Shown here: positions 1 to 64,000 of the stretch, one piece after another
How positions within the stretch are numbered: position 1 is the first letter of the stretch
Layout: each line of letters begins with the position of its first letter
Assembly: GCF_988242995.1 (NCBI RefSeq)
Contig: NZ_OZ547043.1
Strand: one strand, 5' to 3'
Length of the DNA stretch: 64,000 bases
The notes under the pieces: generated by a model
What the model was told of the DNA's origin: nothing
Databases searched by the model: none
Seen by the model: the letters and a program-made list of their open reading frames with translations, nothing else
Program-made: the position numbers and the translations under genes

Positions 1-390
1 CGGTATAACCGTATCGCGCTTGATACCAATACGATGGGGAATTCCATCGATGTTGAAAAAAATATTAGCAGTGTTGTGCCGACGCAAGGCGCGTTGGTTC
101 GTGCCAATTTTGATACCCGCATAGGCGTGCGGGCGCTCATTACCGTTACCCAGGGCGGAAAACCGGTGCCGTTTGGATCACTGGTACGGGAAAACAGTAC
201 CGGAATAACCAGTATGGTGGGTGATGACGGGCAAGTTTATTTAAGCGGTGCGCCATTGTCTGGTGAATTACTGGTTCAGTGGGGAGACGGTGCAAACTCA
301 CGCTGCATTGCGCACTATGTATTGCCGAAGCAAAGCTTACAGCAAGCCGTCACTGTTATTTCGGCAGTTTGCACACATCCTGGCTCATAA
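1..390 (+). CDS. sfmD: Fimbrial usher protein, C-terminal end (partial; gene starts upstream of window)
   Basis: Open frame runs from position 1 to the stop at 388-390; genomic context is sfmH-sfmF-fimZ-argU as in the E. coli sfm operon. Confidence 0.7.
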
Positions 391-402
391 AGGAAATTAT
401 CA

Positions 403-1410
403 ATGAAGATAATCTGCAGATTATTATTGGCAATGGCATGTTTGTGTCTGGCAAACATATCCTGGGCTACTGTTTGTGCAAATAGTACTGGCGTAGCAGA
501 AGATGAACACTATGATCTCTCAAATGTCTTTAATAGCACCAATAACCAGCCAGGCCAGATTGTTGTTTTACCGGAAAAATCCGGCTGGGTAGGTGTGTCA
601 GCAATTTGTCCACCCGGCACGCTGGTGAATTATACATACCGTAGTTATGTCACTAACTTTATTGTTCAGGAAACTATCGATAATTATAAATATATGCAAT
701 TAAATGATTATCTATTAGGTGCGATGAGTCTGGTTGATAGCGTGATGGATATTCAATTCCCTCCGCAAAATTATATTCGTATGGGAACAGATCCTAACGT
801 TTCGCAAAACCTTCCGTTCGGGGTGATGGATTCTCGTTTGATATTTCGTTTAAAGGTTATTCGTCCCTTTATTAACATGGTGGAGATCCCCAGACAGGTG
901 ATGTTTACCGTGTATGTGACATCAACGCCTAACGATCCGTTGGTTACACCTGTTTATACCATTAGTTTTGGTGGCCGGGTTGAAGTACCGCAAAACTGCG
1001 AATTAAATGCCGGGCAAATTGTTGAATTTGATTTTGGTGATATCGGCGCATCGTTATTTAGTGCGGCAGGGCCGGGGAATCGACCAGCTGGTGTCATGCC
1101 GCAAACCAAGAGCATTGCGATCAAATGTACGAATGTTGCTGCGCAGGCTTATTTAACAATGCGTCTGGAAGCCAGTGCCGTTTCTGGTCAGGCGATGGTG
1201 TCGGACAATCAGGATTTAGGTTTTATTGTGGCCGATCAGAACGATACGCCGATCACGCCTAACGATCTCAATAGCGTTATTCCTTTCCGTCTGGATGCAG
1301 CTGCGGCAGCCAATGTCACACTTCGCGCCTGGCCTATCAGTATTACCGGTCAAAAACCGACCGAAGGGCCGTTTAGCGCGCTGGGGTATTTACGCGTCGA
1401 TTATCAATGA
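403..1410 (+). CDS. sfmH: Fimbrial adhesin-like protein SfmH
   Basis: 335-aa ORF with signal peptide, ATG at 403 preceded by AAGGAAA; sits between usher and sfmF. Confidence 0.8.
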   Translation: MKIICRLLLAMACLCLANISWATVCANSTGVAEDEHYDLSNVFNSTNNQPGQIVVLPEKSGWVGVSAICPPGTLVNYTYRSYVTNFIVQETIDNYKYMQLNDYLLGAMSLVDSVMDIQFPPQNYIRMGTDPNVSQNLPFGVMDSRLIFRLKVIRPFINMVEIPRQVMFTVYVTSTPNDPLVTPVYTISFGGRVEVPQNCELNAGQIVEFDFGDIGASLFSAAGPGNRPAGVMPQTKSIAIKCTNVAAQAYLTMRLEASAVSGQAMVSDNQDLGFIVADQNDTPITPNDLNSVIPFRLDAAAAANVTLRAWPISITGQKPTEGPFSALGYLRVDYQ

Positions 1411-1420
1411 GGTACGGAGA

Positions 1421-1936
1421 ATGAGAAGAGTACTCTTTAGCTGTTTCTGCGGGCTACTGTGGAGTTCCAGTGGATGGGCAGTTGACCCTTTAGGAACGAT
1501 TAATATCAATTTGCACGGTAACGTTGTTGATTTCTCCTGTACCGTAAACACAGCGGATAAGGATAAGACGGTAGATTTAGGCAGATGGCCTACGACACAA
1601 TTACTGAGCGCTGGCGATACCACGGCACTCGTCCCTTTTAGCCTGCGGCTGGAGGGATGTCCTCCGGGTTCAGTTGCGATTTTATTTACGGGAACGCCGG
1701 CATCTGATGCCAACCTGCTGGCTCTGGATGATCCCGCAATGGCACAAACCGTCGCCATCGAATTACGTAATAGCGATCGCTCCCGGCTCGCACTGGGGGA
1801 GGCGAGCCCGACTGAGGAAGTAGATGCAAATGGCAATGTCACACTAAACTTTTTTGCCAATTATCGAGCGTTAGCCAGCGGTGTTCAGCCAGGTGTGGCG
1901 AAAGCGGATGCGATATTTATGATCAATTATAATTAA
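1421..1936 (+). CDS. sfmF: Fimbrial subunit SfmF
   Basis: ATG at 1421 with GGAG upstream gives a 171-aa secreted fimbrial-type protein; the ORF-track start at 1226 overlaps sfmH and is likely not used. Confidence 0.8.
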   Translation: MRRVLFSCFCGLLWSSSGWAVDPLGTININLHGNVVDFSCTVNTADKDKTVDLGRWPTTQLLSAGDTTALVPFSLRLEGCPPGSVAILFTGTPASDANLLALDDPAMAQTVAIELRNSDRSRLALGEASPTEEVDANGNVTLNFFANYRALASGVQPGVAKADAIFMINYN

Positions 1937-1938
1937 TA

Positions 1939-2571
1939 TTATATTAATTCATATAATTTGGCGTAGTCGATAAGCTCTACAATTGAATGCAAACCTAGCT
2001 TCCCATAAATATTAGATTTATGCGCACTAACTGTTTTATTGCTAAGTAATAACTTATCGGCAATTTCTTTATTGGATAATCCGCTAACCAGATAACGTAA
2101 TATGGTCACTTCACGATTAGATAGCACCGTGACCGTTGAACTATTCGTACTGCATTTATTGCTTTTTATATAGTTGAGCGTTTCGCTGGGGAAAAAAGTG
2201 TATCCGGAGAGGATCATCTGAACGGCGTGAAAAATATCATTCTGATCATTGCATTTACTGACAAAACCGTTAGCACCAGCTTGTATCGCTCTGCCAGCAT
2301 AAAAGCATTCTGATTTCGATGATAAAAATAATACTTTCACTGTGCTCTGGATTTGTTTGATCCTTTTCAGGAAGGTAAAACCGTCTGTTCCGGGCAAGTC
2401 TATATCCATAATAATTAAATCAACAGGACGGGTTCGGAGATAATCGATGGTTATGCGATAATCATCCGTTTTCAGGACAATTTGCAATTCATTGTTTTTT
2501 TGCAACAGAACTTCAATAGACATTCTGATGATAGGATGAGTATCCATAATGATCACCGACGTTGGTTTCAT
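1939..2571 (-). CDS. fimZ: LuxR-family two-component response regulator FimZ
   Basis: 210 aa from MKPTSVIIMDTHPIIR... with receiver domain and C-terminal LuxR HTH; internal Met of the 231-aa ORF matches the known FimZ start; adjacent to argU. Confidence 0.85.
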   Translation of the reverse strand: MKPTSVIIMDTHPIIRMSIEVLLQKNNELQIVLKTDDYRITIDYLRTRPVDLIIMDIDLPGTDGFTFLKRIKQIQSTVKVLFLSSKSECFYAGRAIQAGANGFVSKCNDQNDIFHAVQMILSGYTFFPSETLNYIKSNKCSTNSSTVTVLSNREVTILRYLVSGLSNKEIADKLLLSNKTVSAHKSNIYGKLGLHSIVELIDYAKLYELI

Positions 2572-2754
2572 AGTTACCAGTCTCATAGGATCGGACAATT
2601 TTCCGTTAGGGCGGGAAATTGTACTTTGATACATGAAAATACGGGTTTTCTTGATTCAGACGCGCAGCGGTGTACGTTTGTTTGCCGCTATAGCGAAATA
2701 AATCAGAAAATCAGACGCGGTCGTTCACTTGTTCAGCAACCAGATCAAAAGCCA

Positions 2755-2782
2755 TTGACTCAGCAAGGGTTGACCGTATAAT
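2755..2782 (+). promoter_or_regulatory. Putative argU promoter (TTGACT-16 nt-TATAAT)
   Basis: TTGACT at 2755-2760 and TATAAT at 2777-2782, about 30 nt upstream of the mature tRNA 5' end. Confidence 0.4.
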
Positions 2783-2813
2783 TCACGCGATTACACCGCA
2801 TTGCGGTATCAAC

Positions 2814-2890
2814 GCGCCCTTAGCTCAGTTGGATAGAGCAACGACCTTCTAAGTCGTGGGCCGCAGGTTCGAATCCTGCAGGGCGCGCCA
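2814..2890 (+). tRNA. argU: tRNA-Arg (anticodon UCU)
   Basis: 77-nt cloverleaf parsed by hand: acceptor GCGCCCT/AGGGCGC, anticodon stem ACGAC/GTCGT, loop CTTCTAA (anticodon TCT), T-loop TTCGAAT, 3' CCA. Confidence 0.95.
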
Positions 2891-2892
2891 TT
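2846..2892. repeat. attL core (3' 45 nt of argU plus TT)
   Basis: Identical 47-bp sequence recurs at 61065-61111. Confidence 0.85.
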
Positions 2893-2905
2893 ACAATTCA
2901 ATCAG

Positions 2906-4069
2906 TTACGCCTTCTTTATATCCTCCATAATTCCAGAGTGGGACATATTTGGGACATTATCACCAAAAATGTCGTCTATTTTCCTCGCATGCTCTGTCA
3001 AATGATTAGGCGCAAGGTGAGCATACCTACGAACCATTTCTATGGACTCCCATCCGCCCATTTCCTGAAGCACTGATAATGGGACGCCTGACTGAATCAG
3101 CCAGCTTGCCCAGGTGTGTCTGAGGTCATGGAAACGGAAATCTTCAATTCCTGCACGACGACAAGCTGATAGCCATGATGTCTTGCTGTCGATGCGCATC
3201 TTCCTGACCGCAGGCGTTGATGTTCCATCTGCTCGCTTAGCCGCCTTGGTATGTACAAACACCCATTTGTGATGCTTGCCTATTTGATCACGCAACACTT
3301 TACAGGCGGTATCGTTCAGCGCCACACCAATGGCGCGGTTTGATTTGCTCTCTTCTGGATTCACCCAGGCAACTCGTCGCTGCATGTCGATTTGTTGCCA
3401 TTCCAGATTTATGATGTTCGACTTTCTCAGACCAGTTGCCAGCGCAAACTTGACGACAGATTTCAGTGGTTCGGGGCACTCATCAATAAGGCGTTTTGCT
3501 TCCTCCTTTTCCAGCCATCTGACTCGCTTGTTTCTGACCGCTGGTATCTTGATGACAGGCGCTTTTTCCAGCCACTTCCAGTCGCGTTCTGCAGCACGGA
3601 GAATGGCCTTTATCATGGCAAGATGCTTTGCCTTTGTCTGAGTTGATACTGGCTTTGGTTCATAAACAGGCAGTTCTTTACCTTTCCTGATGGCGGCCTG
3701 AACTTTCTGTTTCCATATTTCTTTCGTCTTTCTGTTATGCATTCTGCTTACAGCAGAGTAAATCTTTGCCTCCGAGATATCTTTAAGCCTTATACCCTCA
3801 AAATGTTCAAGCCAGAACTCAATCCGGCTTTTATCTGAATCGAGAGATTTTTTATCAGCTTTTTCCTCAAGCCATCTTAGGCAGGCCTCTTCAAAAGTGA
3901 CATCAGGTAAATCCCCTAGCTTTTCTACTCGCCAGAGTTCTGCTTTTCGCTTGTCGTGCAACTCCTGAGCTTGCCGCTTGTCCTTTGTGCCAAGAGATTC
4001 CTTAATTCGTTTCCCGCCCGGGAGCGAATACGAGGCGTACCATATTTCATTTCTGCGGAAGAGTGACAT
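2906..4069 (-). CDS. intD: Tyrosine integrase
   Basis: 387-aa ORF with H-x-x-R and C-terminal Tyr region ([10 protein letters not shown]...VRRYAHL); directly beside tRNA attL as for DLP12 IntD. Confidence 0.9.
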
Positions 4070-4296
4070 TTTCTTTCCTCTGTTATGCCATCACCCGCGC
4101 TCACTTGGACAGTATGCAGCGGAGACTGAAGCGCCGCAATGCAGGCTTGCCGTGTTGTGAGGTAAGGAGATTTTGGCTTGGTTGGATCTTTACGTGTTGC
4201 CTGTAGGCGGCCTGTTCGTATCCAGTTGGTGGCGGTTGGTCTGGATATCTTAAGAAACTGACAGGCCTCATCGAGTGTGAGGCTGTATGATTCCAT
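3925..4296 (-). CDS. Putative excisionase (AlpA/Xis-like HTH), 3' end overlaps int in another frame
   Basis: [34 protein letters not shown] immediately upstream of int; the long C-terminal extension may reflect decay. Confidence 0.45.
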
Positions 4297-4546
4297 GGTT
4301 ACCTCTGCTTTTTGAACGCATGTCACGTAACTTCTTAATGTGTTCTGCCGTTTCGATCTCTTCTGCTATCCGATCTGCATCAGCTTTATTCACAGGTTCA
4401 AAGTCATGATTAAAGCGGAACATGCTGGCGATACATGTTCTGCCTTTTCGGATGTAGTGAACTTTGTTGTGGGTAGAACGCAGGATTTTGCAGGGAGTGC
4501 CGTGGTGGTCGACGTACCAGGTGTTAGGAAAAATGATTCTGAACAT
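4268..4546 (-). CDS. Hypothetical early-left-operon protein
   Basis: 92-aa ORF co-oriented with int/exo; no recognisable motif. Confidence 0.3.
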   Translation of the reverse strand: MFRIIFPNTWYVDHHGTPCKILRSTHNKVHYIRKGRTCIASMFRFNHDFEPVNKADADRIAEEIETAEHIKKLRDMRSKSRGNHGIIQPHTR

Positions 4547-4593
4547 TTTTACACCTCAGTTGGACGATGTTGAAATTTGCTGCTTTGAGGCCA

Positions 4594-4812
4594 TCACAGT
4601 CCCCATTGTTTGTTCTTAAGTTCGATCTCCTCCTGGCAACTTGCACAAGTCCGACAACCCTGAACAGCCAGGCGTCTTCGCTCATCTATCGGATCGCCAC
4701 ACTCACAACAATGAGTTGCGGATACAGTCTGGTAGTTCAGACGACGCATTTTTATTGCTGTATTGCGCTGTAATTCTTCGATTTCTGATGCTGAATCAAT
4801 GATGTCTGCCAT
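4594..4812 (-). CDS. TraR/DksA-family C4 zinc-finger protein
   Basis: 72-aa ORF with CxxC...CxxC (CCECGDPI...CRTCASC), common in lambdoid early regions. Confidence 0.55.
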   Translation of the reverse strand: MADIIDSASEIEELQRNTAIKMRRLNYQTVSATHCCECGDPIDERRRLAVQGCRTCASCQEEIELKNKQWGL

Positions 4813-4910
4813 CTTTCATTAATCCCTGAATTGTTGGTTAATACGCTTGAGGGTAAATGCGAATAATAAAAAAGGAGCCTGTAGCTCCCTGATGATTTTG
4901 CTTTTCATGT

Positions 4911-5192
4911 TCACCGTTCCTTAAAGACGCCGTTCAACATGCCGATCGCCAGGCTTAAATGAGTCGGTGTGAATCCCATCAGCGTTACCGTTTCGCGGTG
5001 CTTCTTTAGTACGCTACGGCAAATGTCATCGACGTTTTTATCCGGAAAATGCTGTCTGGCTTTTTTGATTTCAGAATTAGCCAGACGGGCAATGCTGCGA
5101 AGGGCGTTTTCTTGCTGAGGTGTCATTGAACAAGCCCCATGTCGGCAAGCATAAGCACACAGAATATGAAGCCCGCTGCCAGAAAAATGCAT
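4911..5192 (-). CDS. Hypothetical protein
   Basis: 93-aa ORF in the early-left operon; start uncertain. Confidence 0.3.
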   Translation of the reverse strand: MHFSGSGLHILCAYACRHGACSMTPQQENALRSIARLANSEIKKARQHFPDKNVDDICRSVLKKHRETVTLMGFTPTHLSLAIGMLNGVFKER

Positions 5193-5545
5193 TCAGTGGT
5201 TGTCATACCTGGTCTCTCTCATCTGCTTCTGCTTTCGCCACCATCATTTCCAGCTTTTGTGAAAGGGATGTGGCTAACGTATGAAATTCTTCGTCTGTTT
5301 CTACTGGTATTGGCACAAACCTGACTCCAATTTGAGCAAGGCTATGTGCCATCTCAATACTCGTTCTTAACTCAACAGGAGATGCTTTGTGCATACCGCC
5401 TCCCGTTTATTATTTATCTTCTCAGCCAGCCGCTGTGCTTTCAGTGGATTTCTGATAACAGAAAGGCCGGGAAATACCCAGCCTCGCTTTGTAACGGAGT
5501 AGACGAAAGTGATCGCGCCTACCCGGATATTATCGTGAGGATGCG

Positions 5546-6226
5546 TCATCGCCATTGCTCCCCAAATACAAAACCAATTTCAGCCAGTGCCTCGTCCATT
5601 TTTTCGATGAACTCCGGCACCATCTCGTCAAAACTCGCCATGTACTTTTCATTCCGCTCAATCACGACATAATGCAGGCCTTCACGCTTCATGCGCGGGT
5701 CATAGTTGGCAAAGTACCAGGCATCTTTTCGCGTCACCCACATGCTGTACTGCACCTGGGCCATGTAAGCCGATTTTATTGCCTCGAAACCACCGAGCCG
5801 GAATTTCATGAAATCCCGGGAGGTAAACGGGCATTTCAGTTCAAGGCCGTTGCCGTCACTGCATAAACCATCGGGAGAGCAGGCGGTGCGCATACTTTCG
5901 TCGCGATAGATGATCGGGGATTCAGTAATATTCACGCCGGAAGTGAATTCAAACAGGGTTCTGGCGTCGTTCTCGTACTGTTTTCCCCAGGCCAGCGCCT
6001 TAGCATTAACTTCCGGAGCCACACCGGTGCAAACCTCAGCCAGCAGGGTGTGGAAGTAGGACATTTTCATGTCAGGCCACTTCTTTCCTGAGCGGGGCTT
6101 TGCTATCACGTTGTGAACTTCTGAAGCGGTGATGACGCCGAGCCGTAATTTGTGCCATGCATCATCCCCCTGTTCGACAGCTCTCACGTCGATCCCGGTA
6201 CGCTGCAGGATAATGTCCGGTATCAT
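5546..6226 (-). CDS. exo: Lambda-type exonuclease (Red alpha)
   Basis: 226-aa ORF near-identical to lambda Exo ([40 protein letters not shown]...). Confidence 0.95.
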
Positions 6227-7008
6227 GCTGCCACCTTCTGCTCAGTGGCTTTCTGTTTCAGGAATCCAAGAGCTTTCACTGCTTCGGCCTGTGTCAGTTC
6301 TGACGATGCGCGAATGTCGCGGCGAAATATCTGGGAACAGAGCGGCAATAAGTCGTCATCCCATGTTTTATCCAGGGCGATCAGCAGAGTGTTAATCTCC
6401 TGCATGGTTTCATCGTTAACCGGAGTGATGTCGCGTTCTGGCTGACGTTCTGCAGTGTATGCAGTATTTTCGACAATGCGCTCGGCTTCATCCTTGTCAT
6501 AGATACCAGCAAATCCGAAGGCCAGACGGGCACACTGAATCATGGCTTTATGCCGTAACATCCGTTTGGGATGCGACTGCCACGGCCCCGTGATTTCTCT
6601 GCCTTCGCGGGTTTTGAATGGTTCGCGGCGGCATTCATCCATCCATTCGGTAACGCAGATCGGATGATTACGGTCCTTGCGGTAAATCCGGCATGTACAG
6701 GATTCATTGTCCTGCTCAAAGTCCATGCCATCAAACTGCTGGTTTTCATTGATGATGCGGGACCAGCCATCAACGCCCACCACCGGAACAATGCCGTTCT
6801 GCTTATCAGGGAAGGCGTAAATTTCTTTCGTCCACGGATTAAGGCCGTACTGGTTGGCGACGATCAGCAATGCGATGAACTGCGCATCGCTGGCATCACC
6901 TTTAAATGCCGTCTGGCGAAGAGTGGTGATCAGTTCCTGTGGGTCGACAGAATCCATGCCGACACGTTCAGCCAGCTTCCCTGCCAGCGTTGCGAGTGCT
7001 GTACTCAT
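6223..7008 (-). CDS. bet: Recombination protein Bet (Red beta)
   Basis: 261-aa ORF matching lambda Bet; stop overlaps the exo start. Confidence 0.95.
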
Positions 7009-7013
7009 CCGTT

Positions 7014-7310
7014 TTATACCTCTGAATCAATATCAACCTGGTGGTGAGCAATGGTTTCAACCATGTACCGGATGTGTTCTGCCATGCGCTCCTGAAACTC
7101 AACATCGTCATCAAACGCACGGGTAATGGCTTTTTTGCTGGCCCCGTGGCGTTGCAAATGATCGATGCATAGCGATTCAAACAGGTGCTGGGGCAGGCCT
7201 TTTTCCATGTCGTCTGCCAGTTCTGCCTCTTTCTCTTCACGGGCGATCTGCTGGTAGTAACGCGCCCAGCTCTGAGCCTCAAGACGATCCTGAATGTAAT
7301 AAGCGTTCAT
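7014..7310 (-). CDS. gam: Host RecBCD inhibitor Gam (short form)
   Basis: 98-aa [42 protein letters not shown]... matching lambda Gam. Confidence 0.9.
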
Positions 7311-7385
7311 GGCTGAACTCCTGAAAATGGCTGTGAAAATATCGCCCGCGAAATGCCAGGCTGATTAGGAAAACAGGAAAGGGGA

Positions 7386-7796
7386 TTAGCGATTCAGGCC
7401 GTTAGCGCGTCCGTCGAGAAAAACTTCCACGAGCAAATCACGGGTATAAGTGCGCTCGATGCCGCGATGCAGATAAAGCCGTCCGCGTAAATTACCTGAT
7501 GCAGTCCAGGTACCATCTTTGTGTTTGACCAGCATTCCTGGCATGATCGCACCTCGATTAACGGTCTGCGTTCCGTAATGTTGATGAACCATAAAAACTC
7601 CTGCCCGTAAGCTGGGCTGCTGAACATATAGAGACTTCTGCGCGTATTCAGGCGGTGGATGGCCGCCGGTTGTCATAACTAAGTCGCCTCGTTGAAGCGA
7701 CTGAGGTATGAAGTGTTGAGTTGATTTCAGCTGGTCACACCGACGTTCACGCGTCCGTTTCACCCCTCGCACTCCCCGAAGCCTGCTGAAATTCAA
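7386..7796 (-). CDS. Hypothetical protein at the kil/N position; Arg-rich N-terminus
   Basis: 136-aa ORF downstream of gam; N-terminus [15 protein letters not shown]; true start uncertain. Confidence 0.3.
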
Positions 7797-8035
7797 ACTG
7801 CGGATCTAAGCGGTCATCGCAACGGTGAATCAGGTAGTTGCCGTATCGTTGTGTTGTTGCGATGAACTTATTTAAAACTATAGTTGTTTTATCGTCAACA
7901 ACAAAAGTTGTTTTATTGGTTGTTTTAGATATAACTGGTTGTATTTAGGATGGATTTATTTTGTGACTTGAATCGCATAGCGATAACTGAAGCGAGGTTA
8001 TGGTGGTTTTTTTAACGGTGTGTGTGATGAGGGGA

Positions 8036-8068
8036 GGGCAAAAGAAAACCCGGCACGGTGACCGGGAT
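8036..8068 (-). terminator. Candidate rho-independent terminator on the minus strand, downstream of cI
   Basis: Reverse strand gives hairpin CCCGGTCACCGTGCCGGG followed by TTTTCTTTT. Confidence 0.4.
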
Positions 8069-8187
8069 TCTTACGCCGTTAGGTAAAGATATTATTGCGG
8101 TGGCTTAATATTACTACCTAGAGCAAAGATAGGAATTAGTTCTTTACTGAATGAGCACAATGCCCAGTTGATAATTTTTAATTGGTA

Positions 8188-8877
8188 CTACCCATGCTTC
8201 CTATATGTCTGCGGCATGCTCCCAATAACCTTACCGAAGATGAACACCCGGTTCATCTCGTCTTTCTCGATCGGGTCCCACGGTGAGTAGCTTTTGTTAT
8301 CAGAGATGACCAGCAGCTTATCCTTCATCATTTGCAGGCGCTTTACATGGGCTGTGTCGTCGTACAGAAACGCATAGATACCATCACCGTCGAAAGATTT
8401 AACTGTGATATCAACGAACAGCAGATCACCTGGTTCGATCGTTCCTGACATGCTGTCACCACGCACGTTAATGATGCGGATATTTTCCGCCTTCCTACCA
8501 TCGAACATGTGACGAGCATCGTCAAACGAGTACTCAACCGAGCGTAGAACTTCTACAAACTCACGGTTGATGACTCCCGGCCCAGCACTGACTTCTATAT
8601 CAAGAACGTCAATCTTGAAGTATTTGGAATGGCTGACAGTTGATTGTATTGGTTGCACTGTACTGTCTGACATATTTCCAACGCCAGAAGATAACCATTC
8701 TGCGCGCACACCCAAAGCGTTCGCGATCTCCACGATTTTAGTTGTTTGATTAGCTTTCCCTGTTTCGATTTTCTGAATAGCAGCCTGGCTAACCCCGACC
8801 AAATCCCCAAGCGCCTTTTGTGTAAGGCCTCGCGCTAATCTGGCTTCTTTAAGTCTTTCTGAGAGTGTTGTTTTCAT
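8188..8877 (-). CDS. cI: CI-type repressor (XRE HTH plus LexA-like S24 peptidase domain)
   Basis: 229 aa from MKTTLSERLKEARLARGLTQKALGDLVGVSQAAIQKIE with C-terminal autocleavage-type domain; divergent from cro. Confidence 0.85.
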   Translation of the reverse strand: MKTTLSERLKEARLARGLTQKALGDLVGVSQAAIQKIETGKANQTTKIVEIANALGVRAEWLSSGVGNMSDSTVQPIQSTVSHSKYFKIDVLDIEVSAGPGVINREFVEVLRSVEYSFDDARHMFDGRKAENIRIINVRGDSMSGTIEPGDLLFVDITVKSFDGDGIYAFLYDDTAHVKRLQMMKDKLLVISDNKSYSPWDPIEKDEMNRVFIFGKVIGSMPQTYRKHG

Positions 8878-8981
8878 AGTCCAAATGTACAACCAAGGTT
8901 TTATTCCATCAAACGAAAATGGTTGTTGACTAAAAACAACCATAGTTTTAATCTTGATTCAAATTAACCACGGAGGTTGTT
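8878..8981. promoter_or_regulatory. cI-cro intergenic operator/promoter region (OR-like)
   Basis: Inverted repeat GGTTGTT-N7-AACAACC (8911-8931); similar TTGTT/AACAA motifs recur left of cI at about 7860-7915. Confidence 0.5.
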
Positions 8982-9212
8982 ATGAACCCAGCTATCAAAA
9001 CAGCGATCAATATCGTTGGTTCACAAAAGAAACTGGGCGCTGCTTGCGAAGTTTCACAGCAGGCCGTCTATAAGTGGCTTCACAACAAAGCAAAGGTATC
9101 CCCTGAACATGTCGGCAGCATTGTTACGGCTACTGGTGGAGTAGTGAAGGCATACCAGATTCGCCCGGATCTTCCGAAGTTGTTTCCACACACCGAAAAG
9201 AACGCAGCTTAA
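8982..9212 (+). CDS. cro: Cro/YdaS-like HTH regulator
   Basis: 76-aa HTH ORF with GGAGG RBS, divergent from cI. Confidence 0.7.
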   Translation: MNPAIKTAINIVGSQKKLGAACEVSQQAVYKWLHNKAKVSPEHVGSIVTATGGVVKAYQIRPDLPKLFPHTEKNAA

Positions 9213-9281
9213 ATTTCCATTTCACGCTCTTTAACAATAAGCAATCAACTTAACAGTCAATTCAAACTAAAGGAGTCAATT

Positions 9282-9821
9282 ATGCAACCACTTACATACC
9301 AACAGACTAGCGGATTTAGCCCGACTGCGGTGATAAATCGTTCTCAAACAAAACAGGTGCCAGGCCACGAAAAAATCCGTGATGCCGTCCGCGCCTGGTC
9401 GGCTGTAGATAATCAGGATGTCGTTGCCACACTCATTGTGAATGAGTATCGGGAGCAGGGCGGCGGCACCATCGATTTCCCTGATGATGTCAGCCGTGCA
9501 CGCCAGAAGCTGTTCCGCTTCCTCGATAACAAATTCGATTCTGAAAAATACCGAAATAACGTGCGTGAACTGACCCCGGCAATTCTGGCGGTACTACCGC
9601 TGGAATATCGCGGTTACCTGGTTGAGCAGGATAGCTTCATGGCTAGGTTGGCTGAAATGGAAAAGGAACTCAGTGAGGCAAAACAGGCTGTCATTCTCAA
9701 CGCACCACGCCACCAGAAACTGAAGGAAATTAGTGAAGGTATTGTGTCGATGTTTCGTGTGGACCCAGATCTGGCTGGTCCATTGATGGCGATGGTTACT
9801 ACCATGCTGGGGGCGATATGA
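9282..9821 (+). CDS. YdaT-like protein at the cII position
   Basis: 179-aa ORF following the Cro-like gene; motif TPAILAVLPLEYRGYL recalls the YdaT family as I remember it. Confidence 0.5.
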   Translation: MQPLTYQQTSGFSPTAVINRSQTKQVPGHEKIRDAVRAWSAVDNQDVVATLIVNEYREQGGGTIDFPDDVSRARQKLFRFLDNKFDSEKYRNNVRELTPAILAVLPLEYRGYLVEQDSFMARLAEMEKELSEAKQAVILNAPRHQKLKEISEGIVSMFRVDPDLAGPLMAMVTTMLGAI

Positions 9822-10837
9822 CAGGTTCAGAAATGGCGAAAGCCGGTCTGCTGGAACAGAACCGACTTTCAGGTGCAAATCGTAACACACTCATTGCGGG
9901 AGGAATTATGGCAAACACTGCTGAGATATTCAATTTTCCAGTGCCGGATGCGGCACAAAAGGAGCCGCGCGTGGCAGATCTCGATGATGGTTATACGCGC
10001 ATTGCAAATGAGTTGCTGGAAGCTGTGATGCTGGCCGGATTAACACAGCACCAGCTTCTGGTCTTTCTGGCTGTCATGCGCAAAACATATGGCTTTAATA
10101 AAAAACTGGATTGGGTTAGCAACGAGCAACTTTCCGAATTAACCGGGATATTGCCGCACAAGTGTTCTGCTGCAAAAAGTGTTCTGGTAAAGCGTGGGAT
10201 TTTTATTCAGAGCGGGCGGAATACCGGCATTAATAATGTGGTCAGTGAATGGTCAACATTACCCGAATCAGGTAAGAGAAATAAAGTTTACCTGAAAGAG
10301 GTAAATTTACCTGAATCAGGTAAAAAAAGTTTACCCAAATCAGGTAAAGGCGTTTACCCGAATCAGGTAAACACAAAAGACAAACTAACAAAAGACAATA
10401 TAAAACCTTTTTCGTCCGAGAATTCTGGCGAATCCTCTGACCAACCAGAAAACGATCTTCCTGTGGTGAAACCGGATGCTGCAATTCAGAGCGGCAGCAA
10501 GTGGGGGACAGCAGAAGACCTGACCGCCGCAGAGTGGATGTTTGACATGGTGAAGACCATCGCGCCATCAGCCAGAAAACCGAATTTTGCAGGGTGGGCT
10601 AACGATATCCGCCTGATGCGTGAACGTGACGGACGTAACCACCGCGACATGTGCGTGCTGTTCCGCTGGGCATGCCAGGACAACTTCTGGTCCGGTAACG
10701 TGCTAAGTCCGGCCAAACTCCGCGACAAGTGGACCCAGCTCGAAATCAACCGAAACAAGCAACAGGCTGGCGTGACAGCCGGCAAACCAAAACTCGACCT
10801 GACGAACACTGACTGGATTTACGGGGTGGAGCTATGA
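9818..10837 (+). CDS. O: Replication initiator O (alternative start ATG 9908)
   Basis: Lambda O-like protein whose coding sequence contains the ori iterons; stop overlaps the P start. Confidence 0.8.
   Translation: MTGSEMAKAGLLEQNRLSGANRNTLIAGGIMANTAEIFNFPVPDAAQKEPRVADLDDGYTRIANELLEAVMLAGLTQHQLLVFLAVMRKTYGFNKKLDWVSNEQLSELTGILPHKCSAAKSVLVKRGIFIQSGRNTGINNVVSEWSTLPESGKRNKVYLKEVNLPESGKKSLPKSGKGVYPNQVNTKDKLTKDNIKPFSSENSGESSDQPENDLPVVKPDAAIQSGSKWGTAEDLTAAEWMFDMVKTIAPSARKPNFAGWANDIRLMRERDGRNHRDMCVLFRWACQDNFWSGNVLSPAKLRDKWTQLEINRNKQQAGVTAGKPKLDLTNTDWIYGVEL
10256..10370. repeat. Phage origin iterons inside O (5 copies of TTTACC(C/T)GAATCAGGTAA-like repeat)
   Basis: Directly repeated about 18-bp units at about 20-bp spacing within the O reading frame, as in lambda ori. 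Confidence 0.7.
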
Positions 10838-11535
10838 AAAACATCGCCGCACAGATGGTTAACTTTGACTGTGAGCAGATGCGCCGGATCGCCAACAACA
10901 TGCCGGAACAGTACGACGAAAAGCCACAGGTACAGCAGGTAGCGCAGATCATCAACGGTGTGTTCAGCCAGTTACTGGCAACTTTCCCGGCGAGCCTGGC
11001 TAACCGTGACCAGAATGAACTGAACGAAATCCGCCGCCAGTGGGTTCTGGCTTTCCGGGAAAACGGGATCACCACAATGGAACAGGTTAACGCTGGAATG
11101 CGCGTAGCCCGTCGGCAGAATCGACCATTCCTGCCATCACCCGGGCAGTTTGTCGCCTGGTGCCGGGAAGAAGCATCTGTTAACGCCGGGCTGCCAAACG
11201 TCAGCGAGCTGGTTGATATGGTTTACGAGTATTGCCGGAAGCGTGGCCTGTATCCGGATGCAGAGTCTTATCCGTGGAAATCGAACGCGCATTACTGGTT
11301 GGTTACCAACTTGTACCAGAACATGCGGGCCAATGCGCTGACTGACGCGGAATTACGGCGCAAGGCTGCCGATGAACTGACCTGTATGACAGCGCGAATT
11401 AACCGTGGTGAGACGATACCTGAACCAGTAAAACAACTTCCTGTTATGGGCGGTAGACCTCTAAATCGTGCACAGGCTCTGGCGAAGATCGCAGAAATTA
11501 AAGCTAAGTTTGGACTGAAAGGATCGATGAAATAG
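10834..11535 (+). CDS. P: Replication protein P (DnaB loader)
   Basis: 233-aa ORF near-identical to lambda P (MKNIAAQMVNFD...). Confidence 0.95.
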   Translation: MKNIAAQMVNFDCEQMRRIANNMPEQYDEKPQVQQVAQIINGVFSQLLATFPASLANRDQNELNEIRRQWVLAFRENGITTMEQVNAGMRVARRQNRPFLPSPGQFVAWCREEASVNAGLPNVSELVDMVYEYCRKRGLYPDAESYPWKSNAHYWLVTNLYQNMRANALTDAELRRKAADELTCMTARINRGETIPEPVKQLPVMGGRPLNRAQALAKIAEIKAKFGLKGSMK

Positions 11536-11774
11536 AGCTAAAATATTAGCTTTAAAATAAAGTATATCTAGCGAATATAATCCAGGACTGGTTGTAATGC
11601 CCGCAATAATTGATTGCGTGAGTAATAAAATTTTTCTTCCATTGTAATCATTTAACCATAAAGTTTATGAGGATATTTTATTTGTGTGTTGATTTTTTTG
11701 TAACGTTCTGTATATTTCGCACCTCTTGTCATACCAGTTATTTTTTTCATTATATTCATAACGTTGATTGAACT

Positions 11775-14700
11775 ATGACCACTGTGAATAAAAAGTTAAA
11801 AAAAACTGCATCTGGCGCGATTACATGGTCAGTAATTGTTACCCAGATATTATCTCCAGTTTCTCTTTCTTTGATTCCGGCAAACAGTTTTGCATCGTCT
11901 GATAATAAAGATGTTACGCAAATTTATGCTAGCGATGAGCGTGCAAATAAAGTGGCCTCATTTGCAGTAAGTGCAGGTCAGAGTCTGGCGAATAATAATG
12001 CAAGTAGTTTTGCTGTAAATACTTTATCAACTCAGGCGACAAAAGAGGTCGTCGATTGGTTGCAACAATATGGCAATGCGCGCATCAAGCTTAATGTCGA
12101 TGATTCTTTTTCCTTGAAGGATTCATCATTCGACTTTTTATATCCATGGCTGGATACTCAGGATTATGTGCTATTCAGTCAGACATCACTACATCGTACT
12201 GATGACCGTAATCAGACCAATATTGGTTTGGGGATTCGTCATTTCACTCCTGATAATGCAATGTTGGGTGCGAATGTTTTCTACGATTATGATTTAAGTC
12301 GCAGCCACTCTCGCGCAGGTTTTGGGGTTGAGTACTGGAGAGATTATTTCAGGTTTGGTGTAAATACCTATTTTGGTTTATCTGACTGGAAGGACAGTCG
12401 GGATATTGATGATTATCTGGAAAGACCCGCAAATGGCTGGGATTTTTCTGCTGAAGGATGGCTACCTGCTTATCCGCAATTAGGGGCATCTATTCAGTTT
12501 GAAAAATATTATGGTAAAAATGTCGGATTATTTGGAAGCGATAATCTGCAGGAAAACCCTTACGCAGTTACTGGGGGAATTTCTTATACACCAGTTCCTC
12601 TGATTAAGTTTTCTGCACAGCATAAGCAAGGACAGAGCAACGTTCACGATACAACCTTTGGTGTTGAGTTTAATTACCGCCCAGGCGTTTCCCTTGCTGA
12701 ACAGCTTAGCAGTGACAATGTTGCAGTTATGCGAGAAGTCCAGAACCGGCGTTATGATTTTGTTGAACGAAATAACAACATTGTTCTGGAGTACAAGAAG
12801 AAGCATGCACTGAAAATCAGCTTACCAGAGTCTGTTCAGGGGGATGGCGAATCAATCATCCCTGTAACACTGACAATCAACAATGCCAGTGGTGGTATCA
12901 AGTCTGTACAGTGGAATGATAGTGTATTCACTGCGGCTGGCGGTAAGATCAGTGGAAATGGCACATCATGGCAGGTCACTTTACCGGCTTATAAAAGCGA
13001 AGGTGTAAATTCGTGGAATGTTGGAGCCACGGTCCAGGATAATAGAGGCAACGTTTCCAACTATGCGGTGATGAATATTAGCGTTATTAATAGTGGTGTC
13101 TCGACAGCGGATTCTTCTTTTATGTTGGATGGAGATTCATCTCCGACGATCTCTGCTGATGGTCAATCCACTCATCCAATAGTATTAAGCCTGAAAGACA
13201 GTAACGGTAAGGCATTAACCGGACTGGCTGATGACATTGAAATGTCAGTGGAATTTACTGCGGATAGCAATAGTGCTCGACAGCGTGAAACGGTAACTGC
13301 CCCGTCATTAGGCGCGGTAGAGGAAATCTCTGCTGGTGTATATCGCTCTGTTCTGACTGCTGGTTCGCAGGCTGGCACAGTACGTGTAACAGCAAAAGTT
13401 CAGGGAAAAACCTTTACTTTGAATATTAAGCAGGCAGCCGTTATTGATAGTGATGTCTCGACAGCGGATTCTTCTTTTACGTTGGATGGTGATTCGTCTC
13501 CGACGATCTCTGCTGATGGTCAATCCACTCATCCAATAGTATTAAGCCTGAAAGACAGTAACGGTAAGGCATTAACCGGACTGGCTGATGACATTGAAAT
13601 GTCAGTGGAATTTACTGCGGATAGCAATAATGCTCGACAGCGTGAAACGGTAACTGCCCCGTCATTAGGCGCGGTAGAGGAAATCTCTGCTGGTGTATAT
13701 CGCTCTGTTCTGACTGCTGGTTCGCAGGCTGGTACGGTACGTGTAACTGCAAAAGTAATGGATAAAACATTTACTCTCAGTATTAAGCAAACAGCAGCAA
13801 CAGAACCTGATTCTGAGGTCAGTGCTGTTTTAACCGCTGCACCAGCAGAACAGGTAGTTGGTTACAATATCAATCTACAACTGGCAGTGAAGGATTCACA
13901 AGGAAATGCAATCACTGGTGATAACACTCTGAGCTTTTATGCTCTTAACCAGGCAGAAGGAGTCGAGTTTGGGGCAGTAACGGAAAAAGACGGTGTCTAT
14001 AGCGCGACAGTAACTTCAAAACGAGCTGGTAAGATTCGGATCGGTGTTAAATCGGGTAGTCACAATTTCTCAGGTATTGAGAAAGAAATCTCCTTTATTG
14101 AAGATCGAACACAGTTCGCATTCTCTCGTATTGAAGCCAGTAAAAATAATGCATTGGCTGACGGCAAACAAAAGAATACGGTGACTGTAAGCCTTGCAGA
14201 TCGTTTCGGCAATGTTGTGCCCGGTTATGCTGTTACGCTGTCCTTACCTGCGGGGGTAACTCAAGTTGGTGGTGAACATGCTGTGTCAACTGACGAAAAC
14301 GGTAATGCTGTTTTTGCGTTAATAAGCTCCACTCCGGGTTCTTACGTGATTAAAGCTCATGCTGGTTCTCAGATGTCTACTGAGTTAACAGTAACCTTTG
14401 CATCAAATATGATCGGAGCTTCACTGTCACTGACGCCTGGAAACAGTAGCTTAATTTCCAATATTCCTGCTAATGGTAAGGATGCTGCGGTATTGAATGT
14501 GCAACTGACAAATACGAATGCGTCGGTCAATGGACAGAAGATTCAGCTCATCACCTCATCTGAAGGATTGTCTGTACCGACAAATATCGTGACTGATTCA
14601 ACAGGGCATGTTTCCGTACCACTTACAACGGTGAGAGCTGGTGAGTATACGGTGGCTGCACGAGTGACTGACGGTTCCCATAGTGTGGAGTCTGGCAGCG

Positions 14701-15683
14701 TTAAGTTAACTTTTGTACCAGATGCTGCTTCCGCAGAACTTACTATGAGTACATCAAAACAGCAGATTGTGGCCGATGGTAGTGAAAGTGCAACAGTGGA
14801 CATTCAGTTGGTTGATGCCAATAACAATGCGTTTACAGGCGATGTGGATTTAACGGTTACACCATCGACGGGAGCATCATTGACCAGTAGTAAACTGCAG
14901 TTGGATGCTCATGGACAGGCAACAACGCAGTTCACAGCATCGAAATCAGGCCAGTACACAATTCAGGCTGAGTATGTTCTAGATGGGAAACGTATAACCG
15001 CAAGCAAAAATATTGATGCCGTGACGGATGTGAAGGAGGCTGTGTTGGAGATCACATCATCTGCATCTTCGGCTGTAGTGAGCGATACCAACAATCTGAT
15101 ATTTACGTTACTGTTGAAAAGTACGTCAGGCGAAGTATTAAGTGGTCGAGTATTGAATATCAAGGCATCTGGGCCGTCCAAATATGGTGCGTTGGTGGTT
15201 GATAAAACCACTGTAACGACTGATGAGTATGGTCTGGCTACGGTAAGCGTACATGGTCGAACGGCTGGTTCGTATAAATTAACGGCGACCTTAGATGAAC
15301 TTGGCAGTGATGTTAGTGAGGTGAAGTCATTCTCTCTGTATGCTGATGAGGCAAATGGAGTATTGACACTGCATAAAGATGGAGGCTATGACACAGATGA
15401 TGGTACTCCAGTGGGGGTTTATGCCCGATTTGTTGACCATTTCGGCAATCCGTTATCTGGTACGGTTGAGTTTTCTGCTGGTAGTGAAGATAGTCCAAAC
15501 TCTCAACTGGTTAAAATGGAGCCTGCTACAGTAACGTTACACTGGACAGGTAATGCAGCCTCGGAGTTCAGCACCTATGAAAGCGGTTATCACTGGATTA
15601 AGGCCAAAATAACGAACAGCAAAAATACATATGAGAAAACAATAAGGACTTATGTTGTAAAGCTCCCTGAAAAGGATAGTTAA
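11775..15683 (+). CDS. Inverse-autotransporter (intimin/invasin-family) adhesin with repeated Ig-like domains
   Basis: 1302-aa ORF: long signal peptide, beta-barrel-like N-terminal region, then many Big-type repeats; AT-rich upstream region. Confidence 0.75.
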   Translation: MTTVNKKLKKTASGAITWSVIVTQILSPVSLSLIPANSFASSDNKDVTQIYASDERANKVASFAVSAGQSLANNNASSFAVNTLSTQATKEVVDWLQQYGNARIKLNVDDSFSLKDSSFDFLYPWLDTQDYVLFSQTSLHRTDDRNQTNIGLGIRHFTPDNAMLGANVFYDYDLSRSHSRAGFGVEYWRDYFRFGVNTYFGLSDWKDSRDIDDYLERPANGWDFSAEGWLPAYPQLGASIQFEKYYGKNVGLFGSDNLQENPYAVTGGISYTPVPLIKFSAQHKQGQSNVHDTTFGVEFNYRPGVSLAEQLSSDNVAVMREVQNRRYDFVERNNNIVLEYKKKHALKISLPESVQGDGESIIPVTLTINNASGGIKSVQWNDSVFTAAGGKISGNGTSWQVTLPAYKSEGVNSWNVGATVQDNRGNVSNYAVMNISVINSGVSTADSSFMLDGDSSPTISADGQSTHPIVLSLKDSNGKALTGLADDIEMSVEFTADSNSARQRETVTAPSLGAVEEISAGVYRSVLTAGSQAGTVRVTAKVQGKTFTLNIKQAAVIDSDVSTADSSFTLDGDSSPTISADGQSTHPIVLSLKDSNGKALTGLADDIEMSVEFTADSNNARQRETVTAPSLGAVEEISAGVYRSVLTAGSQAGTVRVTAKVMDKTFTLSIKQTAATEPDSEVSAVLTAAPAEQVVGYNINLQLAVKDSQGNAITGDNTLSFYALNQAEGVEFGAVTEKDGVYSATVTSKRAGKIRIGVKSGSHNFSGIEKEISFIEDRTQFAFSRIEASKNNALADGKQKNTVTVSLADRFGNVVPGYAVTLSLPAGVTQVGGEHAVSTDENGNAVFALISSTPGSYVIKAHAGSQMSTELTVTFASNMIGASLSLTPGNSSLISNIPANGKDAAVLNVQLTNTNASVNGQKIQLITSSEGLSVPTNIVTDSTGHVSVPLTTVRAGEYTVAARVTDGSHSVESGSVKLTFVPDAASAELTMSTSKQQIVADGSESATVDIQLVDANNNAFTGDVDLTVTPSTGASLTSSKLQLDAHGQATTQFTASKSGQYTIQAEYVLDGKRITASKNIDAVTDVKEAVLEITSSASSAVVSDTNNLIFTLLLKSTSGEVLSGRVLNIKASGPSKYGALVVDKTTVTTDEYGLATVSVHGRTAGSYKLTATLDELGSDVSEVKSFSLYADEANGVLTLHKDGGYDTDDGTPVGVYARFVDHFGNPLSGTVEFSAGSEDSPNSQLVKMEPATVTLHWTGNAASEFSTYESGYHWIKAKITNSKNTYEKTIRTYVVKLPEKDS
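13083..13796. repeat. Near-perfect tandem duplication (2 x 357 bp) inside the adhesin gene
   Basis: 13083-13439 and 13440-13796 differ at only a few positions; each encodes one 119-aa Ig-like repeat. Confidence 0.9.
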
Positions 15684-15694
15684 CAAAACAGAAT

Positions 15695-15722
15695 AGGGAG
15701 GGCTAAGCCCTCCCACTTTTTA
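15695..15722 (+). terminator. Rho-independent terminator after the adhesin gene
   Basis: GGGAGGGCT-AA-GCCCTCCC hairpin followed by a T-run. Confidence 0.6.
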
Positions 15723-15981
15723 ATTGAGACGGACTGTTTCTTAAATTCACTTACGTTAGATATGAACTGGTTATTTTTTATAACAATAAAAGACTTTTGA
15801 TTTTTGAATATCAGTAAGTAATAATGATTTACGTCGACAGACTGAACATCTGTTGGTGACTTCTGCGCTAAACGGGGACGTTTATGCGCACATACAATCT
15901 AAACTCTCTTCTCTCTTCACAGATGCAGAAATGCACCTGCGATTCTTTGCATCCAACGTTTGACCTCTGCGGAGGTGAAGC

Positions 15982-16437
15982 GTGAACCTCCCACAAGATG
16001 GCATCAAATTACATCGCGGTAACTTCACCGCTATCGGTCGGCAGATCCAGCCTTATCTGGAGGACGGCAAATGCTTTCGCATGGTGCTTAAACCGTGGCG
16101 CGAGAGACGCAGTCTTTCCCAGAATGCACTCAGCCACATGTGGTACAGCGAAATCAGTGAATACCTCATCAGCAGGGGTAAAACGTTCGCCACTCCAGCT
16201 TGGGTAAAAGATGCTCTCAAACACACATATCTCGGTTATGAAACCAAAGACCTGGTTGATGTCGTAACCGGTGATATCACCACTATCCAGTCGTTACGCC
16301 ATACCTCCGACCTTGATACCGGAGAGATGTATGTCTTCCTGTGTAAGGTTGAAGCCTGGGCGATGAATATTGGCTGCCACCTGACTATTCCGCAGAGCTG
16401 CGAGTTCCAGCTGCTGCGTGATAAGCAGGAGGCGTAA
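15982..16437 (+). CDS. ybcN: DLP12-type YbcN protein (GTG start)
   Basis: 151-aa [30 protein letters not shown]... in the nin-region position; GGAGG upstream of GTG. Confidence 0.8.
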
Positions 16438-16607
16438 TGGCTACACCGCTTATTCGTGTCATGAACGGACACATCTACAAAGTACCAAATCGTCGTAAGC
16501 GTAAGCCTGAGCTGAAACCATCCGAAATACCAACACTGCTCGGATATACCGCCAGCCTGGTTGATAAAAAATGGTTGCGACTGGCAGCAAGGAGGAATCA
16601 TGGCTGA
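16437..16607 (+). CDS. ninE: NinE
   Basis: 56-aa [30 protein letters not shown]...; start overlaps the ybcN stop (TAATG). Confidence 0.75.
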   Translation: MATPLIRVMNGHIYKVPNRRKRKPELKPSEIPTLLGYTASLVDKKWLRLAARRNHG

Positions 16608-16890
16608 TTTGAGAAAAGCAGCGCGTGGTCGGGAATGCCAGGTAAGAATCCCTGGCGTATGTAATGGCAATCCTGAAACGTCTGTACTGGCACATATCCG
16701 GCTGGCTGGATTGTGCGGTACCGGTATCAAACCGCCAGACCTGATTGCCACCATTGCATGTTCTGCCTGTCACGACGAGATCGACCGTCGCACGCATTTT
16801 GTTGACGCTGGATATGCAAAAGAATGCGCGCTGGAAGGTATGGCGAGAACGCAGGTTATCTGGCTGAAAGAGGGGGTAATTAAGGCGTGA
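16600..16890 (+). CDS. ybcO: YbcO-type nin-region protein (Cys-rich)
   Basis: 96 aa from [28 protein letters not shown]...; overlaps the ninE end. Confidence 0.75.
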
Positions 16891-17249
16891 ATACCTACAA
16901 TATCACATTACCCTGGCCGCCGAGCAATAATCGCTATTACCGCCATAATCGCGGGCGCACGCACATCAGCGCAGAGGGGCAGGCATACCGCGAAAACGTC
17001 GCCCGAATCATTAAAAACGCAATGCTGGATATCGGCCTGGCTATGCCTGTGAAAATCCGCATTGAGTGTCACATGCCGGATCGCCGTCGCCGTGACCTGG
17101 ATAATCTACAAAAGGCCGCTTTTGACCCACTCACCAAAGCAGGTTTCTGGTTGGATGATGCTCAGGTCGTTGATTACCGCGTTGTGAAGATGCCGGTTGT
17201 CAAAGGTGGAAAGCTGGAACTGACCATCACTGAACAGGGAGATGAATGA
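16887..17249 (+). CDS. rusA: Holliday-junction resolvase RusA
   Basis: 120-aa ORF matching RusA ([23 protein letters not shown]...). Confidence 0.9.
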
Positions 17250-17386
17250 TGTTTGAGTTTTATATGGCAGAACTTCTTCGCCACCGCTGGATGCGCCTGC
17301 GCTTATATCGTTTCCCCGGTTCTGTTTTGACCGATTACCGAATACTGAAGAATTACGCCAAAACACTGACAGGAGCAGGAGTATGA
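17246..17386 (+). CDS. ylcG: YlcG small protein
   Basis: 46-aa [18 protein letters not shown]... between rusA and quuD. Confidence 0.55.
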
Positions 17387-17471
17387 AGTCAGAGATAACA
17401 ATCAACTAATGCTGTTTTGTTGATTTTTGCTTGTAATTGGCGTTCTGGTCTGAGTTTTGTGGAGTAAGTTG

Positions 17472-17849
17472 ATGCGTGATATTCAGATGGTTCTTGAGCG
17501 TTGGGGAGCGTGGGCGGCTAATAATCATGAAGATGTGACCTGGTCGTCCATTGCCGCCGGTTTTAAGGGATTAATTCCTTCAAAAGTAAAATCTCGCCCA
17601 CAATGTTGTGACGATGACGCGATGATCATTTGCGGGTGCATGGCCCGTCTGAAAAAGAACAACAGCGATTTGCATGATTTATTGGTGGACTATTATGTCG
17701 GCGGCATGACTTTTATGGCGCTTGCACGTAAGCATGGGCGATCTGATTGTTGGGTTGGCAGGATGCTCCAGAAAGCTGAGGGCGTAGTGGAGGGTATGCT
17801 GATGGTATTGGATCTCCGATTGGAGATGGATGCTGATTGTTCGAAATAA
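17472..17849 (+). CDS. quuD: Late-gene antiterminator Q
   Basis: ATG at 17472 with [33 protein letters not shown]... matches DLP12 QuuD. Confidence 0.85.
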
Positions 17850-17947
17850 TTAAAGGAAAAGTTGCTGTCTGATTCTCATTAGTCTAACATTTTAAATGTT
17901 GGAATCGCAACGTAGTTATTATCATATAACAGCTTGTTTCCTGATTT

Positions 17948-17977
17948 AGCCAGCCTCCCCAAAGGCTGGTTTTTTTC
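17948..17977 (+). terminator. Candidate tR'-like terminator downstream of Q
   Basis: GCCAGCCT-CCCCAA-AGGCTGG hairpin followed by TTTTTTT. Confidence 0.5.
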
Positions 17978-18004
17978 TAATAAGTATTATATCGGGTAGG
18001 GATT

Positions 18005-18529
18005 TTATTGTTTAACCCATAATAATTCATTGACATTGAATCCCAACTTTTGAGCGGTTCGCACATAGTCTGCTTTTACTTTATCTGGAATAGTTGGGGT
18101 CCTTGCCAGAATCCATAGGTATTCTCTGTTCGGACCACTGACAAGAGCATACTTATACTCATCATCCAGTTTGATTACATTATAGCCACCATAGAAGGGG
18201 CCAAAAAACGAAACCTTCAACGCTGCAGTTTTAGTATCTCCAGTAAAGTATGCTTTACCTTCGCTCTCGCTCCATTTATTTTTCGTTGGATCGTATCCAC
18301 GGTTAAGTACACGAATCCCTCCGTCGTTCCGTTTTCCATAAGTAGCGCTGACCTGTTCCAGACCACGTTCGAACCGGTTCTCGAGGCGAGCTATTTCATA
18401 CCACTTTCCGAGGTAGCGGTTGGCGTCAAAATTTGTAATCGGCTGCACACCTTTAGGTGGTGTCGGGGCCTTACATGCTATAAGAGTGAAAGAGAGTGCA
18501 ATGCCAGTCAACACAGGCCATAACTTCAT
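18005..18529 (-). CDS. Blc-like outer-membrane lipocalin lipoprotein
   Basis: 174-aa ORF with lipobox (LIAC) and lipocalin motifs (NFDANRYLGKWYEIARL, KVSFFGPFYGGYNVI) closely resembling E. coli Blc. Confidence 0.8.
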   Translation of the reverse strand: MKLWPVLTGIALSFTLIACKAPTPPKGVQPITNFDANRYLGKWYEIARLENRFERGLEQVSATYGKRNDGGIRVLNRGYDPTKNKWSESEGKAYFTGDTKTAALKVSFFGPFYGGYNVIKLDDEYKYALVSGPNREYLWILARTPTIPDKVKADYVRTAQKLGFNVNELLWVKQ

Positions 18530-18721
18530 AATAAATCCTGTACTTTTGATAGTTGAGAGTAAGTATGAAAGATAGATGATTACGACCGATCACTTAAAGA
18601 ACTTTCATACTATATTAGGAATAGTCCATAACAGAAAAATTGTCAGTGATGACGCCAGAAAGGCAATTTATTCCGTGCACTACACAGTTTATGTGTTAAT
18701 GAATTAGTCAAGGGGGAGGAT

Positions 18722-19681
18722 ATGATAAAAAAACCTGTGATTGGAATCAGCGGTTGTCTGGCCGGTTCTGCTGTTCGTTTTGATGGTGGTCACAAAAGAG
18801 CTGACTTTTTAATGGACAAATTAGTGGAATGGGTAACATTCAGACCAGTATGTCCGGAAATGGCTATAGGGCTGCCAGTTCCGCGTCCTGCTCTACGTCT
18901 TGTGCGCTCGACGCAAGGAAATATACGGATGTGTTTCAGCCACGACCAGAATGAGGATGTGACAGAGAGAATGACAGAGTTTAGTCGTTCTTATATGGAC
19001 AAATTAAAGGATGTATCGGGGTTTGTGGTTTGTGCTAAATCTCCCAGCTGTGGCATGGAGCGCGTGCGTGTCTATGATGAAAATGGTAATCGAGGTCGTA
19101 AAGATGGAGTGGGACTATTTACGAGCACTTTGATGGAAAAGTTTTCCTGGCTACCGGTTGAAGAGGATGGGCGATTACATGATCCAGTGCTTCGTGAGAA
19201 TTTTGTTGAAAGAGTTTTTGCTTTGCATGAGCTCAATCACCTTTACAAGGAGAAATTATCAAGAAGAGAGTTATTAGCTTTTCATAGTCGTTATAAGCTT
19301 CAGTTGTTGGCGCATAGTCAGGCAGGCTATAAAGATATGGGACCATTTGTGGCTGCAATACACGAGTGGGCGGACCTTGAATCATACTTTGAGGTGTATC
19401 GTGATAAGCTGATGGCGATTCTCAGAAAACCTGCATCACGTAAAAATCACACGAATGTGCTGATGCATATACAGGGGTATTTTAGTAACTACTTAAGTAC
19501 ACGCCAGCGTAAAGAGTTGAGCGAGGTTATACTTAACTATCGTTCTGGCACATTACCTCTTCTTGCGCCGTTGACTCTGCTGAAGCATTATCTGGGTGAG
19601 TATCCTAATGATTACTTGCTTACACAGAATTACTTCGATCCCTATCCGGACGAACTGGCTCTAAGACTGATGGTAAATTAA
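18722..19681 (+). CDS. DUF523 (Cys-rich) / DUF1722 (YbgA-like) fusion protein
   Basis: 319-aa ORF with strong RBS AGGGGGAGGA; Cys-rich N-terminal half and YbgA-like C-terminal half (domain assignment from memory). Confidence 0.65.
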   Translation: MIKKPVIGISGCLAGSAVRFDGGHKRADFLMDKLVEWVTFRPVCPEMAIGLPVPRPALRLVRSTQGNIRMCFSHDQNEDVTERMTEFSRSYMDKLKDVSGFVVCAKSPSCGMERVRVYDENGNRGRKDGVGLFTSTLMEKFSWLPVEEDGRLHDPVLRENFVERVFALHELNHLYKEKLSRRELLAFHSRYKLQLLAHSQAGYKDMGPFVAAIHEWADLESYFEVYRDKLMAILRKPASRKNHTNVLMHIQGYFSNYLSTRQRKELSEVILNYRSGTLPLLAPLTLLKHYLGEYPNDYLLTQNYFDPYPDELALRLMVN

Positions 19682-20032
19682 TTGTATGCGATATCATCCA
19701 AAAGGATGAGTTCCTGCATGCAGGATATTTACAATCGTAAAAACTACACTATGATACCCAGAGTGTCAGTTTGTATAAAAACTCTGTTTACGCTGAAGAA
19801 ACCATTGAGATGCAACTTAAAGTTGGTAAACATGCCAGTCAAAATATATAATATTATGATTCCACGCAGCTATATATAATATAACAGATTGGTTTAATAA
19901 TTTGTCTTTGTGAGTTAAATACATAATTTTATACTTGTGATGCAATGAGATTTTCCTTATTGTTGAACTGGCGAATATTGATTTTCCACCTATACTTACC
20001 TGGTGTAACCCCAATGATATCAGGTGGATAAT

Positions 20033-20764
20033 ATGCCATACATATGTTCTATCATTTTGGTGTTGAACTCGTTTGATGTCCGAATTGGTAAAGAAGATAT
20101 TTTATTTAAAAAAGGAAGTGCTGTTCTCATTGATTACAATTTAAAAGATTTTTTTTCATCAAATATAGATCATGCAATGATCGTAGATGTTGAAGAGAAA
20201 ACAGTTAATGATTTCTTTAAAAGCAACACACTCTCACCTTTTTCTGTAAGAAGGTTTTATCCGGCATACTTGATGGTGGAATGTGAAGATTTTTCATTGT
20301 TAAAGAACTTGATTGCATGCTTGAATTGTGATGGCAGAACTGTGGATTTTGTTAGAAATCAAATATCACTTGCATGTCTTGCTATCTTATCTTCAGAGAA
20401 AATAGTGCAAAGTTTTTTATTTGGATGTCTTAATAGTTTAGGAAGTAAAGTTAAGGCTATTATTCACACGGATATATCTGCAGCATGGAGACTTTGTGAT
20501 ATATCTTCAAGACTGTATCTGAGTGAAAGTCTGTTAAAAAGAAAATTAAAGCACGAAGGCTTATCATTTAGTAAGTTAATTCTTGAAGAGCGAATGGTGA
20601 TGGCGGAAAGGTTATTAAGCTACAATTTATATTCTGTTGGAAAAGTTGCTGAGATATGCGGTTATGAAAACACGTCATATTTTGTAAGTGTTTTCAGAAG
20701 ATATTTTGGTGTTCCTCCCCATCAATATTCATCAAGACTTTTTTTAGAAAAAGACATGATGTAA
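20033..20764 (+). CDS. AraC/XylS-family transcriptional regulator (AppY-like)
   Basis: C-terminal AraC HTH (VAEICGYENTSYFVSVFRRYFGVPP); N-terminus parallels AppY; ORF-track start at 20024 is GTG, ATG at 20033 preferred. Confidence 0.75.
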   Translation: MPYICSIILVLNSFDVRIGKEDILFKKGSAVLIDYNLKDFFSSNIDHAMIVDVEEKTVNDFFKSNTLSPFSVRRFYPAYLMVECEDFSLLKNLIACLNCDGRTVDFVRNQISLACLAILSSEKIVQSFLFGCLNSLGSKVKAIIHTDISAAWRLCDISSRLYLSESLLKRKLKHEGLSFSKLILEERMVMAERLLSYNLYSVGKVAEICGYENTSYFVSVFRRYFGVPPHQYSSRLFLEKDMM

Positions 20765-20825
20765 CGTGATGCGTTTTAATGATTTTGTAATTTTCGTATT
20801 TGATAATTGTATGATGCTTTCAGCT

Positions 20826-20857
20826 ACGCCAGAATAATCGCTGGCGTTTTTCTTTTT
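20826..20857 (+). terminator. Rho-independent terminator after the AraC-like gene
   Basis: ACGCCAG-AATAATCG-CTGGCGT hairpin followed by TTTTTCTTTTT. Confidence 0.5.
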
Positions 20858-20952
20858 GAATAGATGTTCAAGCCTTACGCTAATGTAACTTCTATACCTT
20901 TCCTCTTCGTTCCGAACCGTGTACACCATCCGTTATTTGCGGAGGTGAGGCT

Positions 20953-21168
20953 ATGAAATCCATGGATAAGTTAACAACGGGCATTGCCTACGGCACCTCC
21001 GCAGGCAGTGCTGGCTACTGGTTTTTACAGCTGCTCGATAAAGTCACGCCCTCACAGTGGGCAGCAATAGGTGTGCTGGGTAGCTTGGTATTTGGCTTGC
21101 TGACGTACCTGACAAACCTTTATTTCAAGATTAAAGAAGATAAGCGCAAGGCTGCGAGAGGTGAATAA
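20953..21168 (+). CDS. essD: Holin
   Basis: 71-aa membrane protein at the head of the lysis cassette. Confidence 0.8.
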
Positions 21169-21665
21169 TGCCTCCATCATTACGAAAAGCCGTTGCTGCT
21201 GCTATTGGTGGCGGAGCAATTGCTATAGCATCAGTGTTAATCACTGGCCCAAGTGGTAACGATGGTCTGGAAGGTGTCAGCTACATACCATACAAAGATA
21301 TTGTTGGTGTATGGACTGTATGTCACGGGCATACAGGAAAAGACATCATGCTCGGTAAAACGTATACCAAAGCAGAATGCAAAGCCCTCCTGAATAAAGA
21401 CCTTGCCACGGTCGCCAGACAAATTAACCCGTACATAAAAGTTGATATACCGGAAACAACGCGCGGCGCTCTTTACTCGTTCGTTTACAACGTGGGCGCT
21501 GGCAATTTCAGAACATCGACGCTTCTTCGCAAAATAAACCAGGGCGATATCAAAGGCGCATGTGATCAGTTACGTCGCTGGACATATGCTGGCGGTAAGC
21601 AATGGAAAGGTCTCATGACTCGTCGTGAGATTGAGCGTGAAATCTGTTTGTGGGGTCAGCAATGA
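21168..21665 (+). CDS. rrrD: Phage lysozyme (endolysin)
   Basis: 165-aa ORF with lysozyme-like features following the holin; matches DLP12 RrrD. Confidence 0.9.
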
Positions 21666-22123
21666 ACAGAGTAACCGCGATTATCTCCGCTCTGGTTATC
21701 TGCATCATCGTCTGCCTGTCATGGGCTGTTAATCATTACCGTGATAACGCCATTACCTACAAAGCCCAGCGCGACAAAAATGCCAGAGAACTGAAGCTGG
21801 CGAACGCGGCAATTACTGACATGCAGATGCGTCAGCGTGATGTTGCTGCGCTCGATGCAAAATACACGAAGGAGTTAGCTGATGCGAAAGCTGAAAATGA
21901 TGCTCTGCGTGATGATGTTGCCGCTGGTCGTCGTCGGTTGCACATCAAAGCAGTCTGTCAGTCAGTGCGTGAAGCCACCACCGCCTCCGGCGTGGATAAT
22001 GCAGCCTCCCCCCGACTGGCAGACACCGCTGAACGGGATTATTTCACCCTCAGAGAGAGGCTGATCACGATGCAAAAACAACTGGAAGGAACCCAGAAGT
22101 ATATTAATGAGCAGTGCAGATAG
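21662..22123 (+). CDS. rzpD: Spanin inner-membrane subunit Rz
   Basis: ATG at 21662 overlapping the lysozyme stop (ATGA); N-terminal TM helix then coiled coil. Confidence 0.85.
21882..22064 (+). CDS. rzoD: Spanin outer-membrane lipoprotein Rz1 (embedded in Rz, +1 frame)
   Basis: 60-aa ORF with lipobox (VVGCTS) and Pro-rich region, nested in Rz. Confidence 0.75.
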
Positions 22124-22154
22124 AGCTGCCCATATCGATGGGCAACTCATGCAA

Positions 22155-22448
22155 TTATTGTGAGCAATAGACACGCGCTTCCAGCGGAGTATAAATGCCT
22201 AAAGTAATAAAACCGAGCAATCCATTTACGAATGTTTGCTGGGTTTCTGTTTTAACAACATTTTCTGCGCCGCCACAAATTTTGGCTGCATCAACAGTTT
22301 TCTCCTGTCCAATTCCCGAAACGAAGAAATGATGGGTGATGGTTTCCTTTGGTGTTACTGCTGTCGGTTTGTTTCCAACAGTAAACGTCTGTTGAGCACA
22401 TCCTGTAATAAGCATTGCCAGAGCGGCAGAAAACAACATTTTTTTCAT
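22155..22448 (-). CDS. borD: Bor lipoprotein (serum-resistance type)
   Basis: 97 aa from MKKMLFSAALAMLITGCA...; internal start of the 113-aa ORF. Confidence 0.85.
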   Translation of the reverse strand: MKKMLFSAALAMLITGCAQQTFTVGNKPTAVTPKETITHHFFVSGIGQEKTVDAAKICGGAENVVKTETQQTFVNGLLGFITLGIYTPLEARVYCSQ

Positions 22449-22895
22449 CTTATTATCCTGCATTGTTAAAAACGGCAGAATCCTATGTGACAACAATTAA
22501 ACGATAGTTAAATGGATTGATGAAAATTAAAACTATATAGGTGTGCGCTCAGACTATTGGAGGAAGTTGGGGACACTCAGAATCCTGTGGAATGAAATAA
22601 ACCGGTCTATCCGTCTATTACCCTTTTAGCTGCGCTGTATCGTCGCCGTATTCCCGCATTAACCATGACCGTAGCCCGACGGGGAATTCCTTCTGCGTGA
22701 GTGTGCGGGAATAATCAAAAACGATGCACACCGGGTTTTTACCGCGTTTATGGTTAGCGGGGGTGTCCCTCATGCTCGCCAGTCCTGTGCGGGGGTGGAA
22801 GAAACAGGACGTGTATTCAGGTCTGTGTGACTGTGGTCGCAAGACTTTTGTCGTTCAGCTATTAAATCCCATTACGAAGTAGACCAGAACGGCCA

Positions 22896-23110
22896 ACGGG
22901 TCCTTTCCGGCGATCCGACAGGTTACGGGGCGGCGACCTCGCGGGTTTTCGCTATTTATGAAAATTTTCCGGTTTAAGGCGTTTCCGTTCTTCTTCGTCA
23001 TAACTTAATGTTTTTATTTAAAATACCCCCTGAAAAGAAAGGAAACGACAGGTGCTGAAAACGAGCTTTTGGGCCTTTGTCGTTTCCTTTCTCTGTTTTT
23101 GGCCGTGGAA
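22896..23110. promoter_or_regulatory. Phage cos site (cosQ-cosN-cosB); cosN GGGCGGCGACCT at 22928-22939
   Basis: Matches the lambda cohesive-end 12-mer and downstream Nu1-binding repeat region, immediately upstream of nu1. Confidence 0.85.
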
Positions 23111-23116
23111 TGAACA

Positions 23117-23636
23117 ATGGAAGTCAACAAAAAGCAGCTGGCTGACATTTTCGGTGCGAGTATCCGTACCATTCAGAACTGGCAGGAACAGGGAATGCCC
23201 GTTCTGCGAGGCGGTGGCAAGGGTAATGAGGTGCTTTATGACTCTGCCGCCGTCATAAAATGGTATGCCGAAAGGGATGCTGAAATTGAGAACGAAAAGC
23301 TGCGCCGGGAGGTTGAAGAACTGCGGCAGGCCAGCGAGGCAGATCTCCAGCCAGGGACTATTGAGTACGAACGCCATCGACTTACGCGTGCGCAGGCCGA
23401 CGCACAGGAACTGAAGAATGCCAGAGACTCCGCTGAAGTGGTGGAAACCGCATTCTGTACTTTCGTGTTGTCGCGGATCGCAGGTGAAATTGCCAGTATT
23501 CTCGACGGGATCCCCCTGTCGGTGCAGCGGCGTTTTCCGGAACTGGAAAACCGACATGTTGATTTCCTGAAACGGGATATCATCAAAGCCATGAACAAAG
23601 CAGCCGCGCTGGATGAACTGATACCGGGGTTGCTGA

Positions 23637-23662
<26 letters not shown>
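23117..23662 (+). CDS. nu1: Terminase small subunit
   Basis: 181-aa ORF near-identical to lambda Nu1. Confidence 0.95.
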
Positions 23663-27343
<3,681 letters not shown>

Positions 27344-27363
<20 letters not shown>

Positions 27364-28663
27364 TCTCCCGCATATTTCCAGCATGGCCTTTAATGAGCCG
27401 CTGATGCTTGAACCCGCCTATGCGCGGGTTTTCTTTTGTGCGCTTGCAGGCCAGCTTGGGATCAGCCGCCTGACGGATGCGGTGTCCGGCGACAGCCTGA
27501 CTGCCCAGGAGGCACCCGCGACGCTGGCATTATCCGGTGATGATGACGGACCACGACAGGCCCGCAGTTATCAGGTCATGAACGGCATCGCCGTGCTGCC
27601 GGTGTCCGGCACGCTGGTCAGCCGGACGCGGGCGCTGCAGCCGTACTCGGGGATGACCGGTTACAACGGCATTATCGCCCGTCTGCAACAGGCTGCCAGC
27701 GACCCGATGGTGGACGGCATTCTGCTCGATATGGACACGCCAGGCGGAATGGTGGCGGGGGCATTTGACTGCGCTGACATCATCGCCCGTGTGCGTGACA
27801 TAAAACCGGTATGGGCGCTGGCCAACGACATGAACTGCAGTGCAGGTCAGCTGCTTGCCAGTGCCGCCTCCCGGCGTCTGGTCACGCAGACCGCCCGGAC
27901 AGGCTCCATCGGCGTCATGATGGCTCACAGTAATTACGGTGCTGCCCTGGAGAAACAGGGCGTGGAAATCACGCTGATTTACAGCGGCAGCCATAAGGTG
28001 GATGGCAATCCTTACAGCCATCTTCCGGATGACGTCCGGGAGACACTGCAGTCCCGGATGGACGCAACCCGCCGGATGTTTGCGCAGAAGGTGTCGGCAT
28101 ATACCGGCCTGTCTGTGCAGGCTGTGCTGGATACCGAGGCTGCAGTGTACAGCGGTCAGGAGGCCATTGATGCCGGACTGGCTGATGAACTTGTTAACAG
28201 CACCGATGCGATCACCGTCATGCGTGATGCACTGGATGCACATAAATCCCGTCTCTCAGGAGGGCGAATGACCAAAGAGACTCAATCAACAACTGTTTCA
28301 GCCACCGCTTCGCAGGCTGACGTTACTGAGGTGGTGCCAGCGACGGAGGGCGAAAACGCCAGCGCGGCGCAGCCGGACGTGAACGCGCAGATCACCGCAG
28401 CGGTTGCGGCAGAAAACAGCCGCATTATGGGGATCCTCAACTGTGAGGAGGCTCACGGACGCGAAGAACAGGCGCGCGTTCTGGCAGAAACCCCCGGTAT
28501 GACCGTGGAAACGGCCCGCCGCATTCTGGCCGCAGCACCACAGAGTGCACAGGCGCGCAGTGACACTGCGCTGGATCGTCTGATGCAGGGGGCACCGGCA
28601 CCGCTGGCTGCAGGTAACCCGGCATCTGATGCCGTTAACGATTTGCTGAACACACCAGTGTAA
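27344..28663 (+). CDS. C: Head protease/scaffold C (GTG start; Nu3 nested in frame)
   Basis: 439 aa from (V)TAELRNLPHISSMAF..., GGAGGAGG RBS; matches lambda gpC. Confidence 0.9.
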
Positions 28664-28672
28664 GGGATGTTT

Positions 28673-29005
28673 ATGACGAGCAAAGAAACCTTTACCCATT
28701 ACCAGCCGCTGGGCAACAGTGACCCGGCTCATACCGCAACCGCGCCCGGCGGATTGAGTGCGAAAGCGCCTGCAATGACCCCGCTGATGCTGGACACCTC
28801 CACCCGTAAGCTGGTTGCGTGGGATGGCACCACCGACGGTGCTGCCGTTGGCATTCTGGCGGTTGCTGCTGACCAGACCAGCACCACGCTGACGTTCTAC
28901 AAGTCCGGCACGTTCCGTTATGAGGATGTGCTCTGGCCGGAGGCTGCCAGCGACGAGACGAAAAAACGGACCGCGTTTGCCGGAACGGCAATCAGCATCG
29001 TTTAA
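28673..29005 (+). CDS. D: Head decoration protein D
   Basis: 110 aa [27 protein letters not shown]... matches lambda gpD. Confidence 0.95.
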
Positions 29006-29025
29006 CCTTACCCTTCATCACTAAA

Positions 29026-29048
29026 GGCCGCCTGTGCGGCTTTTTTTA
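29026..29048 (+). terminator. Hairpin plus T-run between D and E
   Basis: GGCCGC-CTGT-GCGGCC followed by TTTTTTT. Confidence 0.4.
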
Positions 29049-29060
29049 CGGGATTTTTTT

Positions 29061-29315
29061 ATGTCGATGTACACAACCGCCCAGCTGCTGGCGGCAAATG
29101 AGCAGAAATTTAAGTTTGATCCGCTGTTTCTGCGTCTCTTTTTCCGTGAGAGCTATCCCTTCACCACGGAGAAAGTCTATCTCTCACAAATTCCGGGGCT
29201 GGTAAACATGGCGCTGTACGTTTCGCCGATTGTTTCCGGTGAGGTTATCCGCTCCCGTGGCGGCTCCACCTCTGAATTTACGCCGGGATATGTCAAGCCG
29301 AAGCACTTAGCATGA
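29061..29315 (+). pseudogene. E: Major capsid gene E, 5' fragment (codons 1-84) truncated by the satellite insertion
   Basis: MSMYTTAQLLAANEQKFKFDPLF...GYVKPKH then two foreign codons and stop; the rest of E resumes at 40394. Confidence 0.9.
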
Positions 29316-29468
29316 CTTTCTGAGGCTTTCGTGTAGTTGCTGGTTTTTACACTTAATCTTTTGATAATAAAGAATAAGTTTATCTGGTGCTTTCACTGAA
29401 TTTTCCTCGTTATCTGTGTGTTGCAATCATCTCTGTATTGCAGCTTGTATTGCTTTTTGGGGCTAAAA

Positions 29469-30704
29469 ATGGCTGGCGAGAACAAACTGAGCGACAAAGC
29501 GCTTAAAGGATATCTGGGGAAACCCAGAGAAAAGCAGATCACCATTGCTGATGGAAAGGGGCTTTCTATTCGTGTGAGTACTAAAGGGGCTGTGAGCTTT
29601 GTTTTCTTCTACAGGTTAGCAGGTGGCCGGGCTGCTCCGGTCTGGCTAACGTTGGGTAAATATCCTGATATGTCACTCAAACAGGCAAGGGAAAAGCGCG
29701 ACGAGTGCCGTGGTTGGTTGGCTGACAAACGTGATCCGCGTATCCAGATTAAGATTCAGGCTGAAGAACGCTTAAAGCCGGTTACAGTGGAGGATGCACT
29801 AAATTACTGGTATGAAAATTACTGTAAGGTGCGTCGTAAAACTCATGCTGTAACGCTTGGCAGATTTCGAAAGCATATCTTTCCCTATATCGGTCATTTG
29901 CCCGTAAATGACACTCACCTATATGAATGGCTGGACTGTTTTGACCGAATTAAACGTAATGCACCAGTTATGGCGGCGTATGTTTTTTCTGACACTAAAT
30001 TAGCTCTTCGTTTTTGTCGGGTACGCCAGTACGCGACGTGTGATGCTTTAAAGGATTTGCGCATGAGTGATGTGGGGCAGATTGCAGGTAAGCGGGATCG
30101 GGTTCTGGATGAAGCCGAACTCGGCCAGCTCTGGAAGGCAATTTTTGTCGAGCCTGATTTAAAACTAATGTCTGAATACACGCGAAAAATGTTTGTGCTT
30201 TGTACAGTATTTGGATGTCGAATGAGTGAAGCCCGATTATCAGAATGGAGCGAATGGGATCTCGAAAGTTGGGTTTGGACTGTACCAAAAGATCACTCAA
30301 AAACTGGTGTTGAAATCGTCAGACCAGTACCTGAAATTCTACGACAGTGGGTAACGGATGTTCACGAAGAGACAAAACATACTGGTTATGTGCTGGGAAG
30401 TCTGCGAATTAGAGAAAGCGTAAGCAAGATTGGGGGGAAAATCGGTAAACGTTTGGGCCATGAAAAACAATGGTCACTACACGACCTTAGAAGAACGCTA
30501 TCTACTCATCTAAGTGATCTCGGTGTTGAATTTTATGTAGTAGAACAACTGTTAGGCCATGCGCTACCTGGCGTGGCAGGTGTTTACAACCGGAGTAAGT
30601 TTATGGCTAAAAAACTGGATGCTCTGGAACTCTGGACTACATATCTCAATAGCATCGCAGCTGCTGATTCAAAAGTGACAATCCTCAAACAAAAGGTTGG
30701 TTAA
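29469..30704 (+). CDS. Satellite tyrosine integrase (P4-type)
   Basis: From MAGENKLSDKALKGYLG...; catalytic region HDLRRT...LLGH...VYNRS; located at the element's left end. Confidence 0.85.
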   Translation: MAGENKLSDKALKGYLGKPREKQITIADGKGLSIRVSTKGAVSFVFFYRLAGGRAAPVWLTLGKYPDMSLKQAREKRDECRGWLADKRDPRIQIKIQAEERLKPVTVEDALNYWYENYCKVRRKTHAVTLGRFRKHIFPYIGHLPVNDTHLYEWLDCFDRIKRNAPVMAAYVFSDTKLALRFCRVRQYATCDALKDLRMSDVGQIAGKRDRVLDEAELGQLWKAIFVEPDLKLMSEYTRKMFVLCTVFGCRMSEARLSEWSEWDLESWVWTVPKDHSKTGVEIVRPVPEILRQWVTDVHEETKHTGYVLGSLRIRESVSKIGGKIGKRLGHEKQWSLHDLRRTLSTHLSDLGVEFYVVEQLLGHALPGVAGVYNRSKFMAKKLDALELWTTYLNSIAAADSKVTILKQKVG

Positions 30705-30705
30705 C

Positions 30706-30933
30706 ATGAAAAAAATGGCAATTGTTGATAAAAAGGGTCTGGAGTACATTCCTAACATTGACCGAATGATCCGTGAGAAAGAATGTCGGGAGCTAACCAC
30801 TCTTGCGAACAGCACACGCTGGAAGCTGGAGAAGGAAGGAAAATTTCCTAAGCGGATCAAGATTGGTTCCACTGCTGTTGCATATCGTCTTTCAGAAGTG
30901 CAGGCATGGATTCGAGGTGAGTGGGTAGTTTAA
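30706..30933 (+). CDS. alpA: AlpA-family HTH regulator/excisionase
   Basis: 75-aa ORF directly after int; the ORF-track start at 30697 is TTG, ATG at 30706 preferred. Confidence 0.7.
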   Translation: MKKMAIVDKKGLEYIPNIDRMIREKECRELTTLANSTRWKLEKEGKFPKRIKIGSTAVAYRLSEVQAWIRGEWVV

Positions 30934-31002
30934 ATTATCTCAGAATAAAATATTATGAATTACTGATTTGAGAATTTGTACTCAAATCAGTAATAACATT
31001 CT

Positions 31003-31539
31003 TTATAAGAGATTAAATCCAAATAAAGAGTAATCATATACCGGGGTGCATTGCATCCCACTGAATATGCTGATGTTTTTTTCTGTTTCTATCCTTTTTT
31101 CAATAAGTTGTTGTATATTTTTACAGTACAATTTGTGTGTGATGTTATTATCGTAAGCCTGATATAGCAACGTCAATGTTGATGCTATGAAACATGCAGA
31201 AAGAAAATGAACTAGTACATGTGAGCGTTTTTTGGTTGTCCATGATGCATTCGCTTGTGAAATATAAATCATTCTGAGAATGATAATGATGATAGACAGT
31301 AACAGACCACTCAATAAAATAAGTATTGGGTTTGCGTATTTAATTAATGGTTGAGAGCAAAAAACTATTATAGCTCCTGTGACTGCGTATGAGAAAAAGG
31401 AGTAATTAAACTTCTTACTCCTTCTCTCAAGTATTTTAATTTCATCTTGTGTGGGGGTTTTAGATGCCTCTAATATAAGTTTATTAAATGTTTCTGTTAT
31501 CTTGTTTTTTGTGTTTGTGGCTATTTTTTTTAGATTCAT
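31003..31539 (-). CDS. Hypothetical AT-rich membrane protein (2-3 predicted TM helices)
   Basis: 178-aa ORF with hydrophobic segments AVTGAIIVFCSQPLI and ILILLSGLLLSIIIIIL; convergent with alpA. Confidence 0.5.
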   Translation of the reverse strand: MNLKKIATNTKNKITETFNKLILEASKTPTQDEIKILERRSKKFNYSFFSYAVTGAIIVFCSQPLIKYANPILILLSGLLLSIIIIILRMIYISQANASWTTKKRSHVLVHFLSACFIASTLTLLYQAYDNNITHKLYCKNIQQLIEKRIETEKNISIFSGMQCTPVYDYSLFGFNLL

Positions 31540-31889
31540 AGCATTCTAACTCCCTTAACTTATTTATTACTTTCTCTTTATGATAAGAGAGGGGAATGAC
31601 TTGGTAAAGTGATTTGTCATTAATAATGATAATCCTTGCGATAAATATTTCTGCAAGTTATTTACCTGTTTGTTGCTATCTTGTTAAGCGTTGGGTGTGG
31701 TTTATGTTTGGAGCGACTTTATTTAATCGTGATTTTATGGATTTATATTTATATCCTGTAAGATAAGCGCATGTTAGTTCAGGAGTAGTGTCAGATAAAA
31801 TTATTCGGAGTAGAACTACCTTTTCTGTTTATTGCCAGTATTTACATAGCAATGCGCCGTAGTTACTCACATCACGGCGCTGATACTAA

Positions 31890-32195
31890 TTATTCAGATT
31901 CTTTGGCTTTACGCCGCTGGAGTTCTTCACGAGCGACGGCTACGAGTTGCCCGATTTCCTCCGCTGCCTTGATACCGATTTGTTCGACCTTAGCTAAGGC
32001 ATCCAGTGAAGACACGAGGGGATTTTCTCCGCTTCCTTCTGCCTGGCGGCGGGCGATTTCACCGCGCATGGCGGTTACGATAAATCCGGCATTGCTTTCA
32101 CCGTCCAGCTTAACGGATTCCATCCCTTGCATAACATCTAGTGGGACTCTGACAGTTGTCAGTTGTGATTTTGCGTTTTTGTTAGCCGTTGCCAT
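31890..32195 (-). CDS. Putative ribbon-helix-helix regulator (candidate satellite repressor)
   Basis: 101-aa ORF; TVRVPLDVMQGMESVKLDGESNAGFIVTAMRGEIARR fits a beta-strand/helix/G-x-S/helix RHH pattern; divergent from the primase operon. Confidence 0.4.
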   Translation of the reverse strand: MATANKNAKSQLTTVRVPLDVMQGMESVKLDGESNAGFIVTAMRGEIARRQAEGSGENPLVSSLDALAKVEQIGIKAAEEIGQLVAVAREELQRRKAKESE

Positions 32196-32256
32196 TTCTG
32201 AAACTCCTAATCATCGGTGTGTTTCAGTATACACAAAAAAAGAAATACAAAAAGCC

Positions 32257-32292
32257 TTGACGTGTGTTTCATGCGCTCATAACATGAAACAC
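32257..32292 (+). promoter_or_regulatory. Promoter (TTGACG-17 nt-TAACAT) overlapped by a palindromic operator
   Basis: Inverted repeat GTGTTTCATG (32264-32273) / CATGAAACAC (32283-32292) straddles the -10 element. Confidence 0.5.
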
Positions 32293-32385
32293 ACCGAAAG
32301 GATTGTTGAAATACAAAGAGCAACGCCCCGCAGTGCTGGGAACACATACGGGGCGTCTAACCAACAACGTAAACTAGGAGCCGTT

Positions 32386-32583
32386 ATGGTTGCTGTAAAT
32401 CATATACCACACCTTGTACACACACAAACGGCCTTTGTGTGGCGTTTTCTGGCACTGAGTGCCGGAGAATCTCAAATCATCCACGTAACCGCCTGGACGG
32501 AACGCGAAGCGCGTAGCCGTTGCCCGTCCGGTTGTGTTGCTGTATTCGCTGCAAAAATCCGCCAGGGAGTGAGTCATGCTTAA
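32386..32583 (+). CDS. Small hypothetical protein, first gene of the satellite rightward operon
   Basis: 65-aa ORF with AGGAG RBS 5 nt upstream of ATG 32386; the longer ORF-track frame from 31852 is rejected. Confidence 0.45.
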   Translation: MVAVNHIPHLVHTQTAFVWRFLALSAGESQIIHVTAWTEREARSRCPSGCVAVFAAKIRQGVSHA

Positions 32584-32761
32584 AACCTTCCGTGTATTTG
32601 CCCGAGCTGTTAACCCAATAGGCCACACAATTGGTATCGCTCAGAATGTGAAGGCTGTTAATGTTCAGACGGCTATTGCTGCGGTGAGAAGCGAATCATC
32701 AGAATATGGCTTATCACAAGTCATTATTTCAGCAGTGTATGAATTAAAAGAGGTGCATTAA
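32576..32761 (+). CDS. Small hypothetical protein
   Basis: 61-aa ORF; start overlaps the preceding stop (ATGCTTAA). Confidence 0.35.
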   Translation: MLKTFRVFARAVNPIGHTIGIAQNVKAVNVQTAIAAVRSESSEYGLSQVIISAVYELKEVH

Positions 32762-32952
32762 TGCAGGAAATCACATTACACGAAGCCGCTGAACGTGCGC
32801 ACCAGACAGAAATTATTTGCCGCCTTCTTGAGGTATATCCGAACAAAATTACAGATGCTGATATATCCGCGCTGGCGAGCCTACTGGCGCGCCTTTCGGG
32901 AAGTGTCGCTAGTTTCCTCATTGAGGAAGAAAGTAAGCTGGTGGGGGATTAA
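32761..32952 (+). CDS. Small hypothetical protein
   Basis: 63-aa ORF translationally coupled to neighbours. Confidence 0.35.
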   Translation: MQEITLHEAAERAHQTEIICRLLEVYPNKITDADISALASLLARLSGSVASFLIEEESKLVGD

Positions 32953-33174
32953 ATGAATACAGAACGGGAAGTCTTTTTTAAATTGTTAGCATGTGCAGAA
33001 AGTTCATTAACTTTAAATAATTCAGCAAAAGCAATATTAAATATGTGGCTTGATTGCATAAATGACAATGAAGATGCAAATATTGCTTATGGCCTGTTGT
33101 CACTTATTGATGAATCAGCAGAAAAACTCAATGACGCAATAAATAGTGCCCTGCTATCAAATAAGTCGAGTTAA
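32953..33174 (+). CDS. Small hypothetical protein
   Basis: 73-aa ORF, AT-rich. Confidence 0.35.
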   Translation: MNTEREVFFKLLACAESSLTLNNSAKAILNMWLDCINDNEDANIAYGLLSLIDESAEKLNDAINSALLSNKSS

Positions 33175-33191
33175 GTCGAGGAATAAATAAT

Positions 33192-33491
33192 ATGGAAATG
33201 AAAAATTCTGGCTTTATTGCCAGCGGCCCCGCTCGGCCTGAATTTATGAACGGCGATATTTACCGCGATAAATACGGCGGCACGGTAACGATTAAAGGCG
33301 TGGCAGAACGGCGCATCACTTACCGCCGTGAGGGGTATAGCTATGACTGCGTGATGCCTGTTTATCAGTTCCGGCGTGATTTTTCCCTGGTATATGCCGC
33401 ACCCCGCAGTAAGCCCATCAGCAGGGAAAAAGCGCGGGGAAACATCCAGAAAATGAAAAGCATGATTAACGCATTCAGGGGCAAAAAATGA
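33192..33491 (+). CDS. Hypothetical protein
   Basis: 99-aa ORF ending at the primase start. Confidence 0.4.
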   Translation: MEMKNSGFIASGPARPEFMNGDIYRDKYGGTVTIKGVAERRITYRREGYSYDCVMPVYQFRRDFSLVYAAPRSKPISREKARGNIQKMKSMINAFRGKK

Positions 33492-35239
33492 AACTGGCAC
33501 CGAACTTAAAAAAACAGCCACGCGACAGACTGACAGAGGTAATCATCTTTGCAGGTAGTGATGCGTGGAGCCATGCGAAAGAGTGGCGGGAATGGGCGGG
33601 TAAACATATTGCCGCCGACGATGTGCCGCCTGTCGTGCTGGCTGATGAGCAACTGAAAAATATCACCGATTACCGGATCATTGATGAAGATCGTCAGTGT
33701 GTGCGTGTTTACCGCGCAGGACATATCACAGAGCACAGCATGACGCAGATTGTTACGTTACTGGCTGTGGCTGGAGTGAAGACCGTACACGAATACGCGG
33801 GGATTACTGACACCAGCCCAGTGGATTTATCCGAGCAGTTGCCGCGACTCAAAGAGGAATGCGAGCGTGGGGAAAGTCTGGTGCTTAATCTTCCGACGAA
33901 GCAAAAGGCGCAACTTTCACAGATGGCAGACAGTGAACGTGCACAACTACTTGCCGATCGCTTTGATGGTGTGTGTGTTCATGCAGAAAGTGAAATCGTC
34001 CACGTATGGCGCGGCGGGGTATGGTGTCCGGTCAGCACAATGGAGCTGAGCCGCGAAATGGTGGCGATCTATTCAGAGCACAGGGCCACGTTCAGCAAAC
34101 GTGTAATCAATAACGCCGTGGAAGCGTTAAAAGTTATTGCCGACCCCATGGGGGAGCCGTCCGGTGATTTGCTACCGTTCACTAATGGTGTGCTTAACCT
34201 GAAAACGGGGGAATTTTCTCCGCACTCGCCGGAGCACTGGAGCACCACGCACAATGGCATTGAGTACACGCCACCAGTAGCAGGGGAAAACATCCGCGAT
34301 AATGCGCCAAATTTCCATAAATGGCTTGAACATGCTGCAAGAAAAGACCCGCGCAAGATGATGCGTATATGTGCCGCGTTATACATGATTATGGCGAACC
34401 GCTACGACTGGCAGATGTTCATTGAGGCCACCGGAGACGGGGGAAGCGGTAAGAGTACATTTACCCATATTGCCACCCTGCTTGCTGGCAAACAGAACAC
34501 CGTAAGCGCGGAGATGACATCACTCGATGATGCAGGAGGGCGCGCGCAGGTTGTCGGGAGTCGTCTTATCGTCCTTGCCGATCAGCCGAAATATACGGGG
34601 GAAGGCACGGGCATCAAGAAAATCACGGGAGGCGATCCCGTTGAAATTAACCCGAAATATGAGAAGCGATTCACGACGATAATAAGGGCGGTGGTACTGG
34701 CAACCAATAACGACCCGATGATCTTTACCGAACGGGCCGGAGGTGTGTCACGCCGTCGGGTGATTTTCCGGTTCGACAACATTGTAAGGGAGGACGAAAA
34801 AGACAAGGAATTACCGGAAAAGATAGCGGCAGAAATCCCCGTAATTATCCGCCGCTTGCTGGCTAATTTTGCTGACCCTGAAAAGGCACGGGCTTTATTA
34901 CTGGAACAGCGTGACGGTGATGAAGCTCTGGCAATAAAGCAGCAAACGGATCCGGTTGTTGAGCTTTGCGCGGCGCTGGAGTTTCTGGAGGAAGCTCGTG
35001 GGCTAATGATGGGCGGTGGTGGTGACACCGTGAAGTACACGACCAGAAACAGCCTTTACCGTGTCTATATGGCCTTCATGGCATACACAGGAAAGGGGAA
35101 ATGTTTGAGCGTGAATGAGTTCGGAAAGGCTATGAGGTCAGCGGCGAAAGTTTACGGATATGAATATATTACGCGAAAAGTTAAGGGAGTCACGCAGACC
35201 AACGCAACGACTACTGATGATTGCGATGCGTTTTTATAA
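33488..35239 (+). CDS. Primase/SF3-helicase replication protein
   Basis: 583-aa ORF with Walker A (TGDGGSGKST) in the C-terminal half and primase-like N-terminal half; followed by iterons. Confidence 0.8.
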   Translation: MKLAPNLKKQPRDRLTEVIIFAGSDAWSHAKEWREWAGKHIAADDVPPVVLADEQLKNITDYRIIDEDRQCVRVYRAGHITEHSMTQIVTLLAVAGVKTVHEYAGITDTSPVDLSEQLPRLKEECERGESLVLNLPTKQKAQLSQMADSERAQLLADRFDGVCVHAESEIVHVWRGGVWCPVSTMELSREMVAIYSEHRATFSKRVINNAVEALKVIADPMGEPSGDLLPFTNGVLNLKTGEFSPHSPEHWSTTHNGIEYTPPVAGENIRDNAPNFHKWLEHAARKDPRKMMRICAALYMIMANRYDWQMFIEATGDGGSGKSTFTHIATLLAGKQNTVSAEMTSLDDAGGRAQVVGSRLIVLADQPKYTGEGTGIKKITGGDPVEINPKYEKRFTTIIRAVVLATNNDPMIFTERAGGVSRRRVIFRFDNIVREDEKDKELPEKIAAEIPVIIRRLLANFADPEKARALLLEQRDGDEALAIKQQTDPVVELCAALEFLEEARGLMMGGGGDTVKYTTRNSLYRVYMAFMAYTGKGKCLSVNEFGKAMRSAAKVYGYEYITRKVKGVTQTNATTTDDCDAFL

Positions 35240-35252
35240 AAAATGGCAATGG

Positions 35253-35482
35253 TTATCTACCTTGTCTACCTGACTGAAAGAAAATACTTTTATTTCAATG
35301 TATTAATGCAGGTAGATAACTATTTTTCACTGTCTACCTGTTATCTACCTTATCTACCCATTTTTGTAGACAGGTAAGGAGACGGGTAGAGATGAGGTAG
35401 ACAGCTATTTGGGGCTGTCTACCTCCCTGAAACCCGCGCCATTACTGGCCTGATAACTAATCAGGTAGACAAGGTAGACAAG
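35253..35482. repeat. Satellite replication origin iterons (at least 10 copies of GGTAGACA/TGTCTACC in both orientations)
   Basis: Dense cluster of the 8-bp core in a 230-bp non-coding stretch just 3' of the primase gene. Confidence 0.75.
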
Positions 35483-35528
35483 GTGGTGGTGCACAAAAAA
35501 CTTTTTAAACGAGGGGGTAAAAATAAAA

Positions 35529-35786
35529 ATGCACACATCAGGAAAACTGAACAAACATATAAAGCCACATTACCGCGCCCTTGATATGGCTGAACACTGG
35601 CTAAGGGTGGCGATTAAGGCAATAGACCGCAACGCCGGGGAAGGATACGCGAAAGCACATCCCGAACTGATAAGCGCATTCATGACAACGGCGGCTGCAA
35701 ACTTTGCCACGCTGACCGAACGGGAGATTGCTGAAGCGGAGGAAGTGACAACAATCAATATTAAGTCCGGAGAGCAGGCAGCATGA
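35529..35786 (+). CDS. Hypothetical protein
   Basis: 85-aa ORF upstream of and coupled to ssb. Confidence 0.4.
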   Translation: MHTSGKLNKHIKPHYRALDMAEHWLRVAIKAIDRNAGEGYAKAHPELISAFMTTAAANFATLTEREIAEAEEVTTINIKSGEQAA

Positions 35787-36232
35787 CGGCGCAAATATCA
35801 GTTTACGGGCGGTTGGTGGACGACCCGCAGACAAAACAGACCAGCAAGGGCACCCCCATGACGCTGGCGCGTATGGCGGTATCACTGCCCTGCAGTCAGT
35901 CGGATGACGGTCTGGCGACGTTGTGGTTATCTGTCCTGGCGTTTGGCAGACAAGCCGACGCGCTGGCAAAGCATCACAAAGGCGAACTCCTGAGCGTGGC
36001 GGGTAACATGCAGATGAGCCAGTGGACTGGACAGAACGGCGAAACGCGGCAGGGCTGGCAGGTTATCGCAGACAGCGTAATCAGTGCGCGATCGGTGCGA
36101 CCGGGCGGCAAAAAAGGCCAACAGGGGCAGGCTACTGACGCACTGAACAGAGCAAAACAACAGGCAGATCAGCAAGGAAGCCAGCCACCAGAGGGAGATA
36201 ATGAGCAATGGGGAGATGATATCCCGTTTTAA
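35783..36232 (+). CDS. ssb: Single-stranded DNA-binding protein
   Basis: 149-aa ORF with Gly/Gln-rich linker and acidic C-terminal tail ending DDIPF. Confidence 0.8.
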   Translation: MTAQISVYGRLVDDPQTKQTSKGTPMTLARMAVSLPCSQSDDGLATLWLSVLAFGRQADALAKHHKGELLSVAGNMQMSQWTGQNGETRQGWQVIADSVISARSVRPGGKKGQQGQATDALNRAKQQADQQGSQPPEGDNEQWGDDIPF

Positions 36233-36448
36233 ATATTGCCAATAAAAAAAGCCGGAAAAAATAAATTTTCCGGCATGCTACATAAATCCCGACCAAAGGG
36301 AGTGAAGATATTAACACTAATTGTCCGCACTGAAGTTGTCACCCCAAAACTTTATACAACATTGCACTCGGTTGCATGTGTTCGCATGACAAATATCGGT
36401 GATAGCATATATCCACAATTATTTTTAATGAATGCAAAGAGGATGCGT

Positions 36449-37489
36449 ATGGTTGATTTATATTCGCCTACTCAGCTTGTACAGGTAGTTAATGCTGTAG
36501 ATGTACAAAAACAACTAAATGCGTTATTTACCAGTTTGTTTTTTACTCGCTCGGTAATGTTTGAATCGCGCGATATTATTCTTGATACAATCGACGATCC
36601 AAATATCCCAATTGCAGCGTTTTGTTCTCCTATGGTGGGTAGTAAAGTTTCACGTGACGAAGGGTACGAATCAAAAACAATTCGTCCAGGCTATATGAAG
36701 CCGAAAAGCAGCATTGATCCAAATAAGTTAGCTGTGCGCCCTGCTGGTGTGTCACCTGAGCAATACAATGCTTTTGGGGCGCGTAATATTAAAGTTAAAC
36801 AGGCGATTGTAAATCAGGCTAAAGCTATTCGTGCACGTATTGAATGGCTTGCTGTTCAGGCAATCACAACGGGGAAAAATATCATTGAGGGCGATGGTAT
36901 TGAACGTTATGAGCTGGACTGGAATATAAAACCACAAAATATCATCACTCAGTCTGGCGGTACTGAGTGGTCAGGTAAGGATAAAGAAACTTTTGATCCA
37001 AATGATGATATTGAGAGCTACGCAGAATTTAGTGAGGGCGTCACTAATATCATCATTATGGGTGGTAATGTATGGAAGAAATACCGTTCATTCAGAGCGA
37101 TAAAAGAGGCTTTGGATACCCGTCGTGGTTCTAATTCCGAACTGGAAACGGCCCTTAAAGACCTTGGTGATTCGGTGAGTTTTAAAGGGTATATGGGCGA
37201 TGTTGCGATTGTTGTTTACAGCGGGCGTTATACCGACGAGGACGGAACAGAAAAACATTTCCTTGATCCTGATTTGATGGTGCTTGGCAATACGGCTCTT
37301 CAGGGGATTGTCGCCTATGGCGGTATTCAGGATCCGGAGCTAATCCGAATGGGGCTGACTAAAGCCGAACTTGCACCGAAAAACTATATTGTGCCTGGTG
37401 ATCCGGCTATTGAATATGTGCAGACACATTCAGCACCACAGCCAATACCGGCCCGCATCAATCGTTTTGTTACCGTTCGCATTGGCTAA
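36449..37489 (+). CDS. Satellite-encoded major capsid protein homologue (lambda E-like)
   Basis: 346 aa; aligns with lambda E along its length (e.g. IITQSGGTEWSGKDKETFDPNDDIESYA vs NITQSGGTEWSKRDKSTYDPTDDIEAYA; DTRRGSNSELETALKDLG; GDVAIVVYSG). Confidence 0.8.
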   Translation: MVDLYSPTQLVQVVNAVDVQKQLNALFTSLFFTRSVMFESRDIILDTIDDPNIPIAAFCSPMVGSKVSRDEGYESKTIRPGYMKPKSSIDPNKLAVRPAGVSPEQYNAFGARNIKVKQAIVNQAKAIRARIEWLAVQAITTGKNIIEGDGIERYELDWNIKPQNIITQSGGTEWSGKDKETFDPNDDIESYAEFSEGVTNIIIMGGNVWKKYRSFRAIKEALDTRRGSNSELETALKDLGDSVSFKGYMGDVAIVVYSGRYTDEDGTEKHFLDPDLMVLGNTALQGIVAYGGIQDPELIRMGLTKAELAPKNYIVPGDPAIEYVQTHSAPQPIPARINRFVTVRIG

Positions 37490-37498
37490 GGGGGAGCA

Positions 37499-37840
37499 AT
37501 GGCTACTCATTACACTGAACTCATGGCTGGCACTGAAGCACTGGTGACTACGCTGGGGATATTTTCAGCTAATAAAGGGGTAATTCCTGCATTTACGCCA
37601 CTGATGCAGGAAGATGCAACAGGTGCACTGGTGGTATGGGATGGTTCGAGCGTAGGTAAAGCGGTTTATGTTTCCGCTGTACAAATCGACACCGCGAAAA
37701 AAACACAGGCTCAGGTCTATAAGACAGGTGTCTTAAATGTTGATGCTCTGAACTGGCCTGAGTCTGTTAAAGAACTGTCAGTAAAGGTTGCAGCGTTTGT
37801 TGGCTCAGGTATTTCTGTTCAGCCGCTGGCTCGTGTGTAA
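37499..37840 (+). CDS. Satellite-encoded head decoration protein homologue (lambda D-like)
   Basis: 113-aa ORF; TPLMQEDATGALVVWDGSSVGKAV...VYKTG parallels lambda [22 protein letters not shown]...FYKSG. Confidence 0.7.
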   Translation: MATHYTELMAGTEALVTTLGIFSANKGVIPAFTPLMQEDATGALVVWDGSSVGKAVYVSAVQIDTAKKTQAQVYKTGVLNVDALNWPESVKELSVKVAAFVGSGISVQPLARV

Positions 37841-37851
37841 AGGGGGATACA

Positions 37852-38235
37852 ATGCAGAATGATTACAATGACCTTAAGCCAATTGCCGAAATGATGTACC
37901 CGAATCCAGCTGTAGAGGAATTAAAAGCTATCGCTGACAAAATGTGTTTAAGCGAGCGCCTTGTTGATATGAATCAGGTGATGGAAATTACAACCCTGAG
38001 TCGTCGTACACTGCTAAACCTTGAGGCTAGTGGAGAGTTCCCGGAGCGTGTGCAGGTTACGGAAGGGCGTAAGGCCTGGTATTTAAGTGAAGTGATCGAC
38101 TGGATAAATAATATTCCTCGCGCTTCTGAATATTGCCGCGTACCTGTCCCAAAAAAGCCAGATGCGGCGCTATGCCTCAAGATTGAGCGTGTACGCCGCA
38201 ATGCACGGGATGGTCGCTATAAGCTGATTGGTTGA
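37852..38235 (+). CDS. Winged-HTH (AlpA/MerR-excisionase-like) protein adjacent to satellite cos
   Basis: 127-aa ORF; C-terminal MEITTLSRRTLLNLEASGEFPERVQVTEGRKAWYLSEVIDWINN HTH; strong RBS; ends 20 bp before the cos-homologous region. Confidence 0.6.
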   Translation: MQNDYNDLKPIAEMMYPNPAVEELKAIADKMCLSERLVDMNQVMEITTLSRRTLLNLEASGEFPERVQVTEGRKAWYLSEVIDWINNIPRASEYCRVPVPKKPDAALCLKIERVRRNARDGRYKLIG

Positions 38236-38257
38236 TGAAATTAGGGCCCGCTCTGGC

Positions 38258-38465
38258 TGGCGGGTCCTTTCCGGTGATCCAGAACGTTACGGGGCGTCAG
38301 GCGCGCAGATTCTTGCTATTTATGACAATTTTCTGCGATTTGCCGTTTCCGTTCTTCTTCCTCGTAACTTAGTGTTTTTACTAGAAATACCCTCTAAAAA
38401 GAAAGGAAATGACAGGTGCTGAAAACAGGCTTTTGGGTCTCCGTCATTTCCTTTCTCATTTTTAT
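38258..38465. promoter_or_regulatory. Satellite cos site homologous to the prophage cos (variant cosN GGGCGTCAGGCG at 38292-38303)
   Basis: About 210 bp alignable with 22896-23110; flanking and downstream repeat segments conserved, 12-mer differs at 5 positions. Confidence 0.75.
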
Positions 38466-38718
38466 CTAAAAGTAAGCATCGAGGCCACCCCAAATGCTTA
38501 TAGAGGTTATTGTGTCACTATGCGTACTGTTCAGGATTTAAAGTAGCAAGACATCTAGTTGCTTGCAGTTTTGGCGAATGATGTGAGGTTCTCTATAACA
38601 GATAATGTAACAAGTTACTGATATATTCTGTTATGGTTGACTTTAAATTTTGTTGCTCCTTCAATGAATTATTGAGGGGTAAAAATTAGGCGTGATAAGA
38701 ATCGATCACGCCTATTGT

Positions 38719-40035
38719 TTATCTTGAAGAAATTTTAGGCAGGCTTTTTAAAAATAAATCTTTATTTCTACTTGCATCAGTTAAAAGTGTTAGGAATATT
38801 TTATCTGTAGGAGTGCATGTGCTCTTGTTTAACAGTAATTCACCAAGTTTCTGTAATCGAGAGAATTGCCCATCCTCTTGGATTCTGTGACGAAGTGTAC
38901 TATCATTTTTAATAACATCAACAAATGCAGAAACCATGTTAATATCAAAGTGTTCAAACATTTCCAATATTAAAGGTGCAGCCCCATTTGAATAAAAATT
39001 CTTCCTTCCATACTGATAGCTGAAACCACGATGGCCAACATAAGTTTTTGTAATGGCTGAAACAAATTCAACAATATTATCTTCAGGGACGAAACTCGAG
39101 AATGGTAATAATTGGGTTACGATTTTTTCCTCTTCTGACCAATTATCTAAAGACTCGGTGAGTTTATTAATGAGAGGCTCAATAATAACTTTTCGGGATG
39201 CAGGGCTAATATACATCAGTCCATCTACCAATAGTATGAATTGTTGTGCCTTCTCTATCTTATTGTTGTTTCCTGAAACTAAATACTTGTCAAATTGTTG
39301 GCCGACTTTACGTCGGTCGTCTTTTGAAAGTAATGTCCATAAAATAGGTGCGCAAAATTCAATGTTGTTTCTGAGTTCACTTGATATATTGGATGAGCAG
39401 TATGTGCCAAAAAAACGAGAGGATAATTCACTGATATAAATTGCAGGTAGATCTGAAAAGGCTTGCTTAACTGCCAGACTATTTTTATTAAATGTTGCCG
39501 AATCCATTTCTGAAAGATATGTAGTTATATCTATGATGGCTGGTGGAAACTCTTTAGAAAGAACGTATTTATTACAATCATTAATCAGGTTCACTACTTT
39601 GATTAAATCAGGGTCGCTACTTTGTGGATGTCCACCAAATAGATTCCTGGTTTCTCTAGCTTGTTGTAATAGTTTCTGACCTTCTCGATCGATAACTCCT
39701 ATTTTAAATGCTCCATCTATTAAATCAAAGTCGCTCACATAATCCTGAAAATCTTCATACGTTTTAATTTCTTTTTTTTGTTTACACTCTTTGTTGAATA
39801 GATCTAGGCTACGATGAATTATCTTTTGACGTAAATCATCAACTACAGCATTCCAGTAAGCAGTGATGGCACTTCTATAACCTTTTACAGGAAGAACTCT
39901 TATTGCTTCTGAAATATATGGGCAGTCAACTACATCATGCCTCACAGTTGAGAGCGCAGTTTGTAACAATGTAACTTCTGTAGAGTCTAGTGGAGTTGGC
40001 TGCACTAAATGAGAACTTATCTCTGTACCCTTCAT
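38719..40035 (-). CDS. AT-rich 438-aa protein with HEPN-like R-x5-H motif (candidate anti-phage/abortive-infection protein)
   Basis: Single long ORF in the satellite's variable end; RNLFGGH at residues 130-136; no ATPase motifs; own AT-rich promoter region 40036-40150. Confidence 0.6.
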   Translation of the reverse strand: MKGTEISSHLVQPTPLDSTEVTLLQTALSTVRHDVVDCPYISEAIRVLPVKGYRSAITAYWNAVVDDLRQKIIHRSLDLFNKECKQKKEIKTYEDFQDYVSDFDLIDGAFKIGVIDREGQKLLQQARETRNLFGGHPQSSDPDLIKVVNLINDCNKYVLSKEFPPAIIDITTYLSEMDSATFNKNSLAVKQAFSDLPAIYISELSSRFFGTYCSSNISSELRNNIEFCAPILWTLLSKDDRRKVGQQFDKYLVSGNNNKIEKAQQFILLVDGLMYISPASRKVIIEPLINKLTESLDNWSEEEKIVTQLLPFSSFVPEDNIVEFVSAITKTYVGHRGFSYQYGRKNFYSNGAAPLILEMFEHFDINMVSAFVDVIKNDSTLRHRIQEDGQFSRLQKLGELLLNKSTCTPTDKIFLTLLTDASRNKDLFLKSLPKISSR

Positions 40036-40393
40036 TTCAGGATTTTCCTATTCTTTTCCATTTTTCTACTCTATTGAATTTGAAAAAGATATCAAGTTCG
40101 TTCTTGCCAGTTTTAAGTGGAAAATTTGATGTTACCTTATTGAGATAAGGCAGTTCTCTATAACCTATTGTTATTAATTATTTTTATTTTTTTCCAATTC
40201 AGATGTTTAGGGCTAAGAAGTTAAGTGAGAGTTCACAGCAAAACTGCTTCTAGTTCCTCACCGAGGAGCAAAAGGTTAAGACAGCGTACTTTGTATTGCA
40301 CAATGTATTGCAGAACCTTCTTTCGAAAGCTACAACAATCAATTTTATATTGAAAATTCAATCATATCCTTTCGATATTGACTCATATAACCC

Positions 40394-41179
40394 AAGCATG
40401 AGGTGAATCCGCAGATGACCCTGCGTCGCCTGCCGGATGAAGATCCGCAGAATCTGGCGGACCCGGCTTACCGCCGCCGTCGCATCATTATGCAGAACAT
40501 GCGTGACGAAGAGCTGGCCATTGCCCAGGTCGAAGAGATGCAGGCAGTTTCTGCCGTGCTTAAGGGCAAATACACCATGACCGGTGAAGCTTTCGATCCG
40601 GTTGAGGTGGATATGGGCCGCAGTGCGGCCAACAACATCACGCAGTCCGGCGGCACGGAGTGGAGCAAGCGTGACAAGTCCACGTATGACCCGACCGACG
40701 ATATCGAAGCCTACGCGCTGAACGCCAGCGGAGTGGTGAATATCATCGTGTTTGATCCGAAAGGCTGGGTGCTGTTCCGTTCCTTCAAAGCCGTCAAGGA
40801 GAAGCTGGATACTCGTCGCGGCTCTCATTCCGAGCTGGAGACAGCGGTGAAAGACCTGGGCAAAGCGGTGTCCTACAAGGGGATGTATGGCGATGTGGCC
40901 ATCGTCGTGTATTCCGGACAGTACGTGGAAAACGGCGTCAAAAAGAACTTCCTGCCGGACAACACGATGGTGCTGGGGAACACTCAGGCACGCGGTCTGC
41001 GCACCTATGGCTGCATTCAGGATGCGGACGCACAGCGCGAAGGCATTAACGCCTCTGCCCGTTACCCGAAAAACTGGGTGACCACCGGCGATCCGGCGCG
41101 TGAGTTCACCATGATTCAGTCAGCACCGCTGATGCTGCTGGCTGATCCTGATGAGTTCGTGTCTGTACAACTGGCGTAA
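40394..41179 (+). pseudogene. E: Major capsid gene E, 3' fragment (codons 83-341)
   Basis: From KHEVNPQMTLRRLPDEDPQ... to ...DEFVSVQLA, matching lambda E downstream of the break. Confidence 0.9.
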
Positions 41180-41181
41180 TC

Positions 41182-41208
41182 ATGGCCCTTCGGGGCCATT
41201 TTCTCTCT
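41182..41208 (+). terminator. Hairpin plus T-rich tract after E
   Basis: ATGGCCC-TTCG-GGGCCAT followed by TTTCTCTCT. Confidence 0.4.
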
Positions 41209-41220
41209 GTGGAGGAGTTC

Positions 41221-41619
41221 ATGACGAAAGATGAGCTGATTGCCCGTCTTCAGGAGCTGGGTGAGCAACTGAACCGCGATGTCAGTTTGACGGGAACGAA
41301 AGAAGAACTGGCGCTTCGTGTGGCAGAGCTGGAAGAAGAGCTTGATGACACGGATGAAACTGCCGGTCAGGACACCCCTCTCAGCCGGGAAAATGTGCTG
41401 ACCGGGCATGAAAATGAGGTGGTATCAGCGCAGCCGGATACCGTGATTCAGGATACGGCTGAACTGGTCACGGTCGTGGCACTGGTGACGCTGCATACTG
41501 ATGCGCTTCACGCCACGCGGGATAAACCTGTGGCATTTGTGCTGCCGGGAACGGCGTTTCGTGTCTCTGCCGGTGTGGCAGCCGAAATGACAGAACGTGG
41601 CCTGGCCAGAATGCAATAA
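41221..41619 (+). CDS. FI: DNA-packaging protein FI
   Basis: 132 aa from MTKDELIARLQELGEQL..., matches lambda FI; GGAGG RBS. Confidence 0.9.
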   Translation: MTKDELIARLQELGEQLNRDVSLTGTKEELALRVAELEEELDDTDETAGQDTPLSRENVLTGHENEVVSAQPDTVIQDTAELVTVVALVTLHTDALHATRDKPVAFVLPGTAFRVSAGVAAEMTERGLARMQ

Positions 41620-41630
41620 CGGGAGGCGCT

Positions 41631-41984
41631 GTGGCTGATTTCGATAACCTGTTCGATGCTGCCATTGCCCGCGCTGATGAAACGATACGCGGGTACATGG
41701 GAACGTCAGCCACCCTGACATCCGGTGAGCAGTCCGGTGCTGTGATACGTGGTGTTTTTGATGACCCTGAAAATATCAGCTATGCCGGACAGGGCGTGCG
41801 CGTTGAAGGCTCCAGCCCGTCCCTGTTTGTCCGGACTGATGAGGTGCGGCAGCTGCGGCGTGGAGACACGCTGACCATCGGTGAGGAAAACTTCTGGATA
41901 GACCGGGTTTCGCCGGATGATGGCGGAAGCTGTCATCTCTGGCTTGGGCGTGGCGTGCCGCCTGCCGTTAACCGTCGCCGCTGA
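41631..41984 (+). CDS. FII: Head-tail connector FII
   Basis: 117-aa ORF matching lambda FII. Confidence 0.9.
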   Translation: MADFDNLFDAAIARADETIRGYMGTSATLTSGEQSGAVIRGVFDDPENISYAGQGVRVEGSSPSLFVRTDEVRQLRRGDTLTIGEENFWIDRVSPDDGGSCHLWLGRGVPPAVNRRR

Positions 41985-41995
41985 AGGGGGGATGT

Positions 41996-42574
41996 ATGGC
42001 CATAAAAGGTCTTGAGCAGGCCATTGAAAACCTCAGCCGTATCAGCAGAACGGCGGTGCCTGGTGCCGCCGCAATGGCCATTAACCGCGTTGCTTCATCC
42101 GCGATATCGCAGTCGGCGTCACAGGTTGCCCGTGAGACAAAGGTACGCCGGAAACTGGTAAAGGAAAGGGCCAGGCTGAAAAGGGCCACGGTCAAAAATC
42201 CGCAGGCCAGAATCAGGGTTAACCGGGGGGATTTGCCCGTAATCAGGCTGGGTAACGCGCGGGTTGTCCTTTCGCGCCGCAGGCGTCGTAAAAAGGGGCA
42301 GCGTTCATCCCTGAAAGGTGGCGGCAGCGTGCTTGTGGTGGGTAACCGTCGTATTCCCGGCGCGTTTATTCAGCAACTGAAAAATGGCCGGTGGCATGTC
42401 ATGCAGCGTGTGGCCGGGAAAAACCGTTACCCCATTGATGTGGTGAAAATCCCGATGGCGGTGCCGCTGACCACGGCGTTTAAACAAAATATTGAGCGGA
42501 TACGGCGTGAACGTCTTCCGAAAGAGCTGGGCTATGCGCTGCAGCATCAACTGAGGATGGTAATAAAGCGATGA
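41996..42574 (+). CDS. Z: Tail completion protein Z
   Basis: 192-aa ORF matching lambda Z. Confidence 0.9.
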   Translation: MAIKGLEQAIENLSRISRTAVPGAAAMAINRVASSAISQSASQVARETKVRRKLVKERARLKRATVKNPQARIRVNRGDLPVIRLGNARVVLSRRRRRKKGQRSSLKGGGSVLVVGNRRIPGAFIQQLKNGRWHVMQRVAGKNRYPIDVVKIPMAVPLTTAFKQNIERIRRERLPKELGYALQHQLRMVIKR

Positions 42575-42660
42575 AACATACTGAACTCCGTGCAGCCGTA
42601 CTGGATGCACTGGAGAAGCATGACACCGGGGCGACGTTTTTTGATGGTCGCCCCGCTGTT

Positions 42661-43371
42661 TGTGCACAGAAAACCCCCAGCTAGGCTGGGGGTTCCGGAA
42701 AGCTTTCAGCTTTGAGCCAGTTATTAAAACCCCTTTTGATTTGTTAAAACACCTTGCGGTCTGGCAACTGCAAGTGTCAAACAAGAAATCAAAAGGGGGT
42801 CCCAATGGGGAACGAAAAGAGCTTAGCGCACACCCGATGGAACTGTAAATATCACATAGTTTTTGCGCCAAAATACCGAAGACAGGTGTTCTACAGAGAG
42901 AAGCGTAGAGCAATAGGCAGTATTTTGAGAAAGCTGTGTGAGTGGAAAAGCGTACGGATTCTGGAAGCTGAATGCTGTGCAGATCATATCCATATGCTTG
43001 TGGAGATCCCGCCCAAAATGAGCGTATCCGGGTTTATGGGATATCTGAAAGGGAAAAGCAGTCTGATGCTTTACGAGCAGTTTGGTGATTTGAAATTCAA
43101 ATACAGGAACAGGGAGTTCTGGTGCAGAGGGTACTACGTCGATACAGTGGGTAAGAACACGGCGAAGATACAGGATTACATAAAGCACCAGCTTGAAGAG
43201 GATAAAATGGGAGAGCAGTTATCGATTCCCTATCCGGGCAGCCCGTTTACGGGCCGTAAGTAACGAAGTTGGATGCAAATGTCAGATCGTGTGCGCCTGT
43301 TAGGGCGCGGCTGGTAAGAGAGCCTTATAGGCGCATTTGAAAAACCTCCGGCTATGCCGGAGGATATTTAT
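42661..43371 (+). mobile_element. IS200-family insertion sequence (about 711 bp)
   Basis: Left-end hairpin AAACCCCCAGCTAGGCTGGGGGTT, Y1-type transposase gene, right-end hairpin CCTCCGGC-TAT-GCCGGAGG; interrupts U. Confidence 0.85.
42805..43263 (+). CDS. tnpA: IS200 transposase TnpA (Y1 HUH)
   Basis: 152 aa from MGNEKSLAHTRWNCKYHIVFAPKYRRQ... with HxH (HIHML) motif. Confidence 0.9.
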   Translation: MGNEKSLAHTRWNCKYHIVFAPKYRRQVFYREKRRAIGSILRKLCEWKSVRILEAECCADHIHMLVEIPPKMSVSGFMGYLKGKSSLMLYEQFGDLKFKYRNREFWCRGYYVDTVGKNTAKIQDYIKHQLEEDKMGEQLSIPYPGSPFTGRK

Positions 43372-43684
43372 TTTGATGAGGCGGATTTTCCGGCAGTTGC
43401 CGTTTATCTCACCGGCGCTGAATACACGGGCGAAGAGCTGGACAGCGATACCTGGCAGGCGGAGCTGCATATCGAAGTTTTCCTGCCTGCTCAGGTGCCG
43501 GATTCAGAGCTGGATGCGTGGATGGAGTCCCGGATTTATCCGGTGATGAGCGATATCCCGGCACTGTCAGATTTGATCACCAGTATGGTGGCCAGCGGCT
43601 ATGACTACCGGCGCGACGATGATGCGGGCCTGTGGAGTTCAGCCGATCTGACTTATGTCATTACCTATGAAATGTGAGGACGCT

Positions 43685-44425
43685 ATGCCTGTACCAAATC
43701 CTACAATGCCGGTGAAAGGTGCCGGGACCACACTGTGGGTTTATAAGGGGAACGGTGACCCTTATGCGAACCCGCTTTCAGACGTGGACTGGTCGCGTCT
43801 GGCAAAAGTTAAAGACCTGACGCCCGGCGAACTGACCGCTGAGTCCTATGACGACAGCTATCTCGATGATGAAGATGCGGACTGGACTGCGACCGGGCAG
43901 GGGCAGAAATCAGCCGGAGATACCAGCTTCACGCTGGCGTGGATGCCCGGAGAGCAGGGGCAGCAGGCGCTGCTGGCGTGGTTTAATGAAGGTGATACCC
44001 GTGCCTATAAAATCCGCTTCCCGAACGGCACGGTCGATGTGTTCCGTGGCTGGGTCAGCAGTATCGGTAAAGCGGTGACGGCGAAGGAAGTGATCACCCG
44101 CACGGTGAAGGTCACCAATGTGGGACGCCCGTCGATGGCAGAAGATCGCAGCACGGTCACAGCGGCAACCGGCATGACCGTGACGCCTGCCAGCACCTCG
44201 GTGGTGAAAGGGCAGAGCACGACGCTGACCGTGGCATTCCAGCCGGAAGGCGCAACCGACAAGAGCTTCCGTGCGGTGTCTGCGGATAAAACAAAAGCCA
44301 CCGTGTCGGTCAGTGGTATGACCATCACCGTGAAAGGTGTTGCTGCAGGCAAGGTCAACATTCCGGTCGTATCCGGTAATGGTGAACTTGCTGCGGTTGC
44401 AGAAATCAACGTTACCGCCAGTTAA
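43685..44425 (+). CDS. V: Major tail protein V
   Basis: 246 aa from [22 protein letters not shown]..., matches lambda V. Confidence 0.9.
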
Positions 44426-44440
44426 TCCGGAGAGTCAGCG

Positions 44441-44863
44441 ATGTTCCTGAAAACCGAATCATTTGAACATAACGGTGTGACCGTCACGCTTTCTGAACTG
44501 TCAGCCCTGCAGCGTATTGAGCATCTCGCCCTGATGAAACGACAGGCAGAACAGGCGGAGTCAGACAGCAACCGGAAGTTTACTGTGGAAGACGCCATCA
44601 GAACCGGCGCTTTTGTGGTGGCGATGTCCCTGTGGCATAACCATCCGCAGAAGACAAAGCTGCCTTCCATGAATGAAGCCGTTAAACAGATTGAGCAGGA
44701 AGTGCTTACCACCTGGCCCACGGAGGCAATTTCTCATGCTGAAAACGTGGTGTACCGGCTGTCTGGTATGTATGAGTTTGTGGTGAATAATGCCCCTGAA
44801 CAGACAGAGGACGCCGGGCCCGCAGAGCCTGTTTCTGCGGGAAAGTGTTCGACGGTGAGCTGA
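44441..44863 (+). CDS. G: Tail assembly chaperone G
   Basis: 140-aa ORF matching lambda G. Confidence 0.9.
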   Translation: MFLKTESFEHNGVTVTLSELSALQRIEHLALMKRQAEQAESDSNRKFTVEDAIRTGAFVVAMSLWHNHPQKTKLPSMNEAVKQIEQEVLTTWPTEAISHAENVVYRLSGMYEFVVNNAPEQTEDAGPAEPVSAGKCSTVS

Positions 44864-45279
44864 GTTTTGCCCTGAAACTGGCGCGTGAGATGGGGCGACC
44901 CGACTGGCGTGCCATGCTTGCCGGGATGTCATCCACGGAGTATGCCGACTGGCACCGCTTTTACAGTACCCATTATTTTCATGATGTTCTGCTGGATATG
45001 CACTTTTCCGGGCTGACGTACACCGTGCTCAGCCTGTTTTTCAGCGATCCGGATATGCATCCGCTGGATTTCAGTCTGCTGAACCGGCGCGAGGCTGACG
45101 AAGAGCCTGAAGATGATGTGCTGATGCAGAAAGCGGCAGGGCTTGCCGGAGGTGTCCGCTTTGGCCCGGACGGGAATGAAGTTATCCCCGCTTCCCCGGA
45201 TGTGGCGGACATGACGGAGGATGACGTAATGCTGATGACAGTATCAGAAGGGATCGCAGGAGGAGTCCGGTATGGCTGA
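44441..45279 (+). CDS. T: Tail assembly chaperone G-T fusion via -1 frameshift at slippery heptamer GGGAAAG (44839-44845)
   Basis: T-frame ORF 44845-45279 overlaps the G 3' end in the -1 frame; the slippery sequence is the classic lambda G-T site. Confidence 0.8.
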
Positions 45280-47833
45280 ACCGGTAGGCGATCTGGTCGT
45301 TGATTTGAGTCTGGATGCGGCCAGATTTGACGAGCAGATGGCCAGAGTCAGGCGTCATTTTTCCGGTACGGAAAGTGATGCGAAAAAAACAGCGGCAGTC
45401 GTTGAACAGTCGCTGAGCCGACAGGCGCTGGCTGCACAGAAAGCGGGGATTTCCGTCGGGCAGTATAAAGCCGCCATGCGTATGCTGCCTGCACAGTTCA
45501 CCGACGTGGCCACGCAGCTTGCAGGCGGGCAAAGTCCGTGGCTGATCCTGCTGCAACAGGGGGGGCAGGTGAAGGACTCCTTCGGCGGGATGATCCCCAT
45601 GTTCAGGGGGCTTGCCGGTGCGATCACCCTGCCGATGGTGGGGGCCACCTCGCTGGCGGTGGCGACCGGTGCGCTGGCGTATGCCTGGTATCAGGGCAAC
45701 TCAACCCTGTCCGATTTCAACAAAACGCTGGTCCTTTCCGGCAATCAGGCGGGACTGACGGCAGATCGTATGCTGGTCCTGTCCAGAGCCGGGCAGGCGG
45801 CAGGGCTGACGTTTAACCAGACCAGCGAGTCACTCAGCGCACTGGTTAAGGCGGGGGTAAGCGGTGAGGCTCAGATTGCGTCCATCAGCCAGAGTGTGGC
45901 GCGTTTCTCCTCTGCATCCGGCGTGGAGGTGGACAAGGTCGCTGAAGCCTTCGGGAAGCTGACCACAGACCCGACGTCTGGGCTGACGGCGATGGCACGC
46001 CAGTTCCATAACGTGACGGCGGAGCAGATTGCGTATGTTGCTCAGTTGCAGCGTTCCGGCGATGAAGCCGGGGCATTGCAGGCGGCGAACGAGGCCGCAA
46101 CGAAAGGGTTTGATGACCAGACCCGCCGCCTGAAAGAGAACATGGGCACGCTGGAGACCTGGGCAGACAGGACTGCGCGGGCATTCAAATCCATGTGGGA
46201 TGCGGTGCTGGATATTGGTCGTCCTGATACCGCGCAGGAGATGCTGATTAAGGCAGAGGCTGCGTTTAAGAAAGCAGACGACATCTGGAATCTGCGCAAG
46301 GATGATTATTTTGTTAACGATGAAGCGCGGGCGCGTTACTGGGATGATCGTGAAAAGGCCCGTCTTGCGCTTGAAGCCGCCCGAAAGAAGGCTGAGCAGC
46401 AGACTCAACAGGACAAAAATGCGCAGCAGCAGAGCGATACCGAAGCGTCACGGCTGAAATATACCGAAGAGGCGCAGAAGGCTTACGAACGGCTGCAGAC
46501 GCCGCTGGAGAAATATACCGCCCGTCAGGAAGAACTGAACAAGGCACTGAAAGACGGGAAAATCCTGCAGGCGGATTACAACACGCTGATGGCGGCGGCG
46601 AAAAAGGATTATGAAGCGACGCTGAAAAAGCCGAAACAGTCCGGCGTGAAGGTGTCTGCGGGCGATCGTCAGGAAGACAGTGCTCATGCTGCCCTGCTGA
46701 CGCTTCAGGCAGAACTCCGGACGCTGGAGAAGCATGCCGGAGCAAATGAGAAAATCAGCCAGCAGCGCCGGGATTTGTGGAAGGCGGAGAGTCAGTTCGC
46801 GGTACTGGAGGAGGCGGCGCAACGTCGCCAGCTGTCTGCACAGGAGAAATCCCTGCTGGCGCATAAAGATGAGACGCTGGAGTACAAACGCCAGCTGGCT
46901 GCACTTGGCGACAAGGTTACGTATCAGGAGCGCCTGAACGCGCTGGCGCAGCAGGCGGATAAATTCGCACAGCAGCAACGGGCAAAACGGGCCGCCATTG
47001 ATGCGAAAAGCCGGGGGCTGACTGACCGGCAGGCAGAACGGGAAGCCACGGAACAGCGCCTGAAGGAACAGTATGGCGATAATCCGCTGGCGCTGAATAA
47101 CGTCATGTCAGAGCAGAAAAAGACCTGGGCGGCTGAAGACCAGCTTCGCGGGAACTGGATGGCAGGCCTGAAGTCCGGCTGGAGTGAGTGGGAAGAGAGC
47201 GCCACGGACAGTATGTCGCAGGTAAAAAGTGCAGCCACGCAGACCTTTGATGGTATTGCACAGAATATGGCGGCGATGCTGACCGGCAGTGAGCAGAACT
47301 GGCGCAGCTTCACCCGTTCCGTGCTGTCCATGATGACAGAAATTCTGCTTAAGCAGGCAATGGTGGGGATTGTCGGGAGTATCGGCAGCGCCATTGGCGG
47401 GGCTGTTGGTGGCGGCGCATCCGCGTCAGGCGGTACAGCCATTCAGGCCGCTGCGGCGAAATTCCATTTTGCAACCGGAGGATTCACAGGAACCGGCGGC
47501 AAATATGAGCCAGCGGGGATTGTTCACCGTGGTGAATTTGTCTTCACGAAGGAGGCAACCAGCCGGATTGGCGTGGGGAATCTCTACCGGCTGATGCGCG
47601 GCTATGCCACCGGTGGTTATGTCGGTACACCGGGCAGTCTGGCTGACAGCCGGTCGCAGGCGTCCGGGACGTTTGAGCAGAATAACCATGTGGTGATTAA
47701 CAACGACGGCACGAACGGGCAGATAGGTCCGGCTGCTCTGAAGGCGGTGTATGACATGGCCCGCAAGGGTGCCCGTGATGAAATTCAGACACAGATGCGT
47801 GATGGTGGCCTGTTCTCCGGAGGTGGACGATGA
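45272..47833 (+). CDS. H: Tape measure protein H
   Basis: 853-aa ORF matching lambda H. Confidence 0.95.
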   Translation: MAEPVGDLVVDLSLDAARFDEQMARVRRHFSGTESDAKKTAAVVEQSLSRQALAAQKAGISVGQYKAAMRMLPAQFTDVATQLAGGQSPWLILLQQGGQVKDSFGGMIPMFRGLAGAITLPMVGATSLAVATGALAYAWYQGNSTLSDFNKTLVLSGNQAGLTADRMLVLSRAGQAAGLTFNQTSESLSALVKAGVSGEAQIASISQSVARFSSASGVEVDKVAEAFGKLTTDPTSGLTAMARQFHNVTAEQIAYVAQLQRSGDEAGALQAANEAATKGFDDQTRRLKENMGTLETWADRTARAFKSMWDAVLDIGRPDTAQEMLIKAEAAFKKADDIWNLRKDDYFVNDEARARYWDDREKARLALEAARKKAEQQTQQDKNAQQQSDTEASRLKYTEEAQKAYERLQTPLEKYTARQEELNKALKDGKILQADYNTLMAAAKKDYEATLKKPKQSGVKVSAGDRQEDSAHAALLTLQAELRTLEKHAGANEKISQQRRDLWKAESQFAVLEEAAQRRQLSAQEKSLLAHKDETLEYKRQLAALGDKVTYQERLNALAQQADKFAQQQRAKRAAIDAKSRGLTDRQAEREATEQRLKEQYGDNPLALNNVMSEQKKTWAAEDQLRGNWMAGLKSGWSEWEESATDSMSQVKSAATQTFDGIAQNMAAMLTGSEQNWRSFTRSVLSMMTEILLKQAMVGIVGSIGSAIGGAVGGGASASGGTAIQAAAAKFHFATGGFTGTGGKYEPAGIVHRGEFVFTKEATSRIGVGNLYRLMRGYATGGYVGTPGSLADSRSQASGTFEQNNHVVINNDGTNGQIGPAALKAVYDMARKGARDEIQTQMRDGGLFSGGGR

Positions 47834-48159
47834 AAACCTTCCGCTGGAAAGTGAAACCCGGTATGGATGTGGCTTCGGCCCCTTCTGTAAGAAAGGTGCG
47901 CTTTGGTGATGGCTATTCCCAGCGAGCGCCTGCCGGGCTGAATGCCAACCTGAAAACGTACAGCGTGACGCTTTCTGTCCCCCGTGAGGAGGCCACGGTA
48001 CTGGAGTCGTTTCTGGCTGAGCACGGGGGCTGGAAGGCCTTTCTGTGGACGCCGCCTTATGGCTACCGGCAGATAAAGGTGACCTGCGCAAAATGGTCGT
48101 CGCGGGTCAGTATGTTGCGTGTTGAGTTCAGCGCAGAGTTTGAACAGGTGGTGAACTGA
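47830..48159 (+). CDS. M: Minor tail protein M
   Basis: 109-aa ORF matching lambda M. Confidence 0.9.
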   Translation: MKTFRWKVKPGMDVASAPSVRKVRFGDGYSQRAPAGLNANLKTYSVTLSVPREEATVLESFLAEHGGWKAFLWTPPYGYRQIKVTCAKWSSRVSMLRVEFSAEFEQVVN

Positions 48160-48857
48160 TGCAGGATATCCGACAGGAAACACTGAATGAATGCACCCGT
48201 GCGGAGCAGTCGGCCAGCGTGGTGCTCTGGGAAATCGACCTGACAGAGGTCGGTGGAGAACGTTATTTTTTCTGTAATGAGCAGAACGAAAAAGGTGAGC
48301 CGGTCACCTGGCAGGGGCGACAGTATCAGCCGTATCCCATTCAGGGGAGCGGTTTTGAACTGAATGGCAAAGGCACCAGTACGCGCCCCACGCTGACGGT
48401 TTCTAACCTGTACGGTATGGTCACCGGGATGGCGGAAGATCTGCAGAGTCTGGTCGGCGGAACGGTGGTCAGGCGTAAGGTTTATGCCCGTTTTCTGGAT
48501 GCGGTGAACTTCGTCAACGGAAACAGAGACGCCGATCCGGAGCAGGAGGTGATCAGCCGCTGGCGCATTGAGCAGTGCAGCGAACTGAGCGCGGTGAGTG
48601 CCTCTTTTGTACTGTCCACGCCGACGGAAACGGACGGCGCTGTTTTTCCGGGACGTATCATGCTGGCCAACACCTGCACCTGGACCTATCGCGGCGATGA
48701 GTGCGGTTATCACGGTCCGGCGGTCGCGGATGAATATGACCAGCCAACGTCCGATATCACGAAGGATAAATGCAGCAAATGCCTGAGCGGTTGTAAGTTC
48801 CGCAATAACGTCGGCAACTTTGGCGGCTTCCTTTCCATTAACAAACTTTCGCAGTAA
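48159..48857 (+). CDS. L: Minor tail protein L
   Basis: 232-aa ORF matching lambda L. Confidence 0.9.
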   Translation: MQDIRQETLNECTRAEQSASVVLWEIDLTEVGGERYFFCNEQNEKGEPVTWQGRQYQPYPIQGSGFELNGKGTSTRPTLTVSNLYGMVTGMAEDLQSLVGGTVVRRKVYARFLDAVNFVNGNRDADPEQEVISRWRIEQCSELSAVSASFVLSTPTETDGAVFPGRIMLANTCTWTYRGDECGYHGPAVADEYDQPTSDITKDKCSKCLSGCKFRNNVGNFGGFLSINKLSQ

Positions 48858-48861
48858 TCCC

Positions 48862-49605
48862 ATGACAGAGACAGAATCAGCGATTCTGGCGCACGCCCGG
48901 CGATGTGCGCCAGCGGAGTCGTGCGGCTTCGTGGTAAGCACGCCGGAGGGGGAAAGATATTTCCCCTGCGTGAATATCTCCGGTGAGCCGGAGGCGTATT
49001 TCCGTATGTCGCCGGAAGACTGGCTGCAGGCAGAAATGCAGGGTGAGATTGTGGCGCTGGTCCACAGCCACCCCGGTGGTCTGCCCTGGCTGAGTGAGGC
49101 CGACCGGCGGCTGCAGGTGCAGAGTGATTTGCCGTGGTGGCTGGTCTGCCGGGGGGCGATTCATAAGTTCCGCTGTGTGCCGCATCTCACCGGGCGGCGC
49201 TTTGAGCACGGGGTGACGGACTGTTACACGCTGTTCCGGGATGCTTATCATCTGGCGGGGATTGAGATGCCGGATTTTCATCGCGAGGATGACTGGTGGC
49301 GTCACGGTCAGAATCTCTATCTGGATAATCTGGAGGCCACAGGGCTGTATCAGGTGCCGTTGTCATCAGCACAACCGGGCGATGTGCTGCTGTGCTGTTT
49401 TGGTTCATCGGTGCCGAATCATGCCGCCATTTACTGTGGTGATGGCGAGCTGCTGCACCATATTCCTGAACAACTGAGCAAACGAGAGAGGTATACCGAC
49501 AAATGGCAGCGACGCACACACTCCCTCTGGCGTCACCGGGCATGGCGCGCATCTGCCTTTACGGGGATTTACAACGATTTGGTCGCCGCATCGACCTTCG
49601 TGTGA
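48862..49605 (+). CDS. K: Tail tip assembly protein K
   Basis: From MTETESAILAHARRCAPAESCGF...; HSHPGG motif; matches lambda K. Confidence 0.85.
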   Translation: MTETESAILAHARRCAPAESCGFVVSTPEGERYFPCVNISGEPEAYFRMSPEDWLQAEMQGEIVALVHSHPGGLPWLSEADRRLQVQSDLPWWLVCRGAIHKFRCVPHLTGRRFEHGVTDCYTLFRDAYHLAGIEMPDFHREDDWWRHGQNLYLDNLEATGLYQVPLSSAQPGDVLLCCFGSSVPNHAAIYCGDGELLHHIPEQLSKRERYTDKWQRRTHSLWRHRAWRASAFTGIYNDLVAASTFV

Positions 49606-50144
49606 AAACGGGGGCTGAAGCCATCCGGGCGCTGGCCACACAGCTCCCGGCGTTTCGTCAGAAACTGAGCGACGGCTGGTATCAGGTACGGATTGCCGGG
49701 CGTGATACAGGTGAAACGGAATTATCAGCCCGTCTTAATGAACCGCTGGCAAATGGTGCTGTGATCCATATCGTGCCGCGTCTGGCAGGAGCCAAAAGTG
49801 GCGGTGTGTTTCAGGCTGTGCTGGGGGCGGCTGTTATGGCGGTTGCTATATGGATGCCGGGGGTAGGAATTATGGCGAGTAATCTGCTGTTTTCTCTCGG
49901 TGCCAGTATGACGCTTGGCGGTGTTGCACAGATGCTGGCCCCTAAACCCAAAACCCCCCGCACACAGACAACGGATAACGGCAAACAGAACACCTATTTT
50001 TCTTCACTGGATAATATGGTTGCCCAGGGCAATGTTCTGCCCGTTCTGTACGGTGAAATGCGCGTGGGATCACGTGTGGTATCTCAGGAGATCAGCACAG
50101 CAGATGAAGGTGATGGTGGTCAGGTTGTGGTGATTGGTCGCTGA
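49503..50144 (+). CDS. I: Tail assembly protein I
   Basis: 213-aa ORF matching lambda I; overlaps the K 3' end. Confidence 0.85.
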   Translation: MAATHTLPLASPGMARICLYGDLQRFGRRIDLRVKTGAEAIRALATQLPAFRQKLSDGWYQVRIAGRDTGETELSARLNEPLANGAVIHIVPRLAGAKSGGVFQAVLGAAVMAVAIWMPGVGIMASNLLFSLGASMTLGGVAQMLAPKPKTPRTQTTDNGKQNTYFSSLDNMVAQGNVLPVLYGEMRVGSRVVSQEISTADEGDGGQVVVIGR

Positions 50145-50204
50145 TGAAAAACGTTTTATGTGAAACCGCCTCCGGGCGGTTTTATCGTTTATGGAGCATG
50201 ACGA

Positions 50205-53200
50205 ATGGGTAAAGGCAGCAGTAAGGGGCATACCCCGCGCGAAGCGAAGGACAACCTGAAGTCCACGCAGCTGCTGAGTGTGATCGATGCCATCAGCGAA
50301 GGGCCGGTTGAAGGTCCGGTGGATGGATTAAAAAGCGTGCTGCTGAACAGTACGCCGGTGCTGGACAGTGAGGGGAATACCAATATATCCGGCGTCACGG
50401 TGGTGTTCCGGGCCGGTGAGCAGGAGCAGACTCCGCCGGAGGGATTTGAATCCTCCGGTTCCGAGACGGTGCTGGGTACGGAAGTGAAATATGACACGCC
50501 GATCACCCGCACCATCACGTCGGCAAACATCGACCGTCTGCGCTTTACCTTCGGTGTGCAGGCACTGGTGGAAACCACCTCAAAGGGGGACAGGAATCCA
50601 TCGGAAGTCCGCCTGCTGGTTCAGATACAACGTAACGGTGGCTGGGTGACGGAAAAAGACATCACCATTAAGGGTAAAACCACCTCGCAGTATCTGGCCT
50701 CAGTGGTGGTGGATAACCTGCCGCCGCGCCCGTTTAATATCCGGATGCGCAGGATGACGCCGGACAGCACCACAGACCAGCTGCAGAACAAAACGCTCTG
50801 GTCGTCATACACCGAAATCATCGATGTGAAACAGTGCTACCCGAACACGGCACTGGTCGGCGTGCAGGTGGACTCGGAGCAGTTCGGCAGCCAGCAGGTG
50901 AGCCGTAATTATCATCTGCGCGGGCGTATTCTGCAGGTGCCGTCGAACTATAACCCGCAGACGCGGCAATACAGCGGTATCTGGGACGGGACGTTTAAAC
51001 CGGCATACAGCAACAACATGGCCTGGTGTCTGTGGGATATGCTGACCCATCCGCGCTACGGCATGGGGAAGCGTCTCGGTGCGGCGGATGTGGACAAATG
51101 GGCGCTGTATGTCATCGGCCAGAATTGCGACCAGTCGGTGCCGGATGGCTTTGGTGGCACGGAGCCGCGCATCACCTGTAATGCCTGGCTGACCACGCAG
51201 CGCAAGGCGTGGGATGTGCTCAGTGATTTCTGCTCGGCGATGCGCTGTATGCCGGTATGGAACGGGCAGACGCTGACGTTCGTGCAGGACCGGCCATCGG
51301 ATAAGGTGTGGACCTATAACCGCAGTAATGTGGTGATGCCGGATGATGGCGCGCCGTTCCGCTACAGCTTCAGCGCCCTGAAGGACCGTCATAATGCCGT
51401 TGAGGTGAACTGGATTGACCCGGATAACGGCTGGGAGACGGCGACAGAGCTTGTGGAGGACACGCAGGCCATTGCCCGTTACGGTCGTAACGTCACGAAG
51501 ATGGATGCCTTTGGCTGTACCAGCCGGGGGCAGGCACACCGCGCCGGGCTGTGGCTGATTAAAACAGAACTGCTGGAAACGCAGACCGTGGATTTCAGCG
51601 TCGGCGCAGAAGGGCTTCGCCATGTACCGGGTGATGTTATTGAAATCTGCGATGATGACTATGCGGGGATCAGCATTGGCGGGCGCGTGCTGGCGGTGAA
51701 CAGCCAGACCCGGACGCTGACGCTCGACCGTGAAATCACGCTGCCATCCTCCGGTACCACGCTGATAAGCCTGGTTGACGGGCAGGGGAGTCCGGTCAGC
51801 GTGGAGGTTCAGTCCGTCACCGACGGCGTGAAGGTGAAAGTGAGTCGGGTTCCTGACGGCGTTGCCGAATACAGCGTGTGGGGGCTGAAGCTGCCGACGC
51901 TGCGCCAGCGCCTGTTCCGCTGTGTGAGTATCCGTGAGAACGATGACGGCACGTATGCCATCACCGCCGTGCAGCATGTACCGGAAAAAGAAGCCATCGT
52001 GGATAACGGGGCGCACTTTGACGGCGACCAGAGCGGCACGGTGAATGGTGTCACGCCGCCAGCGGTGCAGCACCTGACCGCCGAAGTCACCGCAGACAGC
52101 GGGGAATATCAGGTGCTGGCGCGATGGGACACGCCGAAGGTGGTGAAGGGCGTGAGCTTCCTGCTTCGCCTTACCGTGGCAGCGGACGACGGCAGTGAGC
52201 GGCTGGTCAGCATGGCCCGGACGACGGAAACCACATACCGCTTCAGGCAACTGGCGCTGGGGAACTACAGGCTGACAGTCCGGGCGGTAAATGCGTGGGG
52301 GCAGCAGGGCGATCCGGCGTCGGTATCGTTCCGGATTGCCGCACCGGCAGCACCGTCGAGGATTGAGCTGACGCCGGGCTATTTTCAGATAACCGCCACG
52401 CCGCATCTTGCCGTTTATGACCCGACGGTACAGTTTGAGTTCTGGTTCTCGGAAAATCGGATTGCGGATATCAGGCAGGTTGAAACCAGCGCGCGTTATC
52501 TTGGCACGGCGCTGTACTGGATAGCCGCCAGTATCAATATCAAACCGGGCCATGATTATTATTTTTACGTTCGCAGTGTGAACACCGTCGGCAAATCGAC
52601 ATTCGTGGAGGCTGTCGGTCGGGTGAGCGATGATGCGGAAGGTTACCTGGATTTTTTCAAAGGCAAGATAACCGAATCCCATCTCGGCAAGGAGCTGCTG
52701 GAAAAAGTCGAGCTGACGGAGGATAACGCCAGCAGACTGGAGGAGTTTTCGAAAGAGTGGAAGGACGCCAACGATAAGTGGAATGCCATGTGGGCTGTCA
52801 AAATTGAGCAGACCAAAGACGGCAAACATTATGTCGCGGGTATTGGCCTCAGCATGGAGGACACGGAGGAAGGCAAACTGAGCCAGTTCCTGGTTGCCGC
52901 TAACCGTATCGCATTTATTGACCCGGCAAACGGGAATGAAACGCCGATGTTTGTGGCGCAGGGCAATCAGATATTCATGAACGAAGTGTTCCTGAAATAT
53001 CTGACGGCTCCCACCATTACCAGCGGCGGTAATCCTCCGGCATTTTCCCTGACACCGGACGGGCGGCTGACGGCGAAAAATGCCGATATCAGCGGTAACG
53101 TGAATGCGAACTCCGGGACGCTCAACAACGTCACGATTAACGAGAACTGCCGGGTTCTGGGAAAACTGTCCGCGAACCAGATTGAAGGCGATCTCGTTAA

Positions 53201-53600
53201 AACAGTGGGCAAAGCTTTCCCCCGTGACTCCCGGGCACCGGAGCGGTGGCCATCAGGGACCATTACCGTCAGGGTTTATGACGATCAGCCGTTTGACCGG
53301 CAAATTGTTATTCCGGCGGTGGCATTCAGTGGCGCTAAGCATGAGAGAGAGCATACTGATATTTACTCCTCATGCCGTCTGATAGTGCGGAAAAACGGTG
53401 CTGAAATTTATAACCGTACCGCGCTGGATAATACGCTGATTTACAGTGGCGTTATTGATATGCCTGCCGGTCACGGTCACATGACACTGGAGTTTTCGGT
53501 GTCAGCATGGCTGGTAAATGGCTGGTATCCCACAGCAAGTATCAGCGATTTGCTGGTTGTTGTGATGAAGAAAGCCACTGCAGGCATCACGATTAGCTGA
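50205..53600 (+). CDS. J: Tail tip / host-specificity protein J
   Basis: 1131-aa ORF matching lambda J. Confidence 0.95.
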
Positions 53601-53618
53601 ATTTTATAACCCAGATAC

Positions 53619-53645
53619 GGGCACCAGAAATGGTGCCTTTTTTAT
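53619..53645 (+). terminator. Rho-independent terminator after J
   Basis: GGGCACC-AGAAAT-GGTGCC hairpin followed by TTTTTTT. Confidence 0.55.
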
Positions 53646-53667
53646 TGCAGAAAAGCGAGAGGTAATT

Positions 53668-54267
53668 ATGCGTAAATTATGTGCTGTTATTCTGTCCGCA
53701 GTAGTCTGGCTGGTTGCCGCTGGTACGCCAGCGAGCGCAGCAGAGCATCAGTCCACACTAAGCGCCGGGTATCTTCAGACCCATACTGATATGCCAGGCA
53801 GTGATGACCTGAAGGGCATTAACGTGAAATACCGTTATGAATTTACGGACATGCTGGGGCTGGTGACGTCATTCAGTTATGCCAATGCCAAAGATGAGCA
53901 AAGAACGCATTACAGCGATACCCGCTGGCATGAAGATTCAGTGCGTAACCGCTGGTTCAGCATGATGGCGGGGCCATCTGTACGCGTGAATGAATGGTTC
54001 AGTGCTTATGCGATGGCAGGTGTGGCTTACAGCCGTGTTTCGACGTTCTCCGGGGATTATCTCCGCGTAACTGACAACAAGGGGAAAACGCACGATGTGC
54101 TGACCGGAAGTGATGACGATCGCCACAGCAACACGTCTCTGGCGTGGGGAGCTGGCGTGCAGTTTAACCCGACCGAATCCGTGGCCATTGATATTGCTTA
54201 TGAAGGCTCCGGCAGTGGCGACTGGCGCACTGACGGTTTCATCGTGGGTGTCGGTTATAAGTTCTGA
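53668..54267 (+). CDS. lom: Outer-membrane protein Lom
   Basis: 199-aa ORF matching lambda Lom (Ail/Lom family). Confidence 0.9.
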   Translation: MRKLCAVILSAVVWLVAAGTPASAAEHQSTLSAGYLQTHTDMPGSDDLKGINVKYRYEFTDMLGLVTSFSYANAKDEQRTHYSDTRWHEDSVRNRWFSMMAGPSVRVNEWFSAYAMAGVAYSRVSTFSGDYLRVTDNKGKTHDVLTGSDDDRHSNTSLAWGAGVQFNPTESVAIDIAYEGSGSGDWRTDGFIVGVGYKF

Positions 54268-54292
54268 TTAGCCAGGTAACACAGTGTTATGA

Positions 54293-54321
54293 CAGCCCGC
54301 CGGTTCAGGCGGGCTTTTTTG
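54293..54321 (+). terminator. Rho-independent terminator after lom
   Basis: AGCCCGCC-GGTTCA-GGCGGGCT hairpin followed by TTTTTT. Confidence 0.6.
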
Positions 54322-54331
54322 TGGAGTGGAT

Positions 54332-56722
54332 ATGGCAGCAGTAAAAATCTCAGGTGTGCTGAAAGATGGTGCGGGAAAACCAATACAGAACTGCACTATT
54401 CAACTGAAGGCAAAGCGTAACAGCACCACGGTACTGGTGAACACGGTGGCTTCTGAAAATCCGGATGAAGCCGGACGTTACAGCATGGATGTTGAGTATG
54501 GCCAGTACAGCGTCACCCTGCTGGTTGAAGGTTTTCCGCCTTCACATGCCGGGACCATTACCGTCTATGAAGGCTCCAGACCAGGTACGCTGAATGATTT
54601 TCTCGGTGCCATGACGGAAGATGATGTCATGCCGGAGGCATTGCGTCGTTTTGAGGCAATGGTGGAAGAAGCGGCACACAACGCTGAAGCCACCTTTCAG
54701 AGCGCAGCGGCGGCAAAGAAATCCGAAGCTGCTGCGGCATCATCGAAGAACGCGGCGAAAAGCTCAGAAACGAATGCAGCTAACAGCGCACAGGCGGCAG
54801 CGGCCTCACAGACTGCATCGGCAAACTCCGCGACAGCAGCCCAAAAATCAGAAGCCAACGCGAAAAATAGCGAAACAGCCGCAAAGACGAGCGAAACCAA
54901 CGCGAAGTCCAGCCAGACGGCAGCGAAAACCAGCGAAACGAATGCCAAAACCAGTGAAACTGCGGCGAAAAGCAGTCAGGCTGCAGCAGCCGAAAGCGAG
55001 AGTGCTGCAGCCGGTTCTGCGACTTCAGCAGCTGGATCAGCAACTGCTGCGGCTAACAGCCAGAAAGCAGCGAAGACGAGCGAAACTAACGCAAAGTCCA
55101 GCCAGACGGCAGCGAAGACCAGCGAAACGAATGCCAAAGCCAGCGAAACTGCGGCGAAAAACAGTCAGGATGCAGCGGCCCAAAGCGAGAGTGCCGCAGC
55201 TGGTTCTGCAAGTGCGGCGGCTTCTTCTGCCACTGCATCAGCCAACAGTCAAAAAGCTGCAAAAACCAGTGAAACCAACGCAAAGGCGAGCGAGACTGCG
55301 GCGGCGAACTCGGCGCAAGCATCGGCAGCAAGCCAGACAGCAGCTAAAGCAAGTGAAGACGCAGCCAGAGAGTATGCAAGCCAGGCAGCGGAGCCGTATA
55401 AACAAGTTTTGCAGCCGTTGCCCGATGTGTGGATACCGTTTAATGATTCACTGGATATGATTACGGGCTTTTCGCCATCATATAAAAAAATTGTTATTGG
55501 TGACGATGAAATAACGATGCCTGGCGACAAGATTGTTAAGTTTAAACGTGCATCAACGGCTACATATGTCAATAAATCCGGGGAACTGAAAATTGTAGCA
55601 ATCGACGAACCACGATTTGAAAAAGATGGTTTACTGATTGAAGGCCAACGAAGCAATTCATTTGCAGATTCTAATAATCCGTCGTTATGGAATAAAGCCG
55701 CACAATTGAATATAACCAATGGCAAAGATGAATTTGGTTTTACCTATGGTCTTATTAATGTTGTAGCCGAAACAAGCACTACCGGACGCGCTACATTTAT
55801 TTCAACTGGATATCCAAGATCAATGCCAGCAAAGGCAGGGGAATCTCTTACAATATCCTTCCGAGTTAAAAAAGTTGCTGGTGATGGGGTTCTGACAGTA
55901 TATCCGAGGATTGCTTATGTAAATGATGATGGCTCTAGTAATACTCTTTCTTCGAATGCCTATATAAATGCGGAAACGGGCGAAGTTTTAGGAACTCCTG
56001 CAGGCGGAAGCTCGACGAAAGTATATACTAAAATTGAATCCAATGGATGGTTGTTTGTATCTTTGACTTATAAAACCGCAGAAGACAAAACATTTTATGG
56101 TCGAATTGAAGTTGGTGCACATAAACGAGATATACAGATTGGTGATCAGTGGATGATAACGACACCGCAATTTGAAGTTGGTAGCAGTGCTTCTTCTTTT
56201 ATTATTTCTGGATCTGCGACAACGACAAGAGCGAGTGATTTAGTTACAATCCCGATCAAAAACAATATCTACAATTTACCGCTTACTGTAATGTGCGAAA
56301 CTAATCTTAATTGGGAATGGGATTCTCCGCCAAATGCCGCACCTAGAATAATGGATTTTACGGGTCAAAAAGCGGGGCAGGCCATAATTTATGGTCTACG
56401 TGGTGGGACTGCGGTTGATACTGGATCGCCCTATGTTGATATGGGTGATGGCGCTACAAGAATTAATAAGTATGTAAAAACAACAAATCGAAAGTTTATC
56501 TCTGGCTTTAGGTGTAAAGAAAATGGAGATACTCAAGCGTTTTGTAATTCTGTTTTTTCATCGTCTGCAAGGACAGATTATATTCATGTAGCACCAACTG
56601 CAACGATAAGATTTGGTGGGCAAACCAGTACGGGTGAGCGTCATATATTCGGACACATCCGAAATTTCAGGATTTGGCATAAAGCGTTAACTGATGCACA
56701 AATGGGGGAGAGTATTAAATGA
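54332..56722 (+). CDS. stf: Side tail fibre protein with Ala/Ser/Thr-rich repeat shaft
   Basis: N-terminus MAAVKISGVLKDGAGKPIQNCTIQLKA... matches lambda Stf; shaft of SETNAK-type repeats; distinct C-terminal domain. Confidence 0.85.
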   Translation: MAAVKISGVLKDGAGKPIQNCTIQLKAKRNSTTVLVNTVASENPDEAGRYSMDVEYGQYSVTLLVEGFPPSHAGTITVYEGSRPGTLNDFLGAMTEDDVMPEALRRFEAMVEEAAHNAEATFQSAAAAKKSEAAAASSKNAAKSSETNAANSAQAAAASQTASANSATAAQKSEANAKNSETAAKTSETNAKSSQTAAKTSETNAKTSETAAKSSQAAAAESESAAAGSATSAAGSATAAANSQKAAKTSETNAKSSQTAAKTSETNAKASETAAKNSQDAAAQSESAAAGSASAAASSATASANSQKAAKTSETNAKASETAAANSAQASAASQTAAKASEDAAREYASQAAEPYKQVLQPLPDVWIPFNDSLDMITGFSPSYKKIVIGDDEITMPGDKIVKFKRASTATYVNKSGELKIVAIDEPRFEKDGLLIEGQRSNSFADSNNPSLWNKAAQLNITNGKDEFGFTYGLINVVAETSTTGRATFISTGYPRSMPAKAGESLTISFRVKKVAGDGVLTVYPRIAYVNDDGSSNTLSSNAYINAETGEVLGTPAGGSSTKVYTKIESNGWLFVSLTYKTAEDKTFYGRIEVGAHKRDIQIGDQWMITTPQFEVGSSASSFIISGSATTTRASDLVTIPIKNNIYNLPLTVMCETNLNWEWDSPPNAAPRIMDFTGQKAGQAIIYGLRGGTAVDTGSPYVDMGDGATRINKYVKTTNRKFISGFRCKENGDTQAFCNSVFSSSARTDYIHVAPTATIRFGGQTSTGERHIFGHIRNFRIWHKALTDAQMGESIK

Positions 56723-57000
56723 AAGATTTAACACTAAAATTTTCTGACAGGGCCGACTTTTCGGCCTTTATGGATAGCATTGGCTATTATGATGACGAGT
56801 CGATGCAGGATGATATTCTCATTGACGTGATAGGTAACGTGTACAAAGAAACCGGAGAACTGAATGAAGATGGCGAACCGGTATGTGTTAAGGAAGACGG
56901 ATATTTTGTAAACGTGCGCATCATTAATGATGTGAAAACACCGTCAATATTCGATGAATACGTGGTTGCTGTTGAGCATCAACTTCGTGGCTGGATGTGA
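56719..57000 (+). CDS. Hypothetical protein downstream of stf (possible fibre-associated chaperone)
   Basis: 93-aa ORF translationally coupled to the stf stop. Confidence 0.4.
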   Translation: MKDLTLKFSDRADFSAFMDSIGYYDDESMQDDILIDVIGNVYKETGELNEDGEPVCVKEDGYFVNVRIINDVKTPSIFDEYVVAVEHQLRGWM

Positions 57001-57009
57001 GGAAGAAAA

Positions 57010-57699
57010 ATGGCTACATCGACAGTAATTCCGGGAGACATTACCACGCTAAAGGGAGATGTCAGTAAAGCTAAGGAAGATATTTCCTCAATTAACGGAA
57101 AAGTATCAACGCTTCAGACTGATATGACCAGTGCAAAGCAGGATATCAGCACCAGATACACAAAAACTGAAGTTGATAATAAGCTGAAAAACAAAGTGGA
57201 AGTGAACGATCTGGAAAGTGGTCGTTATGGCGGAGATTTTTACCCGCTGACTGGCCGTGAAGCGTTTTATTTATGGGGATTGGGCACAACTACAGCGGCG
57301 GCAAATCTTTATCTTAATCCTGACCCTGCAATTTCGTCTGTGCTGCGGTCAACATCGTCTATCCGCTATAAACATTCAGTAGAGACGATAGATTCAGAGC
57401 ACGCCGATCTCATTTTCAAGATGCGCCCTGTATGGTACAGGTCGCAATGCGAAAATGACAGGCGCGGTTGGGGATTCTATGGATTGATTGCCGAGGAAGT
57501 AGGAGAAATTGCCCCTCAGTTTGTACACTGGCGACCAGCTAACGAGAATGATGCTCCTGAAGCTATTTCCAGCAATGGCCTTGTTGCCGAAGGTGTAATG
57601 TACGAACGTCTGGTTGTTCCACTGATTCACCATATCCAGAAACTGACTGAAAGAGTTGAAGAACTTGAGTCAGAATTAAAGTTGTTATCAACTTCCTGA
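57010..57699 (+). CDS. Short tail-fibre/spike-like protein with C-terminal intramolecular chaperone-like domain
   Basis: 229-aa ORF; C-terminal region (WGFYGLIAEEVGEIAPQFV...LESELKLL) recalls the S74-type auto-processing chaperone domain. Confidence 0.5.
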   Translation: MATSTVIPGDITTLKGDVSKAKEDISSINGKVSTLQTDMTSAKQDISTRYTKTEVDNKLKNKVEVNDLESGRYGGDFYPLTGREAFYLWGLGTTTAAANLYLNPDPAISSVLRSTSSIRYKHSVETIDSEHADLIFKMRPVWYRSQCENDRRGWGFYGLIAEEVGEIAPQFVHWRPANENDAPEAISSNGLVAEGVMYERLVVPLIHHIQKLTERVEELESELKLLSTS

Positions 57700-57706
57700 A
57701 GCGATA

Positions 57707-58018
57707 TTGGATAAAGGAGGAGTAATGGATATAACACCTTTCCTTCACGCGCTTTGTGCTGTGGCTGCGCAGGTACTGGTTGGTCTTTTTACCGGGAACT
57801 GGGCTTACGGGGCGATAGCCGGTTGTACGTTCTTCATTGCGCGTGAACACACCCAGGCAGAATATCGCTGGATTGAAATGTTCGGGCATGGCAAGCGAAT
57901 GAATATGCCGTGGTGGGGCGGTTTTGATCCGCGAGCGTGGGATGTGGCAAGCCTGATGGATTTTGCTGTGCCGGTGGTGGCGTGTCTGCTGGTCTGGCTG
58001 TTGGTTAATCGTGGGTGA
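57707..58018 (+). CDS. Hypothetical membrane protein
   Basis: 103-aa ORF with two hydrophobic segments; RBS AAGGAGG. Confidence 0.4.
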   Translation: MDKGGVMDITPFLHALCAVAAQVLVGLFTGNWAYGAIAGCTFFIAREHTQAEYRWIEMFGHGKRMNMPWWGGFDPRAWDVASLMDFAVPVVACLLVWLLVNRG

Positions 58019-58027
58019 AAAAAGGTG

Positions 58028-58147
58028 AGCTGTATATGCAACGGAGGAAGAAACCCCGTTGCTGGAAGCCTGGAAAAAGTATCGGGTGCTGCTAAACCGT
58101 GTGGACACTTCCGTAGCACCAGATATCGAGTGGCTTATTCAACCATA
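58028..58147 (+). pseudogene. tfaX: Tail fibre assembly gene remnant (3' end only)
   Basis: Frame encodes ...[34 protein letters not shown], the conserved Tfa C-terminus, with no N-terminal part. Confidence 0.65.
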
Positions 58148-58689
58148 ATAAACAGTATGTATATCATAGGTTATTAATTGTGAGTTTTTTCGGTGTGTTA
58201 TTTGTTTGATGTTATGATTTTGCGCCCCAAAAGGTTGTTTAGATGTATTTTATCAATTGATTTTCAATATCGTTTAATAAAGAAAAATTAAGCAAGTTGG
58301 ATGTTGGTTTTTTGTTAATTGAATGGTTCTAATAATGTTTTTTTACTGTTGTTGAATGTGACTTGATAAGAAATGCAAGTAAAAATGATACTCTTTTTAT
58401 TTTAAATTCAAACGGTTGACATATATATAGCAAGAGGTTTCAGGTGCGTTGTAGTGAGTTTATGTTAATAAAAAGCATAGTAAGCGTTGAAAAATGTAAC
58501 TTTGAAATACGTTAGAATAAAAAACAATATACATATAATAATTTAATCTTAAATGAAATTTATTAAAAATTGCAAACTATAATTTTGTGTATAAAAATAT
58601 AAATGCACATCATCCTGATTATGATTGTGTATTTAATTGGTTGTTATTTGACTACTATCAACTTGTTTTAATTTTATGATAGGTGCAAG

Positions 58690-59439
58690 ATGGATTATGT
58701 TTGCTCCGTAGTTTTCATCTGTCAATCATTTGATTTAATTATAAACAGGAGAGTTATCTCGTTCAAAAAAAATTCATTGTTTATTGTAAGCGACAAAATT
58801 AGAAGAGAGTTACCAGTATGCCCCTCTAAACTAAGAATTGTTGATATAGATAAGAAAACATGTTTATCCTTTTTTATCGACGTGAATAATGAGTTGCCTG
58901 GCAAATTTACTCTTGATAAGAATGGCTATATTGCTGAAGAGGAACCTCCATTATCGCTTGTTTTTTCTCTGTTTGAAGGGATTAAAATAGCAGACTCACA
59001 CTCCCTTTGGTTAAAAGAAAGACTATGTATATCCTTACTTGCCATGTTCAAAAAACGCGAAAGTGTAAATTCATTTATACTAACAAATATAAATACATTT
59101 ACCTGTAAAATTACTGGAATAATCAGTTTTAATATTGAGCGGCAATGGCATTTAAAAGATATTGCGGAATTGATTTATACGAGTGAAAGTTTAATAAAAA
59201 AAAGATTAAGGGATGAAGGAACGTCATTTACTGAAATATTGAGAGATACTAGGATGAGGTATGCAAAAAAACTCATAACTTCAAACTCTTATTCTATCAA
59301 TGTCGTAGCCCAGAAATGTGGCTATAACAGTGCTTCATATTTCATATGTGCATTTAAAGATTATTATGGTGTCACGCCATCTCATTATTTTGAGAAAATA
59401 ATCGGCGTCACAGATGGAATAAACAAAACAATTGACTGA
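58690..59439 (+). CDS. appY: AraC-family regulator AppY
   Basis: 249-aa [34 protein letters not shown]... preceded by a 540-bp AT-rich region. Confidence 0.9.
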
Positions 59440-59688
59440 TAATGTTTATTACAAGTTGTCTACATGTTAATTATAATATTATACAGCGTGTTTTTTGATG
59501 TGATATTCTGGAACCATTAATTTGTAATTGGGTTGCTGTCGCCTATTTTATACACACTATAATTGATGGTTTTCTATGTGATTTAGTTAATAACCTTCTG
59601 GGTTTATTTTAAGGGGTAATTGTTACATTGAAATGGCTAGTTATTCCCCGGGGCGATTTTCACCTCGGGGAAATTTTAGTTGGCGTTC

Positions 59689-60642
59689 TTAAAATGTGTA
59701 CTTAAGACCAGCAGTAGTGATGAAGTTATAGTTTTCTATGCCTGCACCATTTTTGCTGTAGTCTGAAGTGTTATCATTGTGATCATAAAGTGAAGTATTA
59801 CCTTTTTTATTCGTAACCCGATTCCATGCGCCTTCAACATAAACTTTTGCGTTAGGTGTTACGTAATAACCTGCATTGACTGCAACAGAATAGTAATTTT
59901 GGTCTTTGACTTTACTGCGATAAGTGATTCTTTTTCCTGGGTCATAGTGCTCATCGTTATCAGATGCTTCCACCCAGCCGCTGTATTTAAATGTGCCACC
60001 TAGCTCAAAATCTTCATAACGATAACTTCCAGTCAAGCCAATGTAGGGCATTTTAAAACGTTGTTTGTAGCCGATTGCTCTTTCTCCATTCGGGAAGGAG
60101 CCGATATCATCTCTGAATCCCTCCTCAGAACTGTAGATATAGGAACCACCTCTGGCTGTAAAGCTATAACGGCTTTCCTGATATCCGGCCATGAGTCCCA
60201 GGCGGTAATTGGGTTCGTTGAGGAGCCAGCCTTTGATATTCAGATCAAATTCGTTGGCATAATTGAGTTGTGTATCAGGGTGCCTACTTTCATCTGTCCA
60301 GGTTCCGGGGTTACTGGAATCCATCCAGTCCTGATCGACCATATTGCCACCTCGGCTGCCGAGAGTAGTCCAGCCCGCAGCCCCAATAGATATCTGGGGC
60401 ATCAAATCCCAATTAATTGCACCTTTAATAATTGCAGCGTTATTGAATTTCCAGTCGAGTTGACTGACTTTTCGGCCTCCTTCTTCAGCTAGATAAACGC
60501 GCTCTTTTGTTTTTCCGCTCAGAGTTCCAAGACTAATGTCCGCATTTATGTTGTCAGGAGTAAACGATATAGTCTCGGTAGAAGCAAAAGAGCTGATCGC
60601 AATAGGGGTTGTCAGGACTATTCCCAGAAGTTTCGCCCGCAT
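59689..60642 (-). CDS. ompT: Outer-membrane protease OmpT (omptin)
   Basis: 317-aa ORF MRAKLLGIVLTTPIAISSFASTETISF... matching OmpT. Confidence 0.95.
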   Translation of the reverse strand: MRAKLLGIVLTTPIAISSFASTETISFTPDNINADISLGTLSGKTKERVYLAEEGGRKVSQLDWKFNNAAIIKGAINWDLMPQISIGAAGWTTLGSRGGNMVDQDWMDSSNPGTWTDESRHPDTQLNYANEFDLNIKGWLLNEPNYRLGLMAGYQESRYSFTARGGSYIYSSEEGFRDDIGSFPNGERAIGYKQRFKMPYIGLTGSYRYEDFELGGTFKYSGWVEASDNDEHYDPGKRITYRSKVKDQNYYSVAVNAGYYVTPNAKVYVEGAWNRVTNKKGNTSLYDHNDNTSDYSKNGAGIENYNFITTAGLKYTF

Positions 60643-61064
60643 AAAAGTTCTCCATTCAATCGTTTTAATGATTGAATATGTATTTTTTATATCTAACTTA
60701 ATGAGTCAATTACATATTGCTCCACTGTTTATATTTTGTTTAGTATTGAATGATTATCACAATGCGCTATCTGTTTTTGGTTTAATTATCTGTTATTGTT
60801 TTATATTGCGGTTTTACTGTGTGGTTTTTTATGCTTTTGTGGTGTTTTTATCTATTTAAGCGCCATGCCTTTAGAGGCATATAAGCGAAAATAGCATGAG
60901 GTTTATCCTCAATTGCTATGTTTTTTAGTACAAAAAAGAGGGACAAAACTGAGACACATAAGGCCTCACAATGGCTTGCAAGGCTTTACATGTTTTGAGG
61001 TAGTGGGACGTGTGAGCGCAGAGATGGCGTGGTAAGTTGTTGACTTAAAATGTCGTTCTAGGAA

Positions 61065-61111
61065 CTTCTAAGTCGTGGGCCGCAGGTTCGAATCCTGCAG
61101 GGCGCGCCATT
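61065..61111. repeat. attR (47-bp copy of the argU 3' end)
   Basis: Identical to 2846-2892; lacks the 5' two-thirds of a tRNA. Confidence 0.85.
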
Positions 61112-61154
61112 TCTTCTTCATTTATCCCCGTCTTATCCGTTTCCGCTTTGCCCT

Positions 61155-61916
61155 TCACCACATCACTTTTTGTCGCTGTTTGGCGAGATAATTCAACGGT
61201 GTCAGGCCGTAAAACGCCTTAAAAACAGAGATAAAGTACGACGTGCTGCTATAGCCACATAATTGCGCTACCTGAGTGATATTTTTGTTATCCATCAATA
61301 ACATCTGTACGGCGTAACGCATACGACACTCTGTGACAATCTGGCTATAGCTGGTATTTTCGTTTTTTAATTTCTTTTTGAGCAGGCTGGGGCTTAAACA
61401 TAGCGAACTGGCGACAATTCGCAGATTCCAGTAATGCTGAATATCGCTTTGAATAATGCGGCAGACGCTGTCGCGGACGCTGCTGCGTAAGATATACATC
61501 AGTAGGGCAATAAACCGCGATTGCTCAAGAAAGTTAGACAATACGGTAAAAAGCAATGCGCGCGTCAACTCCGCTTCGCAGGGTTTGCTGGGTTGCTGCT
61601 TGCTGTGGTTGGCGGCTAGCCGGAACACTTCCGGTGTACGGCTATGACAAGCGATAACCGGGGTAGCCAGCCGCGACCAGGGCTTTACGCAGGTTAAGTT
61701 CTTATTTAAAAACAACAGATAATCGTTGATGATGTTGCGGTTGATGTGGGTGATTAATACGTGATTTAACGTTGAGAGTTCAATGACGTTATTGTTGCAC
61801 GCGAAGGCGGCCAGGTAATTTTTCGGAAGGGTAAACGTGGCATGGTTATTGACGCTTACCTCTACCTCTTTTTCGGTCAGGATCACTACGCAAGGTTCAC
61901 TGCTGCTCAATTGCAT
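61155..61916 (-). CDS. envY: AraC-family regulator EnvY
   Basis: 253-aa ORF with C-terminal AraC HTH; chromosomal flank just outside attR. Confidence 0.85.
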   Translation of the reverse strand: MQLSSSEPCVVILTEKEVEVSVNNHATFTLPKNYLAAFACNNNVIELSTLNHVLITHINRNIINDYLLFLNKNLTCVKPWSRLATPVIACHSRTPEVFRLAANHSKQQPSKPCEAELTRALLFTVLSNFLEQSRFIALLMYILRSSVRDSVCRIIQSDIQHYWNLRIVASSLCLSPSLLKKKLKNENTSYSQIVTECRMRYAVQMLLMDNKNITQVAQLCGYSSTSYFISVFKAFYGLTPLNYLAKQRQKVMW

Positions 61917-62098
61917 TTCGCACTCCTCAGATATCAGAAACTCCGCTCAAAGGATCTATGCTTCCTGCATGAGTGATCGGCCCGTTCGCCGATAACGATC
62001 TTCTTTCTTTAGCACGCTTTTTAGCAATTAATCTTGATGGAATTCTGACGAGAGCGAAAGAGGTAAGCCAGGTCGTACCCGACTTACCTGGAGGGGAT

Positions 62099-62989
62099 TT
62101 AATACTCGAGAATGCCGTGCGCAACGGGCAAATAGCGCAGAGAGAAATAGAGCGTGTCTTTACCGCAAGAGGAACGTTTCGCTAACAGCGAGGCGATCTC
62201 TGCATCCGGTTTCGGTTTCGCTGTAAAGGTTTTACCTTTGCCGGCGACAAACAGTTCATAAACAATGCCGCTGGCAGGGGCGGAACTTTGGCAATCGGCG
62301 CTGGCCTGTAGATAACGTTCACGCTGTTCAACGGTAAGTTTATTCACGCCGCTGCCATCCTGTACCCAGACATTAACGCCGGTTGTTTTAACTTGTTCCA
62401 GCAGTTGGCGATAGCCATCGGGCGACATGTTTCCGGCGAAAAAACTACTGATATAAACCGGTTTTGCTGAAACATCGCTAATCAACCGCTGCGCGTTGTT
62501 TAACCATGTCAGCAACGGTTGACGGGCGGCTTCGCTGCGCCAGTTCAGGTCGTCAATTTCCGCGCTGATGTACCAGCCATCCGGCGTTACGCCAGGCGCG
62601 GCGCTCCATAATCTGGCTTGCTGGAGATCGGCAGCCAGCAGGCGATTAAGATAGCTTTCCAGCGCCGCGGATGACTGTTTCTGGTGCATAAAAAATTCCG
62701 GATCGGCATTCAGCCCGACAATCAGCTTCAGGCCAGCCTGTTGCGCAGCTGCTGCACGCTTAAACAATAACGCGCGCTGTTCTGGCTGGGTGAATGCATC
62801 GCCGTAACGGGTCCATTGCAAAACCAGGGTATCGAAGCCTTGCAAACGTAACTGACTCATCAGCCCCTGCCACTGGGTATCGGTAACCTGACTATCACGG
62901 TTTTGTGGTTGCCAGATAATACCTTTCATCGCAAAGGAAAAAGGGCTGACCAAAAGCAGTGTCAGCAATACGAAAATGAACTTACGCAT
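62099..62989 (-). CDS. ybcH: YbcH (exported protein)
   Basis: 296-aa ORF with signal peptide, immediately downstream of nfrA on the same strand. Confidence 0.75.
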   Translation of the reverse strand: MRKFIFVLLTLLLVSPFSFAMKGIIWQPQNRDSQVTDTQWQGLMSQLRLQGFDTLVLQWTRYGDAFTQPEQRALLFKRAAAAQQAGLKLIVGLNADPEFFMHQKQSSAALESYLNRLLAADLQQARLWSAAPGVTPDGWYISAEIDDLNWRSEAARQPLLTWLNNAQRLISDVSAKPVYISSFFAGNMSPDGYRQLLEQVKTTGVNVWVQDGSGVNKLTVEQRERYLQASADCQSSAPASGIVYELFVAGKGKTFTAKPKPDAEIASLLAKRSSCGKDTLYFSLRYLPVAHGILEY

Positions 62990-64000
62990 TTACCAGTGCA
63001 CTCCAATGGTGAGAAACGCGTTGTTGCGCTCTCCGTTACGTTGATTAATCGCCTTAAAGGTATGTTGATATTCGATGCCGAGACTGACTTTGTGCGGCCA
63101 GGCGTCGTAGTGCGTCTCGCCGGTCCAGATATTCCAGCGGACCCCGACACCGCCAAGCTGCGCGCCCTGAGTGCCTTTATCACGATAACCGTTGTCCTGA
63201 ACGTGAGCGTAAGGCTCAATAGTCTGTCCGTTCGCCACCTTCTGATGCCAGCTTACGCGATAATCTGCCGTCCACGCCTGAATATCCTGGCGGACATATT
63301 GCGCCGCATCGAGGTACAGGTTTTGGGCAAACCAGCCTGAACCGTTCGGGTGCCATTCGTCGCTGTATTTGCCGCCATTAAAGAATGAGGCGCTGGCGCG
63401 CAGCATGGTATCGGATGCGCCATTTTGCCCGTTCAGCGGCAACTGCTGTTCGACTGCGAGGAAAAAGATCTGATCGCGCAGCGGCTTCCAGCGCAGACCG
63501 GTGCCGGACATCGGATTTTTCACCGGCATCATCACCCCGTTTTCTCCGGTATCGGCAAAGACGCGGCTATAAACTGAGAGCAGGTCGCCTTCCAGCAGCA
63601 TATTGCGTCCGATGCGGTACTCGGCTTCCAGTTGCCCGTAGCTACGATAGCTTTTCCCTGGCGCTGCGCCGCCGACATTATTGTTAGCGGTACTCATTGC
63701 GCCGGAACGCAAGCCGATGGAAGAATCGAAACTGAACGTCCAGCGGCGACCGACCTCCTCATGCAGACGGCGGAAATTGAAGCGTTGCTGATTTTGCTCT
63801 GGGGTCAGTGGGGTTATCAGCGCCTGATTATCAATGTCATCAATCACCAGCCGGGCGTAGTGCTGCGTCGCAGGCATGTCATCCAGACGCTGGTTCACGT
63901 AGGCCAGTTGTCGGATAAGTGCCGGATCGTCCGGTAGCCCTTTATGCGCCTGTTCGAGCATTTCCCGCGACTGTGCGATATCACCGCTATCCCACAAGGC
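62990..64000 (-). CDS. nfrA: Phage N4 receptor outer-membrane protein NfrA, C-terminal part (partial; gene continues beyond window end)
   Basis: Open minus-strand frame to the window edge with beta-barrel-like C-terminus; order ybcH-nfrA as in E. coli. Confidence 0.7.
   Translation of the reverse strand, partial: ALWDSGDIAQSREMLEQAHKGLPDDPALIRQLAYVNQRLDDMPATQHYARLVIDDIDNQALITPLTPEQNQQRFNFRRLHEEVGRRWTFSFDSSIGLRSGAMSTANNNVGGAAPGKSYRSYGQLEAEYRIGRNMLLEGDLLSVYSRVFADTGENGVMMPVKNPMSGTGLRWKPLRDQIFFLAVEQQLPLNGQNGASDTMLRASASFFNGGKYSDEWHPNGSGWFAQNLYLDAAQYVRQDIQAWTADYRVSWHQKVANGQTIEPYAHVQDNGYRDKGTQGAQLGGVGVRWNIWTGETHYDAWPHKVSLGIEYQHTFKAINQRNGERNNAFLTIGVHW

Follow-up and report, generated by a model that had tools for sequence, protein, structure and literature searches.

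The phage satellites closest to the locus analyzed here are those that carry a coat protein gene of their own. In E. coli PICIs, capsid and decoration homologues have been known since 2018 from EcCICFT073, a Gram-negative PICI that is mobilized by lambda-type cos helpers, lies at a chromosomal site beside phoQ rather than in a prophage gene, and carries the pair (c1499, capsid, structure 3BQW; c1500, head decoration) after its replication zone, without portal, protease, or terL. Deletion of c1499 or c1500 left both island transfer and lambda interference unchanged, and lambda co-packaged it only as DNA of phage size (Fillol-Salom et al. 2018, PMC6092414). Because these deletions are without phenotype, a structural role of the pair, if it has any, is dispensable in EcCICFT073. 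In contrast, loss of ccm in SaPIbov5 raises the helper phage titer 10^6- to 10^7-fold; Ccm (cos-phage capsid morphogenesis protein), a satellite-encoded HK97-fold coat homologue that is about 23% identical to the helper coat protein and relies on the helper for the rest of the head machinery, turns prolate heads into small isometric T=4 heads (PMC6893505). PmCI172 from Pasteurella multocida, likewise a Gram-negative PICI, whose only head gene is a coat homologue, has a Mu-like myovirus as helper, and its heads are small by electron microscopy (PMC6092414). Members of the cf-PICIs (e.g., EcCIEDL933; Alqurainy et al. 2023) share the int-alpA-primase left half of classical PICIs and encode, besides their own coat protein, portal, protease, terS, terL, and head-tail connectors, so that only tails come from the helper. 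Finally, Tommasini, Mageeney, and Williams (2023, PMC10111431) described the helper-embedded phage-inducible chromosomal island (HE-PICI) Eco567.11capE (here 11capE) in prophage 50icd of E. coli NRG857c, as well as a site group, E:Phage_cap_E:80, with 201 instances. Mitomycin induction led to precise excision of 11capE in 42 to 98% of the composites, with E restored, as measured by qPCR and deep sequencing, while virions of 50icd/11capE were not detectable to the authors (PMC10111431).

The window, i.e., the whole stretch of 64,000 nucleotides that was analyzed, holds a lambda-like prophage at tRNA-Arg(TCT) with a satellite of 11,093 bp (core to core) inserted in its gene E, in the same orientation: int, alpA, the primase gene, and the coat gene all lie on the late-operon strand. 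A sequence-only reading that preceded this analysis had stated that the satellite interrupts the helper's E, and the junctions bear this out, since E is split after codon 82 (crossover at K81/H82) and the rejoined halves (29061-29306 plus 40400-41179) encode 341 amino acids that are 98.8% identical to lambda E. The junction features, with the crossover cores placed by comparing the junctions with lambda E, are as follows.

29061..29315, + strand: 5' fragment of helper E, codons 1 to 82, then Leu-Ala-stop from satellite DNA
29301..29305, + strand: attL crossover core AAGCA at codons K81/H82 of helper E
29434..29453, + strand: doubled attP arm motif of HE-PICIs, TGTATTGCAgctTGTATTGC, about 131 bp inside attL
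40292..40311, + strand: second copy of the doubled attP arm motif, about 85 bp before the attR core
40394..40398, + strand: attR crossover core AAGCA
40400..41179, + strand: 3' fragment of helper E, codons 83 to 341

There are exactly two occurrences of the doubled TGTATTGC pattern in the window, where 0.04 would be expected by chance; the published distances of such motifs from the attP center in HE-PICIs are about 81 bp on the upstream side and about 132 bp on the downstream side (PMC10111431). For the E site group, Supplementary File 1 of the same work gives "agccgaagca", "aacccaagca", and "aagca" as identity blocks (PMC10111431).

Directly adjoining the satellite, the helper provides intact versions of the head genes that the satellite is without (PHROG matches; exact match for cosN).

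22928..29005, + strand: helper head-gene block, comprising
22928-22939, + strand: helper cosN, exact match
23117-23662, + strand: Nu1, terminase small subunit
23637-25562, + strand: A, terminase large subunit
25762-27363, + strand: B, portal
27344-28663, + strand: C protease/Nu3 scaffold
28673-29005, + strand: D, decoration

The helper tail gene U is interrupted by an IS200-family element, and the copy in the window therefore probably makes no infectious particles alone.

The satellite itself shows the hallmarks of a Gram-negative PICI as defined by Fillol-Salom et al. (2018, PMC6092414): it falls within 10 to 20 kb, carries int, alpA, and pri-rep with a presumed origin just 3' of pri, is mostly unidirectional, and is without lysis or tail genes. 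Its gene order also follows the overall succession of the four zones of HE-PICIs (Integration, Bro, Replication, Late), running from int and alpA through small ORFs that include YlcI/YnfO to DUF4222, the primase gene, iterons, and SSB, and ending with coat, decoration, HTH, and cos. The genes outside the capsid pair are the following.

29469..30704, + strand: tyrosine integrase, P4 type, HE-PICI clade (PHROG 1 at 7e-64; 99.3% identical to the 11capE integrase)
30706..30933, + strand: AlpA regulator/excisionase (PHROG 2790; 100% identical to 11capE AlpA)
33488..35239, + strand: P4-family primase, replication zone (PHROG 864 at 3e-161; TIGR01613)
35250..35430, no strand: iterons (direct-repeat families D1 and D5) just 3' of the primase gene, presumed satellite replication origin
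35783..36232, + strand: single-stranded DNA-binding protein, SSB (PHROG 44 at 2e-37)
37852..38235, + strand: second AlpA/excisionase-type HTH protein, 127 amino acids (PHROG 2790 at 1e-49)
38255..38460, + strand: cos-like site with a cosQ-like box, a variant cosN 12-mer, and cosB-like DNA (blastn and alignment to helper cos)
38719..40035, - strand: cargo gene of low G+C content, 438 amino acids (PHROG 27609 only)

PICI origins at the position matching that of the iterons have been described (PMC6092414). With Int, AlpA, a P4-type primase, iterons, and SSB all present, the initial view of the element as a phage satellite stands. So does its statement that portal, protease, and terminase are missing: none was the best PHROG match of any of the 15 satellite ORFs searched (annotated genes 29306-40393), the nearest signal being a weak secondary match of one integrase ORF to a terminase-large-subunit PHROG (E 8e-07), beneath its integrase match. 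The wider set of cf-PICI genes (portal, protease, terS, terL, and connectors) was likewise absent from the best PHROG matches of these 15 ORFs. A P4-like satellite is not indicated either, as there were no PHROG matches for sid, psu, and delta, and in Rfam no immunity RNA of the P4 type (C4/isrK) reached the gathering score in the satellite; its P4-type features are limited to the integrase and the primase.

Compared with 11capE, the satellite is nearly identical in Int (99.3% over 411 amino acids), AlpA (100%), the coat protein (99.7%), the decoration protein (99.1%), the HTH protein (100%), and SSB (95%), and the two share the integration site in gene E, the orientation, the att core, the doubled attP motifs, and the variant cosN. 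The primases, however, are just 48% identical, which indicates that the replication module has been exchanged. Further differences concern the cargo, which is DUF262+HEPN in 11capE and the 438-amino-acid protein here, and the helper, which resides at icd in the case of 11capE and at tRNA-Arg(TCT) in the window, where it also carries the IS200-family insertion in U that the 11capE helper does not have. Other tRNA-Arg helpers are listed as well, e.g., Eco112.58.R (PMC10111431). The satellite is thus a mosaic variant of the published 11capE, and the discovery value of the locus is small: the element has been published together with its site of integration and the coat gene it carries, which the sequence-only reading had missed, and the gene pair was known in E. 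coli PICIs. What is new here is the satellite-only lineage of the pair, its strong purifying selection, and the occurrence of a 98.6%-identical pair in non-embedded PICIs.

The capsid pair consists of two genes separated by 9 nucleotides between the stop of the first and the start of the second, both assigned by homology, Pfam, and solved structures.

36449..37489, + strand: satE, satellite major capsid protein, 346 amino acids, lambda E family (HK97 fold)
37499..37840, + strand: satD, satellite head decoration protein, 113 amino acids, lambda D/phage 21 SHP family

satE starts with ATG behind the ribosome-binding site AGAGGA, and a promoter scan of the 216-bp gap upstream of it found no convincing sigma-70 promoter. 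BLASTP aligns SatE with the rebuilt helper E from end to end at 42% identity (349 columns, E=1e-85) and with lambda E at 42.4% (E=6e-87); the alignment with E is nearly collinear, with 12 gap positions in 349 columns. SatD and helper D agree at 38% of the positions in 106 columns (E=1e-17, BLASTP), and with lambda D the identity is 38.5% over 78 columns. The 40 to 50% full-length identity that had been estimated by eye for both proteins therefore holds for E, whereas D lies just below that range. In both cases the homology extends over the full length rather than being confined to short motifs, with Pfam Phage_cap_E covering residues 12 to 343 of SatE (E 1e-41) and HDPD residues 3 to 103 of SatD (E 5e-15); the PHROG matches are PHROG 29 (major head protein) and PHROG 49 (head decoration), respectively. 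Among solved structures, SatE matches 3BQW best (E 2.7e-121), followed by lambda gpE (7VI9), and SatD matches 1TD0/1TD3 (SHP) and 1C5E/7VII (gpD). The fold of SatE is settled by the 3BQW crystal structure of a 55%-identical homologue together with the cryo-EM structures of gpE; an AlphaFold2 model built from a 5-sequence alignment reached a mean pLDDT of 32, and no structural argument was taken from it. Both ORFs are unbroken and equal in length to their copies in four other genomes, so that the genes are neither truncated nor frameshifted, and they form the intact "late-zone" capsid module of an HE-PICI. Moreover, dN/dS across lineages (dS up to 1.3) is 0.04 to 0.08 for satE and 0.06 to 0.10 for satD: the module is under strong purifying selection.

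To place the pair among its relatives, we compared it with 50,697 phage genomes, in which the closest matches reached 42.3% identity for SatE and 40% for SatD (47% for the EcCICFT073 coat protein). The EcCICFT073 proteins are closer than any phage protein, at 55% (c1499) and 54% (c1500), and the PICI proteins share signature blocks that are not present in phage E. Judged by these comparisons, the satE/satD pair belongs to a satellite-only lineage without members among sequenced phages. Its gene order, E then D, is opposite to that of lambda, D then E. A recent capture of the module from the helper was also considered and rejected, since identity to the helper protein is no higher than 42%, the genes stand in the opposite order, and no phage comes closer. 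For similar reasons it is highly improbable that the genes are a functionless relic of captured helper genes, as the silent c1499/c1500 deletions might suggest: the low dN/dS contradicts this, the ORFs are intact and of constant length in every copy examined, module DNA at ≥80% coverage is spread over 394 genomes, and a lineage that stands apart from all sequenced phages in both sequence and gene order is not a recent capture.

The distribution of the module bears on a second possibility, namely that it is a dedicated backup that exists because the satellite breaks E, with SatE replacing gpE in the un-excised composite (suggested in PMC10111431). Among the late genes of Gram-negative PICIs, capsid genes are indeed the most common, HE-PICIs insert in E more often than in any other target, and the module is co-oriented with the late operon and would therefore be transcribed in place of E. 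However, whereas the attL junction in E was found in 172 of 5,426 complete E. coli genomes, module DNA at ≥80% coverage was found in 394 (about 7% of complete E. coli genomes have the lineage), and at least 222 of these 394 are without the E junction. A chromosomal PICI at abgR/smrA, where no capsid gene is broken, encodes coat and decoration proteins 98.6% and 96.5% identical to SatE and SatD; in another at cspD/clpS, the values are 84% and 95%. Given the 98.6%-identical copies in non-embedded PICIs, the module is not an adaptation to the splitting of E, and the idea that it is specific to E-disrupting satellites is ruled out by these near-identical chromosomal copies. The packaging arithmetic points the same way. 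The unexcised composite of satellite and helper measures 58.2 kb, about 120% of lambda. The upper limit of lambda packaging is roughly 105% of lambda length, and the composite therefore cannot be packaged un-excised, a point also made by Tommasini et al. (PMC10111431). Since excision of 11capE restores E, the earlier claim that, in the absence of excision, only the satellite's E-like protein could serve for particles was overstated, and a dedicated backup seems unlikely to us.

Our preferred explanation, in which we place about even confidence, is that satE and satD, the capsid module of this HE-PICI of the 11capE group, provide matched shell and cement for heads of normal lambda size, rather than for size redirection. 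Expression of the two proteins would be late: as long as the satellite is embedded, the Q-antiterminated late transcript of the helper would read through into their genes, and once the satellite has excised, its own rightward operon, controlled by AlpA, would supply them. As a matched shell-plus-cement pair, alone or mixed with gpE/gpD, they would assemble on the helper's portal, protease/scaffold, and terminase into T=7 heads that may hold about four head-to-tail satellite copies of 11.1 kb (44.4 kb). With 11,093 bp per satellite, four copies amount to 91% of lambda length, and four copies fall within 78 to 105% of lambda length for 57 of the 60 E-site HE-PICIs listed. The module might then be a dispensable supply, or insurance, of coat protein, one that suits a satellite that delays the helper's E without being specific to that case. 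The clustering near 11 kb fits equally well with one genome per head of about T=3 or with two per T=4 head.

The packaged satellite DNA would be cut at the satellite's own cos, with cutting by the helper terminase assumed. A search of the satellite for lambda cosN, exact or with up to two mismatches, found none, while sensitive blastn located a diverged cos-like site whose cosB-like DNA is about 87% identical to the helper's (helper cos at 22860-23125). This site speaks for packaging by a terminase of the lambda type. Its cosN 12-mer, GGGCGTCAGGCG at 38292-38303, differs from the helper cosN at 5 of 12 cohesive-end positions and is common to the satellites of APEC E14033 and 11capE; a shared cos-like stretch of 258 bp was noted by Tommasini et al. 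(2023, PMC10111431). EcCICFT073 differs from this arrangement in combining a lambda-identical cosN with a different cosB, whereas the satellite has a variant cosN and a helper-like cosB. The 127-amino-acid HTH protein is always encoded directly 3' of satD and is 96% identical in the ETEC-2264 PICI. It is tempting to go one step further and to suppose that the particles in which the satellite is transduced have SatE as their actual shell and SatD as their cement, built on the helper's portal, scaffold/protease, terminase, and tails. We hold this to be unlikely, but if it were true, this widespread module would be a "shell-only" intermediate between classical PICIs, which use phage proteins only, and capsid-forming PICIs, and the conserved variant cosN together with the adjoining HTH protein might confer packaging identity on the satellite.

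An alternative for a structural role is the one raised by the sequence-only reading, which had pointed to capsid-homologue-based size redirection in cos-type pathogenicity islands: SatE, alone or with gpE, would form a shell too small for the 46-kb helper genome but with room for one or two satellite genomes, as Ccm does in SaPIbov5 and as is suspected for PmCI172. Besides the Ccm precedent, a coat homologue in a satellite from which the other head genes are missing is consistent with this, as are the small heads of PmCI172, which also has a coat homologue, and the clustering of E-site HE-PICIs at about 11.1 kb, given that a head of roughly T=3 should hold about 13.6 kb by volume scaling. Yet a lambda head accommodates four satellite copies, and SatE, 42% identical to and nearly collinear with E and paired with a decoration gene, is unlike the more diverged Ccm, which is without a decoration partner. 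The DNA of EcCICFT073 is packaged at phage size, and loss of its coat or decoration gene affects neither transfer nor interference, in contrast to the large gain in helper titer upon loss of ccm. As far as this relative can serve as a guide, the analogy is not supported; since the data come from a 55%-identical relative, they leave size redirection in the satellite's own clade unsupported rather than refuted, and we judge it improbable.

Alternatively, SatE and SatD could be dispensable for satellite particles and serve in interference or defense, to the benefit of host and satellite, either by poisoning or competing in the capsid assembly of the helper or of other incoming lambdoid phages or by acting as decoys for systems that sense capsids. 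Such a role would explain strong conservation in spite of the unaffected transfer of the EcCICFT073 deletion mutants, and it would fit a lineage divergent from every phage E protein and encoded by PICIs, which often carry such functions and here hold variable cargo in the adjoining slot, e.g., DUF262+HEPN. On the other hand, lambda interference persisted without c1499 or c1500, RppA being responsible for it, and a poison subunit has no obvious need for a co-evolving decoration partner. Searches with PADLOC, NCBIfam, and Pfam gave no match that points to a defense role of satE or satD. Interference or defense thus seems an unlikely function of the pair. RppA itself marks a further difference from EcCICFT073: TBLASTN over the satellite and the rest of the window found no RppA homologue (best E 0.2), and RppA had no BLASTP match to the 127-amino-acid HTH protein.

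Taken at the level of the lineage, the puzzle is that a matched pair is retained under purifying selection across so many E. coli genomes, yet can be deleted without phenotype in the one model tested. A phenotype would most naturally be sought in helper-embedded satellites, since there the coat gene of the helper stays off until the satellite excises.

Downstream of the cos-like site, the cargo gene occupies a variable slot in which related satellites carry DUF262+HEPN or DUF2971 genes; its 438-amino-acid product had no Pfam, NCBIfam, or PADLOC match. The satellite of APEC E14033 has an annotated Icd-like gene, and the segment carrying that gene is replaced in the window.

The 11,093-bp satellite lies between the two halves of gene E of its helper, a lambda-like prophage, with the core AAGCA at 29301-29305 and 40394-40398, and carries its own coat and decoration genes (satE and satD, together the module).

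Features of the helper and the satellite (direction where assigned)
22928-22939, helper cosN, exact GGGCGGCGACCT
After helper cosN, rightward, head genes Nu1, A, B (portal), C (protease)/Nu3 (scaffold) and D, from PHROG matches
29061 (start), 5' piece of helper E; E reading ends after 82 codons
First satellite genes, P4-type tyrosine integrase, then AlpA
After these, leftward, two small genes
After these, rightward, small ORFs, a DUF4222 protein, a P4-family primase, then iterons
35250-35430, the iterons, within the swapped replication module
Between iterons and satE, an 85-aa ORF and SSB
36449-37489, satE, 346 aa, coat protein of the lambda E family
37499-37840, satD, 113 aa, decoration protein of the lambda D family
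After satD, a second AlpA-like HTH protein
38255-38460, cos-like site (cosN equivalent 38292-38303), from similarity to helper cos
38719-40035, minus strand, last satellite gene, low-G+C cargo gene, 438 aa, matching PHROG 27609 only
40400, helper E resumes (3' piece)
42662-43370, IS200/IS605-family element (tnpA 42754-43263; Rfam STnc490 42672-42795)

By BLASTP, the full-length identity of satE was 42% to helper E (E=1e-85) and 42.4% to lambda E; satD was 38% identical to helper D across 106 aligned columns (E=1e-17) and 38.5% identical to lambda D across 78. Profile searches assigned the two proteins to the Pfam families Phage_cap_E and HDPD, respectively; among solved structures, the nearest to satE was 3BQW (E=2.7e-121), followed by lambda gpE (7VI9), and the nearest to satD were phage 21 SHP and lambda gpD. 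Both ORFs are unbroken and constant in length across all copies compared. The sequence-only reading, which had claimed E and D homologues in a satellite devoid of portal, protease and terminase, was therefore correct on both counts: satE and satD are real, their similarity is not confined to short motifs, neither is truncated or frameshifted, and none of the 15 satellite ORFs had a portal, protease or terminase family as its best match in the PHROG search. It was also right that the satellite disrupts helper E, whose halves rejoin to a 341-aa protein; identity to the lambda counterpart is 98.8% for this rejoined E and 98.2% for helper D. The truncated E ORF (29061-29315) has a predicted 84-residue product, E residues 1-82 plus Leu-Ala, which would be translated from late mRNA for as long as the satellite stays inserted.

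The find is a rediscovery of a published system, the helper-embedded phage-inducible chromosomal islands (HE-PICIs) described by Tommasini, Mageeney and Williams in 2023 (PMC10111431), who reported 201 further instances at the E:Phage_cap_E:80 site and whose supplementary table includes E-site satellites in tRNA-Arg helpers, as here. Direct comparison with their 11capE (NC_017634.1, 1199333-1210409) gave identities of 99.3% for the integrase, 100% for AlpA, 99.7% for satE, 99.1% for satD, 100% for the HTH protein and 95% for SSB. With a primase at only 48% identity and a different cargo, our satellite is a mosaic variant of 11capE. The replication module (33488-35430) is swapped between flanking int/alpA and SSB/coat/decoration/HTH blocks that are 95-100% identical. 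The window contains exactly two copies of the doubled signature motif tgTGTATTGCantgTGTATTGCa (0.04 expected by chance), spaced from the attP centre as published. The 438-aa cargo protein had no Pfam, NCBIfam or PADLOC match; its gene occupies a variable slot, filled by DUF262 plus HEPN in 11capE and by DUF2971 in other copies, and because of this location it is a candidate anti-phage gene. Some 400 bp of the Bro/Icd-like regulatory zone (32182-32577) could not be aligned with the APEC E14033 satellite, which is 98-99% identical elsewhere and in which an Icd-like gene is annotated; that gene lacks a clear ORF counterpart in the window.

A coat and decoration pair had been reported earlier in the model E. 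coli island EcCICFT073 (c1499 and c1500; Fillol-Salom et al. 2018, PMC6092414). satE and satD are 55% and 54% identical to these proteins; 3BQW and the EcCICFT073 coat protein (L002:669-1724) are both 351 aa long and agree in the residues of the displayed alignment. A search of 50,697 phage genomes gave lambda E (42.3%) as the top match of satE; the top matches of the EcCICFT073 coat protein and of satD reached 47% and 40%, respectively; PICI coat and decoration proteins are closer to one another than to any phage, and the coat proteins have common sequence blocks absent from phage E proteins. Moreover, the satellite order is coat then decoration (36449-37840), as in EcCICFT073 and opposite to the D-then-E order of lambda (helper 28673-29306). 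Distant phage matches, common PICI blocks and reversed gene order together indicate a satellite lineage rather than a recent capture. The dN/dS values (0.04-0.08 for satE, 0.06-0.10 for satD, at dS up to 1.3) point to strong purifying selection and are inconsistent with decay, making a functionless relic very improbable.

It could be argued that the module is a dedicated backup for the split E. Yet a PICI of ETEC-2264 at abgR/smrA, which differs from our satellite in its replicon and in having its own Nu1-like terS, encodes counterparts of satE and satD at 98.6% and 96.5% identity, and for a PICI at cspD/clpS the values are 84% and 95%. The module is found in 394, and the E'-int junction in 172, of the 5,426 complete genomes of E. 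coli. The module is thus independent of E disruption; its presence in PICIs that leave E intact weakens backup as its reason, which we regard as unlikely. Chromosomal PICIs with the coat/decoration/HTH module encode a 180-aa Nu1-like small terminase (L004 11989-12531; L003 11943-12485), 36% identical to helper Nu1, in the slot that holds the cos-like site and cargo gene in our satellite; a small terminase gene is annotated in some E-site HE-PICIs as well.

The cos-like site has a cosQ-like box and a helper-like cosB region (~87% identity), and its 12-base cohesive-end sequence, GGGCGTCAGGCG, differs from the helper's GGGCGGCGACCT at five positions. Three HE-PICIs, 11capE among them, share GGGCGTCAGGCG unchanged despite variation in the flanking bases (L001 12470 and L006 9753-9875 in the two besides our satellite), and satellite-type cos copies at 99% identity or more were found in 10 of 5,426 genomes. 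The published account of cos mentions a shared 258-bp stretch only (PMC10111431). EcCICFT073 combines lambda cosN with a foreign cosB read via RppA; our satellite is the reverse, with a variant cosN and helper-like cosB, and an RppA query found no Rpp homologue in it.

The suggestion that the module redirects capsid size, like the SaPIbov5 coat homologue Ccm, is not supported by the nearest experimental evidence and is the part of the initial reading with the weakest support in existing data. In the nearest experimental case, EcCICFT073 with a lambda helper, all packaged island DNA was phage-sized; deletion of c1499 or c1500 left lambda interference and island transfer unchanged, and the authors report finding no phenotype for c1499 (PMC6092414). 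Four copies of our satellite amount to 91% of lambda length, and the same multiple comes to 78-105% of it for 57 of the 60 E-site HE-PICIs in the supplement (sizes from PMC10111431), a narrow range that is also compatible with a fixed small head; size redirection nevertheless seems improbable to us. RppA is the source of interference and packaging specificity in EcCICFT073, on which Dokland's review concurs, and we give a low probability to an interference or defence function of the module.

The element's identity, its intact, constrained genes and its cos-like site are direct observations, and the helper encodes every head function that the satellite is missing. On the mechanism that we propose, satE and satD would be expressed late, with the AlpA operon and read-through of the helper late transcript as the two sources; alone or mixed with gpE/gpD, their products would assemble on the helper portal and scaffold into full-size heads of about four satellite copies each, the module having a dispensable role as coat-protein supply or insurance. 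HE-PICI identity is near-certain and the mechanism much less so; we rate the two together at roughly even chances.

Helper and embedded satellite form a composite at tRNA-Arg(TCT) (2814-2892), in which the 3' end of the tRNA recurs as a perfect 47-bp repeat at both borders (2846-2892 and 61065-61111); its total length is therefore 58,219 bp (58.2 kb), which exceeds lambda head capacity. On induction of 11capE, the composite is excised and replicates, after which the satellite excises precisely from 42-98% of the copies (PMC10111431), so E would normally be restored. The claim that particles made without excision would have to use satE is thus overstated. Without satellite and IS element, the helper measures ~46.4 kb. 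Its tail gene U (start 42571) is broken ~90 nt downstream of the start by the 709-bp IS200/IS605-family element, an insertion not present in U of the APEC E14033 helper; the helper is therefore probably tail-defective, and infectious particles from the present composite probably need another lambdoid prophage. A 1,302-aa ORF of unassigned function in the early/nin region (11775-15683; PHROGs 7803 and 16344) and a low-G+C stretch (34-39%) before the lysis genes at 19000-21000, with an AraC-like regulator at 20024-20764, are probably prophage cargo.

Follow-up and report, generated by a model that had tools for sequence, protein, structure and literature searches.

Satellites that carry a helper-like cos, read directly by the helper terminase with no adaptor in between, are known from P4 with its helper P2 and from the cos-type SaPIs such as SaPIbov5. 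These belong to other phage families with other terminase types, and unlike the element described here they are not embedded in their helper. Eco567.11capE, in prophage 50icd of E. coli NRG857c, does resemble it in this respect: it measures ~11 kb, lies co-oriented within a homologue of capsid gene E near codon 80, and has the same gene order, namely int, alpA, a Bro zone, primase/ssb, capsid and decoration. This 11capE element and its helper share a cos-like stretch of 258 bp that is 90% identical (Tommasini, Mageeney & Williams, bioRxiv 10.1101/2022.07.18.500453). That satellite and helper share a cos is therefore already known from this preprint, in which the 12-mer difference, the 127-aa gene and the TerS-like gene of relatives discussed below go unmentioned.

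The PICI EcCICFT073 offers a second comparison, since its cos1 likewise follows capsid and decoration genes and is lambda-like (PMC6739421, PMC9026076). EcCICFT073 depends on the TerS and TerL of its helper and uses phage-sized heads (Fillol-Salom et al. 2019, PMC6739421; Murialdo & Feiss 2022, PMC9026076), features that we count as putatively shared with the present element. At the level of cos the pattern is opposite, however. EcCICFT073 retains a canonical cosN and cosQ next to an unrelated cosB that lacks I1, R2 and R1, and carries a TerS-like Rpp downstream, whereas the present element retains the helper cosB, has a changed 12-mer, and leaves the Rpp/Nu1 position without a gene. Where rpp genes are known, they occupy the Nu1 position behind cos and serve PICI cosB sequences that differ from those of the helper (PMC6739421, PMC9026076).

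The window, by which we mean the whole stretch of 64,000 nucleotides analysed here, holds a lambdoid prophage sited at argU, whose capsid gene E is interrupted at 29305/40394 with an AAGCA core on both sides (HES site E:Phage_cap_E:80). The 5’ fragment of E (29061-29305, plus strand) ends at the attL core (29301-29305), the 3’ fragment (40394-41179, plus strand) includes the attR core (40394-40398), and rejoining the two, as predicted excision would do, restores the frame ...KPKHEVNPQ.... Between them lies a satellite of 11.09 kb (29306-40398, plus strand), delimited by sequence comparison and the description in bioRxiv 10.1101/2022.07.18.500453. Its first gene is int (29469-30704), directly followed by alpA (30706-30933), and further along come a primase gene (33488-35239), ori iterons (about 35250-35480), ssb (35783-36232), a capsid gene (36449-37489), a decoration gene (37499-37840), the gene for a 127-aa winged-helix protein, and cos, after which a cargo gene encoding 438 aa (38719-40035) runs on the minus strand; PADLOC and NCBIfam gave no match for its product. 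The HES zones follow one another in the usual order: int and alpA make up the integration zone, Bro comes next, then replication with primase and ssb, and finally the late zone with capsid and others. Relatives inserted in E that were found here have integrases 93-100% identical, and 46 complete E. coli genomes contain near-identical copies of the satellite. At 11.1 kb and residing in capsid gene E, the element belongs to the helper-embedded satellites of the 11capE type (Tommasini et al. 2022). It differs from Eco567.11capE in that the latter’s host prophage sits at icd, and in its cargo genes; the cargo gene varies among copies, and the cargo slot beside cos is actively exchanged. A repeat search of the element returned the ori iterons and an att-arm motif, with a doubled GTATTGC near both att sites that is a candidate target of AlpA-type proteins.

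The cos of the helper (22894-23110, plus strand) consists of cosQ, cosN (22928-22939, GGGCGGCGACCT), R3, I1, R2 and R1, with Nu1 next at 23117. The terminase genes Nu1 (23117-23662) and A (23637-25562) occupy 23117-25562 on the plus strand, and their products would also act on the satellite cos. Both cos sites of this composite are co-oriented, separated on the 58.2-kb circle by 15,364 bp in one direction and by ~42.9 kb in the other. An earlier note on this DNA, made from the letters alone, had proposed that the satellite copies the cosQ/cosB architecture of its helper, R repeats included. Aligning the two regions bears this out: positions 38258-38459 match 22894-23095 without a gap, with 160 of the 202 bases identical (79% pairwise, the figure of 86% from the same alignment being mean column identity), and all lambda subsites are in register. 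When the satellite cos was compared to phage records by blastn, lambda-like cos sites were returned at E = 7e-52, far above chance.

All subsites of the satellite lie on the plus strand. The cosQ region (38258-38274) is identical to the helper in 14 out of 17 positions, and its heptamer GGGTCCT (38262-38268) is in the helper’s register, which also agrees with the lambda-type distance of ~30 bp to the nick downstream in the top strand. After the stop codon of the 127-aa gene the sequence reads as a GC-rich hairpin, and its 3’ arm overlaps this region. Next is cosN (38289-38306), in which ACG and CGC flank the 12-mer GGGCGTCAGGCG (38292-38303); judging from the lambda register, nicks would fall before 38292 on the top strand and after 38303 on the bottom strand. 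R3 (38341-38356), a predicted TerS binding site at the lambda equivalent of bp 50-65 as defined in PMC9026076, has a core, CGTTTCCGTTCTT, identical to that of the helper. Between R3 and R2, the I1 region (38357-38394), where IHF putatively bends the DNA, retains 31 of 38 bases. R2 (38395-38411, an inverted predicted TerS site) and R1 (38442-38459, likewise a predicted TerS site) each differ from the helper by one G-to-A change in the core, turning CGTTTCC into CATTTCC. No indels relative to the helper occur from cosN to R1, leaving the spacing between cosN and R3 unchanged, and the named subsites are 85% identical to the helper’s versus 78% for the spacers. Phage homology stops ~8 nt past R1, and a Nu1-like gene is absent behind the satellite cos. 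Judged by these features, a lambda-type cos is complete at 38258-38459, its elements from cosQ and cosN through R3 and the I1 region to R2 and R1 being spaced as in lambda. The best explanation for its origin is that it was derived from lambdoid helpers and exchanged repeatedly with them.

The earlier note had also pointed to a divergent cosN 12-mer, and rightly so. GGGCGTCAGGCG and the helper’s GGGCGGCGACCT match in only 7 of 12 positions, differing at 6 (where the satellite has T for G), 8, 9, 10 and 12, while the CG pairs beside both nick positions, GGGCG as the left half and C at position 11 are kept. Taken as a whole, the 12-mer is not significantly more divergent than the remaining site (P = 0.066 at a background mismatch rate of 19.5%); for positions 6-12 alone, a subset chosen post hoc, 5 of 7 are changed, with an uncorrected P = 0.004. 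In lambda-like phages, cosQ is conserved, as is the left half of the end, but bp 7-12 of cosN are naturally variable and immaterial to nicking, with lambda TerL remaining efficient despite changes there; N15 and phiD326 have such changes at bp 9 and 12, and Gifsy-1 at bp 8, 9 and 11 (PMC4669245). The present end resembles those of N15, phiD326, Gifsy-1 and mEp213/LLS (for the latter, Vahanian et al. 2017, Virology 509:140, cited in PMC12315714) in that the changes are concentrated in bp 7-12, with cosQ, the left half and the nick CG pairs conserved. It does carry five differences from lambda, including one at position 6, against the two or three described for these phages.

The cosN divergence is therefore best explained as ordinary, that is, as one allele of a natural polymorphism at positions that gpA ignores when anchored to cosB, because four of the five changes fall within the tolerated bp 7-12 and position 6 varies naturally. 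Variants at position 6 were indeed seen in a prophage and in satellites, and it is only from such natural variants that tolerance of the change would follow. The suggestion of the earlier note that nicking specificity is relaxed fits well with this, such relaxation being established for lambda terminase (PMC4669245), and our survey of lambda-like cos sites adds further natural alleles. GGGCGGAAGGCG occurs in three prophage contigs, two of which extend into gene A and encode a gpA sharing 99% identity with that of this helper; the same 12-mer is found in satellites carrying a 79%-identical winged-helix protein. GGGCGGCGTCCG, the sequence implied by N15’s changes at bp 9 and 12, occurs in 10 prophage contigs. 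The main consequence of the allele lies elsewhere: with 5 of 12 bases mismatched, satellite and helper ends should not anneal to one another.

As for GGGCGTCAGGCG itself, it is confined to satellites in this sample, unlike the phage alleles of N15, phiD326 and Gifsy-1. It was found exclusively behind the 127-aa gene, in 23 contigs when searching IMG/VR for the exact pattern, and at 46 loci when searching by protein, whereas neither INPHARED (by blastn) nor a set of 5,426 complete E. coli genomes yielded a phage-context cos with this 12-mer. By blastn, no phage record in INPHARED was more than 83% identical to the satellite cos, and a chimeric query joining helper flanks to the variant 12-mer gave no full-length match above 97.2% in the 5,426 E. 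coli genomes, which is the value of a canonical 12-mer. Where the encoded 127-aa protein is at least 95% identical, the locus carries this allele in 46 cases and the canonical one in ~31, with a few others besides. In all three composites examined, a satellite with GGGCGTCAGGCG is paired with a helper that has the canonical end. Within the family, sequences to the left of cosN are nearly invariant, and from about position 13 rightwards they become mosaic, with several cosB types. An identical 127-aa protein adjoins at least three cosN alleles and several of these cosB types. Furthermore, the satellite cos variant described here recurs essentially unchanged across several genomes and contigs.

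The gene encoding this protein, which we refer to as wHTH127 (37852-38235, plus strand), is the last of the late module of capsid, decoration and wHTH, and ends 22 bp before the cos homology and 26 bp before the cosQ heptamer. Its description in the earlier note as an AlpA/excisionase-like protein is well supported. Its PHROG match, at 1e-49, is to family 2790 (‘excisionase and transcriptional regulator’), and close homologues carry Pfam PF05930 (Phage_AlpA). The GIsul2 excisionase (PDB 8c3t) is the top match by sequence, at E = 2e-9, and also tops the fold ranking, in which RdfS excisionase, BldC and a mycobacteriophage Xis follow. The fold comparison makes use of an AlphaFold model built from 116 sequences (pLDDT 82), whose core (residues ~36-90) is 42% identical to 8c3t and superposes on it at an rmsd of 0.8 A. 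While wHTH127 thus shares its wHTH core with the GIsul2 excisionase and the recombination directionality factors AlpA, Xis and RdfS, it differs from AlpA/Xis/RdfS in its extra terminal helices and in having its gene in the late module instead of beside int. These extensions, two N-terminal helices (8-33) and one at the C-terminus (105-119), were seen only in Enterobacterales satellites. Even in other genera, where identity falls to 50%, the gene stays beside cos, and the recognition helix of the protein, TTLSRRTLLNLE, hardly varies; this cross-genus context was taken from contigs encoding homologous proteins, and the scans of the locus itself covered four distant loci on genome contigs and 80 on viral contigs, the latter all at 95% identity or more. 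A motif search for its target across five cross-genus relatives brought up cosQ alone, which is not decisive: no non-coding 11-mer other than CGGGTCCTTTC is present in four or more of these five. The repeat search revealed no repeat tied to wHTH127, and PADLOC and NCBIfam returned nothing for it. Most likely, wHTH127 is a DNA-binding protein of the AlpA/excisionase family that is expressed with the capsid module, and acts as a regulator or recombination directionality factor and not as a partner of terminase, although its conserved adjacency is compatible with a function related to cos.

Homology to Rpp was considered for wHTH127 and rejected on the basis of a PDB sequence search, which gave no match to RppC, of hhalign, with probabilities of 0.1% against RppA and 1.4% against Nu1 (RppA against Nu1, as a control, gave E = 3e-6), and of the fold search, where the DNA-binding domain of Nu1 comes 45th and none of the 50 matches listed is RppC. 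Neither does wHTH127 have the genetic setting of an Rpp, given that its gene lies upstream of cos, and R3, R2 and R1 of the adjoining cosB are of the helper type. A better candidate for interfering with packaging may be sought in the relatives, many of which have a TerS-like gene after cos, with WP_074514846.1 as an example of its product. The product of that gene is 100% identical to the helper Nu1 over its first 102 residues and then diverges, combining a helper-identical DNA-binding half with a satellite-specific C-terminal half. This gene has been lost from the present element, which could, as a result, package less well than its relatives.

Taken together, we consider it probable that 38258-38459 is the working cos of a PICI-like satellite, cut by unmodified helper terminase with the 12-mer being tolerated, and that wHTH127 is a regulator or recombination directionality factor. 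Upon induction the satellite would excise and replicate, after which helper Nu1 and IHF would bind the helper-type R sites of its cos. This complex would position helper gpA on the satellite cosN, where the enzyme would introduce nicks 12 bases apart. Several satellite units would presumably be packaged per head, with cosQ serving for termination. Since the satellite cosB is of the helper type, there is nothing to redirect; an Rpp-type adaptor would be unnecessary, and none is encoded by this element.

This reading must be weighed against others, two of which were raised by the earlier note. The divergent 12-mer could reflect adaptation to another lambdoid helper, the terminase of which prefers or requires GGGCGTCAGGCG. 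Satellites and phages do hold some alleles in common, such as GGGCGGAAGGCG, and the mosaic cosB segments of the family resemble various helpers. However, the exact allele occurs only behind the 127-aa gene, neither the best phage record nor the chimeric query came closer than stated above, the helpers of all three composites have canonical ends, and terminases of lambda and N15 hybrids show no cosN specificity (PMC4669245). We regard such adaptation as highly improbable. The other proposal, that wHTH127 redirects packaging by binding either the satellite cos or helper Nu1 and biasing terminase towards the satellite, as an Rpp analogue from another fold lineage, can draw on several observations. 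Its gene immediately precedes cos in satellites from E. coli, Kosakonia, Superficieibacter, Kluyvera and Buttiauxella, and is one ORF off in Pluralibacter; it belongs to the capsid/decoration late module, while the integration module has an alpA of its own. The wHTH fold is also common to TerS DNA-binding domains (7lwr, 7lxs, 7lw0 and 1j9i are among the fold matches), and both the near-invariance of the recognition helix and the conservation of cosQ could be taken to mean that it acts there. Nevertheless, excisionases top the fold matches and similarity to RppA, RppC and Nu1 is lacking, the identical protein sits beside different cosN alleles and unrelated cosB types without covariation, and a helper-type cosB does not require redirection. 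Moreover, the same slot in EcCICFT073, upstream of cos, encodes an unrelated 137-aa protein, and of its genes only c1503 (rppA) interfered with lambda (PMC6739421). A redirecting role for wHTH127 is therefore distinctly improbable.

If, on the other hand, the 12-mer is not neutral, cosN could be a joint at which satellite and helper exchange DNA, with terminase cutting at both cos sites and the otherwise incompatible ends being joined. Exchange at cosN would explain why helper sequence makes up cosB and has replaced the 5’ portion of terS, and why alleles coexist within the family, canonical and variant ones both being found beside the 127-aa protein, even in its 100% identical form. It would also agree with the near-invariance left of cosN and the mosaic from about position 13. 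Mismatched cohesive ends can in fact be ligated, giving rise to both alleles after replication, at a ~4-fold cost in yield for a 2-base mismatch (PMC4669245), and according to Tommasini et al. such satellites capture late-gene clusters from helpers. Yet this evidence is entirely indirect, ordinary homologous recombination within the conserved cosB would yield an equal mosaic, hybrid ends with 5 of 12 bases mismatched should anneal very inefficiently, and the canonical end in about a third of the family means that incompatibility is not required. We deem an exchange joint rather unlikely. Quite unlikely, too, is its wider form, in which cosN is a site-specific joint that supplies helper cosB and 5’ terS, possibly seeding late-gene capture, with the 12-mer as both footprint and partial barrier, and/or in which wHTH127 is a new cos-proximal DNA-binding factor. 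Lastly, the satellite cos may be a decaying, disused relic in a copy that is perhaps immobile after losing its TerS-like gene. Tommasini et al. detected no virions for the equivalent composite (bioRxiv 10.1101/2022.07.18.500453), the TerS-like gene that many relatives keep is missing here, and R2 and R1 have one substitution each. Then again, all subsites and spacings are intact, the homology ends just after R1, as though cut back to what is needed for function, this cos variant recurs with hardly a change, and the active exchange in the neighbouring cargo slot points to a mobile, selected element, making a relic very unlikely.

A working cos read by the helper’s own terminase remains our preferred reading. 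The odd sticky end does not point to a terminase of new specificity, nor does the wHTH gene represent a new Rpp. This satellite family reverses the strategy of EcCICFT073, in that the TerS-binding sites of the helper are copied and not replaced, and therefore the satellite would compete directly for unmodified helper terminase. The composite, with ends mismatched at 5 of 12 bases, provides a natural system on cohesive-end compatibility in mixed infections.

A full-length lambdoid prophage lies at argU in the window, and its major capsid gene E is interrupted by an 11.09-kb satellite (29306-40398) lying in the same orientation as the late operon. The 5' part (29061-29305) and 3' part (40394-41179) of gene E meet the satellite at junctions that both carry an AAGCA core, and rejoining them would restore the reading frame (...KPKHEVNPQ...). 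Together, prophage and satellite form an island of 58.2 kb at the argU/DLP12 site, bounded by the tRNA-Arg(UCU) gene (2814-2890) and a 30-nt repeat of its 3' end (61080-61109), with fimH/fimZ-like genes flanking one side and appY/ompT/envY-like genes the other; appY- and ompT-like genes at the right end lie inside the island. The helper cos (~22894-23110) is followed by Nu1 (the small terminase, TerS, from 23117), A, W, B, C and D, and the early/nin region contains a 1302-aa ORF (11775-15683) whose sole PHROG matches (phrog_7803, phrog_16344) are of unknown function. The same insertion, with gene E annotated as two pieces, was found by Megablast in 46 complete E. coli genomes. The element is a helper-embedded satellite (HES) of the 11capE type of Tommasini, Mageeney and Williams (bioRxiv 10.1101/2022.07.18.500453), who demonstrated excision and replication of the composite and late excision of the satellite, and did not detect virions. 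They had already reported a 258-bp stretch that 11capE shares, at 90% identity, with its helper where lambda has cos; their text is silent on the cosN 12-mer difference and on the 127-aa gene discussed below.

The satellite encodes, in order, int, alpA, a variable zone, a primase, ori iterons, ssb, a capsid-E homologue, a decoration (HDPD) homologue, a 127-aa protein (37852-38235), a cos-like region and a 438-aa cargo protein, and thus carries its own E-like and D-like genes while interrupting the gene E of its helper. Direct and inverted iterons (TTATCTACCTTGTCTACC and variants; 35248-35481) downstream of the primase gene presumably form the satellite replication origin. Just inside both ends lies a doubled motif, GTATTGC ... 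GTATTGC (29431-29453 and 40289-40311), which is probably the 'doubled DNA sequence motif' that Tommasini et al. describe for attP of HES elements; Int or AlpA-type proteins are candidates for binding it. The cargo gene (38719-40035, minus strand; PHROG 27609) occupies the slot between cos and attR, and its product received no PADLOC, NCBIfam or Pfam-type assignment. In relatives this slot is taken by DUF262+HEPN, DUF2971 or Abi_C genes, which suggests a hotspot for the exchange of accessory or defence genes.

The satellite cos indeed resembles that of the helper, as the earlier note had proposed: from cosQ to R1 the two align with zero gaps, and 160 of 202 positions (79%) are identical, counted from -34 to +168 with the first base of the 12-mer (helper 22928, satellite 38292) as position 1. 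Identity amounts to 14/17 in the cosQ region, where GGGTCCT is intact, 3/3 in both the ACG before and the CGC after the nick, 14/16 in R3 with an unchanged core, 31/38 in the I1 region, 15/17 in R2 and 14/18 in R1, the latter two both changing CGTTTCC to CATTTCC. Phage homology stops ~8 nt past R1, and no Nu1-like sequence follows the satellite cos in the window element. By blastn, the satellite cos matches lambda-like phages at E = 7e-52. The 12-mer itself, at 7/12, does differ from that of the helper as had been noticed, albeit only where variation appears to be tolerated; its overall divergence above background is not significant (P = 0.066), and the clustering of the differences in positions 6-12 reaches P = 0.004 in a post hoc test.

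The divergence of the satellite cosN follows a known rule. Feiss et al. 2015 (PMC4669245) report that mutating bp 7-12 of cosN has very little effect, as cosB-bound TerS anchors TerL for bottom-strand nicking, and that conservation is seen in cosQ, in the left half of the end and in the CG pairs at the nicks. In the same study, the differences from lambda lie at bp 9 and 12 in N15 and phiD326 and at bp 8, 9 and 11 in Gifsy-1, and neither lambda nor N15-hybrid terminase is specific for its cosN; PMC12315714 cites a later survey (Vahanian et al. 2017). We scanned IMG/VR with a cosQ...cosN pattern leaving the 12-mer free. Among the matches listed, most prophages carry the canonical end, at least ten prophage contigs (L037, L045, L046, L048, L100-L102, L111, L129, L130) carry GGGCGGCGTCCG, which is the sequence implied by the reported N15 changes at bp 9 and 12, at least three (L041, L071, L095) carry GGGCGGAAGGCG, at least one (L034) carries GGGCGACGACCT, and at least one contig with a satellite-like context carries GGGCGGCAGACG. 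Nu1 and gpA (TerL) of the GGGCGGCGTCCG prophages are 81-90% identical to those of the window helper, and gpA of the GGGCGGAAGGCG prophages is 99% identical in both contigs that reach gene A. In satellites of other genera, GGGCGTCGACCT, GGGCGGCAGACT and GGGCGACGACCT occur. All alleles found agree in positions 1-5, in the C at position 11 and in both flanks (ACG, CGC), and positions 6-10 and 12 vary, so that each of the five satellite changes falls at a position that is variable elsewhere.

Could the satellite end instead be adapted to a different lambdoid helper? In IMG/VR, 23 contigs contain the exact variant allele together with its flanks; the 127-aa gene lies directly upstream in 22, the remaining contig beginning too near the site to show an upstream gene. 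Identity to the satellite cos does not exceed 83% in any phage record found. When a chimeric query joining the window helper's cos flanks to the variant 12-mer was run against 5,426 complete E. coli genomes, no full-length match exceeded 97.2%, the value that corresponds to the canonical 12-mer, and in all three composites examined (the window, L236 and L237) the satellite has the variant end and the host prophage the canonical one. Taken together, the position of the variant allele behind the 127-aa gene, the missing phage match and the canonical helpers leave a dedicated helper without support, the variant allele being absent from phage contexts in this non-exhaustive sampling.

That an AlpA/excisionase-like winged-helix (wHTH) gene precedes the satellite cos was borne out by matches of its 127-aa product to PHROG 2790 (1e-49), of its homologues to PF05930, and by its sole PDB sequence match, 8c3t (E = 2e-9). 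The structure model (116 sequences, pLDDT 82, core >95) predicts a wHTH core at residues 36-90 with two additional N-terminal helices and one C-terminal helix. Foldseek against the PDB ranks 8c3t, the GIsul2 excisionase, first (42% identity, rmsd 0.8 A), ahead of RdfS excisionase, BldC and a mycobacteriophage Xis; DNA-binding domains of small terminases rank lower, with Nu1 (1j9i) at 45, and RppC is absent among the 50 matches listed. The suggestion that this protein redirects packaging like the Rpp proteins of PICIs fails on sequence, fold, gene position and logic. By hhalign it matches RppA of EcCICFT073 (L235) with a probability of 0.1% and Nu1 with 1.4%, where the control RppA versus Nu1 gave E = 3e-6. 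Furthermore, rpp lies downstream of cos and exists because the cosB of PICIs diverges from that of the helper (PMC6739421; PMC9026076), whereas the 127-aa gene lies upstream of a cos with a helper-type cosB. In EcCICFT073, capsid and decoration are followed by a 137-aa protein of unrelated sequence and then by cos1 and rppA. A GC-rich hairpin (GGGCCCGC-TCTGGCTG-GCGGGTCC; 38244-38268) follows the 127-aa gene's stop codon, its 3' arm overlapping cosQ, and EcCICFT073 has a clear terminator hairpin at the equivalent place (15503-15527 of L235); in both satellites, cos seems to mark the end of the late operon. We regard the 127-aa protein as a predicted DNA-binding protein that is made together with the late module and acts as a regulator or directionality factor, and consider a cos-related role unlikely.

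Its full-length architecture is restricted to a small Enterobacterales family, outside of which the AlpA core alone matches. The capsid-decoration-wHTH-cos module is kept in Buttiauxella, Kosakonia, Superficieibacter and Kluyvera; Pluralibacter has one ORF between the wHTH gene and cos. Among loci encoding the protein at ≥95% identity, a protein-based search raised the variant allele (GGGCGTCAGGCG) to 46 loci, next to ~31 with the canonical allele and one each with GGGCGGAAGGCG and GGGCGGCTGACG; three further GGGCGGAAGGCG loci encode a 79%-identical protein. Across these loci there is almost no variation from the stop codon as far as cosN, cosQ included, and rightwards from about position 13 several cosB types occur, one of them lacking lambda R sites and paired with a Nu1-like protein 34% identical to helper Nu1. 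Therefore, the same 127-aa protein covaries with neither cosN nor cosB, which argues against a specificity factor.

If the family has a packaging-interference protein, the candidate is the TerS-like protein of relatives, encoded in many members directly after cos, a position equivalent to that of Rpp. In L237 (17483-18034) its first 102 residues, comprising the DNA-binding and dimerisation domains and matching the TerS fragment in PDB 6hn7, are 100% identical to Nu1 of the resident helper, and its C-terminal ~80 residues are unrelated to those of that Nu1. Genes of this kind also occur in L009, L019, L020, L157, L158, L173, L178 and L181-L183, and a second type in ~40 loci (e.g. L216-L232). 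The satellite-type C-terminal half and its second version (~45% identical) were found only behind the wHTH gene, and gene A was never seen to come next; in this region, identity to phage TerS proteins is only 30-40%. L236 retains a mere 64-aa remnant, and the window element has none.

The window satellite thus has a complete lambda-type cos with correct spacing and helper-type R sites, and no adaptor gene. Helper Nu1 and IHF would bind R3-I1-R2-R1, gpA would nick at 38291/38292 and 38303/38304, about four 11.1-kb units would fill a head, and cosQ would serve termination. In the unexcised 58.2-kb composite, the satellite cos lies 15,364 bp from the helper cos in the packaging direction, leaving ~42.9 kb from satellite cos round to helper cos. 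A molecule cut from satellite cos to helper cos would be head-sized, but its ends would be mismatched at 5 of 12 positions; cyclisation persists with a two-base end mismatch at a ~4-fold cost (PMC4669245). That this mismatch matters, and that two-site cutting underlies the mosaic starting at cosN, is speculation that we consider rather unlikely. Both the element and its helper-like cos are known from published work. Packaging by the helper-type cos proposed here is of modest interest as a strategy opposite to that of EcCICFT073, as are the five-difference end allele restricted to satellites, the conserved AlpA-like gene adjoining cos, and the chimeric TerS-like gene of relatives.

Follow-up and report, generated by a model that had tools for sequence, protein, structure and literature searches.

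A HEPN-domain protein remotely related to PD-T7-3/DARNA as candidate defence cargo of a helper-embedded satellite

The satellite and its cargo slot

We analysed a window of 64,000 nucleotides from contig NZ_OZ547043.1 (assembly GCF_988242995.1). The features of the window that concern us are listed with their coordinates in Table 1. [quoted passage not shown] The satellite encodes an integrase, a primase, an SSB, and its own capsid and decoration proteins, followed by an HTH/excisionase-like regulator. It matches the published helper-embedded PICI (HE-PICI) type '11capE', which resides in capsid gene E (PMC10111431), and is therefore an already known element.

Table 1. Features of the satellite and of the gene for the 438-aa protein, in window coordinates
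Feature	Position	Strand	Basis or remark
Prophage capsid gene E, first half	29034-29315		partial in RefSeq
Satellite, 11 kb	~29305 to ~40392		attL near 29305, attR near 40392
Integrase	29418-30704		
178-aa membrane-like ORF	31003-31539	-	31% GC
Primase	33488-35239		
SSB, bacterial-type	35783-36232	+	ends DDIPF; phrog_44
Lambda-E-like capsid protein	36236-37489		
Decoration protein	37499-37840		
HTH/excisionase-like regulator	37852-38235		
Lambdoid cos-like non-coding segment, left bound of cargo slot	38260-38463	+	~82% identity to intergenic DNA
Intrinsic-terminator-like hairpin, G+C-rich 10-bp stem then ATTTTT	38687-38714	-	5 nt past stop codon
Complete ORF, 438 aa + stop, DARNA-like HEPN protein	38719-40035	-	ORF list, ATG start
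C-terminal all-alpha solenoid-like domain, ~residues 166-438	38722-39540	-	AF2 model
Candidate ligand-contact loop, residues 334-346	38998-39036	-	GHRGFSYQYGRKN
N-terminal HEPN domain, ~residues 17-165	39541-39987	-	
Codons for R130-N-L-F-G-G-H136, predicted catalytic R-x5-H	39628-39648	-	conservation; alignment to DARNA R117/H122
18-nt direct repeat, 2.2 copies, 77% match	40042-40081		overlaps weak promoter candidate
Weak sigma-70-like promoter candidate TTGATA-16-TAGAGT	40068-40095	-	33 nt upstream of ATG
Right attachment junction, prophage capsid gene E resumes (..AAGCATGAGGTGAATCCGCAG..)	40385-40395		ORF comparison, near 40392
Prophage capsid gene E, second half	40403-41179		partial in RefSeq
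IS200/IS605-family TnpA-like ORF (HIHMLV motif)	42754-43263	+	between prophage tail genes

The gene of interest encodes a 438-residue protein that is entered in RefSeq as a hypothetical protein (WP_016247987.1). It occupies the slot between the cos-like segment and the right attachment junction, which is where the earlier note had placed it. The cos-like segment matches intergenic DNA of 103 lambdoid phages at the identity given in Table 1, and we take it to resemble the lambda cosB region. The gene is transcribed in the opposite orientation to the capsid and decoration genes and to the HTH gene, also as previously described. A Shine-Dalgarno-like AGGA sequence lies ~8 nt upstream of its ATG codon, and a terminator-like hairpin closely follows its stop codon. 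With a GC content of 34.9%, the gene is AT-richer than both the remainder of the satellite (45.1%) and the prophage flanks (52-57%), in agreement with the compositional claim made for it before. The proposal that it has its own AT-rich promoter region fared less well: the opposite transcription stands, but the promoter is not established, because promoter-like hexamers upstream of the gene are no commoner than in shuffles of the sequence (6 sites against 7.4 expected) and are without statistical support. The 18-nt direct repeat directly upstream of the start codon is a possible operator.

The gene is not the sole AT-rich accessory gene of the satellite. A second AT-rich ORF, of 178 residues and with predicted hydrophobic helices, has no PADLOC or PHROG match and follows the integrase and AlpA-like genes, where the satellite has its other variable slot. 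In strain EC931, this post-integrase slot holds a DUF2971 protein and a SWIM zinc-finger protein. The prophage of the same strain is otherwise syntenic with the one in the window but is missing the TnpA-like ORF.

What lies between the HTH gene and attR differs among sister satellites. A TIR-domain protein (WP_000688840.1) is encoded there on the minus strand in strain MLI108K3, a 311-aa hypothetical protein (WP_016230959.1) in another sister satellite, and TerS together with a small hypothetical ORF in others. The sister-slot loci, at positions 7100-8242 of a locus taken from NZ_CP117006.1 and 7428-8363 of one taken from NZ_CP019903.1, are equivalent to positions 38500-40390 of the window. 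Since its content varies in this way, and includes a known defence gene as an alternative, the slot behaves as a cargo or defence hotspot, which fits the earlier description of the gene as cargo at the variable end of the satellite. Among 5426 complete E. coli genomes, 364 have the capsid-decoration-HTH backbone and 11 have the gene for the 438-aa protein; of the 364 with the satellite backbone, only 11 carry the gene.

An R-x5-H motif conserved in a HEPN-fold domain

The 438-aa protein belongs to a large, unannotated family. A search of a collection clustered at 90% returned 857 homologues (E <= 1e-3), typically with 50-60% identity, and every one of them is assigned to Pfam PF27235 ('AF_1680') in the precomputed annotation. 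Their sources are Cronobacter, Xanthomonas, Stenotrophomonas, Campylobacterota, and a large number of metagenomes. When cluster representatives were searched with a profile, the family grew to at least 524 clusters at 50% identity in Bacteria and Archaea, of which many are full length, with 410-495 residues and 17-43% identity. The protein matches phrog_27609 (E 2e-189), to which PHROGs assigns no function, and defence catalogues do not at present list the family. Neither the protein nor 51 of its relatives matched the version of Pfam-A that we searched at threshold, the best score among the relatives being that of a single member to DUF4145, a HEPN family (E 0.022). NCBIfam gave no match to the protein. 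Searches of PDB sequences using phmmer and the full-length family profile returned chance matches only, and the literature on PF27235, WP_016247987 and 'Dandelion' yielded nothing relevant.

Residues 130-136 of the protein read RNLFGGH, and the earlier note had compared them to a HEPN motif. By itself an R-x5-H pattern is within chance, because a second pattern of this kind (R-x4-H, R69..H74) is present in the same protein, and its significance must therefore rest on conservation and fold. Among 32 close homologues, R130, G135, H136 and P137 are invariant. An alignment of 39 N-terminal domains from the superfamily, reaching down to ~20% identity, leaves W61, R130 and H136 as the only invariant residues, which identifies the R-x5-H motif as the conserved core of the domain. 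N131 is conserved in at least 90% of these sequences, giving the typical 'RN...H' motif, and distant clades carry RNxxSAAHP, in which the spacing is R-x6-H. The comparison drawn in the earlier note is thus upheld by both alignments.

The full-length AlphaFold (AF2) model of the protein has a pLDDT of 86.9 and is composed entirely of helices. An N-terminal HEPN domain is followed by a solenoid-like domain, which is presumed to be a sensor and oligomerisation domain. Comparison of the full-length model with the PDB using Foldseek gave weak matches to ARM/HEAT solenoids, which derive from the C-terminal two thirds, and no HEPN match. The absence of a HEPN match is explained by the dominance of the solenoid and was resolved by modelling the N-terminal domain alone. 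This model forms a four-helix up-down HEPN bundle, as expected from the earlier reading of the motif, and its fold search includes RnlA, LsoA, HepS and Cas13b among the lower-scoring matches. R130 and H136 supply the conserved R-x4-6-H signature of the RNase-type HEPN superfamily. A Foldseek search of AFDB50 showed that the fold of the whole protein recurs in 194 clusters (TM 0.55-0.96), spread over many bacterial phyla and the Archaea and nearly all described as uncharacterised.

Homology to the HEPN domain of DARNA

The nearest named system to the 438-aa protein is PD-T7-3, and as judged from sequence the relationship is remote and concerns the HEPN domain only. PD-T7-3 was obtained by functional selection from E. 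coli ECOR30, where it was annotated as 'HEPN' (PMC9519451), and was later characterised under the name DARNA (bioRxiv 10.64898/2026.02.22.705581). DARNA consists of an N-terminal HEPN domain (residues 1-159) with the motif R117-x4-H122 and a C-terminal Pds5-like helical domain (residues 160-456), and forms a dodecamer. It is activated by ssDNA presented by phage SSB, cuts tRNA anticodon loops, and acts in an abortive-infection mode (bioRxiv 10.64898/2026.02.22.705581). Its identifiers are RCP48690.1 for the protein of ECOR30 and PDB entries 9tra-9tre. The PDB entries 9wx2 and 9wxf, named 'Dandelion', appear from their sequence to be DARNA as well, solved independently and deposited under a different name.

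The PD-T7-3 model (PDLC04108) is the sole PADLOC match of the 438-aa protein, with E 0.023 and 11.9 bits over residues 40-132. True PD-T7-3 members score between E 1e-134 and 1e-164 on the same HMM, and a PADLOC scan of 20 relatives of the protein gave no PD-T7-3 match. When PDB sequences were searched with the HEPN profile of the superfamily, the top match was 'Dandelion-hepn' (9wx2) with E 0.007, and the 12-chain entry 'Dandelion' (9wxf, 460 residues) matched with E 0.032. The aligned Dandelion fragment in turn scores E 8.5e-27 on the PD-T7-3 HMM. The DARNA sequence was recovered indirectly, by way of the Dandelion fragment, a frameshifted metagenomic contig, and a family member rebuilt from that contig, which was used as the query in a family search that returned 235 members. 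One of these, P0280, contains the Dandelion fragment exactly and has all ten of the residues mutated in the DARNA paper (F6, N33, R98, R117, H122, K201, K204, E347, F368 and W406), from which we identify it as DARNA.

We compared the superfamily alignment of the target with 45 DARNA-family sequences using hhalign. The full profiles match with a probability of 95.4% (E 2e-8), and the alignment places R130 on R117, H136 on H122, and the invariant K111 on the RNA-binding R98. Comparisons of the separate domains and their controls are given in Table 2. The full profiles align over 335 columns, and homology along the full length of DARNA was considered but is not established: domain by domain, the comparison is significant for the HEPN part only, and the claim of C-terminal homology was dropped on that account. 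Pairwise BLAST between the target and DARNA is not significant (26% identity over 111 residues, E 0.023 for a single comparison). The earlier note had not recognised the protein as a member of any named system; the link to PD-T7-3/DARNA is visible only by profile-profile comparison.

Table 2. Domain-wise hhalign comparisons of the target family with DARNA
Comparison	Probability	E
HEPN vs HEPN	96.4%	1.1e-9
HEPN vs HEPN, target's own clade only	94.9%	4.3e-8
HEPN vs reversed HEPN (control)	1.1%	0.047
C-terminal vs C-terminal	3.8%	0.011
C-terminal vs C-terminal, target's own clade only	0.2%	0.38
C-terminal vs reversed C-terminal, target's own clade only (control)	0.1%	0.42

The profile comparisons establish that the HEPN domain of the target is homologous to that of DARNA, with R130 and H136 aligned to the catalytic R117 and H122, and that it is fused in the same order to a helical domain of like length and general type. 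The two proteins are also similar in overall length. There are also differences. Overall identity to DARNA is below 20%, and at threshold the target family goes undetected by the PD-T7-3 HMM. The spacing of the motif is R-x5-H in the target and R-x6-H in distant clades, whereas it is R-x4-H in DARNA. [quoted passage not shown] In a low-confidence alignment of this region, D372, Q403 and W406, with which DARNA reads the 'CT' of its ssDNA, align to A353, T380 and H383 in the target, and only F368 (F347) and R407 (R384) of DARNA have corresponding residues. Because the DARNA HMM rejects the target, the spacing differs, and the CT readers are unmatched, we have not filed the protein as a DARNA member. 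We treat its family as a sister family of DARNA with the same working principle.

A further difference from DARNA is an extra conserved loop in the target clade at residues 334-346, which is modelled with low confidence (pLDDT < 50 at residues 341-344). Neither DARNA nor the distant clades have this insertion, which contains residues that are invariant among close homologues (G334, G337, S339 and R344) and lies ahead of F347, the residue aligned with F368 of DARNA, which stacks on ssDNA. We regard the loop as a candidate for contacting a ligand.

The SSB gene of the satellite is noteworthy in that DARNA distinguishes ssDNA bound by phage SSB from ssDNA bound by host SSB. A functional link between this SSB and the HEPN cargo was considered and set aside, since the SSB gene is part of the conserved satellite backbone whatever the cargo.

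Other HEPN systems are more distant. Pfam, NCBIfam and PADLOC detect no sequence similarity to HepT/HEPN-MNT toxins, AbiA/AbiF/AbiJ-type proteins, HepS or ApeA. The target has neither a partner gene nor a partner domain such as MNT or reverse transcriptase, and its C-terminal domain differs from those of this group. The Csm6/Csx1 proteins of type III CRISPR systems have their sensor in an N-terminal CARF Rossmann domain, whereas that of the target would be the C-terminal alpha-solenoid, and the target has no CRISPR association.

Genomic contexts, proposed mechanism and alternatives

Homologues of the gene occur in a variety of mobile and defence-related settings. Copies that are 80-84% identical lie at the end of capsid-forming satellites by fis in Cronobacter and in one metagenome. 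A copy with 93% identity lies in a defence island on a plasmid of Klebsiella variicola, between a hypothetical/Fic region and the anti-phage gene Ppl; a P-loop NTPase and a DUF4041 protein are encoded close by. A Campylobacterota copy adjoins a TIR-beta-propeller protein and toxin-antitoxin pairs, and other copies are found beside IS elements and SymE, or beside ParDE. Two chromosomal contexts are ordinary and without defence genes. Homologues with 50-60% identity are present at non-satellite chromosomal and plasmid loci in Xanthomonas, Campylobacterota, Bacteroidota and others, and members of the superfamily occur in 86 PLSDB plasmids. A tblastn search of 50,697 phage genomes gave no match to the protein, so it is not a phage gene.

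Given its fold, its motif, its relationship to DARNA and its location, we consider it probable that the gene encodes a single-gene HEPN RNase of the abortive-infection type with a fused sensor, carried by the satellite as exchangeable defence cargo. Systems of this kind are known: DARNA is a precedent for a sensor fused to a HEPN effector of abortive infection. The protein would act against phage as effector and sensor in one, within a satellite that is embedded in its helper. Its N-terminal domain is predicted to be an endoribonuclease that needs no metal ion. On the model of other HEPN enzymes, two HEPN domains would dimerise and form a composite active site from the two copies of R130 and H136. 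The C-terminal alpha-solenoid of ~270 residues would hold the enzyme inactive until an infection cue is sensed, and may also drive higher-order assembly. Once active, the enzyme would cut cellular RNA, and the ensuing arrest of translation would stop phage growth. DARNA provides precedents for the RNA target (tRNA anticodon loops) and for the trigger (ssDNA presented by phage SSB). Sensing of ssDNA and SSB as in DARNA is possible for the target but is not indicated by its residues.

The predicted RNase could alternatively be an addiction or stabilisation toxin, forming a TA-like module that maintains the satellite or the prophage-satellite composite and is neutralised by a small RNA, a peptide or autoinhibition. 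We consider this improbable. A second ORF, a tandem repeat array and an Rfam RNA were all sought near the gene and none was found, and eight contexts share no conserved neighbouring ORF. An RNA antitoxin or a partner ORF is rejected on these grounds, in keeping with the earlier note, which had seen no partner antitoxin, and the gene lacks the conserved antitoxin neighbour or repeat RNA of type II/III toxin-antitoxin systems. The conserved C-terminal domain also fits an intramolecular sensor or regulator better, as in DARNA, and roles in addiction and abortive infection are not mutually exclusive. An RNase directed at helper or host transcripts upon induction might instead favour packaging of the satellite, as a form of piracy. 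Satellites such as P4, SaPIs and PLEs encode helper-interference functions, and in the window the gene adjoins cos, and the satellite brings capsid and decoration genes of its own and is inserted in the capsid gene of its helper. However, only a small minority of genomes with the satellite backbone have the gene, and sister satellites hold unrelated genes in the same slot, so that it is dispensable for the satellite life cycle; its homologues at non-satellite loci likewise speak against this role, which we judge to be unlikely.

It is very improbable that the protein is a non-catalytic or housekeeping HEPN protein, which would bind nucleotides or RNA without cutting, in the manner of sacsin, Roquin or MtlR-like proteins, or would process host RNA with no role in conflict. 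The arginine and histidine of the nuclease motif are the sole invariant residues of the N-terminal domain besides W61, and DARNA, which is nearest to the protein in sequence, is an active tRNase. The distribution of the family is patchy and mobile, and the AT-rich composition of the gene points to recent transfer. Addiction, helper interference and a non-catalytic function are all disfavoured against abortive infection because the gene is dispensable, widely found outside satellites, and without a partner, and because its catalytic pair is invariant.

The abortive-infection reading can be extended, tentatively, to the family as a whole. PF27235 ('AF_1680') proteins may be a large cross-phylum group of single-protein HEPN immune sensors that combine the catalytic module of DARNA with a different sensor and cue, and that helper-embedded and capsid-forming satellites exchange as cargo, protecting the helper lysogen from rival phages. 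In place of the CT-containing ssDNA that phage SSB presents to DARNA, the cue would then perhaps be a phage protein or a nucleic-acid structure of another kind. A comparison of two HEPN enzymes with a common catalytic module and divergent sensors would help to explain how triggers are chosen and how a helical domain gates the HEPN site. If its defence role is confirmed, the gene would add an uncatalogued family to the anti-phage repertoire, and one that is common, being found in satellites, plasmids and chromosomal islands from Enterobacteria to Bacteroidota and Archaea. It would also follow that HMMs of the PADLOC type miss a whole sister branch of DARNA.

The cos-adjacent cargo slot of HE-PICI 11capE satellites would likewise be a defence hotspot, a role that is not addressed in the paper describing these satellites (PMC10111431). 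A related satellite with a small terminase gene is located in the portal gene, not the capsid gene, of a lambdoid prophage in STEC316 (positions 6702-9126 of a locus taken from NZ_CP041431.1), and another relative adjoins tRNA-Ile/mug.

Follow-up and report, generated by a model that had tools for sequence, protein, structure and literature searches.

An insertion sequence of the IS200 group interrupts the tail terminator gene U of a lambda-like prophage, and the locus raises two questions: why the element entered a phage structural gene, and what its presence there does to the prophage. We analysed a 64,000-nt stretch of DNA (contig NZ_OZ547043.1 of NCBI RefSeq assembly GCF_988242995.1), hereafter the window. 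Location alone makes this copy unusual, in that it lies in a phage structural gene and not just downstream of a gene's terminator. Our account, which we consider very likely as a whole, is that IS200C inserted at a terminator mimic within U, that the resulting allele is null and that tail formation is blocked. The element and the type of event are already known, and RefSeq annotates the same allele in two genomes. Our addition is modest: the choice of site is explained by a coding-sequence mimic of an intrinsic terminator, with 130 IS200-group sites as support.

Compared with intact lambda-type U genes, the window is longer by 711 bases, at 42661-43371. Its alignment with an IS-free relative (APEC E14033, L012) breaks off at 42661 and resumes at 43371, and the two subject segments overlap by 2 nt. 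In E. coli strain 20 the unoccupied site reads GCTGTTTTTGATGAG, and the window reads GCTGTTT / GTGCACAG...GATATTTA / TTTTGATGAG. Unambiguously inserted bases number 709 (42662-43370). Two more T's could be placed with the element or with the flank: they may have arisen by duplication of TT (2 bp) or may be the element's own final bases, and both readings fit the sequence. The coordinates and 711-bp length given in the initial annotation are thus one valid placement, judged against both the IS-free relative and the strain 20 empty site, and this placement keeps codon 30 (GTT, 42658-42660) and codon 31 (TTT, 43372-43374) whole. The element comprises the following features.

42661-43371, + strand: IS200C insertion, 711 bp extra, 100% identical to annotated IS200C copies
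42672-42694, + strand: perfect palindrome at the IS200 left end, 23 nt with a 10-bp perfect stem
42672-42795, + strand: Rfam STnc490 match (IS200 left end and tnpA 5'UTR), 146.4 bits against a gathering score of 56, E=2e-31
42730-42798, + strand: stem-loop in the 5'UTR, SD-sequestering by likeness to Salmonella IS200, -19.9 kcal/mol, z=-5.2
42805-43263, + strand: tnpA, encoding an intact 152-aa Y1 HUH transposase (Pfam PF01797 and identity to WP_000526135.1)
43345-43363, + strand: IS200 right-end hairpin, 8-bp stem and 3-nt loop, then ATATTTATT; -10 kcal/mol, z=-5.1

The element is the autonomous IS200-group insertion sequence IS200C, of the single-strand 'peel-and-paste' Y1 HUH type. The IS200/IS605 family, to which this group belongs, characteristically moves by way of a single-stranded circular intermediate and excises precisely. 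Over all 711 bp the insert shows 100% identity to annotated IS200C of many complete E. coli genomes; of the 5426 genomes searched, 3096 contain matches, at up to 35 places each. No second IS200 copy was found in the window. This is a single-ORF element of 709-711 bp, in which tnpA is the sole ORF with a family match and tnpB is absent. The TnpA sequence is identical to the annotated IS200C transposase WP_000526135.1 and matches Pfam Y1_Tnp ('Transposase IS200 like', PF01797) over profile positions 2-121 of 121 (E=3.8e-38), with the HUH (H61-I-H63) and catalytic tyrosine (Y125...Q129) motifs visible in the translation. Terminal inverted repeats are absent. The two ends are direct, not inverted, repeats of each other, and each bears a subterminal, terminator-like hairpin (42672-42694 and 43345-43363); the three hairpins of the element have fold z-scores of -3.6 to -5.2 against shuffles. 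The earlier description of an IS200 copy with intact tnpA and end hairpins is therefore borne out by the Pfam match, the IS200C identity and the folds.

In every part the element resembles known relatives. IS200C of E. coli and IS200 of Salmonella share a TnpA of 152 aa, the terminator palindrome, the SD-sequestering stem-loop, the art200/STnc490 region and the right-end hairpin. Salmonella IS200 carries a bidirectional Rho-independent terminator at nt 12-34 and its SD-sequestering stem-loop at nt 69-138 (PMC4513863), to which the window hairpins at 42672-42694 and 42730-42798 correspond. The antisense sRNA art200 would be expressed from the strand opposite to the IS200 left end and tnpA 5'UTR (PMC4513863). 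In the window STnc490 matches the tnpA-sense strand, whereas in the literature STnc490/art200 runs antisense to the 5'UTR of tnpA; what the Rfam model captures thus appears to be the sense-strand structure of the left end and 5'UTR. IS608 and ISDra2 are likewise Y1 HUH elements with subterminal hairpins and no inverted repeats, and the mechanism described there entails insertion 3' of a fixed single-stranded DNA target and precise excision. Their targets are a tetra- or pentanucleotide (TTAC, TTGAT), whereas the IS200 group apparently needs a hairpin and a T-run ending in TT, and has no tnpB.

The host gene lies in the tail region at 41.9-44.5 kb, where Z (41996-42574), U and V (43685-44425) match Pfam Minor_tail_Z, Phage_tail_U and Phage_TTP_12, respectively. 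U is present in two pieces, the second of which is overlapped by an ORF that begins within the element.

42571-42660, + strand: U 5' fragment, codons 1-30; Phage_tail_U profile positions 1-34, and 100% identity by tblastn to gpU residues 1-30
43372-43677, + strand: U 3' fragment, codons 31-131 and stop; Phage_tail_U (PF06141) profile positions 31-130
43354-43677, + strand: 107-aa ORF in frame with U codons 31-131, its ATG in the loop of the IS right-end hairpin

Removal of the 711 bp in silico restores a continuous 396-nt ORF of 131 aa. At the nucleotide level it shows 0 differences from strain 20 U, and at the protein level it agrees with lambda gpU (PDB 1Z1Z) at 131 of 131 residues. U is thus split between codons 30 and 31, as had been proposed from the sequence, and is otherwise undamaged. 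Because the restored gene is identical to intact U, the insertion seems clean and recent, with no later decay. As it stands, the 5' piece is read as a 37-aa ORF comprising U residues 1-30 and seven IS-encoded codons (CAQKTPS), with a stop at 42682-42684; a stub of 30 residues cannot substitute for gpU. We found no second U homologue in the window. U is almost certainly a recent IS-generated pseudogene and a null allele, made up of a 30-codon stub and a promoterless 3' fragment.

The position of the insertion becomes intelligible when the sequence directly 5' of it is folded.

42627-42661, + strand: terminator-like target within the U coding sequence, 9-bp GC stem CGGGGCGAC/GTCGCCCCG with an 11-nt loop, then CTGTTT

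This terminator mimic corresponds to U codons 19-31. In the empty site the tail of the hairpin reads CTGTTTTT, and the DNA folds at -12.5 kcal/mol (z=-3.7). A simple terminator scan did not call it, its 11-nt loop exceeding the 8-nt limit of the tool. We scanned the IS-deleted 63-kb window for terminator shapes, counting perfect GC-rich stems of 8 bp or more that lead into a T-rich tail. Three such sites lie on the + strand, and the U site is the sole one inside a prophage virion gene. The hairpin is found in 55 of 59 unique lambda-like U genes. We considered it as a selected element and rejected this, as third-codon positions vary at 3 of 6 sites in the stem and at 77 of 126 elsewhere; synonymous positions are not unusually conserved, which makes the hairpin a by-product of the coding sequence.

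Other copies of IS200C occupy sites of the same shape. Flanks from 14 other E. coli genome records resolve into 11 different chromosomal sites, which lie downstream of pheP, fabY, ccmH, yehE, ompX, kdsA, rplS, a decarboxylase subunit D gene, yiaY and mdh, and near ynfU. Together with the U site, all 12 have a GC hairpin and T-run directly 5' of the IS left end, TT closing the left flank, TT opening the right flank and a fixed orientation of the element relative to the hairpin. Fold z-scores at the 11 chromosomal sites range from -3.1 to -8.9.

The pattern extends beyond E. coli. A search of other genera for the 23-nt left-end hairpin, with one genome per species, turned up at least 120 loci in Yersinia pestis (IS1541), Vibrio, Brenneria, Dickeya, Edwardsiella and several MAGs, which yielded 118 distinct left flanks. 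Of these 118 flanks, 91% combine a hairpin of dG <= -10 kcal/mol within 45 nt with five or more T's among the final 8 nt, against 0.7% of 1000 random control positions, and 103 of the 118 end in TT. IS1541 shares with IS200C the 23-nt left-end hairpin and the position directly after a hairpin and T-run; it differs slightly in the outermost 10 nt (GTGCCCAGAA against GTGCACAGAA), and in host and copy number. A 1998 study of IS1541 flanks in the Journal of Bacteriology reportedly noted terminator-like hairpins upstream. At two loci in Y. pestis NCTC5923 (L164, about 270-360, and L211), one IS1541 lies directly after the right-end hairpin and ATATTTATT of another, which suggests that the element's own right end resembles, and serves as, a target.

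The exact 23-nt left-end hairpin was also seen in MAGs of distant lineages (Oxalobacter, Mailhella/Desulfovibrio, Bacillota, Peptococcaceae, Saccharibacteria and Elusimicrobiaceae), often at contig ends. These copies reflect either wide horizontal spread or binning contamination.

Terminator-like sequences have been reported as over-represented upstream of insertion sequences, most strongly for IS200/IS605 (preprint 10.1101/2025.07.22.666184). Beyond that preprint, the literature we found on IS200 and IS1541 target choice held an incidental IS1541 insertion between pheL and pheA. Our comparison of flanks, in which the elements of E. coli, Yersinia, Vibrio, Brenneria and several MAGs almost always follow a GC hairpin and T-run in one orientation, points to recognition of terminator-shaped targets by the IS200 group. 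Part of the enrichment near terminators could instead arise because insertions between genes do no harm and so survive. Against this stand the precision of the sites to the nucleotide and the repeated insertion within U, both of which favour targeting. The U site is thus a small natural experiment, in which a terminator shape within a coding sequence draws IS200C to one nucleotide in different prophages, and it supports structure-directed target choice as the reason that IS200-group elements sit behind terminators. Group IIC introns, too, use terminator-like motifs as targets. They and the REP-targeting insertion sequences work through a retrohoming ribozyme or an IS110-type recombinase, machineries unrelated to the Y1 HUH transposase. 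What these mobile elements, ISPpu9 among them, share with IS200C is homing to structured or palindromic motifs (PMC7923331, PMC8450116).

IS200C lies in U in 2 of the 5426 complete E. coli genomes (MEW and BEC1-S17-ESBL-09), both times at the nucleotide and in the orientation seen in the window; the junction was found in none of the phage records, IMG/VR or the JGI metagenomes. Such recurrence would be uninformative about site preference if the three alleles were one insertion spread between prophages by recombination, a reading that we consider unlikely. The window and MEW lend it some room, as their flanks are 98.6% identical and the nearest differences lie about 25 nt from each junction, enough for a short shared segment. 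BEC1-S17-ESBL-09 argues against it: its prophage is only about 88% identical and its flanks differ at 6 and 7 nt from the junctions, yet its IS shows 0 differences, which indicates an independent insertion. The MEW insertion is probably independent too, judging from an IS that differs at 2 of 709 positions beside flanks that differ at 22 of 1000; the MEW prophage also lacks the satellite in the capsid gene E that is described below. That the U site fits the general target rule likewise speaks against common descent. An assembly artefact, with collapsed IS200 reads misplaced in U, has a negligible probability. Insertion sequences are often misassembled and the source genome is absent from the 5426 searched, but both junctions are nucleotide-exact, the same structure recurs in two independent complete genomes and the site fits the target rule. 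With only three U::IS200C cases known for a type of U that many E. coli prophages carry, the site is at best a weak hotspot.

The interrupted gene belongs to a complete lambda-like prophage at the position of the cryptic prophage DLP12 in K-12, with appY-ompT-envY-ybcH-nfrA on its right flank (58500-64000, 99.5% identical to E. coli). The morphogenetic genes Nu1, A, B, C, D, FI, FII, Z, V, G/T, H, M, L, K, I and J are full length. The view that packaging and most tail genes are intact therefore stands, as does the view that E is interrupted: all but E and U are full length, and E, the major capsid gene, is split at 29305/40399 by an 11.1-kb element.

29306-40398: satellite-like, integrase-bearing element in E, 11.1 kb; attL at about 29300-29315, attR at about 40390-40400

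The element encodes int, an HTH protein, an Icd-like protein, a D5 primase, SSB, an E-like capsid protein (36236-37486) and a D-like decoration protein (37499-37840). Its removal in silico restores a 341-aa E, and the same satellite-in-E arrangement occurs, free of the IS, in 41 complete E. coli genomes. The lesion in E results from site-specific integration and is thus potentially reversible by excision; of the two lesions, the IS200 insertion is the more stable block.

In the mechanism that we propose, IS200C would land directly 3' of a GC hairpin and T-run, its left end adjoining the T-run, and the terminator mimic in U codons 19-31 would have supplied such a target by chance. Splitting U into a 30-codon stub and a promoterless 3' fragment would create the null allele. 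Without gpU, the hexameric tail terminator, tail tubes would remain uncapped, giving polytails and no joining to heads. The prophage would then make neither infectious particles nor tails for a dependent satellite, unless gpU were supplied in trans, for which a prophage outside the window could be the source. Deletion of U in lambda indeed leaves capsids and endless polytails devoid of tape measure, and no functional tails (bioRxiv 10.1101/2024.10.16.618446). By analogy, the prophage in the window is predicted to be defective for virion production.

Because lambda late transcription is antiterminated by Q, we expect the polarity of IS200C on V to J to be weak. The original Salmonella IS200 mutation, hisD984::IS200, similarly inactivates a gene of an operon (PMC4513863), but is polar on the downstream his genes.

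These expectations bear on the nested satellite. The annotation of a relative of this element shows it to be without tail genes, so it would depend on helper tails, which a prophage lacking gpU cannot finish. The initial annotation regarded the remaining packaging and tail genes as intact and available to the satellite; they are intact, but their availability is doubtful, given that the tail pathway, which yields polytails in U-null lambda, would be blocked here and that the window offers no other U. On its own, the prophage would thus be a poor helper, which matters for how a satellite nested in a capsid gene is read.

Two routes by which U function might persist deserve weighing. The 107-aa ORF exists, covers Phage_tail_U positions 31-130 and has a counterpart in BEC1-S17-ESBL-09, a similar IS-initiated ORF that PGAP annotates as a U-family protein. 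Its ATG, however, falls in the loop of the stable right-end hairpin and is preceded by no SD, and its product would be missing residues 1-30 of gpU, a compact protein of one domain and 131 residues (PDB 1Z1Z). We regard the ORF as probably fortuitous and nonfunctional, and retention of U function through it as extremely unlikely.

Alternatively, the lesion may be conditional: on induction, Q-antiterminated readthrough of the left-end terminator would raise tnpA expression, and precise excision would return an intact U in some replicating genomes. Seamless excision restores the interrupted gene in ISDra2 (PMC2806898), and precise, gene-restoring excision in the family is described in a further source (PMC5027513). 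In the window tnpA is intact, removal of the insert in silico restores U perfectly, and the IS points the same way as U in each of the three known cases. The strand on which the target hairpin lies already accounts for this shared direction, however, and art200, Hfq and the SD-sequestering stem-loop repress tnpA independently of transcription (PMC4513863). We therefore judge reversal on induction to be very unlikely, and favour a stable null allele. If it did occur, excision would coincide with an abundance of single-stranded replication intermediates, and would link IS200 mobility and the rescue of prophage or satellite to induction.

Two further ORFs of the prophage region were observed. At the right end of the satellite, a 437-aa ORF (38719-40032, - strand) matches no Pfam family, and its counterparts in relatives are labelled hypothetical. 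A 1302-aa ORF in the early/nin region (11775-15683, + strand), across which the IS-free relative APEC E14033 does not align, may be a cargo or defence gene.

Follow-up and report, generated by a model that had tools for sequence, protein, structure and literature searches.

The G-T overlap of a lambdoid Escherichia coli prophage as a probable lambda-type recoding site

The 64,000-nt stretch of DNA analysed here (the window) contains a lambdoid prophage of Escherichia coli, and the overlap of its genes G and T is very probably a recoding site of the lambda type (probability about 0.95). The feature itself is already known. It is the founding textbook example of tail-chaperone frameshifting, found here in a prophage very close to lambda, and the present locus adds nothing to the knowledge of G-T recoding.

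The slip site and the genes around it

Gene G (44441-44863, plus strand) is an open reading frame whose zero-frame product is the tail assembly chaperone gpG, a protein of 140 aa with 97.9% amino acid identity to lambda G and a match to the Pfam family Phage_TAC_2 (PF06894, E=1.2e-59). Direct reading of the plus strand gave the heptamer GGGAAAG at 44839-44845. The surrounding codons of G are GCG (44837), GGA (44840) and AAG (44843); the heptamer is thus read as G GGA AAG, and this X XXY YYZ phase is the one that tandem -1 slippage requires. Both the sequence and the codon phase bear out the earlier note, which had located this heptamer in the G frame. No other in-phase XXXYYYZ heptamer was found in G, and the stop codon of the gene (44861-44863) lies 15 nt 3' of the heptamer. 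The likeness to lambda claimed in the same note was also correct: the lambda counterpart, at 10109-10115, has the same phase and the same 15-nt distance to the G stop. On the basis of its sequence, its phase, this lambda counterpart and the relatives described below, the heptamer (44839-44845, plus strand) was assigned as a slippery site of programmed -1 ribosomal frameshifting.

After a TGA at 44797-44799, the -1 frame opens at 44800, 39 nt upstream of the heptamer, and extends to its stop at 45277-45279. The first start-type codon in this frame is the GTG at 44845, which begins with the last base of the heptamer and matches the conventional annotated start of lambda T. The claim that the T ORF begins exactly at the heptamer thus holds for the annotated GTG, but not for the frame itself. 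From this nominal start to 45279, the -1 frame counts 144 codons. The T frame (44845-45279, plus strand), which is probably translated only as the C-terminal part of gpGT, is an open reading frame that matches Phage_tail_T (PF06223, E=2.1e-14) and is 100% identical to lambda T in both nucleotide and protein sequence.

The overlapping G-T pair is located between the genes for the major tail tube protein and the tape measure protein. Gene V (43685-44425, plus strand), immediately 5' of G, was recovered by tblastn with lambda V over residues 1-246 (98% identity) and matches PF16461 plus Big_2. Gene H (45272-47833, plus strand), an open reading frame whose start overlaps the T stop, encodes the 853-aa tape measure protein, which is 99.5% identical to lambda H over residues 1-853. 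Both genes are full length, and the order V-G-T-H is the same as in lambda.

From the G start to the T stop (839 nt), the G-T stretch displayed 99.0% identity to lambda 9711-10549 and likewise to many lambda-like phages. Base-by-base comparison with lambda revealed 8 differences, all of them within G at 44515-44665, with the slip site more than 170 nt further downstream; positions 44666-45279, comprising the slip site and all of T, are identical to lambda. At the protein level, gpG carries three conservative substitutions (L59V, Q73K and M74L), and the predicted gpGT of 279 aa differs from lambda gpGT at 3 residues. The base differences are clustered in 150 nt of G (about 5% divergence), with lambda-identical sequence on both sides, and this stretch resembles the small patches of recombination that lambdoid mosaicism typically shows. 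The 99% identity to lambda indicates recent common descent, and not current use in the host.

According to the mechanism proposed from lambda, most ribosomes translating G would read GGA (Gly) and AAG (Lys), then five further codons, and would stop at 44861, yielding the 140-aa gpG. A small fraction would slip back by one base with the Gly and Lys tRNAs on GGA AAG. The slipped tRNAs would re-pair with GGG AAA, and the ribosome would resume at GTG 44845 in the -1 frame and continue to 45279. The expected product of slippage is the 279-aa fusion gpGT, with the junction ...PVSAGK-VFDGELSF.... In lambda, gpG and gpGT both act as chaperones: through the G part they bind to H, the tape measure protein, and through its T part gpGT also binds and recruits the major tail protein V, while the finished virion contains neither gpG nor gpGT (PMC5009743). 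A G:GT ratio of about 30:1 is crucial for assembly in lambda, and G_GGA_AAG is among the most shift-prone heptamers in E. coli (PMC5009743). By analogy, the occurrence and frequency of slippage at the present locus and the functions of its proteins may be expected to follow those of lambda. Nothing in the sequence argues against the competence of the slip site.

The heptamer, its phase, its 15-nt distance to the G stop and the V-G-T-H order are all shared with lambda G and G-T; the site is the same element in a close lambda relative (T part 100% identical, 3 aa differences in gpG). What differs is the setting: the present copy belongs to a resident prophage at argU/DLP12 in which U and E are interrupted. 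The lambda G-T frameshift was reportedly the subject of work by Levin, Hendrix and Casjens in 1993 and by Xu, Hendrix and Duda in 2004, 2013 and 2014. More generally, the chaperones of long-tailed dsDNA phages are encoded by a similarly placed pair of overlapping ORFs between the major tail and tape measure genes (Xu et al. 2004; PMC5009743). In these phages, as would be the case here, the second ORF lacks its own start and ribosomes enter it through a low-level shift at a slippery heptamer. Most long-tailed phages share the arrangement but not the sequence, whereas the present case shares its sequence with the founding example, lambda.

The E. coli dnaX site (tau/gamma; A AAA AAG) resembles the present one in its tandem -1 slippage, which depends on the E. 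coli Lys tRNA at an A-site AAG codon. In dnaX, a Shine-Dalgarno-like element upstream and a hairpin downstream act as strong stimulators, and the shift occurs at about 50%. By contrast, the lambda ratio is about 30:1, and no significant downstream structure is predicted here: the 100 nt 3' of the site folded no better than shuffled sequences (z = -1.55; 13 of 200 shuffles as good). An Rfam search of 44400-45300 gave no family match, its single hit being a chance one to sR30 (E = 0.47). Levin et al. are said to have found in 1993 that the heptamer is the main determinant in lambda. The lack of a predicted downstream structure agrees with this, but adds no independent support.

Interruption of U and E and the state of the tail module

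IS200C splits the tail terminator gene U after residue 30, confirming the disruption of U mentioned in the earlier note. The 5' fragment (42571-42664, plus strand) encodes residues 1-30 (codons 42571-42660), as established from the junction sequence and by tblastn with lambda U (100% identity). The inserted IS200C (42665-43370, plus strand; 706 bp) appeared as a gap in the lambda alignment. It encodes a Y1 transposase at 42805-43263 (PF01797 Y1_Tnp, E=3.8e-38) and has hairpins near both ends, one of them at 43345-43363. The lambda alignment resumes at 43371 (U residue 31) with the 3' fragment (43371-43677, plus strand; residues 31-131), which was detected by tblastn and by PF06141, the latter at profile positions 31-130 only. 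A 107-aa ORF (43354-43677) restarts at an ATG in the right-end hairpin of the IS and continues into U residues 31-131; this ORF is probably non-functional. E. coli strain MEW has the same insertion point in U, annotated as IS200C, and an intact E gene. IS200C was found in U in 2 of 5426 complete genomes, and no complete E. coli genome in the collection combined it with the satellite in E described below.

Lambda 1-6379 aligns to window positions 22928-29305 and lambda 6372-8645 to positions 40391-42664. Thus, the major capsid gene E is split too, at residues 80-82 as located by tblastn, by an 11.1-kb element (29306-40390) co-oriented with the late operon. This satellite encodes a tyrosine integrase (29418-30704), a D5-type primase (33488-35239), a capsid protein of its own that resembles E (about 36452-37489; 42% identity to lambda E), a D-like decoration protein (37499-37840) and an AlpA regulator (37852-38235), as well as an SSB and a repressor-like protein. 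It also contains a cos-like stretch (38304-38463) with 83% identity to lambda 13-173, and TGTATTGCA repeats lie near both of its ends. Among complete E. coli genomes, 43 contain its left 4 kb at a coverage of at least 80%. The arrangement is of the helper-embedded PICI, or HE-PICI, type at the capsid-gene site, which has already been described (PMC10111431). Tommasini, Mageeney and Williams report that the satellite excises after induction, restoring the capsid gene (PMC10111431).

The accessory end of the satellite, which is low in GC (38%), encodes a 438-aa protein on the minus strand (38719-40035), flanked by the cos-like site and attR. The protein is a full-length match to PHROG 27609, where function is unassigned. 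No Pfam hit was obtained for this protein, and a PADLOC search of it and the other cargo proteins gave no hits. Its position suggests a cargo or defence gene.

Searches by tblastn with lambda proteins recovered Z, M, L, K, I, J, V and H at full length. Within the complete lambda tail set (Z, U, V, G, T, H, M, L, K, I, J), all members are full length but U; the confinement of tail-module damage to this one gene is relevant to efforts to revive the prophage or the satellite embedded in it. The claim that the tail-assembly chaperone system is intact stood up as regards coding capacity, since G, the GT frame, H and V are all intact; an intact chaperone system is supported at the level of the sequence. 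Mutants of lambda U neither terminate tube growth nor join tails to heads. The intact chaperone set would thus give no usable tails here unless U came from elsewhere. Moreover, the IS200C hairpins would fall in the late transcript upstream of V-G-T, so that neither the production of gpG and gpGT nor their usefulness in the host can be taken for granted.

The locus might also be a relic, with a slip site that is perfect through recent divergence from a lambda-like phage, a tail module that is functionally dead and a frameshift that serves nothing. We consider this possible, but doubtful. The split of U by IS200C is not of a programmed, reversible kind, E carries an interruption as well, and 8 differences from lambda in 839 nt are too few for a selection test at the locus. 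From a related composite, in NRG857c, no plaque-forming particles were recoverable (PMC10111431). However, all the other head and tail proteins of lambda that were tested are full length, the interruption of E is of the reversible, excisable kind described for HE-PICIs, and another lambdoid prophage could supply U in trans. A relic would in any case not contradict a competent slip site, as it calls only the present use of the site into question.

The lambda-type recoding site that we favour could also be set in a more elaborate scheme. The G/GT/H set and the rest of the tail module would be kept working in a prophage unable to finish tails, and would be used in trans by the capsid-gene PICI satellite or together with a co-resident lambdoid prophage supplying U. 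The frameshift site would then still be under selection, and not merely undecayed. This scheme seems to us quite improbable.

Conservation of the site and the route to T

A scan of viral contigs gave 80 loci encoding relatives of G (67-98% identity), 77 of them with a complete G. Of these 77 loci, 76 have an in-phase GGGAAAG exactly 15 nt ahead of the G stop, and these extend down to 67% G identity. Behind the heptamer, the -1 ORF ends at 103-152 codons (139-152 in all but two loci); in four short contigs it runs past the contig end. The 77th locus (L066, IMGVR_UViG_2695420576_000005) has no in-phase heptamer. It was rejected as a true exception, since the heptamer is still present and a 4-nt indel upstream in G (L066 1860-1870) explains the loss of phase. 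This indel truncates gpG and leaves the heptamer and T intact; it reflects either a genuine inactivating mutation or an error of assembly.

The heptamer is contained in an 11-nt block, CTGCGGGAAAG, that is invariant across 37 distinct sequences, whereas only 27% of the 60 nt upstream is invariant; as this set was selected for the presence of the heptamer, the informative elements are the flanks and the count of 76/77. At the present locus, conservation could reflect recent descent alone, given the 99% identity to lambda.

Independent production of T from GTG 44845, with an incidental overlap between this codon and the heptamer, was also considered. It would agree with the fact that no start-type codon precedes this GTG in the open -1 frame, and many annotations do give T as a separate CDS starting there. 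Nevertheless, the purine-rich GGGAAA abuts the GTG, leaving no spacer for a Shine-Dalgarno interaction, and divergent relatives that keep the heptamer and the T frame have GTC or GCG in place of the GTG, neither of them a start codon. These codons fit with T being reachable by slippage alone. According to the lambda literature, T is expressed through the frameshift only (PMC10111431; PMC5009743); it has no start codon, and the shift from G is its sole route of expression (PMC10111431). Independent initiation at GTG 44845 was thus rejected on the grounds of the spacing and of the non-start codons in relatives, and its likelihood is very low. The 'start' of T at this GTG is nominal.

Some GenBank records annotate the fusion, for example as 'tail assembly protein GT' in HK630. 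In the related E. coli genomes examined, PGAP annotates G and T as two independent genes. The pair is better given as gpG plus the 279-aa frameshift product gpGT than as two independent genes.

GGGAAAG occurs 10 times on the two strands of the window, compared with 8.3 +/- 2.5 copies expected from dinucleotide-preserving shuffles, and is thus not enriched in these 64,000 nt. Since the motif is not over-represented, its frequency cannot support the finding, and context was used in its place. Only one of the 10 copies, that at 44839-44845, combines the slippage phase within an ORF longer than 100 codons with a subsequent -1 ORF that is likewise longer than 100 codons. The more-than-chance status of the site rests on context and conservation, not on the motif count. 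A chance occurrence of a common heptamer, or RNA polymerase slippage instead of a ribosomal shift, would be compatible with a count no higher than in shuffles, but is hardly credible in view of the correct phase, the position fixed 15 nt before the G stop in 76/77 relatives, the invariant block amid variable sequence and the lack of such context around the other nine copies, and because efficient transcriptional slippage takes longer runs than three G and three A.

Location of the prophage and other cargo

The composite is flanked by sfm-fimZ-tRNA-Arg on one side and by an AraC-family regulator and an omptin gene on the other. From their position, we take the latter two, at the right end, to be appY and ompT of the DLP12 region. 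These flanking genes place the prophage at the argU/DLP12 site. In the NRG857c model of an HE-PICI (PMC10111431), the composite lies at icd, whereas the present one is at argU/DLP12; the possibility that the window represents the E. coli NRG857c composite was rejected on this basis.

The prophage also carries, between its replication genes and the nin/Q region, a gene for a 1302-aa inverse autotransporter (11775-15683) that is intimin/invasin-like, with IAT_beta and repeated Big_1/Invasin_D3 domains. Upstream of the lysis genes, a low-GC stretch (18722-20764) encodes a 2-thiouracil desulfurase/DUF1722 protein and an AraC-family regulator. Finally, at the right end, a second AraC-family regulator and an omptin protease are encoded in or next to the prophage by another low-GC stretch (58690-60642).
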